A DNA stretch of 32,000 nt from Breznakia blatticola (GTDB lineage: Bacteria > Bacillota_I > Bacilli_A > Erysipelotrichales > Erysipelotrichaceae): positions 1-32,000 of the forward strand of contig NZ_SODD01000022.1 in assembly GCF_004365815.1 (NCBI RefSeq), in the 5' to 3' direction. The notes under the pieces are model-generated. The model did no database searches. It saw nothing but the letters and a program-made list of their open reading frames with translations, and had not been told where the DNA came from. Position numbers and translations under genes: made by a program. Below are positions 1 through 32,000 of the stretch, piece after piece (within the stretch, counting starts at the first letter, position 1; the number at the start of each line of letters is the position of its first letter).

Positions 1-396
1 ATACTCGGCTATAGTTGATATATAGAATTAAAAAATTAAGAAAGAAGAAGAGGTAGACTATAGAAAGAAAAATTTACAACATTGATGGCATGTATAAGCT
101 TCGAAGCAGAAATGAGACAGGTCTAGTTACCTACGATTCTCCTTTTCTGGCACGAGTGATAATTAAATGTAATGCAAACACGTAATTATAGAAGCTTGTG
201 ATCCACGTATTAAGATTATAGAACTAATTTGACAGGCCATTAACCTGAGGTAACCAATCCTAGAATAACAGAGTGGTTAACTGTCGATAAGATCTTGTTT
301 ATTCGGGGCTTTTATGTGCCATTGATGACAATTTAATAATTAAGGTTATTATGAATGTAAATTTACTCTTGACAATGGTCACTTCATAACAGGAGA

Positions 397-705
397 ATGA
401 ATCGTATGAAAATTCTATTAATATGTGCGAATGGCTTATCAACAAGTATATTGATGAGCAAAATGGAAAAATGGGGAAAAAGCAATAATGTAGATTTAGA
501 AGTTAAAGCGGTACCTATGAGTGATTATGGAAATATTTATCAGGACTATGATTGTATCTTAATCGGACCGCAAGTAGCATATAGATTAGATGAAATTCGT
601 GATACAGCGGTAGGAAAACCAGTAGAAAAAATAAATCCAACTGATTATGGATTAGGAAATGTAGAAAATATTATGAAACAGGTTCAATCTGTTTTAAACA
701 ATTAG
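397..705 (+). CDS. PTS EIIB component, lactose/cellobiose family
   Basis: 102-aa ORF with the N-terminal MKILLICANGLSTS phospho-Cys loop typical of EIIB(Cel). AGGAG at 391-395 is too close to the ATG at 397 and fits the ATG at 406 better, so the true start is probably 406. An EIIC gene follows directly. Confidence 0.85.
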   Translation: MNRMKILLICANGLSTSILMSKMEKWGKSNNVDLEVKAVPMSDYGNIYQDYDCILIGPQVAYRLDEIRDTAVGKPVEKINPTDYGLGNVENIMKQVQSVLNN

Positions 706-717
706 GGGGACAAATAT

Positions 718-3511
<2,794 letters not shown>

Positions 3512-3518
3512 TAATATT

Positions 3519-3555
3519 AAAAAGTAATAGGATAAATTATTCTATTACTTTTTAA
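3519..3555 (+). terminator. Rho-independent terminator after the first PTS/GH1 operon
   Basis: Inverted repeat aaaagtaatag (3520-3530) / ctattactttt (3542-3552) with an 11-nt loop, running into a T-tract. Confidence 0.7.
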
Positions 3556-3781
3556 TGATTTAAACATAGAACAAAATGGATCAGAATCTGATAATGTTTT
3601 TGTTCGTCTAGAATTTTATCAATACAAAGTTACTAAAGAATATAGAAGGAAGTTATTTGTCGCTTTCTCTAGAGCAAAGAATAATCTATATATTTCATAT
3701 AAGGATAAAAAAATTTATAACTCCACGATACATGAATTGTTACTATATAATTTAACCCTATTGAATAATAATGTCGACTGA
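3536..3781 (+). pseudogene. C-terminal remnant of a UvrD/PcrA-like superfamily-1 helicase (no start codon, N-terminus missing)
   Basis: The open frame reads ...NGSESDNVFVRLEFYQYKVTKEYRRKLFVAFSRAKNNLYISYKDKK...VD*, with the stop at 3779-3781. The (G)SE.D.V.V and R.LFVA.SRAK..LYIS strings resemble helicase motifs V/VI of UvrD-like or AAA-nuclease/helicase proteins. Only about 80 codons remain. Confidence 0.5.
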
Positions 3782-4245
3782 AAACTTAGCCTAATAAAAT
3801 TTGCGAAAGCTGAAAGTAATGAATTCAGAAACCAACGAACAAGAATTATCAAAAGTTAGTGATAAAGAATTGAAAATTGAGATAAATCAGACAGATGATT
3901 ACTTTTTACAATGAAACTTTTGAGTTTAAAATAGTCAATATTAATTTAGTGAAGACAATATATTCATATATAGATCCGTGAATTGATATCAGATTCAAAC
4001 TGATAAAAAAGTTTTCTATACATATAAAGGATATGCTATGCCTACGAACCTTTATCCGGCGCGTAAGGAGGAGACAATTTGGCGAAAGAAGCGGCAGCAT
4101 TGAAAAAGCGATAATAAAGTAAACAAATATACGTACACATTATGATATTAGCTCTATTTAATTAGTAAATCAGCTTAAATTCCTAATGCTAAAATCTTAT
4201 AATTTTAAAAGATTCAAGAAATGACATAACGAATGTGAAAATTAT

Positions 4246-4254
4246 TGTTATAAT
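4246..4254 (+). promoter_or_regulatory. Extended -10 promoter element (TGtTATAAT) upstream of the RpiR gene
   Basis: TG at 4246-4247 and TATAAT at 4249-4254. No good -35 was seen. This makes the GTG at 4235 an unlikely start codon. Confidence 0.4.
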
Positions 4255-4270
4255 ACAACTAGGTGAATAT

Positions 4271-5158
4271 ATGTTAATTGTGGAAAAACTAAAGTTAAAA
4301 AATAATATGTCAATGAGTGAAGAGACCGTCGCTGATTTTCTAATGTCCCTTGCTAAAGATGTGGAGAAGTATTCTACACGTAATATTGCAGAGGTTACCT
4401 ATACATCTCCAGCAACTGTTATTAGATTATGTAAAAAACTTGGTTTCAAAGGTTTTGATGACTTCAAGATTCAATACCTAAAGGAAATAGACTATTTAGA
4501 TCAACAATATGGGAAAATTGATGTTAATTTTCCGTTTTCAAAAAATGATTCCATAATGAAGATGACAAATAAAATGGTTAGTTTGTATGAAGAGACGATA
4601 AGAGATACATTTTCATTAATGAAACATGATGTAATAAAAAATGCTTCAAACTTAATGAAACATTCAAATGCTATTCATATTTTTTCATCAGGAACAACAT
4701 TAAATCAAGCGGAATGTTTTAAAGAAAAAATGCTGAAGATTGGCAAACAGGTAATTATTTCCAATAATTTGAATTATCAATTGTATGAGGCGAACTGTAT
4801 TCAACAAGGTGATATTGCGATTATTATCTCATATTCAGGTGAAACAAAGAATATTGTAAATATTGCGAAATCTTGTAAGCAACGTGGTATTCCAATTATT
4901 GCAATTACTTCTTTTGGGGAAAATACACTTTCTCAGATCTCGTTTTGTAAATTGATCATATCGACGAAAGAGAGTTTATTTAAAAACATCGGAGATTTTA
5001 GTATTCATTTATCCGTGAATTTAATTTTAGATGTATTATATTCATCATATTTTTTACTAGACTATGATACGAATTATCAGTCAAAGCTTGCCTCTGCAAG
5101 ATTATTAGAAAACTTACGAAGTTCTTCAAATCCAATTATTATGAACGATGAAGATTGA
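4271..5158 (+). CDS. RpiR/MurR-family transcriptional regulator (HTH + SIS domain)
   Basis: N-terminal HTH_6-like region (STRNIAEVTYTSPATVIRLCKKLGFKGFDDFK) and a C-terminal SIS sugar-phosphate-binding region (IHIFSSGTT...IAIIISYSGETK). AGGTGA RBS at 4261-4266 precedes the ATG at 4271. The track ORF starts earlier, at the GTG at 4235. Confidence 0.85.
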   Translation: MLIVEKLKLKNNMSMSEETVADFLMSLAKDVEKYSTRNIAEVTYTSPATVIRLCKKLGFKGFDDFKIQYLKEIDYLDQQYGKIDVNFPFSKNDSIMKMTNKMVSLYEETIRDTFSLMKHDVIKNASNLMKHSNAIHIFSSGTTLNQAECFKEKMLKIGKQVIISNNLNYQLYEANCIQQGDIAIIISYSGETKNIVNIAKSCKQRGIPIIAITSFGENTLSQISFCKLIISTKESLFKNIGDFSIHLSVNLILDVLYSSYFLLDYDTNYQSKLASARLLENLRSSSNPIIMNDED

Positions 5159-5170
5159 AACGCTGTTTAA

Positions 5171-6697
<1,527 letters not shown>

Positions 6698-6703
6698 ACA
6701 CTT

Positions 6704-7273
6704 ATGGATAAAGAACTACTAATAAAAAGAGGGATTGCATTCTTTATTGATTTCTATCTTGGTGCATTAGTAAGTACCATACCCATTTCTATCATTTCAG
6801 TAACTACAATAAAAACAATGACTCAAAATGTTTTTTTACTGGAAAAGGATATAGCAATAATTGCTGTGATGTTAGGATTATTTATGTTATGTATTTATTA
6901 TTTTGTAGTTCCAAGTTATATATTTCCATCACAAACAGTTGGAAAAAAGATAATTGGGATTACCATTGATTTAAATCAGAAGAAAAAGCAAAAATCACTA
7001 TTTAAACGTCAAGTAATAGGATATATGCTACTTGAAGGATCATTAACGCCTACAGGAAAATTAGTATTTCAATTAATCAGCTTACTTAGTGGATACAATA
7101 TTGTATCGATTGGACTAGATGTTGGTAACTACATTACAATAGCATCAGTAGGATTATTACTGTGTGGAAGAAGACATCTCATGATTCATGATTATTTAGG
7201 TAAATCAAATGTTATTATCAATAATTCTGAAAAAGGAAAACGGATTGTGAAATTAAAGGAGAAGAAAATATGA
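6704..7273 (+). CDS. RDD-family small integral membrane protein
   Basis: 189 aa. KRGIAFFIDFYLG near the N-terminus and MIHDYLGKSNVI near the C-terminus match the R..D...D pattern of RDD-domain proteins, with hydrophobic helices between them. AAGGAG RBS present. Confidence 0.6.
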   Translation: MDKELLIKRGIAFFIDFYLGALVSTIPISIISVTTIKTMTQNVFLLEKDIAIIAVMLGLFMLCIYYFVVPSYIFPSQTVGKKIIGITIDLNQKKKQKSLFKRQVIGYMLLEGSLTPTGKLVFQLISLLSGYNIVSIGLDVGNYITIASVGLLLCGRRHLMIHDYLGKSNVIINNSEKGKRIVKLKEKKI

Positions 7274-8580
7274 ATAATATAATGAATAAATTTGAAAGTT
7301 TCTTGATGCCGATTGCTGAGAAGATTACAAGCAATCGATATTTAAGTGCAATCAAAGAAGGATTTTTTGGAGCGACACCAATATTGATTGCCGGATCAAT
7401 ATTTCTATTATTTACAAGTATCCCTATTGATGGATACGCAGCTTTTATGGAGAGAACATTCTCATCAAATTGGATGGATTTCTTCTATATTCCATATCAA
7501 GCTAGTTTTAAATTAATGGCAATTTTTGTAGTTATTGGAGCTGCAAAATCATTAGCTGATTACTATAGTGTTGATGTGAAATTGGCTTGTGCATTGACTT
7601 TGGTTGGTATTTTTATTTTAACACCAATTATTGTTACTGAAGAAGGTGTAAAAGGATTTCCGTTAGATAATTTAAGTGCTGCAGGATTATTTGTCTGTTT
7701 ACTTGTTACATTTATATCGGTGGAAATATATCGATACTGTGTACAACGCGGATTTACAATCAAAATGCCTGAAACAGTACCTCAAAATGTATCAACAGCA
7801 TTCGCTGCAGTTATTCCAGCTTTTGTGATTATCATGGTATTCAATGTCATTCGATTAATTTTTAGTTTAACTGATTATGCATCAGCACAAACATTTATTT
7901 TTACTATTTTACAACAACCTTTACAATCACTTGGTGGAACACTACCTGCAACAGTATTTGTTTTATTACTAGAAAGTGTAATTTGGTGTTTTGGATTACA
8001 TGGATCAAGTATTGTATCTTCAGTTATGAATCCAATTTGGTATGCACAATCTGCAGAAAACTTGGCTGCTGTTGAAGCTGGACTAGCAATACCTAATATT
8101 GTGAACTATCAATTCATCGCTCACTTTGTAAAAATTGGAGGGGTTGGAGCAACACTAGGATTATCCCTTCTTTGTTTATTCAAAGCAAAGTCAAATCAAT
8201 ACAAGGCTTTAGGAAAACTCTCTGTAGGGGCATCCATTTTCAATATCAATGAACCAGTGATATTCGGATTCCCAATTATCTTAAACCCAATGATGATGAT
8301 TCCATTTATATTGTCTAATGTGCTTGTTGGAGTGGTAACATATCTGGCTATTTCAACAGGACTTGTACCGATGATTAATGGAGTAAATTTACCATACACA
8401 TTACCAATCATCATTTCTGGGTTTATGTTATGTGGTGTGCAAGGGGCAATTCTTCAGGTAGTATTATTGGCAATGACCACTATTATTTACTACCCATTCT
8501 TTAGTGTACAAGATCGCCAAGCATATCAACGTGAGTTAGAACAGGAAAAAATGAAAGAACTTGAAGCAACAAATGCATAA
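7270..8580 (+). CDS. PTS EIIC permease, lactose/cellobiose family (second copy)
   Basis: 436-aa polytopic protein with the WCFGLHGS motif, and overall colinear with the EIIC at 718-2067. Its ATGA start/stop overlaps the RDD gene. Confidence 0.85.
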   Translation: MNNIMNKFESFLMPIAEKITSNRYLSAIKEGFFGATPILIAGSIFLLFTSIPIDGYAAFMERTFSSNWMDFFYIPYQASFKLMAIFVVIGAAKSLADYYSVDVKLACALTLVGIFILTPIIVTEEGVKGFPLDNLSAAGLFVCLLVTFISVEIYRYCVQRGFTIKMPETVPQNVSTAFAAVIPAFVIIMVFNVIRLIFSLTDYASAQTFIFTILQQPLQSLGGTLPATVFVLLLESVIWCFGLHGSSIVSSVMNPIWYAQSAENLAAVEAGLAIPNIVNYQFIAHFVKIGGVGATLGLSLLCLFKAKSNQYKALGKLSVGASIFNINEPVIFGFPIILNPMMMIPFILSNVLVGVVTYLAISTGLVPMINGVNLPYTLPIIISGFMLCGVQGAILQVVLLAMTTIIYYPFFSVQDRQAYQRELEQEKMKELEATNA

Positions 8581-8607
8581 AAATGAATGTGTAAAGAGTC
8601 GTTGTAA

Positions 8608-9525
8608 ATGAATTTAATAGTGGTAGCAAGTCAAATGATGAAATTGTTTAGTGTAATTTTATTTGGTTATGGCGTTGGTAAATGTTTTCATTTTCATGAA
8701 ATGTTCAATCAAGATTTAACGAAATTTGTATTACATATTACAATGCCACTTATGATTATTGGTTCTGTACTATCGTTGGAGCAAATCACGCATATAGAAA
8801 TAAAGGACATCGCATATTCCATAGTGATTTTAGTTGTAATTCTTCCAATTGTATCTTGGATCATTATAAAGAATATTCCTAAAGTAGAAGAAAAGGGGTT
8901 GATTATATTTCTATTAATGTATCCTAATGTTGGATTTATGGGCTTTCCTGTTATCCAATCAATACTTGGCAAGGAAGCATTATTTAATGTTGCGATTATC
9001 AATATGGCATTTAATGTATCACTATTTACCATAGGTCAGTTGGTGATAGGATATCAATCAACAGATAAAGTGAAAATACGACTATCACAATTATTATCAC
9101 CAGGAATCATTGCATCACTATTAGCCATATGTATTGTTAGTTTTCAAATAGAAATACCAGAAATTATAGGAGAAGTTATATTCAGTATTGGTGATATGAC
9201 TACACCTTTAGCAATGATAACTATAGGATTGACACTTTCCAATTACAATATCAAGAAAATACTATGTGGGTATAAAGGGTATTTACTTTCAGTAATCATC
9301 GATATTGGCATTCCATTATTATTTTATCCACTAGTATCACTTTTGATTACTGATGTATTGATTCGCCAAATCACAATCATTATATTGTCACTACCTGTGG
9401 CAAATGCAGTAGTGTTAATTGCAAAAAAACAAGGAGCAGATGAATTGCTTGCGACACAAACTGTACTGTTGTCAACGTTATTATCGATTCTGACAATACC
9501 ACTGATAATATATATTCTGCTCTAA
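8608..9525 (+). CDS. AEC (auxin-efflux-carrier / Mem_trans) family transporter
   Basis: 305-aa protein with about 10 TM segments. The two-repeat hydrophobic architecture and the size are typical of bacterial AEC permeases. The family call rests on general resemblance only. Confidence 0.55.
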   Translation: MNLIVVASQMMKLFSVILFGYGVGKCFHFHEMFNQDLTKFVLHITMPLMIIGSVLSLEQITHIEIKDIAYSIVILVVILPIVSWIIIKNIPKVEEKGLIIFLLMYPNVGFMGFPVIQSILGKEALFNVAIINMAFNVSLFTIGQLVIGYQSTDKVKIRLSQLLSPGIIASLLAICIVSFQIEIPEIIGEVIFSIGDMTTPLAMITIGLTLSNYNIKKILCGYKGYLLSVIIDIGIPLLFYPLVSLLITDVLIRQITIIILSLPVANAVVLIAKKQGADELLATQTVLLSTLLSILTIPLIIYILL

Positions 9526-9537
9526 AATGGAGGAAAC

Positions 9538-9840
9538 ATGACAAAAATAGTATTAGTATGCGCGGCTGGGATGTCAACAAGTTTATTGGTTGAAAAAATA
9601 AAAAAGGCTGCAGAAATGAAAGGACTAGATTATGAAGTAAGTGCACATCCAGTTGCTCAAGTTGTCGAAAAAGCAAGTGGTGCAGATGTAATATTACTAG
9701 GACCACAAGTGCGTTTTCAATTAAATAAGGTAAAAGATTTATTACCTAAGATTCCAGTAGAAGCAATTGATATGGCTGCATATGGAACAATGGATGGAGA
9801 TAAAGTTATTGAGCAAGTACAAAGAATGGTAGGAAAATAA
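9538..9840 (+). CDS. PTS EIIB component, lactose/cellobiose family (second copy)
   Basis: 100 aa with the KIVLVCAAGMSTSLLV phospho-Cys loop. GGAGG RBS present. Confidence 0.85.
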   Translation: MTKIVLVCAAGMSTSLLVEKIKKAAEMKGLDYEVSAHPVAQVVEKASGADVILLGPQVRFQLNKVKDLLPKIPVEAIDMAAYGTMDGDKVIEQVQRMVGK

Positions 9841-9841
9841 G

Positions 9842-10153
9842 ATGGAAGGAATGGAATTAATATCGTTTCAAATTATCTCGTCAGTTGGCACTGCACGCAG
9901 TATGTATATTGAGGCAATTCAAGCTGCAAAAAATAAAGACTTCGCTAAAGCAAAAGAATTAATAAGTGAAGGTGAAAAGATTTCTATCGAAGGCCATCAT
10001 GCACACGCTGCATTGGTCCAAAAAGAAGCTGATGGTGAAAAAATACAGACAACATTGTTGCTTATTCATGCAGAGGATCAATTGATGAGTGCAGAAGGAT
10101 TTAAAATTATAGCTGAAGAGTTAGTTGAACTATATAAAATGCAAACTGTATAA
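9842..10153 (+). CDS. PTS EIIA component, lactose/cellobiose family
   Basis: 103-aa helical protein. SSVGTARS...GHHAHAALVQKEA...LLLIHAEDQLMSA matches the EIIA(Lac/Cel) pattern, including the phosphorylatable His in the IHAEDQLM-type motif. Confidence 0.85.
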   Translation: MEGMELISFQIISSVGTARSMYIEAIQAAKNKDFAKAKELISEGEKISIEGHHAHAALVQKEADGEKIQTTLLLIHAEDQLMSAEGFKIIAEELVELYKMQTV

Positions 10154-10366
10154 ATGATCGAAAACACCAAAAACATGAAATTGGATAAAAATCTAAAATA
10201 CGTGTTTGGCATTGTGCAATTGTTTAAGTTTGAACACGAGATAAATGATTTAAAAAGATGGGTCAGAGCAAAAGACTCATCTTTTTTACGTACTAATGCT
10301 GATAATTTTGCTGAAATGCTATTGTAAGAAAGAAATCATGCAAAATCAGATAAACATGCTAGATAG

Positions 10367-10693
10367 TTCTATGAGTGGTGTCACGGTAATGATTGGCAAT
10401 CAATTGTAGACAAAGATACAAAAGCACTAGTTGAATTATCAAATTCTGACTATTTGTTTTGTAAGCCCATAGAAAAGTTACATGTTCCATTATTAATGAT
10501 TGGTAGTAAAGACGATGAAATGTGTAGAGATGATATTGAGGACGAATATAATGAATTATCAAAGATTGTTCATGATGCAACAATCGAAATGTTTGATAAT
10601 GGAAATCATCTATTGATTTTATCTCGAGCTATCGAAGTAGCCGACAGTATCAAGAGATTCATTCATACAAATGATATAAAAATGAGTACATAG
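10367..10693 (+). pseudogene. Truncated alpha/beta-hydrolase gene (C-terminal third only)
   Basis: The open frame after the TAG at 10364-10366 reads ...LHVPLLMIGSKDDEM...MFDNGNHLLIL.... This looks like the Asp- and His-bearing C-terminal strands of an alpha/beta hydrolase. No GxSxG nucleophile elbow and no plausible N-terminus exist between 10154 and 10366. Confidence 0.55.
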
Positions 10694-10819
10694 TGCGAGT
10701 AATGTTTTTGTACGATGATGTAGAGTCTTTGTCGGTTTGCCAAGTGTAAAGAGCGAGTATTTGTTTAGGATGTAAACCTTTAAAGTTTAGATCTTATGCA
10801 AGTTCAAACAATATATATA

Positions 10820-10851
10820 TTAGCAAGAACATGTTCTTGCTAATTTTATTT
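10820..10851. terminator. Perfect 24-nt palindrome plus T-tract (terminator-like)
   Basis: ttagcaagaaca/tgttcttgctaa (10820-10843) is a perfect inverted repeat followed by ttttatttt. It lies between the hydrolase remnant and the SNF2 gene. Confidence 0.65.
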
Positions 10852-10944
10852 TCTTTATATGCATAACGTATTTTTGTTCTTGTTGTGTAGCGTCATAAAA
10901 AGTGTAGATATTGCAATAGACTATCTACTTGAATCAATTTGTCA

Positions 10945-10953
10945 TGGTATACT
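10945..10953 (+). promoter_or_regulatory. Extended -10 promoter (TGgTATACT) for the SNF2/SWIM pair
   Basis: TG at 10945-10946 and TATACT at 10948-10953, about 24 nt before the ATG at 10977. A GGGGG RBS-like run lies at about 10968. TTGAAT lies upstream, but with only about a 13-nt spacer. Confidence 0.4.
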
Positions 10954-10976
10954 ATAGGTAAATATATGGGGGTTGT

Positions 10977-13604
10977 ATGACAAAACATAATAAATTAGAA
11001 TTCATTTTTACCACAGATAGTTTTGTGGTTGATCAACCGCAAATCGTTCTTAGTCATGAACAAGAAAAATGGAAACAAGCTTTTTTGAAAAATCGCTACT
11101 ATGCATTATATCAATTTGGCTTGCATAACACTGAGGATTCTATTAGTTTCTCTGCATATTACTTGCGAGAAATAGTACAGACTTTTTTTAGAGAAATAAC
11201 GAATAGTCCTGACCTGGAATTGTTAAGAGATAAAGCAAAACTTAAGTTATCAAAAAATGCGATGAATGACTTATTAAGTAAGGTACCATTTGTTGTTGGT
11301 AATGAATATGTTGATAAGAAGTGGATTGCAAATATAATTAAAGAATTGCTAAAAATATTCAGAACTGAGATTAAAGCTTATAAAGGTTCTGTAAATTTAT
11401 ATATTACTGAAAAAAGCCAAAATTTACGAGTGCCTGAACGTGTCTTTTTTCATTTGGTCGAAAACAAGGAGGGGGAATATCCATTTGCATTTTTAGCTAC
11501 ATATGCTACAGAAGAAAGTAAAGGAAAAGTAAAACATGTACCTTTGGCGTATGCACTGACAGAGTTTAAGAATGACCGTTCAAAACTTTTGCAGCTTCTA
11601 GGTTGTTTAAATAAAGTCGCAGATGTATCAAATCTAATTGGTGGGTTTATTGAAAGTGGTGAATTATTTCATTCACTTGGCTTAGACGAACAAGAAGCAT
11701 ATCAATTTTTAAAAGATATACCGGCAATTGAACAAGCTGGTGTCTTGTGCCGAGTTCCAGATTGGTGGAAGCAGAAGAATGCGTCGGTTTCGATGAATGT
11801 GGTATTAGGAGAAAAGGAACCTACACTACTTGGGGCTGATTCATTGTTGAGTTTGCAACCAAAACTTATGGTTGATGGAGTGGAACTGACAAGACAGGAA
11901 GTGGAACAACTTTTAAAGGAAAGTGAAGGACTTGCATTACTAAAAGGAAAATGGGTAGAAGTCAATCATGAGAAGTTACAAAAATTGTTAGATCAAATTG
12001 ACGAAGTTGATCGTGATGATGTAAGTTTATTTGAAGCATTACGAATGGGATTGCATGGAACAGACGACACAGAAGATCCAGATGGCAATGTATATATAAG
12101 TAATGGAATGTGGATGAATAAATTCTTGCATAAATTGAGAACACCATCAATTATCAAAGGGGCAAAAGAACCGAGTAGTTTTCTAGCAACCTTACGTCCA
12201 TATCAAAAAAATGGATTTCACTGGCTCGATTATATGCATCAACTAGGTTTAGGAGCATGTATCGCTGATGATATGGGGTTAGGTAAAACGGTACAAGTTC
12301 TAGCTTATTTAGAGCGTTTACGTACTACAAAAACGGACGCAAAAGTATTACTTGTGGTTCCTGCATCATTATTAGGAAACTGGGAAAAAGAGATCAATAA
12401 ATTTGCACCTGAAATGGATTACTATATTTTGCATGGGAAAAGTGCAAAACTGTTAGAACTTGATTTTAAAGAACAATCATCATTTTTGGTGATGACAACA
12501 TATGGAATGGCTAGTCGTATAGAAAGTATCAAAGACGAAGTATGGGATACACTTGTACTAGATGAAGCGCAAGCGATTAAAAATCCATCGACTAAACAAA
12601 CAAGAGCGATTAAGAAACTACAAGGAAGAATGCGCATTATAATGACAGGAACACCAATTGAGAATAACTTGACAAACTTATGGTCATTATTTGATTTTCT
12701 TAACAAAGGATTGCTTGGGACTTCAACAGAATTTGGTGATTTCTGTAAGGAATTAGCTAAAGAAGCTTCTGGTTATGCACGTTTAAAATCTATTGTTTCA
12801 CCATTTATGTTACGTCGTTTAAAATCTGATAAAAAGATTATTAGTGATTTACCGGACAAAATCGAAATGATTGATCATATTAATTTGTCGAAGAAACAAG
12901 TGGTATTGTATCGTAAACTTGTTGATGATTTAGGTAGAACTTTACATGAAGTGGAAGGAATCAATCGACGCGGGGTAGTACTTGCATATTTAACAAAGTT
13001 TAAACAATTATGTAATCACCCAGATCAATATTTAGGACAAGAGATTTATACACCAAACGAAAGTGGAAAGTTTGAGTATTTACGCGAGTTATGCGAGACG
13101 ATTTATGAAAAAAGAGAACGTCTATTAATTTTCACGCAGTTTACTGAAGTGATACCTCAACTGCAAGATTTTCTAACAGGTATCTTTAAACAAGAAGGAC
13201 TTGTATTGCATGGAAAGACTTCAATTAAAAAACGCCAGGAAATTGTTGATACATTCCAAGGGGAAGCATATGTTCCGTATGTAATTTTATCTTTAAAAGC
13301 AGGAGGGACTGGTTTGAATTTGACCAAAGCAAGTCATGTCATTCATTTTGATCGTTGGTGGAATCCAGCAGTTGAAAATCAAGCAACAGATCGTGCTTAC
13401 CGTATTGGTCAAAAGCAAAATGTAATGGTACATAAATTTGTTTGTAGAGGCACGATTGAAGAAAAAATCGATGCATTAATTAATTCAAAAAAAGAACTTG
13501 CTGAAAATGTAATTGGATCTGGCGGAGAAAACTGGATTACCGAGATGAGCAACCAAGAATTAATGGATATGTTAAAACTAGATACAGGAGCAGGATATGA
13601 GTAG
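10977..13604 (+). CDS. SNF2/SWI2-family DNA-dependent ATPase with a ~400-aa bacterial SNF2-associated N-terminal region (YwqA-like)
   Basis: 875 aa. Motifs present: LRPYQKNGFHWL, ADDMGLGKT (GKT at 12282-12290), LVLDEAQAIKN (DEAQ at 12561-12572), MTGTPIENNL, LKAGGTGLNLT and FDRWWNPAVENQATDRAYRIGQ. The N-terminal half has no helicase motifs (VFFHLVEN...PFAFLATY). Confidence 0.9.
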   Translation: MTKHNKLEFIFTTDSFVVDQPQIVLSHEQEKWKQAFLKNRYYALYQFGLHNTEDSISFSAYYLREIVQTFFREITNSPDLELLRDKAKLKLSKNAMNDLLSKVPFVVGNEYVDKKWIANIIKELLKIFRTEIKAYKGSVNLYITEKSQNLRVPERVFFHLVENKEGEYPFAFLATYATEESKGKVKHVPLAYALTEFKNDRSKLLQLLGCLNKVADVSNLIGGFIESGELFHSLGLDEQEAYQFLKDIPAIEQAGVLCRVPDWWKQKNASVSMNVVLGEKEPTLLGADSLLSLQPKLMVDGVELTRQEVEQLLKESEGLALLKGKWVEVNHEKLQKLLDQIDEVDRDDVSLFEALRMGLHGTDDTEDPDGNVYISNGMWMNKFLHKLRTPSIIKGAKEPSSFLATLRPYQKNGFHWLDYMHQLGLGACIADDMGLGKTVQVLAYLERLRTTKTDAKVLLVVPASLLGNWEKEINKFAPEMDYYILHGKSAKLLELDFKEQSSFLVMTTYGMASRIESIKDEVWDTLVLDEAQAIKNPSTKQTRAIKKLQGRMRIIMTGTPIENNLTNLWSLFDFLNKGLLGTSTEFGDFCKELAKEASGYARLKSIVSPFMLRRLKSDKKIISDLPDKIEMIDHINLSKKQVVLYRKLVDDLGRTLHEVEGINRRGVVLAYLTKFKQLCNHPDQYLGQEIYTPNESGKFEYLRELCETIYEKRERLLIFTQFTEVIPQLQDFLTGIFKQEGLVLHGKTSIKKRQEIVDTFQGEAYVPYVILSLKAGGTGLNLTKASHVIHFDRWWNPAVENQATDRAYRIGQKQNVMVHKFVCRGTIEEKIDALINSKKELAENVIGSGGENWITEMSNQELMDMLKLDTGAGYE

Positions 13605-14328
13605 AAATTATTGGAAGTCTGAATCATACTATGATCAACCATCAGAGAGTACCTTAAAAACTAATTCATCTAATTCGCAGAAAAAGATGAAAGAAAAAGG
13701 TGTGGAATTAGAACCTATCATTATTACTGGTAGAAGTATTGCCAATAACTGGTGGGGGAAAGCATGGTGTATGAATCTTGAGAGATATGCTGATTATGAT
13801 TCTCGATTACCAAGAGGAAAACGTTATGTTCGAATGGGAACGGTTATTGACTTGAAAATCGAAAAAGGAAAAATTGCTGCAAGAGTACAAGGAAATCGCA
13901 AAACTCCATACAAAATTGAAGTTCGAATCAGCCCACTTTCAGAAGCAAAGTGCCAAGCAATTATTCAAAAAAGCAGCCATAAAATTGAGAATTTAGAAGC
14001 CCTTGTTAGTGGGCAATTCCCTGAAGAATTAAAAGATGTTTTCCTTTCAAGCGAAGGCCTATTTCCATCACCAAAAGAGATAAGCTTTAACTGCAGTTGT
14101 CCTGATTGGGCAAATATGTGTAAACATGTTGCAGCTGTATTATATGGGGTGGGAGCTCGCTTTGATAATGACCCACTATTATTCTTCCGTTTGCGTGGAA
14201 TTGAAGTTGACCGCTTTATTGATGTTGCAATTGCTAATAAAGTAGAAAGTATGTTAGAAAATGTTCATGTGAAAAGCAAGCGAATTCTTAATGAAGATGA
14301 TATATCTTCGTTATTTGGTATCTTATAA
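13597..14328 (+). CDS. SWIM zinc-finger protein (YwqB-like partner of the SNF2 ATPase)
   Basis: 243 aa. CSCPDWANMCKH (CxCx6CxH) at 14092-14127 is the SWIM signature. 8-nt overlap with the SNF2 stop. AGGAGCAGGA RBS lies inside the end of the SNF2 gene. Confidence 0.85.
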   Translation: MSRNYWKSESYYDQPSESTLKTNSSNSQKKMKEKGVELEPIIITGRSIANNWWGKAWCMNLERYADYDSRLPRGKRYVRMGTVIDLKIEKGKIAARVQGNRKTPYKIEVRISPLSEAKCQAIIQKSSHKIENLEALVSGQFPEELKDVFLSSEGLFPSPKEISFNCSCPDWANMCKHVAAVLYGVGARFDNDPLLFFRLRGIEVDRFIDVAIANKVESMLENVHVKSKRILNEDDISSLFGIL

Positions 14329-14455
14329 AAATATACATAACTGAACAAACAATTGAAAGAGTTGTAGTAGATCCTATCGTGCTTAGTGTTTTACACGATG
14401 ATAGACGAGAGATTTGAATTTGAAACACTTACAATTTGATGTCAGTTTGTTAGGT

Positions 14456-14502
14456 GAAAAGTGTCCATATTTGTTCTCTAGTAACAATGATGGATACTTT
14501 TC
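14456..14502 (+). terminator. Possible terminator / long hairpin downstream of the SWIM gene
   Basis: gaaaagtgtccat (14456-14468) pairs with atggatacttttc (14490-14502), with one G:U pair. The loop is about 21 nt, and the right arm ends in a short T-rich stretch. The large loop lowers confidence. Confidence 0.35.
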
Positions 14503-14615
14503 TTATATCGAATACGTAGTAAAAAATTGAAATTATCTCATAAATAAGGATATATGACGAGTTTTCTTCTGCAAGTGATTATATTTATTTATCGGTCCAA
14601 AGTATATAAGCCACA

Positions 14616-14644
14616 TTCACATCCTATCTAATCTTTGATATAAT
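14616..14644 (+). promoter_or_regulatory. Sigma-A-type promoter for the four-gene jet operon
   Basis: TTCACA (14616-21), a 17-nt spacer ending in TG (extended -10), then TATAAT (14639-44). The -10 overlaps the first ATG of the ORF (14643), which argues that the real start is the ATG at 14667. Confidence 0.5.
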
Positions 14645-16151
14645 GCAAATGAAAAGCGAGAGTATTATGGAAATTTATGAGAAACTAATTAAACAAGTTA
14701 CAGAAGTAAAATACTTACAGGCGGAGAATGCAGATCGATATCGTGTAATTATCCGTCATTTTTTTAATGAATATGAAAGTATACAATATTGGTTATTTAA
14801 AGAAGATGTATATGAGATGATGATGGACACTGGCTTTTTTAAAGACTATACAATTGAAAAATGTCAAAGCGATTTGGAAGCATTAATCGAGTGGGGAAAT
14901 TTGAGCGCCATTCAAGATACGTCCAAAGTAACAACAATTGATGAATTTAAGAATAAAAAGTATCGATACCAACTAAATGAATATACTGTAGAGATTGAAC
15001 GTATGATTTTACGTTTAGAAAATTTGGAAATAGAAGGAGCGTCACTAGAACCAACCTTGTTGGAACGATTGGCTACTTCTTTACGTAATTTTCCTAAAAT
15101 CTTACAAAAGAATAGTGAAGGAATTAGTGTTTGGTGGCGTGATGTAAACAATGATTTCATGAGATTGAATCAAAACTACCAAGATTATTTGAAAACCTTA
15201 AACTCACAACGAGCAGAAGAATTGATGCAGTCTGAAGAGTTTCTTGTCTACAAAGATCATTTGATTTCATATTTACGTAACTTCGTGTTGGGGTTACAAA
15301 AGCATGGGTCGATTATTGGAGGATATTTGCAACATGTAAATACAAAGGATGTAGATTCCATGGTAGCAGAAGTAGTTGCCTATGAAATGTCAATCCCACG
15401 TTTGGATCGTATCATTGATGAAGAAGAATTAGAAACTTCCATTCGTAAACGTTGGAATAATCTCATACATTGGTTCGTGGATGGCATAAGACAAAGTGAG
15501 TTATCAAGACTGTATGATACGACTAATGAAGTCATTCGCAAAATTACTCGTTATGCACAACAAATTAGTGAGAGTAAACACCGTAATGCAAATCGTAAGC
15601 AAGAGTATAAACATATCGCCAACATTTTTGGAAAATGTGATTCCTTATTTGAAGCACATTGTTTGAGTGCACAAGTATTTGGTGTACGAGATATGTTTCA
15701 TTTTGTGGATTTAGATGCGCGTAGTACAGATAATATAGATAGTGGTGTATATGATGAAAAACCAAGTATGAGAAAACTTGAACCTCGTGCACGTATCGCA
15801 AGGAAAACAACGACACGTGAAGTAGCAAGAGATTACGCATTAGAAAAACAGATGTATCTACTACAGGTGGAAGCAGAAAAAAAGAAACAACAAGATACAC
15901 TTAATGAACTTATGCAAGAAGGAAAGATAACATTTCAGGAACTCCCTTTAATTTCTGCGTTTACGCGTAAAATGTTACTTACATGGGTTTCCAAAGCACT
16001 GCAAAATAAAAACAAGCAAGCAAAGACTGAATTTGGTACACGCTATAAAGTACATGTACCTGATGTTGAAGATACATGCAAAGTAGAGTGTGAAGATGGA
16101 ATATTTCACGCACCTAATTTTGTGATTGAGTTTATGGAGGATGTACAATGA
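14643..16151 (+). CDS. jetA: Wadjet type II JetA-like subunit (kleisin/MksB-like; DUF2397/TIGR02677-like by size and position)
   Basis: First gene of the overlapping four-gene operon. 502 aa (494 aa if the start is 14667, MEIYEKL...). Helical and charged, with no enzymatic motifs. Called from operon architecture rather than from recognisable motifs. Confidence 0.6.
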   Translation: MQMKSESIMEIYEKLIKQVTEVKYLQAENADRYRVIIRHFFNEYESIQYWLFKEDVYEMMMDTGFFKDYTIEKCQSDLEALIEWGNLSAIQDTSKVTTIDEFKNKKYRYQLNEYTVEIERMILRLENLEIEGASLEPTLLERLATSLRNFPKILQKNSEGISVWWRDVNNDFMRLNQNYQDYLKTLNSQRAEELMQSEEFLVYKDHLISYLRNFVLGLQKHGSIIGGYLQHVNTKDVDSMVAEVVAYEMSIPRLDRIIDEEELETSIRKRWNNLIHWFVDGIRQSELSRLYDTTNEVIRKITRYAQQISESKHRNANRKQEYKHIANIFGKCDSLFEAHCLSAQVFGVRDMFHFVDLDARSTDNIDSGVYDEKPSMRKLEPRARIARKTTTREVARDYALEKQMYLLQVEAEKKKQQDTLNELMQEGKITFQELPLISAFTRKMLLTWVSKALQNKNKQAKTEFGTRYKVHVPDVEDTCKVECEDGIFHAPNFVIEFMEDVQ

Positions 16152-17263
16152 AAGAACTACAAAGCTTAATCGCAAAACAGTGGATAATCAAGGCAGATGA
16201 TCCAGAATTGTACTATAAGATTAAAGACCAACTGAAAATACTCCGCAATTTTGTGCAGGAGAAATTAGGATATCAAATCATAGTGAGTCCTTTGATGATT
16301 AAACTTGAGAAACTACCAGCAAAAGCGGAACCTTGGATGGGGATTCAAGAATTTCAAAGTATTAAAGAATATCAAATGCTTTGTTTCGTATTAATGTTTT
16401 TAGAAGACAAAGAAAATGAGCAACAATTTGTACTTTCGGAAATTACAGAGTTTATACTTGTGCAGTTCCAAGATGAAAGCATTGATTGGACAAAATTCAC
16501 AACACGTAAGCAATTGATTCGAGTACTTAAGTTTTGTGTTGATATGGGAATGTTAGTTGTTAATGATGGAGATGGGGAATTGTTTTCAAAAGATGTTGAA
16601 ATTGAAGTGTTGTATGAAAATACTGGAATTTCACGCTATTTCCTGCGTAATTTTTTTAGTGATGTGTTACGTTTAAATCAGCCAAGAGATTTTCATGATT
16701 CGACATGGTTTGATGTTGATGAAACCAGTGGTATTGTACGTCGACAAAGAGTGTATCGTCGATTATTGCTTTCACCAGGAGTCTATCGTGAAAACGATGC
16801 ATTAGAAGATTTTGCTTATCTTAGAAATAAAAGAAATCAAATTGAACGTGATTTTCAAAGTTTCTTACCTTGTGAAATACACTTACATAAATCTAGTGCC
16901 TATTTAGTTTTGGAGGACTATAAAAAAAGTTCATACTTCCCGAAAACCCAAGCCAAAGATGAAGTGCTTTTGTGTATATGCAAAGCTATTCAAGAGTATG
17001 CAGGTGAGCAAGTATTAGCAGAACATGAAATACTGTCTTTATCATTTAAAGATTTTGAACATCTTGTATTTCAATGTATTACACGAATTATTAAAGCTTT
17101 ACCCAAAACGTATCGTGATAAAACAGTTTCATTACTAAGCAATGAGGCAATTGAACACTTAATTAACTATGGGTTTGTCGTAGTGGAAAATGAAATAGTG
17201 AAGATCCAACCAATTGTGGCGAAAATTGGTGGTAGCTATGAAGGAGTAGATGACAATGAATAA
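16148..17263 (+). CDS. jetB: Wadjet type II JetB-like subunit (MksE-like; DUF2398/TIGR02678-like by size and position)
   Basis: 371 aa. ATGA start/stop overlap with the upstream gene, and a GGAGGA RBS at 16136-16141. No catalytic motifs. The size fits type II JetB rather than the shorter type I JetB. Confidence 0.6.
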   Translation: MKELQSLIAKQWIIKADDPELYYKIKDQLKILRNFVQEKLGYQIIVSPLMIKLEKLPAKAEPWMGIQEFQSIKEYQMLCFVLMFLEDKENEQQFVLSEITEFILVQFQDESIDWTKFTTRKQLIRVLKFCVDMGMLVVNDGDGELFSKDVEIEVLYENTGISRYFLRNFFSDVLRLNQPRDFHDSTWFDVDETSGIVRRQRVYRRLLLSPGVYRENDALEDFAYLRNKRNQIERDFQSFLPCEIHLHKSSAYLVLEDYKKSSYFPKTQAKDEVLLCICKAIQEYAGEQVLAEHEILSLSFKDFEHLVFQCITRIIKALPKTYRDKTVSLLSNEAIEHLINYGFVVVENEIVKIQPIVAKIGGSYEGVDDNE

Positions 17264-20200
17264 GAAATGGAAAATGCATCGGTTTGGACTTATCGATTTT
17301 TGGTATTATGTAAATGAAGAATTCTACTTTTCTGATGGACATATGCTTCTTAGAGGGAGTAATGGTAGTGGGAAATCTGTAACGTTACAAAGTTGTATTC
17401 CTTTGCTACTGGACGGAAATCGTAGTAGCGAAAGAATCGATCCGTTTGGAACACGCGCAAGAAAAGTAGACACTTATTTAATTGATGAAGACAGTGATCG
17501 TGAGGAACGCATTGGCTATCTTTACTTGGAATTTAAGAAAAGTGATAGTGAGTTATATACAACTATAGGAATGGGACTTAGAGCACGTAAAAATAAACCA
17601 CTTGAAAGTTGGTATTTTGTGATTGAAGACAATATGCGTGTCAATAAAGACTTGCAACTTATCAAACACGGTCTTGCGCTGACGAAAAAAGAATTACGTA
17701 ATATCATTGGTAATCAATTAATTGAGCAACAAAAACAATATATGGAAAAAGTTAATAAAGTACTTTTTGGTTTTGAGACAACTGAAGAATATAAGGAAGC
17801 AATTGATTTGTTACTTCAAGTACGTCGTCCAAAATTAAGTAATGATTTTAAGCCAACAATGTTAAACGAGGTACTTAATCAATCTTTACAACCACTAAGT
17901 GAAGAAGACTTACGTCCTATGAGTGAAGCGATTACCAACATGGACAGCATCAAAGACCAGTTGGATACACTCAAGATTAATATTCAAGCTGCAAATGTTA
18001 TTGAAAAAGAATACGATTTACATAGCTATTACAATGTGTTTAGAAAGCTTGAACTTTATGAGCAAGAACAAAAACAACTAAAATCTTTGCAAAATGAATT
18101 GGAATTCAAAGGAAAAGAAATTCAACGTATTCAACAAGAAAGAGAGTATTTAGATGCGCGTCAAATCGATTTAGATAATGAGCGTAGTATCTTAGAAGAA
18201 GAACGTCGAAGTTTAGCTAGTGACGACATACAAGCAAAACAAGATACTTTACAAGATGCAAATCATAAACATGGTGATTTAGTTATTGCTTTGGCCAATA
18301 AAGAAAAGAAAATAAACGCACTTGATAGTGATCTGTGGGATCAACGCAAGCGCGAAAAACAAAAACAAGATGAGATGGATGCTAAGTACGCACAACTACA
18401 AATATATATTCAAGAATTGGATGGACTTCATGAATCCTTTGTTTTTGGTGAACACGAATCCATGAAAGAATCCGTCTTTCCAAAACTTGAAAGACAATAT
18501 GATTTAAATCATGAACGTACACAACTACAAAATCTGATAACGAAGACAAGAGAAGGATTGCAACACTTTAAAAATCTTTCGATTTACCAAATGCAAAAGA
18601 ATAATATTCAAGAAGCTTACGAACTTGATAAAGAGGTATATACGATACAAGAAAAATTGTTGGTGCAACAACAACAAAACTATCAAAATGTAGTGGAAGA
18701 CTATAAAGCAAATATCGTCAGTTGGAATTATGAAAACCATTTACTAAAACTAAGTGATGAACAAAAACAACAAATGATGAAAGCTTTACTTGCTTATGAA
18801 GATCAGCAAGATTATCACACCATACGTGATTGTCTCGATACGCTCTACAAGAAACAGGAAAAAGAATTTCTACATAAACAATTATTCCTAGACAATAAAA
18901 GCAAAGAAATTCACCAACAAAAAAGTCAAATGGAAAGAGAGATGGAAGTTTGGCAAAATAAGCAAGATATTCAGCCAGAACTACACCAAGAAGCTCTAGA
19001 AAATCGTAAGTTGTTGCGCAAAATGAAGATTCCATTTGTGCCGTTTTATAGTGTGTTGGAGTTTGATCCAAACATGCAAGACTCACAGCGAAATTATTGG
19101 GAAGAAGTGATTGATGCAACTGGCTTACTTCACGCAACAATTGTTGAAGAAAAGTACCGTGAACAAATCTTATCTATGGATGAAGCGTATGCAGATGTCT
19201 ATGTCTTTACAGAACGCACTTTAGAGTCTATTGATTCTTATGAAATTAAAGCAAACACAACGCTTGCTCAAATCATGGATACATTACAGATTGTAGAGAA
19301 AAGTAAAGTCATTGTACACGAACAGACAATTCAGTTAGGATATCTTGAGAAACGAATTTCACAAAGAAATCAATCCAAATACATTGGAAGTAAGGCGCGT
19401 GAAGCATACCGTAAAAAGATGTTGATGCAAATGCAAGAGCAACTTGATGCAATAACTTTATTGATGGAAGAAAATCAAAAAGAGTGGCAAACATTACAAG
19501 ATGATAAACAACAACTAGAAAATGAGTATCATGGATTTCCTAGTGAAACGCGATTATATGATTCCTATAAAGCAGTACACAATGTAGAAATTGCATTAGA
19601 GAATCTACAGTCCCAAATGGATATTAAAAACAAGAACTTACAAGAGATTCATGCAAAAATGCAACCGATTGTTTTAGAAATCAATAAGATTGCTAAACTT
19701 GTGGATATCGAAGAAAATGAAGTAGTTTTTCAAGAAAAATTGGAAGTAATGAAGGACTATGAAACAGTATTCACAAGATTTAGTGACTTGCAAAATAAAT
19801 ACTATAGTGATTTTGAGATTTTGCAGACACGAAAAGAAATGTTAGAAAGTACGCAACTACAATTAGATGAAATACAAGGTGATGTGATACGTATAAAACA
19901 AGATATTACGAAAGTAGAAGGTCAAATTTCAATACTTGAGGAACAACTTCAAGACTTGGGAATTGCAGATATCCAACAACGCTTAGAAACAATTGGTAAT
20001 CGACTTTTCTCAATTGGAAAAGAGCGAGATAACAATCAATTAACGATTGGAGATCACAATCGAAATATTCTTAATTTAAATGATGCAAAAAATGAGATAG
20101 TTGAGCAAATCAAACAGCAAGAAGTAAAAGTTGTGCAATATCAAGATGTTCTTATCGAAGAATTACAAATTGGATATTTTGAACATCCTATTAATTCCTT

Positions 20201-21254
20201 TCAAGAACTTAAAGCGTACAAAACAGAAGATCATGAAAAACGTATGTTACTGGGAAAAAATACTGCGAAGATGCAAGATATTTTCCATAATAATAAGGCA
20301 CCATTAGCTGAATACCATTTATCAAATACACCATTACAAATAATGGATGGTGTTGAAGGAGTACCAACACGTTTTGTGATTGATGCTAAATTTGCTGGAA
20401 AACAAGTGAATTTCTTCAAACTAGTTGAAATTTTGAAAGAAACGATTGAGGAACATGAAAAACTACTACTCGATAGTGATCGTCAATTATTTGAAGATAT
20501 ATTGATTCACACGATTAGTAGTAAGGTAAAATACAAAATTAATCAAAGTCGACGTTGGGTCGAACAAATGAATGTATATATGGATGCAATGAATACAAGT
20601 AGTAATTTGAAATTGCAACTTGTATGGAAGGCAAAAAAAGCTGACGATGATGAACAAATGCATGTAAATGAGTTAATTAAGTTATTAGAAATTGATGCAG
20701 CAATTATCAAGCCAAGCGACTTAACAAAAATTTCTCGTCATTTCCGTTCAAAGATTAACCAAGCACGGACCATCGCAAATAGTACAGAAAGCTTTAGTAG
20801 TTTTCATCAAATTATGAAAGAAGTAATGGACTATCGTTCATGGTTTGAATTTACTATTATTTATGAAAAAGACTTAGTAAAAGATAAGGAACTAACGAAT
20901 AATAAATTTGCGACTTTCAGTGGTGGAGAGAAAGCAATTTCGATGTACATTCCTTTATTTTCAGCCGTGGCTGCAAAGTTTAGTAGTGGAAAAGCGGATG
21001 CACCAAGTATGATTGCTTTAGATGAAGCGTTTGCGGGAGTTGATGATAACAATATCGAATCAATGTTCGAATTAATAGAAAAGTTTAACTTTGATTATAT
21101 TATGAACTCACAAATCTTATGGGGAGATTATCCAAGTGTTAAGTCTTTAAATATATATGAATTACATCGACCTGAAGGAGGTAAGTTCGTTAGTATATTT
21201 AGATACCACTGGAATGGACAAGAAAAAAGTTATATTGCAGGAGATGTTGCATGA
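17250..21254 (+). CDS. jetC: Wadjet JetC-like SMC/MukB-type ATPase (EptC/MksF-like)
   Basis: 1334 aa. N-terminal head carries Walker A GSNGSGKS (17355-17378). About 1100 aa of Q/E/K/L-rich coiled coil follow. C-terminal head carries the signature FSGGEKA (SGGEK at 20919-20933) and Walker B MIALDEAFAGVDD (DE at 21021-21026). AGGAG at 17242-17246 favours the ATG at 17256 as the true start. Confidence 0.85.
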   Translation: MTMNKKWKMHRFGLIDFWYYVNEEFYFSDGHMLLRGSNGSGKSVTLQSCIPLLLDGNRSSERIDPFGTRARKVDTYLIDEDSDREERIGYLYLEFKKSDSELYTTIGMGLRARKNKPLESWYFVIEDNMRVNKDLQLIKHGLALTKKELRNIIGNQLIEQQKQYMEKVNKVLFGFETTEEYKEAIDLLLQVRRPKLSNDFKPTMLNEVLNQSLQPLSEEDLRPMSEAITNMDSIKDQLDTLKINIQAANVIEKEYDLHSYYNVFRKLELYEQEQKQLKSLQNELEFKGKEIQRIQQEREYLDARQIDLDNERSILEEERRSLASDDIQAKQDTLQDANHKHGDLVIALANKEKKINALDSDLWDQRKREKQKQDEMDAKYAQLQIYIQELDGLHESFVFGEHESMKESVFPKLERQYDLNHERTQLQNLITKTREGLQHFKNLSIYQMQKNNIQEAYELDKEVYTIQEKLLVQQQQNYQNVVEDYKANIVSWNYENHLLKLSDEQKQQMMKALLAYEDQQDYHTIRDCLDTLYKKQEKEFLHKQLFLDNKSKEIHQQKSQMEREMEVWQNKQDIQPELHQEALENRKLLRKMKIPFVPFYSVLEFDPNMQDSQRNYWEEVIDATGLLHATIVEEKYREQILSMDEAYADVYVFTERTLESIDSYEIKANTTLAQIMDTLQIVEKSKVIVHEQTIQLGYLEKRISQRNQSKYIGSKAREAYRKKMLMQMQEQLDAITLLMEENQKEWQTLQDDKQQLENEYHGFPSETRLYDSYKAVHNVEIALENLQSQMDIKNKNLQEIHAKMQPIVLEINKIAKLVDIEENEVVFQEKLEVMKDYETVFTRFSDLQNKYYSDFEILQTRKEMLESTQLQLDEIQGDVIRIKQDITKVEGQISILEEQLQDLGIADIQQRLETIGNRLFSIGKERDNNQLTIGDHNRNILNLNDAKNEIVEQIKQQEVKVVQYQDVLIEELQIGYFEHPINSFQELKAYKTEDHEKRMLLGKNTAKMQDIFHNNKAPLAEYHLSNTPLQIMDGVEGVPTRFVIDAKFAGKQVNFFKLVEILKETIEEHEKLLLDSDRQLFEDILIHTISSKVKYKINQSRRWVEQMNVYMDAMNTSSNLKLQLVWKAKKADDDEQMHVNELIKLLEIDAAIIKPSDLTKISRHFRSKINQARTIANSTESFSSFHQIMKEVMDYRSWFEFTIIYEKDLVKDKELTNNKFATFSGGEKAISMYIPLFSAVAAKFSSGKADAPSMIALDEAFAGVDDNNIESMFELIEKFNFDYIMNSQILWGDYPSVKSLNIYELHRPEGGKFVSIFRYHWNGQEKSYIAGDVA

Positions 21255-22540
21255 TTGAACAATTTGTCCGATATCTAAAAGATACACCAGGACTAGTTCG
21301 TTTTATGGATGCGTGGAAGGAAAAATATATCAAACTAAATACACTAGGTGGCACTATTAAACTAGATGATTTAAGCACCGAAGAGAAAAGTGCGATCGGT
21401 GCTTTAATCGGACGTGACTTAAGTCAGCAAAATTCTATCGTATTAAGTTATACAAAACTTATTAAAGCTTTGCGCAATACAAGATTTGAGGAAGTTGATT
21501 TTCAAGATGTTGTACTTGCATATTATGATGGATGTATTGTTTCCAAAAAAGAGGAAAATGCGGTACAACAAGAAAAAAGGAAAATATTAAAACATAAACT
21601 ATTTAATGATCTTAAGGCGACTATAGCTTATGGGTGGTTAGTAAAGATGGAAGTAGAAAATCCATCTTTATTCACACAAATGCTTCAACAATATAAACGA
21701 AATCCACAAAGAATTATGATGATTACCCAAGCACTTAATACACTACCCATTTGGGAAAATAAGGTACGTTCTTTAAGTGTGTTTGCTAGCAGTGTTGCAC
21801 AAGATCCACATTTTTTTGATGGTGGTAGCAACCTTAATTTCTTGTTGCACGCCATTCAATATGCATTAGATGTACAAGAAACACCAACAAGTCGTATTGA
21901 AAAAAATGAAATACTTGCAAGAGCTGGGTTGCTAAAGGAAGAAACCACAAATTACATTACCGTATTTCAAGTACAAATGAAAAACAAAAAGAATATTGAA
22001 GATGTTGGTCTTACTTGGTTTACAAAACAAGGACAGTCGATAAATCTACATATTGGAAATTTACAGACATATCAAGAAGCTTATGGTAGTACCCATATTC
22101 TTATTTTAGAAAATCCTTCAGTATTTCAAGTGCTTCAACAATATTTAATTGATCAAAAAATCAAGAATGTAGGGATTGTTTGTACATATGGAGAGTTAAC
22201 TTTAGCTGCCTATAAACTTTTAGATATTCTCAAACTATGCGATGCACATTTGTATTACGCAGGAGATTTTGATCCTGAAGGAGTACTTATTGCACAAAGA
22301 GTAAGTCAACGTCTAGAAGGGAACATCTCATTTCTTCACTATACGAAAAGTGATTTTGAATGTGCAAGTGCGAAAGCTATTCACTCAGATTCACGTCTGC
22401 AGAAATTAGAAAATGTTTCATTAAGTGATTTAAGTGTAATTAAAGAGTGTATACGAGAGTTTCAAACTGTTGGGTATCAAGAAGCATTACTTACTAAATA
22501 TATGCGGACAATTGATGTGTGGAATATGAGTATGAAGTAA
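21251..22540 (+). CDS. jetD: Wadjet JetD-like Toprim nuclease subunit (MksG-like; DUF3323 + DUF2399-like)
   Basis: 429 aa. ATGA overlap with jetC, and an AGGAGA RBS. The C-terminal half carries HILILENPSVF (Glu codon at 22109-22111) and YYAGDFDPEG (DxD at 22265-22273). Together these give the Toprim E...DxD pattern. Confidence 0.8.
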   Translation: MIEQFVRYLKDTPGLVRFMDAWKEKYIKLNTLGGTIKLDDLSTEEKSAIGALIGRDLSQQNSIVLSYTKLIKALRNTRFEEVDFQDVVLAYYDGCIVSKKEENAVQQEKRKILKHKLFNDLKATIAYGWLVKMEVENPSLFTQMLQQYKRNPQRIMMITQALNTLPIWENKVRSLSVFASSVAQDPHFFDGGSNLNFLLHAIQYALDVQETPTSRIEKNEILARAGLLKEETTNYITVFQVQMKNKKNIEDVGLTWFTKQGQSINLHIGNLQTYQEAYGSTHILILENPSVFQVLQQYLIDQKIKNVGIVCTYGELTLAAYKLLDILKLCDAHLYYAGDFDPEGVLIAQRVSQRLEGNISFLHYTKSDFECASAKAIHSDSRLQKLENVSLSDLSVIKECIREFQTVGYQEALLTKYMRTIDVWNMSMK

Positions 22541-22663
22541 ATGATGATGCAATTGTGTCATAGAAAATACGTAAATGATACTATCGAAAGTGTATTGGAA
22601 AGACAAAAACATCGAAAATTTGAGTTTATTGTCCATGCATATACTCTTTCAATGAAAATATAC

Positions 22664-22729
22664 AAAAGATAGATACTGTCATTCGTTTTACATCAAACGA
22701 GTAGATGACAATAGCTATCTTTTCTTTTA
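22664..22729. terminator. Long imperfect hairpin plus T-tract ending the jet operon (convergent with the lipoprotein gene)
   Basis: aaaagatag...tgtcat.tcgttt / aaacga...atgaca...ctatctttt form nested inverted repeats over 22664-22723, followed by cttttac. Confidence 0.6.
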
Positions 22730-22873
22730 CAAATTTGTAGAATTACTAAAAAATTTCAAACTTCACTTACAAGTTGAATTGTATGTCGATACATAACACG
22801 TATGTCTATTTATATCCCACATGTATATTATTATCTATTCTTATTTATGACAACTAAAGCAAATAATCACAAC

Positions 22874-23434
22874 TTACTTTTTGGTGTAAATATCACTTTC
22901 TGCAGGCATCGCTTGTCCTGAAGTCATTCTAATTTTATCGTTATTAGTAGATACGATGATTGTTTTTTCACTTCCATCATCCGTAGGTACATAGCACTCA
23001 ATGTCTGTTCCAGGAAGATAAATTCCAACAGCAAATCCGCCTACTGAATCTTTATTACCAATACCCCACCAGAAATAATTATTCATTTCATTGTAGTCGA
23101 TAGATGATGCAATCTGACTGCTTGAATCATCACCAAATTCAGGATCGTGGAAATATACTGTTCCATCCATGTTTATCGTAACTACATCGCCGTTAGAGTT
23201 TACGTAATCTCCAGCAATCGAAGTTCGGTCGTTATTAAGCAACTCATTCTTTATTGTTTCATTATCTTTAGTTGGATCAGTTTCAACTGGTTGTTTTGAT
23301 TCTTCATTATTTGAGTCCTCTTTTTTTACCTCATTTGCTTCTTCTTTCTTATCCGTTTCATTTGCTGATTTCCCATTTGCAAAACATCCTGTACTCAATA
23401 ATAATACTAGGACCAATAATAATTTCTTTTTCAT
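22874..23434 (-). CDS. Secreted lipoprotein of unknown function
   Basis: 186 aa. Signal peptide MKKKLLLVLVLLLSTGC with a lipobox Cys, then an acidic/Asn-rich linker, then a domain of about 110 aa (...YFWWGIGNKDSVGGFAVGIY...). AAGGAGA RBS present. Confidence 0.75.
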   Translation of the reverse strand: MKKKLLLVLVLLLSTGCFANGKSANETDKKEEANEVKKEDSNNEESKQPVETDPTKDNETIKNELLNNDRTSIAGDYVNSNGDVVTINMDGTVYFHDPEFGDDSSSQIASSIDYNEMNNYFWWGIGNKDSVGGFAVGIYLPGTDIECYVPTDDGSEKTIIVSTNNDKIRMTSGQAMPAESDIYTKK

Positions 23435-23595
23435 AGATTATCTCCTTTACATATGATTGTTCTTCTATAATCATAATATCACAAAAACAATAAAGTTTTG
23501 ACGTTAAAAGTATCTATGATAGGAAGCAGCTATCGTTAATGATGATTTAAAGTTATTGCAAAGTATTGATTATTAAAGTGAAAGTGCTGGCTGTG

Positions 23596-23628
23596 AAAAA
23601 AGAGTCTATAAGCTTATTTTAAAGACTC
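23596..23628 (-). terminator. Probable terminator of the small membrane-protein gene
   Basis: On the minus strand: GAGTCT, a 15-nt loop, AGACTC, then TTTTTT (plus-strand arms at 23602-23607 and 23623-23628; A-run at 23596-23601). The first arm overlaps the last codons of the gene. Confidence 0.4.
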
Positions 23629-23961
23629 ATTTGAAAATCGTTGTTTTAGTTTCTTATCTTCGTGTAAATACCAAGTTACATACAGTAAATAAGAAGCAAT
23701 TAGTAGTACTAAACCGATGGTATCGTTCGTGATATACGCATTAATAACAAATGGAAAATTTAGCACAATCCCTAAAGCGATTAGTGCTTTTTTTACAAGA
23801 ATTCTAGATTCATCCATATATTTTTCTTTTTTTTCATCATCCAATTTGTAATAAAATGTATAATCACCAAAAATCAGAGCCTTTTTGCTTGATAATCGAA
23901 TCCCATAAATTACAAATGCAATTGTCCAATATGCAATGTTGGTAATAACCATCCCTAACAT
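23614..23961 (-). CDS. Small integral membrane protein, unknown function
   Basis: About 115 aa with three or four hydrophobic helices. A GAGGGGA RBS 9 nt upstream supports the ATG at 23961 (MLGMVITN...) over the TTG at 23979 used by the ORF track. Confidence 0.55.
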   Translation of the reverse strand: MLGMVITNIAYWTIAFVIYGIRLSSKKALIFGDYTFYYKLDDEKKEKYMDESRILVKKALIALGIVLNFPFVINAYITNDTIGLVLLIASYLLYVTWYLHEDKKLKQRFSNESLK

Positions 23962-24057
23962 GAATTCACATCCCCTCAATGTTTGAAATTATTATAGCAT
24001 TGTCATTTTATGTCATCAACATTGGAAAGCTTGTGATGCGTTGATTACATAAACAAC

Positions 24058-24074
24058 TAACATTTTGACTGTTT
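24058..24074 (+). promoter_or_regulatory. Shared 17-mer taacattttgactgttt (copy 1): putative -35/operator of the alpha-galactosidase promoter
   Basis: Exact 17-nt identity with 27332-27348. It contains TTGACT and is followed 16-17 nt later by a weak -10 (TAACTC). It lies 77 nt before the ATG at 24151. Confidence 0.5.
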
Positions 24075-24104
24075 CTTACAACGAAGCTAACTCTTCGAAA
24101 GAAA

Positions 24105-24118
24105 TGAAAGGGATTACA
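24105..24118 (+). promoter_or_regulatory. cre-like box (CcpA site), one mismatch
   Basis: tgaaagggattaca against the consensus TGWAANCGNTNWCA. Only the central C is mismatched. It lies between the putative promoter and the RBS of the alpha-galactosidase gene. Confidence 0.35.
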
Positions 24119-24150
24119 ATCAACATATAGCTACAAGGAGGCATTATATA

Positions 24151-26370
24151 ATGATTGTAATCAATGAAAAGACAAAAGTGTTTCACCTACAAAATCATGA
24201 GATGAGTTACATTTTTGAAGTAATGAAAGATGGTTCATTAGGCAATTTATACTTTGGAAAAAAAGTACATGTTAGAGATCATTATGACTATCTACATGAA
24301 AGCGAATATCGTCCAAATACAGCATATGTGTATAAAGGAGAAGTTGACTTTTCTAGAGAGCATTTGCGGCAAGAGTTTCCTGTTTATGGATCTACTGATT
24401 TTCGACAACCAGCCATAACCGTTCAACAAGAAAATGGAAGTACGATTAGTGCATTTGTTTATGAAAGTCACAATGTGCTAAAAGGAAAACCAACATTAAA
24501 AGGGTTGCCTGCTACTTATGTTGAAAGCGATGATGAAGCAGAGACATTAGAAATCACACTGAAAGATCCAGTGACAAAATTACGTGTAGTATTGTCATAT
24601 TCAATTTATGAAAATTTACCAATCATCACTCGTAGTGTTCGTGTTCATAATGAGGGAACACAAAAACTTCATTTGCAACGATTGATGAGTATGTCATTAG
24701 ACTTACCAGATATGAAATATGAAATGTTGCAGTTATCAGGGGCATGGTGTCGTGAGAGAGTACCACACTTTCGTCCGTTAACTAGTGGTATTCAAGCAAT
24801 CGAAAGTAATCGAGGATCATCAAGTCACTATCAAAATCCATTTCTTGCATTGAAACGAGAAAATGCTACAGAACATTATGGAGAAGTAATTGGATTTAGT
24901 TTTGTGTATTCTGGTAATTTTCTAGCACAAGTTGAAGTAGATACATACGACGTTGCGCGTGTAAGTATGGGAATTAATCCGATGACCTTTGATTGGGTGC
25001 TAGAGCCTAATCAAAGTTTCCAAGCACCAGAGGTTGTCATTGCCTATAGTCAAAGTGGATTAAATGGCATGAGTCAGGCATTTCATACACTATATCGCAC
25101 ACGATTAGCTAGAGGTGTATGGAGAGATAAAGAACGTCCAGTCCTGATCAATAATTGGGAAGCAACTGGAATGAACTTTACTGAAGACTTACTTGTTACC
25201 TTTGCCAAGCAAGCTTACGAAGATGGTGTAGAATTGTTTGTGCTTGATGATGGTTGGTTTGGCGGCCGTCGTCATGAGCGTGCTGGTTTAGGTGACTGGG
25301 TAGCAAATAGTGATCTATTACCAAATGGAATACATGGATTAGCAAATCGTATTGAAGAGATAGGATTGAAATTTGGATTGTGGTTTGAACCAGAAATGGC
25401 AAATGAAGACAGTGATTTGTATCGCAAGCATCCGGATTGGATTATTCAAACGCCAGATCGTTCTTGTTCACATGGCCGCCATCAATATGTTTTAGATTAT
25501 TCTCAAAAACAAGTAGTTGATGCTATATATGAAATGATGGCGAAAATTCTTCGTGAATCAAAAGTTTCTTACATTAAGTGGGATATGAATCGATGTATTA
25601 CAGAACCATATACATCATCTTTACCACCAGAGCGACAAGGAGAAGTGTTCCATAGATATATACTAGGTGTCTATGATTTGTATGAACGACTTACAAGTGA
25701 ATTTCCTGATATTTTATTTGAGTTTTGTGCATCAGGAGGTGGACGTTTTGATCCAGGAATGCTGTATTACTCGCCACAAGGTTGGGCAAGCGATGATTCG
25801 GACGCAATTGAGCGTTTAAAGATTCAATATGGTACTTCTATGGTATATCCACTTAGTTCGATTGGTGCACATGTATCAGTGAGTCCAAATGAACAAGTAT
25901 TTAGGGAAACACCAATTTCTACACGTGGAAATGTTGCCTACTTTGGTTCTTTTGGGTATGAATTAGATCCAACGAAATTATCGAAAGATGACCGCGAAAT
26001 GGTAAGACAACAAATTTCATTTGTGAAGCAATATCGAAAAATTATACACCAAGGTACCTTCTATCGACTGATGAGTCCATTTGAAGGAAATTACACTGCT
26101 TGGATGGTGGTTTCACAAGATCAGAAAACTGCAATCGTTGGATATTATAAAGTATTAAATGAAGTAAATGGACCATTTTCACGTTTATACTTACAAGGGT
26201 TGAATGAACAATATATGTATGAAGAAATTTCAAGTAAACAAGTTTACTATGGGGATGAACTACAAAATATTGGATTTGTAAGTAGTGATGCTTCTTGTGG
26301 GCAGGTGATTGATGGACGTCCAACATCACATGATTTTGATTCTAAGGTTTGGGTTTTCCAAGCAAAATAA
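24151..26370 (+). CDS. Alpha-galactosidase, glycoside hydrolase family 36
   Basis: 739 aa. Motifs: FVLDDGWFGGR, GLKFGLWFEPEM, YIKWDMNR and CASGGGRFD. The length is typical of bacterial GH36 AgaA/RafA/MelA-type enzymes. AAGGAGG RBS present. Confidence 0.9.
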   Translation: MIVINEKTKVFHLQNHEMSYIFEVMKDGSLGNLYFGKKVHVRDHYDYLHESEYRPNTAYVYKGEVDFSREHLRQEFPVYGSTDFRQPAITVQQENGSTISAFVYESHNVLKGKPTLKGLPATYVESDDEAETLEITLKDPVTKLRVVLSYSIYENLPIITRSVRVHNEGTQKLHLQRLMSMSLDLPDMKYEMLQLSGAWCRERVPHFRPLTSGIQAIESNRGSSSHYQNPFLALKRENATEHYGEVIGFSFVYSGNFLAQVEVDTYDVARVSMGINPMTFDWVLEPNQSFQAPEVVIAYSQSGLNGMSQAFHTLYRTRLARGVWRDKERPVLINNWEATGMNFTEDLLVTFAKQAYEDGVELFVLDDGWFGGRRHERAGLGDWVANSDLLPNGIHGLANRIEEIGLKFGLWFEPEMANEDSDLYRKHPDWIIQTPDRSCSHGRHQYVLDYSQKQVVDAIYEMMAKILRESKVSYIKWDMNRCITEPYTSSLPPERQGEVFHRYILGVYDLYERLTSEFPDILFEFCASGGGRFDPGMLYYSPQGWASDDSDAIERLKIQYGTSMVYPLSSIGAHVSVSPNEQVFRETPISTRGNVAYFGSFGYELDPTKLSKDDREMVRQQISFVKQYRKIIHQGTFYRLMSPFEGNYTAWMVVSQDQKTAIVGYYKVLNEVNGPFSRLYLQGLNEQYMYEEISSKQVYYGDELQNIGFVSSDASCGQVIDGRPTSHDFDSKVWVFQAK

Positions 26371-26372
26371 AG

Positions 26373-26412
26373 AAATGACAACAGTCTAAGTTGATGGCTG
26401 TTGTCATTTTTT
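26373..26412. terminator. Bidirectional rho-independent terminator between the alpha-galactosidase and AraC genes
   Basis: aaatgacaacag (26373-26384) pairs with ctgttgtcattt (26398-26409), followed by a T-run. The A-rich left flank would serve the convergent minus-strand gene. Confidence 0.75.
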
Positions 26413-27306
26413 CTATTTCATGATTTTTGCGTCTTCATTGAGCATTAAGGATTCACCAGTTCTAGCAAACTCCTGTTGCTTTTCATACTCTTGTTTTCGA
26501 TATGTACTTGGTGTAACGCCTGTTTTTCTTTTGAAGGCTTTGGAAAAGACTAAAGGATCAAGATATCCACTATTTTCAGCAATTTCTTCAATCGTGAAAT
26601 TACTTAAACCAAGTAGTTCCTTTGCTCGAGTCAAACGATAGTCGGTTATATACTGTTGAAGTGTCACATTCATTTCTTTTTTAAATAATGAAGAAAGATA
26701 ACTTCTATTTAAGGATAAACTGTTTGCAAGTTCACTAATAGAAATCTTTGTTGCATAGTTTTCCTTTATGTAGTTAATAGTATCTTGGATGTAAGGATTG
26801 GCACTTTGATCTTTTGCGATAGTTGTGTGATCATCACTCAATTTAATAATTGAAAGCAAATGATATAAATGTGATGTTAACATGAGCTCATCTTGAATGA
26901 GAATTTGATCTATGCATAATATCTCTTCAATAATTGATTGAATACTTTCTATTTGGTCTACATGAAAGACAGGATGATACATATCATATCCCAACGCTTT
27001 CATGTATGCACTCGCATGTGTTCCAGAAAAAGCAATCCAGTAATACTCCCAAGGGTCGTCTTTATCAGCTTGATAAAAGGTTTGTATTTCTGGGGGAATA
27101 AGAAATCCCATGCCGCTTTCTAATTCAAAACGTTGATTTTCTAAATAGTAGACACCTTTTCCTTTTGTGATGACATGAAAAATGTAGTTTGGTCGAACTG
27201 CAGGACCATAACTATGGAGTGGACTACATTCTGCTTTACCTGCAAACAAAAGATTCAAATCACGGTGTTCATCAAAACCAAAAGTCTTTACATAACTTCT
27301 TTCCAT
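26413..27306 (-). CDS. AraC/XylS-family transcriptional regulator (MsmR/RafR-like)
   Basis: 297 aa. N-terminal cupin-like sugar-binding half. C-terminal double HTH (ISELANSLSLNRSYLSSLFKKE...TIEEIAENSGYLDPLVFSKAFKRKTGVTPSTYR). Divergent from the sugar symporter gene. Confidence 0.9.
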   Translation of the reverse strand: MERSYVKTFGFDEHRDLNLLFAGKAECSPLHSYGPAVRPNYIFHVITKGKGVYYLENQRFELESGMGFLIPPEIQTFYQADKDDPWEYYWIAFSGTHASAYMKALGYDMYHPVFHVDQIESIQSIIEEILCIDQILIQDELMLTSHLYHLLSIIKLSDDHTTIAKDQSANPYIQDTINYIKENYATKISISELANSLSLNRSYLSSLFKKEMNVTLQQYITDYRLTRAKELLGLSNFTIEEIAENSGYLDPLVFSKAFKRKTGVTPSTYRKQEYEKQQEFARTGESLMLNEDAKIMK

Positions 27307-27331
27307 ACACGTATCCCTCTAACACAAAATA

Positions 27332-27348
27332 TAACATTTTGACTGTTT
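27332..27348 (+). promoter_or_regulatory. Shared 17-mer taacattttgactgttt (copy 2): putative -35/operator of the symporter promoter
   Basis: Exact copy of 24058-24074, in the same orientation. Located in the AraC/symporter divergent region. TTGACT is followed 16 nt later by TACTCT. Confidence 0.5.
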
Positions 27349-27368
27349 ATGAAAACATTATACTCTAC

Positions 27369-27382
27369 TGTAATCGCTTTCA
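27369..27382 (+). promoter_or_regulatory. cre box (CcpA catabolite-responsive element), perfect consensus match
   Basis: tgtaatcgctttca fits TGWAANCGNTNWCA at every constrained position. It sits just downstream of the putative -10. Confidence 0.6.
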
Positions 27383-27438
27383 CAATACTATACTTTAGTT
27401 AAGGATAAGCGCGCACCTTGATTAGGAGGAAATGTATT

Positions 27439-28866
27439 ATGAAAGTACCTTTTAGACAAAAATATTCCTTTGGGCTAGGAGCCTTAGGGAAAGATGCAGT
27501 TATATGTTTTGTGGGAACCTTTTTATCGTATTACTTAACAGATGTATTATATTTAGCACCAGCATTTGTTGGATCACTATTCTTTGGTGCTCGTATTTGG
27601 GATGCCATTAATGATCCGATTATGGGGATGTTTATTGACAACACACGTACTCGATTTGGAAAGTTTCGAATTTGGTTAACGATTGGAACATTATTAAATG
27701 CGGTGGCATTTATCTTATTGTTTACTAACTTTGGATTAACTGGAACCAACTTGTATATCTATATTGCAGTTGCATATGTTGTGTTTGGAATGACATACAC
27801 GATTATGGATGTTCCATATTGGTCATGGTTACCTAACTTAACAAATGATCCTGAAGAACGAGAAAAAGTATCCGTAATTCCTAGAATCTTTGCAAGTTTG
27901 GCAGGGTTATTAGTTGGAACATTTGGATTACAAGCAGTTCAAAGTCTAGGAAATGGAAATGAGCAAACAGGATTCTTTATCATTTCAATTCTTATTAGTA
28001 TCTTCTTTATTATCACAATTGGAATTACAGTAACCAATGTTCCAGAAAAATCTACACTTAACCAAGAAAAGGGAGCAAAGATTACATTAAAGAAGATGAT
28101 TCAAGTTATCACGAAAAATGATCAATTATTGGCTTTTATTGGCTTGTTGTTAACATTTAACTTAGCAATTCAAATATTGAATGGATTTATGATTTACTAC
28201 TTTAAATATGTAGTAGGAAATGAAACATTCTTCTCACTATTCTTCTTTACGATTTTCGCAGAAATGTTAGGTTTAATGTTATTTCCAAAAGTTAGTCAAT
28301 TATTATCAAGAGAAAAAACCTATGTTGTAGCATGTGGAATGCCAATTATTGGAATGTTATTGTTATTTATCTCTGGAATGTATGCACCAAATAATGTAGT
28401 ACTTGTCATGGGGTCAGGTCTTATTTTGAAATTTGGTTCAGGTCTATCTTTAGGGGTTACAACAGTTGCAATTGCCGATTGTATTGATTATGGGGAATTA
28501 AAATTTGGAACAAGAAATGAAAGTATTATCTGTTCAGCACAAACATTCTTAATGAAACTTGCACAAGCAGTTTCTGGATTATTAACAGGAGTTGGATTGT
28601 CGTTGGTTGGTTATGTACCAAATGTACAACAATCAGCATCTGCAATTACTGGAATTCGTGTGTTAACATGTATTGTCCCAATAATCTTTGTTATTTTGAG
28701 TTTAGCAATCTACCGTAAGTTCTATAAATTAAAAGGAGCACGTCTACAACAGTTATCTTTAGATGTTCAAGAATTACACGAAAAAGAACAGACTAAAACT
28801 GAAAATGTAGAAATGCCAAGTGAAGCAAACGTTGAATCAGGAACACTTGCAAGTGAATCTCAGTAA
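27439..28866 (+). CDS. GPH-family (glycoside-pentoside-hexuronide:cation) sugar symporter, MelB/RafP-like
   Basis: About 475-aa, 12-TM protein with the WDAINDPIMGMFIDNTRTRFGKFR motif characteristic of GPH/MFS_2 transporters. An AGGAGG RBS 8 nt before the ATG at 27439 supports that start over the TTG at 27418 used by the track. Confidence 0.85.
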   Translation: MKVPFRQKYSFGLGALGKDAVICFVGTFLSYYLTDVLYLAPAFVGSLFFGARIWDAINDPIMGMFIDNTRTRFGKFRIWLTIGTLLNAVAFILLFTNFGLTGTNLYIYIAVAYVVFGMTYTIMDVPYWSWLPNLTNDPEEREKVSVIPRIFASLAGLLVGTFGLQAVQSLGNGNEQTGFFIISILISIFFIITIGITVTNVPEKSTLNQEKGAKITLKKMIQVITKNDQLLAFIGLLLTFNLAIQILNGFMIYYFKYVVGNETFFSLFFFTIFAEMLGLMLFPKVSQLLSREKTYVVACGMPIIGMLLLFISGMYAPNNVVLVMGSGLILKFGSGLSLGVTTVAIADCIDYGELKFGTRNESIICSAQTFLMKLAQAVSGLLTGVGLSLVGYVPNVQQSASAITGIRVLTCIVPIIFVILSLAIYRKFYKLKGARLQQLSLDVQELHEKEQTKTENVEMPSEANVESGTLASESQ

Positions 28867-29485
28867 TAAGATTTTACAAGTACGACTTGTCATTAGCGGT
28901 GTAATTATACTAAGTTTAGGAATTGCTTGTATGCGTTATAGTATGCAAGGAACTGATCCATTTGTGACGATGAATATAGGAATTGCACAATCACTTCAAG
29001 TTAACTTTGGTACAGTTCAAATGATTGCAAATGTTATCTTACTTTTAGTGATGATTCGATATGCACGTTCCATGATTCATCTGGGAACATTTCTAGGAGT
29101 ATTTACTGTTGGATATTTAGCGGATTTCATGTTTAGCTACATTCAACAAATTCCATATTCCACAGTAACAATAATTTGTTTTTGCGCATTTGGTTTACTT
29201 GCATGTTGCTTTGGTGCAGCATTATATATGTCGGGGGACTTAGGGATAGCACCATATGATGCATTTGGACTTATTATTGAAACAAAACTTCATGTAAAAA
29301 TCCCATTTCGATGGATTCGAATCATTAGTGACTGCATTTGTGTGATTATTGGTTTTGTTTTAGGTGCTCCAATCGGAGTAGGAACACTTATTACAGCATT
29401 CTGTACAGGTCCTCTTATTACGTACTTTCGAACACTTATTAATCAACGAATAAAAGAGAGAACAAAATGTACAGTAGTCGTATAA
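28853..29485 (+). CDS. YczE-like (COG2364-type) integral membrane protein, start uncertain
   Basis: Two internal repeats, each with a G(T/I)(D/A)P(F/Y)D-type loop (QGTDPFVTM and LGIAPYDAF) between hydrophobic helices. The ORF is open from the GTG at 28820. AGGAA at 28839-28843 best fits the GTG at 28853. Either start overlaps the symporter 3' end. Confidence 0.5.
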   Translation: MNLSNKILQVRLVISGVIILSLGIACMRYSMQGTDPFVTMNIGIAQSLQVNFGTVQMIANVILLLVMIRYARSMIHLGTFLGVFTVGYLADFMFSYIQQIPYSTVTIICFCAFGLLACCFGAALYMSGDLGIAPYDAFGLIIETKLHVKIPFRWIRIISDCICVIIGFVLGAPIGVGTLITAFCTGPLITYFRTLINQRIKERTKCTVVV

Positions 29486-29538
29486 ATAATTATAGTAAGC
29501 AAAAAAGCACTATAGTGTGGGTTGCTTGAATATTAAAG

Positions 29539-29574
29539 AAAGGGCACTTGACAGAAACGTCGAGTGTCCTTTTA
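29539..29574 (+). terminator. Rho-independent terminator
   Basis: aaagggcacttgac (29539-29552) pairs with gtcgagtgtccttt (29559-29572), with two G:U pairs and a 6-nt loop. The T-run continues beyond the right arm. Confidence 0.7.
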
Positions 29575-29723
29575 GAAATATTTATAATGCATGTTTACAG
29601 CAATCATCTATTGCATTAACTTTGACATCTAACAAGACGATTTTTCACAAGCACTTTAGATGCAACAAAAGATATATAATGCTATCCTTTATATATAGAT
29701 AAAGAAATATATAGGAGGAAGAT

Positions 29724-30089
29724 ATGCAATTTGTTAAATGTGAAGGTTGCGATTCAATCGTAGCTGTGTTATCAGAAGGAAATGTTTGTGCAGGTAAGGA
29801 GAATGAAGTATTAGTACCTAATACATCAGATGGGGCTGGTGAAAAACACGTTCCATATATTGTTTCAAATGATGGAGACGTCTTAAAAGTACAAATCGGT
29901 GAAGTTGAACACCCAATGGTTGATGTTCACTGGATCGAAATGATCGTTGTAGAAACAAAGGATGGAATGATGATGAAACGTTTACACCCAGGTGATAAAC
30001 CATATGTAGAATTCAACATCAAAGGTGAAGAAGTTGTTGCTGTATATGAATACTGTAACATCCACGGACTTTGGAAATTAGAAATGTAA
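29724..30089 (+). CDS. Superoxide reductase (desulfoferrodoxin/neelaredoxin family)
   Basis: 121 aa. Centre-II ligand motifs are present: GEKHVP, EHPM...VHWIE and YCNIHGLW (CNxHG). The N-terminal desulforedoxin-like segment is KCEGC...VCAG. AGGAGG RBS present. Confidence 0.85.
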   Translation: MQFVKCEGCDSIVAVLSEGNVCAGKENEVLVPNTSDGAGEKHVPYIVSNDGDVLKVQIGEVEHPMVDVHWIEMIVVETKDGMMMKRLHPGDKPYVEFNIKGEEVVAVYEYCNIHGLWKLEM

Positions 30090-30093
30090 TATA

Positions 30094-30123
30094 AAAGAGG
30101 CGGTTTCACACTGCCTCTTTGTC
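30094..30123. terminator. Terminator hairpin between convergent genes
   Basis: aaagaggc (30094-30101) pairs with gcctcttt (30113-30120), with an 11-nt loop. A/T tracts lie on both sides. Confidence 0.6.
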
Positions 30124-30126
30124 TAT

Positions 30127-30960
30127 CTATTGGTTAATTTTACTGATTTCTACATCAAGAACTTCCACTTGGAAGTTTGAATATAAATCATCGTAGTATT
30201 CCACATGTTTTAGTTGATCATGGTGATCCACAATGAATACTGCTTTGACAAGGTTTTCAATCTCGTAAATATACGTACCTGTATATCTTGCAAAATTACG
30301 TAATTTAAAGTCTGATAGCAACTCGAAACCTTTGAGTTGTTTTTCTTTAGCAAGACGTAATTGTGTATACACGGGTTCATTTGTGATGAGATAAAACTTC
30401 ACATCTGGATATTTTTCGAGTAGAACTTCTAAGCGTTTGGCATCTTTGATCATTGCATTATCTTCAAGTGAAGGTAGTGTAATGTATACTTTTGGTTCGC
30501 GAATGTCATGTAAATCAAGCACTTCTTCCAGCGGATTCATAATTTCAATACTTGGAAATACAAAACCTGTTTCTAAAGGTTCAAGATTTCGAGTGTAAAA
30601 TACCTCAGTTGTTTTTAGCGTCACATCTTTATGCTGACGTTGTTTGCTTTCCTTTGGCTTTTGCACAGGTGCTTGTTTTTGTGGTTGTGGTTTACGATTT
30701 TGTTTCTGCTGTGGCTTTTGATTTGGATGATTGGATCTACGTTGCTGTGGATTGACATTTGATTTGCTTAATTTCGTTCCATTGCTACGACTATGTTTTG
30801 GTTTAGTCTTTACTGGTTGTTCCTGTTTTGTAGGCTGTTGTACCTTTTTTTCAGGTTTAGCAGTACTTGTTTGTTTCTTTTTATCTGTATGATATTTCTT
30901 ATTTTTATTATAAGATTTTTGATTCTTGTTTGACTTTTGTGTAGTCTCTTTCTTTTCCAT
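30127..30960 (-). CDS. Protein with a ~110-aa lysine/glutamine/proline-rich basic N-terminal tail and a C-terminal thiol-peroxidase (Tpx/redoxin)-like domain lacking all cysteines
   Basis: 277 aa. AGGAGA RBS present. The C-terminal approx. 160 aa aligns by eye with Tpx: KVYITLPSLEDNAM against PSIDTGVC, then LSDF..RNFARYTG and KAVFIVDHHDQLKHVEY. The whole protein contains no Cys. Confidence 0.55.
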   Translation of the reverse strand: MEKKETTQKSNKNQKSYNKNKKYHTDKKKQTSTAKPEKKVQQPTKQEQPVKTKPKHSRSNGTKLSKSNVNPQQRRSNHPNQKPQQKQNRKPQPQKQAPVQKPKESKQRQHKDVTLKTTEVFYTRNLEPLETGFVFPSIEIMNPLEEVLDLHDIREPKVYITLPSLEDNAMIKDAKRLEVLLEKYPDVKFYLITNEPVYTQLRLAKEKQLKGFELLSDFKLRNFARYTGTYIYEIENLVKAVFIVDHHDQLKHVEYYDDLYSNFQVEVLDVEISKINQ

Positions 30961-31093
30961 GAATACGTCTCCTGTTAATGTTATTATTATACACTAAAAT
31001 AGGCGATGTTTGAAATGTGAATAAATTCGCAAAGCACTTTAATTACAAAAAACAAAGTGATATAATAAACACGTTACGAAATAGGAGGCTATT

Positions 31094-32000
31094 ATGGCAA
31101 AAAGAACTGTTAAAGATTTAGATGTAGCTGGAAAGCGCGTCATTTGTCGTTGTGATTTCAACGTTCCTAGAAAAGATGGAGTAATCACTGATGACAACCG
31201 AATTGTACAAGCATTACCTACAATTCAATACCTAATTGATAATAAAGCGAAAGTTATCTTAATGTCTCACTTAGGAAAAATTAAAACTGAAGAAGACAAA
31301 GCAAAAAACTCATTAGAAGTTGTTGCTGCTGACTTAGCAAAAAAATTGCCTGGAGTTAATGTTACATTCTGTCCAGTAACTCGTGGTGCAGAATTAGAAG
31401 ATATGGTTGCCAACTTAAAAGATGGTGACGTATTACTTATGCAAAACACTCGTTACGAAGCAGGAGAAACAAAAAATGATCCTGAATTATCTAAATACTG
31501 GGCAAGCTTAGGAGACTTATTTGTTGAAAACGCATTTGGTTCTGTTCACCGTGCTCACGCTTCAACAGTAGGAATCCCTTCAATTTTACCAAATGCATTA
31601 GGATTCTTAGTAGAAAAAGAAGTAGATATGCTTGGTAAAGCAGTAGATAACCCAGTTCACCCATTTGTTGCTATCATTGGGGGAGCAAAAGTATCTGATA
31701 AAATCATGGTAGTTGAAAACTTACTTAAAAAAGCTGACAAAGTTATTGTTGGTGGAGGTATGGCTTACACATTCCTTAAAGCACAAGGAATTGAAGTTGG
31801 TAACTCATTAGTAGAAGAAGATAAAATTGAATTAGCTAAAGAATACTTAGCAAAAGCTGGAGACAAACTTGTATTACCTGTTGACAGTGTATGTGCTGAC
31901 AAATTTGCTGCTGATGCAAACACACAAGTAATCGAAGGAAACATTCCTGAAGGATGGATGGGACTAGATATTGGACCTAAATCAATCGCATTATTTGAAG
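31094..32000 (+). CDS. pgk: Phosphoglycerate kinase, 5' partial (runs off the window end)
   Basis: [25 protein letters not shown]...ILMSHLGK...[11 protein letters not shown]...[11 protein letters not shown]...GGGMAYTF are canonical PGK motifs. AGGAGG RBS present. No stop codon before 32000, which explains its absence from the ORF track. Confidence 0.95.

Follow-up and report, generated by a model that had tools for sequence, protein, structure and literature searches.

SNF2 ATPases associated with SWIM zinc fingers are among the most widespread SNF2 proteins of prokaryotes. The linkage of SWIM and SNF2 genes was reportedly noticed as early as 2002, when Makarova defined the SWIM domain, and the SWIM-associated SWI2/SNF2 subfamily is said to have been distinguished by Flaus in 2006 as well. 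To our knowledge, no cellular role has been assigned to any member of the family, and the catalytic core from Sulfolobus is the only part of it that has been studied structurally. Work of Durr et al. from 2005 is said to have found that this Sulfolobus homologue tracks along duplex DNA without strand separation or cutting. The family already carries a name in the literature (PMC5512222, PMC10236294), and Iyer et al. (2017) place it in mobile systems (PMC5512222). The Swi2/Snf2 protein YwqA of B. subtilis was reported to interact with RNA polymerase, and was grouped with RapA-like factors. RapA/HepA is, like the pair described here, a nuclease-free bacterial SNF2 ATPase; it remodels a protein-DNA complex. 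Furthermore, ZorD (Zorya I), DrmD (DISARM) and DpdE (Dpd) share with this pair both an SNF2 motor and a habitat in defence islands.

We analysed a window of 32,000 nucleotides from Breznakia blatticola (contig NZ_SODD01000022.1). It contains an SNF2-family ATPase gene of the DUF3670 type (10977..13604, forward strand, 875 aa; identified by open reading frame, translation and Pfam), followed by a SWIM zinc-finger partner gene (13597..14328, forward strand, 243 aa; open reading frame and translation). In this pair the window has an intact example of a bacterial two-gene unit that is very common and has long been known. Judged from its sequence, the 875-aa protein is a member of the SWIM-associated SWI2/SNF2 (SsoRad54/SSO1653-like) family. 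The window pair has the motor, the similarity in the core and the adjacent SWIM protein that mark this family, and differs from it in nothing that defines it. It represents the bacterial split form, with a DUF3670 ATPase and a separate 243-aa SWIM protein.

The motor core (12201..13409, forward strand) comprises both RecA-like lobes, with SNF2-rel_dom at aa 409-683 (Pfam, E = 1.8e-60) and Helicase_C at aa 698-811 (E = 6.1e-21). The first-pass annotation had read a complete set of SNF2 motifs in the C-terminal half, and all of them are intact: DDMGLGKT (aa 431-438), DEAQ (529-532), TGTPIEN (557-563) and QATDRAYRIGQ (802-812). The motifs GLGKT, DEAQ, TGTPIEN and DRAYRIGQ showed no variation among 24 aligned homologues. 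The best solved relative of the motor is the core of Sulfolobus SSO1653 (1Z63, E = 7e-127 over aa 398-871). The next structures, INO80 and ISWI, matched at only ~1e-71, and hence the core is nearest to SSO1653, ahead of RapA and the eukaryotic subfamilies. More than 7,900 homologues of the SNF2 protein were found in the database, with non-self matches at 59-66% identity.

The N-terminal half had been described as lacking helicase motifs, with SNF2_assoc among the profiles suggested for a search. It is not devoid of domains, but the domain is a different one. Pfam assigned DUF3670 (PF12419, E = 3.7e-30), the marker of the subfamily, to aa 231-357 (11667..12047, forward strand), and SNF2_assoc (PF08455) was not found in the protein. 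DUF3670 is also common to a homologue on a Bradyrhizobium plasmid and to a Wolbachia fusion protein. The preceding aa 1-230 (10977..11666, forward strand) are a family-specific region without Pfam match, in which many residues are invariant in the alignment of 24 homologues. An AF2 model of aa 1-400 (pLDDT 74, pTM 0.46) matched none of the folds in the PDB at E<=0.001.

The finger of the partner, C166-x-C168-x6-C175-x-H177 (CSCPDWANMCKH; 14092..14127, forward strand), scored 20.7 bits with Pfam SWIM against a cut-off of 19.6. Its ligands C166, C168, C175 and H177 were invariant in 24 of 24 sequences, which bears out the earlier reading of a CxCx6CxH finger. Homologues of the partner are 62-72% identical to it, and the family comprises 6,847 clusters or representatives at 50% identity. 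Neither sequence nor fold search, the latter with a moderate AF2 model (pLDDT 79, pTM 0.74), retrieved a solved relative. The PADLOC candidate PDC-S62 was rejected as an identity for the partner, at only 20-30 bits over model positions ~20-88 of 566; eight other SWIM partners gave the same partial match. As previously remarked, no effector domain is visible in either protein: Pfam, PADLOC and NCBIfam found neither nuclease nor methylase. A fold search found none either, a weak test as both models are moderate (pTM 0.46 for aa 1-400).

The ATG of the SWIM gene at 13597 lies inside the SNF2 gene, which ends with TAG at 13602-13604. The reported 8-nt overlap of the two reading frames (ATGAGTAG; 13597..13604, forward strand) was thus confirmed, and AGGAG was read upstream of the ATG. 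Because of this overlap, the SNF2 and SWIM genes are probably translationally coupled. Elsewhere, the genes are separated by a gap of 15-64 nt in Lachnospiraceae and overlap by 4 nt on rhizobial plasmids. The conserved feature is the adjacency of SNF2 and SWIM, not the overlap as such.

An extended -10-like element, TGgTATACT, was found by pattern match at 10945..10953 (forward strand), 24 nt 5' of the SNF2 start, and the ribosome-binding site GGGGG of the SNF2 gene was read from the sequence at 10968-10972 (forward strand). No canonical -35 was present at 16-18 nt, and for this reason the element was missing from the consensus promoter scan. Of the extended -10 promoter that had been proposed for the pair, the element itself is present, but a canonical -35 and a place in the scan are not. 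The possible terminator behind the pair was not recovered. The scan contained no terminator-like site after 14328, and the RNA fold of 14325-14470 was no better than that of shuffled sequences (z = -0.14).

The best NCBIfam match of the SNF2 protein was the SCO1167/SCO6262 helicase (NF058637), an actinobacterial DUF3670-type SNF2 protein, which aligned with DUF3670 and the motor over aa 234-868. With 583 bits against an equivalog cut-off of 1200, and with the N-terminal 230 aa uncovered, it represents a related subfamily only. YwqA, with YwqB, resembles the window pair in that both combine a bacterial Swi2/Snf2 ATPase with a SWIM finger. SNF2_assoc is the mark of another SWIM-linked SNF2 type, seen in locus L089: there, a protein of 1069 aa carries PF08455 and, within its N-terminus, a weak match to SWIM, whereas the window protein carries DUF3670. 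YwqA presumably carries SNF2_assoc too. With DUF3670 and no PF08455 match, the window protein was not assigned to the YwqA type, so that the earlier equation with ywqA/ywqB was not borne out, and data on YwqA may not transfer to it since it lacks SNF2_assoc. RapA/HepA has neither a SWIM partner nor DUF3670, whereas the window pair has both, and the NCBIfam model PRK04914 reached 55 bits, its cut-off being 576. The RapA/HepA enzyme still offers a sensible template for how the pair might work.

PADLOC, proposed earlier as a check on the contig, detected type II Wadjet in the window, whereas the SNF2 protein gave only cross-matches to ZorD (1e-122), DpdE (3e-115) and DrmD over the shared core (aa ~306-865 for ZorD and DpdE). 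ZorD scored 284 against 1500 in NCBIfam, without a nuclease (Mrr-like) domain in the protein or ZorA/B/C among the window ORFs. DrmD scored 111 against 950 and 74 against 610 bits, with no DrmABC or methylase genes in the window, and DpdE 52 against 500 bits, with its Dpd partner genes absent from the window. No model in PADLOC, NCBIfam or Pfam describes the pair itself as a defence system.

Members of the family were found in the genomes of at least 590 species. SNF2 directly precedes SWIM, with both genes on one strand, in 78 of 80 species loci, and the linkage is indeed of the known type that the first-pass annotation had recognised. No further neighbour was conserved, the best neighbour family occurring in 7 of 81 loci. 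A conserved housekeeping synteny, which had been named beforehand as evidence against a defence module, is therefore absent. Because no other neighbour is conserved, the pair appears to travel as a cassette complete in itself. SWIM partner, DUF3670 and SNF2 are naturally fused in a Wolbachia WO prophage region and in contigs of viral collections; the SWIM-partner part of the fusion matched at 32% identity (E = 1e-30).

Enrichment near defence genes, the check that had been called for, was observed. Immediate neighbours matched 265 PADLOC models (185 + 80) over 221 ORFs, compared with 8 models over 129 ORFs for random E. coli genes, a comparison in which multi-model families inflate the counts and the control is a single genome from another phylum. 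Among the best 25 families listed per set, at least 14 neighbours had E<1e-50 versus 0 controls (Fisher p=0.003). By the operational definition, enrichment among neighbours relative to random genes, the pair is a resident of defence islands. The Pfam contexts include Wadjet III, Dcm/Vsr/EcoRII, GmrSD and BrxC-like genes, as well as ORC-CDC6-like/PRTase-CE and AAA-ATPase_like/PDDEXK_9 genes. Since neither conserved housekeeping synteny nor absence of enrichment was seen, the reading of the pair as a plausible defence-island module survives.

In the window, the region is flanked on the left by a PTS-cellobiose/GH1/RpiR sugar locus and on the right by a melibiase/AraC/MFS sugar locus. The earlier description of an insert interrupting sugar loci holds for these flanks, but compositional or structural signs of a discrete insertion were not found. 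GC content is 0.31-0.35 over the whole window without a compositional break, and the window contains no flanking or att repeats, tRNA, integrase or transfer genes. A decayed hydrolase fragment at the left junction is the sole such trace.

We tentatively favour, at slightly less than an even chance, the explanation that the pair forms a dsDNA translocase of the SsoRad54/SSO1653-like, DUF3670 type, built of two subunits, complete in itself and without a nuclease, which dwells in islands and is aimed at foreign or aberrant DNA complexes. The SWIM protein would be made in step with the ATPase and would bind it, most likely via the N-terminal/DUF3670 region, as a substrate-recognition or gating subunit. 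Driven by ATP, the complex would run along double-stranded DNA and dislodge or reshape the proteins bound there or structures in the DNA itself; it would be expected neither to part the strands nor to cut them. Because the pair lives in defence islands, its targets would most likely be foreign or aberrant DNA-protein complexes of plasmids or phages, and host nucleases or neighbouring systems would complete the job. The translocase is suggested by the intact motifs, the match to the SSO1653 core, the adjacency in 78 of 80 loci, the overlaps and the fusions. Its place in islands is suggested by the lack of a conserved neighbour, the occurrence on plasmids across phyla, the PADLOC-rich neighbours and the fact that Wadjet is not required. 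Against this explanation we count the missing defence model and effector domain, the cross-matches to ZorD, DpdE and DrmD below their cut-offs, the limits of the enrichment control and of its model counts, the stability within species, the housekeeping-like contexts, and a conservation that is unusual for a defence gene. A conflict-related role is plausible.

A stronger version, which we consider rather unlikely, holds that the cassette is a stand-alone system against plasmids or phages that has no nuclease: it would evict proteins of replication, partition or packaging from foreign DNA, with SWIM as its sensor, and may act with Wadjet in certain lineages (with type II in this window, with type III in one clade of Lachnospiraceae). 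The pair may instead be a housekeeping remodeller for genome maintenance, comparable to RapA/HepA or YwqA, that would free or backtrack stalled RNA polymerase or clear protein roadblocks at replication-transcription conflicts, while variable regions accumulate beside it. We rate this as somewhat unlikely, but it stays in contention through the strong conservation of the sequences and through some contexts that look like housekeeping (recA or gmk/holB upstream). Purifying selection is strong, and the pair evolves more slowly than adjacent Wadjet: in two related species, SNF2 is 87% identical and the adjacent JetC3 68%. One context was common to 24 contigs of a species, the family is very large, and the absence of an effector domain and the reported binding of YwqA to RNA polymerase fit such a role too. 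However, synteny is not conserved across 80 species, the pair is plasmid-borne in several phyla and its neighbours are enriched in defence families. Neither the RapA score nor the YwqA comparison, which may not apply to a protein without SNF2_assoc, favours this role, and the window pair departs from a clean vertical pattern in being slightly nearer to Lachnospiraceae than to the other members of Erysipelotrichaceae. Cargo of mobile elements is an improbable alternative, in which the pair would benefit the element that carries it through anti-defence or establishment, for instance by clearing incoming DNA of the host's restriction or SMC-type complexes, and would resemble other plasmid and phage SWI2/SNF2 ATPases. 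It agrees with the placement by Iyer et al., with 138 plasmid records from several phyla (56 conjugative, 26 mobilisable), with serine recombinases among the neighbours, with the fusion in the WO prophage region and with a fused form near ParA on a conjugative Aeromonas plasmid, beside AbiEii, Hok, reverse transcriptase and AIPR. Yet the carriers, for the most part megaplasmids or chromids, make up 0.19% of plasmid records, viral occurrence is rare (5 of 2.9 million viral contigs, 2 of 50,697 phage records), the majority of loci are stable and lie on chromosomes, and the window lacks the mobility genes and att repeats listed above.

The first-pass annotation had also suggested that the pair remodels DNA for Wadjet. 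As an accessory, SNF2-SWIM would form one functional system with JetABCD, for which it would load or remodel DNA, or whose products it would process; this now appears very improbable. The pair does lie upstream of, and in the same orientation as, a complete type II Wadjet operon outside the cassette (jetABCD, 14643-22540, forward strand; PADLOC, Pfam, TIGRFAM), as had been stated, with JetA2 at 9e-191, JetB2 at 7e-126, JetC2 at E=0 and JetD2 at 6e-99 in PADLOC. The spacing is 314-338 nt, without a convincing terminator; jetA probably starts at 14667, since the database protein (P0241) has 494 aa. In one Lachnospiraceae lineage, JetD3-A3-B3-C3 is followed by SNF2-SWIM after 28-114 nt, and L089, the second-closest relative of the Wadjet in the window, has its SNF2_assoc-type, SWIM-bearing SNF2 protein 2.3 kb downstream of jetD. 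However, the promoter-like site at 14616-14644 (forward strand, 11/12 positions with TG) is jetA's own, and the type III arrangement is conserved between just two related species, which represent one event. Neither the side of the pair nor the type of Wadjet is the same in the two adjacency events. Recurrent co-occurrence with jetABCD, as expected of a Wadjet component, was not found: type II Wadjet was beside homologous pairs in 0 of 80 species loci, and the pair or any SNF2 core was within 10 kb of type II Wadjet in 0 of 84 loci. The pair was also missing beside the three closest relatives of the window's Wadjet (0/3); Cas9, UvrC and AAA_14 genes flank the closest Wadjet relatives instead. 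The counts of 0/80 and 0/84 largely refute an accessory role as a general rule. The adjacency here looks like a common neighbourhood without dedicated partnership, and under the translocase explanation it would reflect a shared island habitat with no obligatory partner.

The analysis shows a pair that behaves as an autonomous cassette, whose two proteins can occur fused, and that has a preferred habitat among defence genes which does not depend on Wadjet. These results reduce the hypotheses to two that can be tested against each other, a conflict-related and a housekeeping role, and for direct experiments the window offers a compact, intact pair that comes from a cultured organism and adjoins a complete Wadjet operon. 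On the ordinary reading, the window simply adds a further copy to a family that is known but uncharacterised. If the cassette is a stand-alone system, an SNF2 family that ranks among the largest uncharacterised ones of prokaryotes would prove to be an immune module.

The SNF2 ATPase gene (10977-13604, + strand) and the SWIM partner gene (13597-14328, + strand) are open reading frames (ORFs) of 875 and 243 aa that overlap by 8 nt, in agreement with the first-pass annotation. An AGGAG stands ahead of the SWIM gene's ATG, which lies 8 nt inside the SNF2 gene (ATGAGTAG). Both products have exact database matches (P0001 for SNF2 and P0121 for SWIM) on a 36,948-bp contig. In the 875-aa protein, Pfam finds DUF3670 (aa 231-357; 3.7e-30), where SNF2_assoc had been expected, followed by SNF2-rel_dom (aa 409-683; 1.8e-60) and Helicase_C (aa 698-811; 6e-21). 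The full set of canonical SNF2 motifs is present, as claimed, and invariant among 24 homologues. Likewise, the predicted SWIM finger was recovered in the 243-aa protein as C166-x-C168-x6-C175-x-H177, with all four ligands invariant and a Pfam score barely above the cut-off (20.7 vs 19.6 bits). No nuclease or methylase was detectable in the pair. The public name of P0001, 'non-specific serine/threonine protein kinase', is wrong, because it does not agree with this domain content.

Fold searches of the PDB at E≤0.001 returned nothing for the AF2 models of the SWIM partner (pLDDT 79) and of aa 1-400 of the SNF2 protein (pLDDT 74); neither a hidden nuclease nor a known adaptor fold was found with these models, and the single suggestive match was ZSWIM8 (probability 0.47). 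The SWIM partner sequence had zero matches in the PDB, and sequence and fold searches of this database gave no solved relatives beyond the motor core for either protein. The nearest solved motor is the Sulfolobus SSO1653 'Rad54-like' SWI2/SNF2 core (1Z63; 7e-127, aa 398-871), with eukaryotic INO80 and ISWI well behind (~1e-71). A passage in Iyer et al. (2017; PMC5512222) describes the SWIM-associated SWI2/SNF2 family, and a passage in a 2023 paper (PMC10236294) counts bacterial SWI2/SNF2 ATPases among the proteins that first revealed the SWIM domain. Together with the SSO1653-like core, these accounts argue that the pair belongs to an already known SWIM-associated SWI2/SNF2 family, of which, recognised since 2002, it is a typical member.

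The best NCBIfam model for the SNF2 protein was the actinobacterial NF058637-type 'SCO1167/SCO6262 family helicase' (583 bits vs a cut-off of 1200), which is related, yet a different equivalog. RapA is distant (55 bits vs a cut-off of 576), the NCBIfam scores for ZorD, DrmD and DpdE were far under their cut-offs, and the PADLOC matches to ZorD and DpdE were restricted to the common motor. Homologues of each of the two proteins form more than 7,900 clusters at 90% identity, in searches that covered up to 8,000 candidates, and occur in at least 590 species genomes. The SWIM partner has 6,847 representatives at 50% identity (1,259 at E≤1e-30), many of them longer than 243 aa (300-500 aa). All SWIM partners tested, whether from viral-collection contigs or from Firmicutes, Proteobacteria and Synergistales, gave a weak 20-30-bit match to about positions 20-88 of the 566-position PADLOC model PDC-S62, which suggests an N-terminal module in common with this larger, independently flagged defence-candidate protein. 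In an identity-distance comparison of 72 SNF2 proteins, which uses an inflated scale, the window's protein scored 71-72 to Lachnospiraceae and 64-68 to Erysipelotrichaceae; as evidence of horizontal transfer this signal is weak, and we did not rely on it. On the same inflated scale, the cassette of a contig assigned to Segatella copri grouped with Catenibacterium and Eubacterium sp. TM05-53 (85-88); its Bacteroidota origin is therefore doubtful, and the contig is either misbinned or the cassette recently transferred. Literature searches on DUF3670, ywqB, HelZ, and SWIM/SNF2 and defence yielded no functional study of the pair.

In other species, a SNF2 homologue lies directly upstream of the SWIM gene on the same strand in 78 of 80 loci, with spacings from small overlaps up to 64 nt. 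Of the two exceptions, L065 is interrupted by the end of its contig, and L058 (5350-5994) is an N-terminally truncated orphan. Among evaluable loci, L058 alone has a SWIM partner but no upstream SNF2 gene; the first 28 residues are missing from its match, so this copy is probably a remnant. Furthermore, single polypeptides with both SWIM-partner and SNF2 regions occur at L177 (6001-8841), L176 (10001-13528), L175 (2088-5522) and L184 (8989-12477), which derive from a Wolbachia WO prophage region, IMG/VR contigs and a conjugative Aeromonas salmonicida plasmid. In the Wolbachia protein, the SWIM-partner module (aa 1-221; 32% identity, E=1e-30) is followed by DUF3670 (541-672) and then by the SNF2 domain, a layout shared by the 1144- and 1175-aa proteins of L175 and L176. 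Since such natural fusions exist, the SNF2 and SWIM proteins may well form a physical complex.

The pair had been credited with its own extended -10 promoter and a possible terminator. The -10-like element (TGgTATACT, 10945-10953) is visible in the sequence but is not listed by the consensus scan. The terminator was not recovered: the scan contained no terminator-like site after the SWIM gene, and the fold past this gene was no better than shuffles (z = -0.14). Upstream of jetA, a strong promoter-like site (TTCACA-17-TATAAT with TG, 14616-14644) matches at 11/12 positions, and the Wadjet operon therefore probably has a promoter of its own. The jetA ORF as called begins at 14643, so that the end of this site (14644) overlaps the start of the longer ORF; however, jetA probably starts at 14667, because its database protein (P0241) has 494 aa. 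The block of pair and Wadjet is flanked by sugar-utilisation genes, as proposed for an insert within sugar loci, but GC content is even across the window, and no island boundaries were found in it (short repeats at chance level only, no tRNA, no integrase). A decayed alpha/beta-hydrolase C-terminal remnant (GSKDD...GNH, ~10340-10693), its frame broken by stop codons, lies at the left edge of the block and hints, as the sole trace, at a past rearrangement at this site.

When ORFs were clustered across 81 loci, only the two cassette genes recurred, and the best neighbour family was present in 7 loci. Homologous pairs are thus without conserved housekeeping synteny, and on this point the proposed defence role stands. 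Of 72,556 plasmid records, 138 carried the pair (38 from Bradyrhizobium and 34 from Streptomyces, with others from Cupriavidus, Nostoc and Aeromonas), and on one of these, the conjugative Aeromonas plasmid, the fused form sits among AbiEii, Hok/Gef, reverse transcriptase and AIPR protein genes. Viruses are nearly without it (2 of 50,697 phage records; 5 of 2.9 million viral contigs).

Contexts were annotated with Pfam for seven homologues. A type III Wadjet lies upstream of the pair in L085, with Dcm/Vsr/EcoRII downstream, and in L178, with GmrSD and BrxC-like genes downstream. The other contexts comprise gmk/holB upstream and ORC-CDC6-like, PRTase-CE and DNA methylase genes downstream (L083), a flagellin-glycosylation region with AAA-ATPase_like/PDDEXK_9 and a GmrSD fragment (L180), a polysaccharide locus with an AAA_21 pair (L182), and recA upstream with sugar genes downstream (L086). 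The most frequent Pfam families among the 145 nearest neighbour ORFs were AAA-ATPase_like (5), PDDEXK_9 (4), AAA_14 (3) and GDSL lipase (3), and two ORFs each matched HaeIII restriction enzyme and serine recombinases. The stretch from the GDSL lipase to YjbR differs by about 4 kb between L178/L179 (13383-18511) and L002 (10752-12528), a segment that encodes two GmrSD_N proteins besides an ORF of 372 aa; these loci probably represent one species, as their cassette genes are 99% identical. The corresponding slot in L085 holds an AAA_35 ATPase and the Dcm/Vsr/EcoRII system. The region immediately past the cassette in these loci is a strain-variable defence hotspot.

We compared the ORFs flanking the pair, the nearest two on either side (221 ORFs, 75 loci), with 129 control ORFs, called identically in three arbitrary segments of 50 kb from E. 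coli K-12, a single genome from another phylum. The neighbours matched 265 (185 + 80) PADLOC models at E≤1e-10, a count inflated by many-model families, whereas the control ORFs matched eight, all generic (ABC-ATPase 'mad3', MotB-like, GlgB). Strong specific matches of the neighbours were JetB3/JetC3 (2 loci), PDC-S01 (3), type II restriction enzymes (2), PDC-S27, PDC-S23, PDC-S05, a Cas3-like protein, a DpdF-like protein and AbiLi. Matches below 1e-50 were found for at least 14 of the 221 neighbours and none of the 129 controls (Fisher p = 0.003). Defence-family genes thus surround the pair far more often than they do these E. coli control genes. At the Lachnospiraceae locus L047, an extra 1606-aa SNF2 helicase (6221-11041, - strand) is encoded opposite to the pair, some 2 kb downstream, and by itself matches 22 PADLOC models (ZorD, DpdE, DrmD).

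The jetABCD operon downstream of the pair is complete and was identified by PADLOC as a type II Wadjet (14643-22540; JetA2 9e-191, JetB2 7e-126, JetC2 E=0, JetD2 6e-99). With tblastn, the window's type II Jet proteins were found in none of the 80 pair loci. Conversely, no DUF3670-SNF2, SWIM partner or any SNF2 core occurred within 10 kb of type II Wadjet in 84 loci (80 metagenome contigs and four loci from the three closest JetA relatives, some probably of the same species). These counts speak against an accessory that remodels DNA for Wadjet. Absence of any Wadjet link, as first read from the tblastn result, was overturned by the type III Wadjet in L085. Two related Lachnospiraceae species have a common block of JetD3-A3-B3-C3, a 28-114 nt gap, SNF2-SWIM and GDSL lipase, followed by the strain-variable hotspot; between them SNF2 is 87% and SWIM 92% identical, vs only 68% for JetC3. 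Within some 81 species, the pair thus came to lie directly beside Wadjet on at least two occasions, which differ in Wadjet type and in side; by rough estimate about 0.01 such cases would be expected under uniform random placement and a few tenths if both reside in the same small set of defence islands. This pattern fits a shared habitat rather than an obligatory partnership, and the pair's link to Wadjet is circumstantial.

The closest relatives of the window's Wadjet are flanked by Cas9, UvrC and AAA_14 genes. Directly downstream of the closest one (L088; JetA 70% identical) lies a Cas9-like gene (16962-20326; RuvC_III, HNH_4; 1280 aa, cut by the locus end). Near the second closest (JetA 68% identical; L089 and L090, two contigs, one of them from a JGI metagenome), a 1069-aa SNF2_assoc (PF08455) helicase lies 2.3 kb downstream of jetD (12123-13460 and 10239-11577, respectively); it has a weak SWIM match in its own N-terminus, and its gene runs off the available sequence. 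It represents another type of SWIM-linked SNF2 in the vicinity of this Wadjet lineage.

The Sulfolobus homologue is reportedly a dsDNA-stimulated ATPase that moves along duplex DNA and makes torsion without unwinding, and SWIM fingers mediate recognition of DNA or protein. Based on the intact SNF2 motor and the obligatorily linked SWIM subunit, we propose that the SWIM protein would bind the N-terminal/DUF3670 part of the ATPase and would select or gate its substrate; the complex could then strip or remodel protein-DNA assemblies, with targets on foreign DNA, as the habitat suggests. We favour this proposal as a whole only tentatively, at slightly less than even chances. Its main rival, a housekeeping remodeller that resolves RNAP or replication conflicts like RapA or YwqA, seems rather unlikely: the strong conservation of the pair, its want of an effector and the YwqA-RNAP literature agree with such a role, but the absent synteny, the carriage on plasmids and the defence-rich neighbours do not, and the window's SNF2 is not of the SNF2_assoc type, to which we take B. 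subtilis YwqA to belong. An anti-defence role for mobile elements is improbable, and a dedicated Wadjet accessory more improbable still.

The initial observation is confirmed, with corrections, and its interpretation as a defence module is supported in part: the pair retains its association with defence islands, but not a firm tie to Wadjet. The main use of the window's pair, an as yet uncharacterised cassette, is as a compact experimental entry to the function of SWIM-associated SNF2 ATPases.
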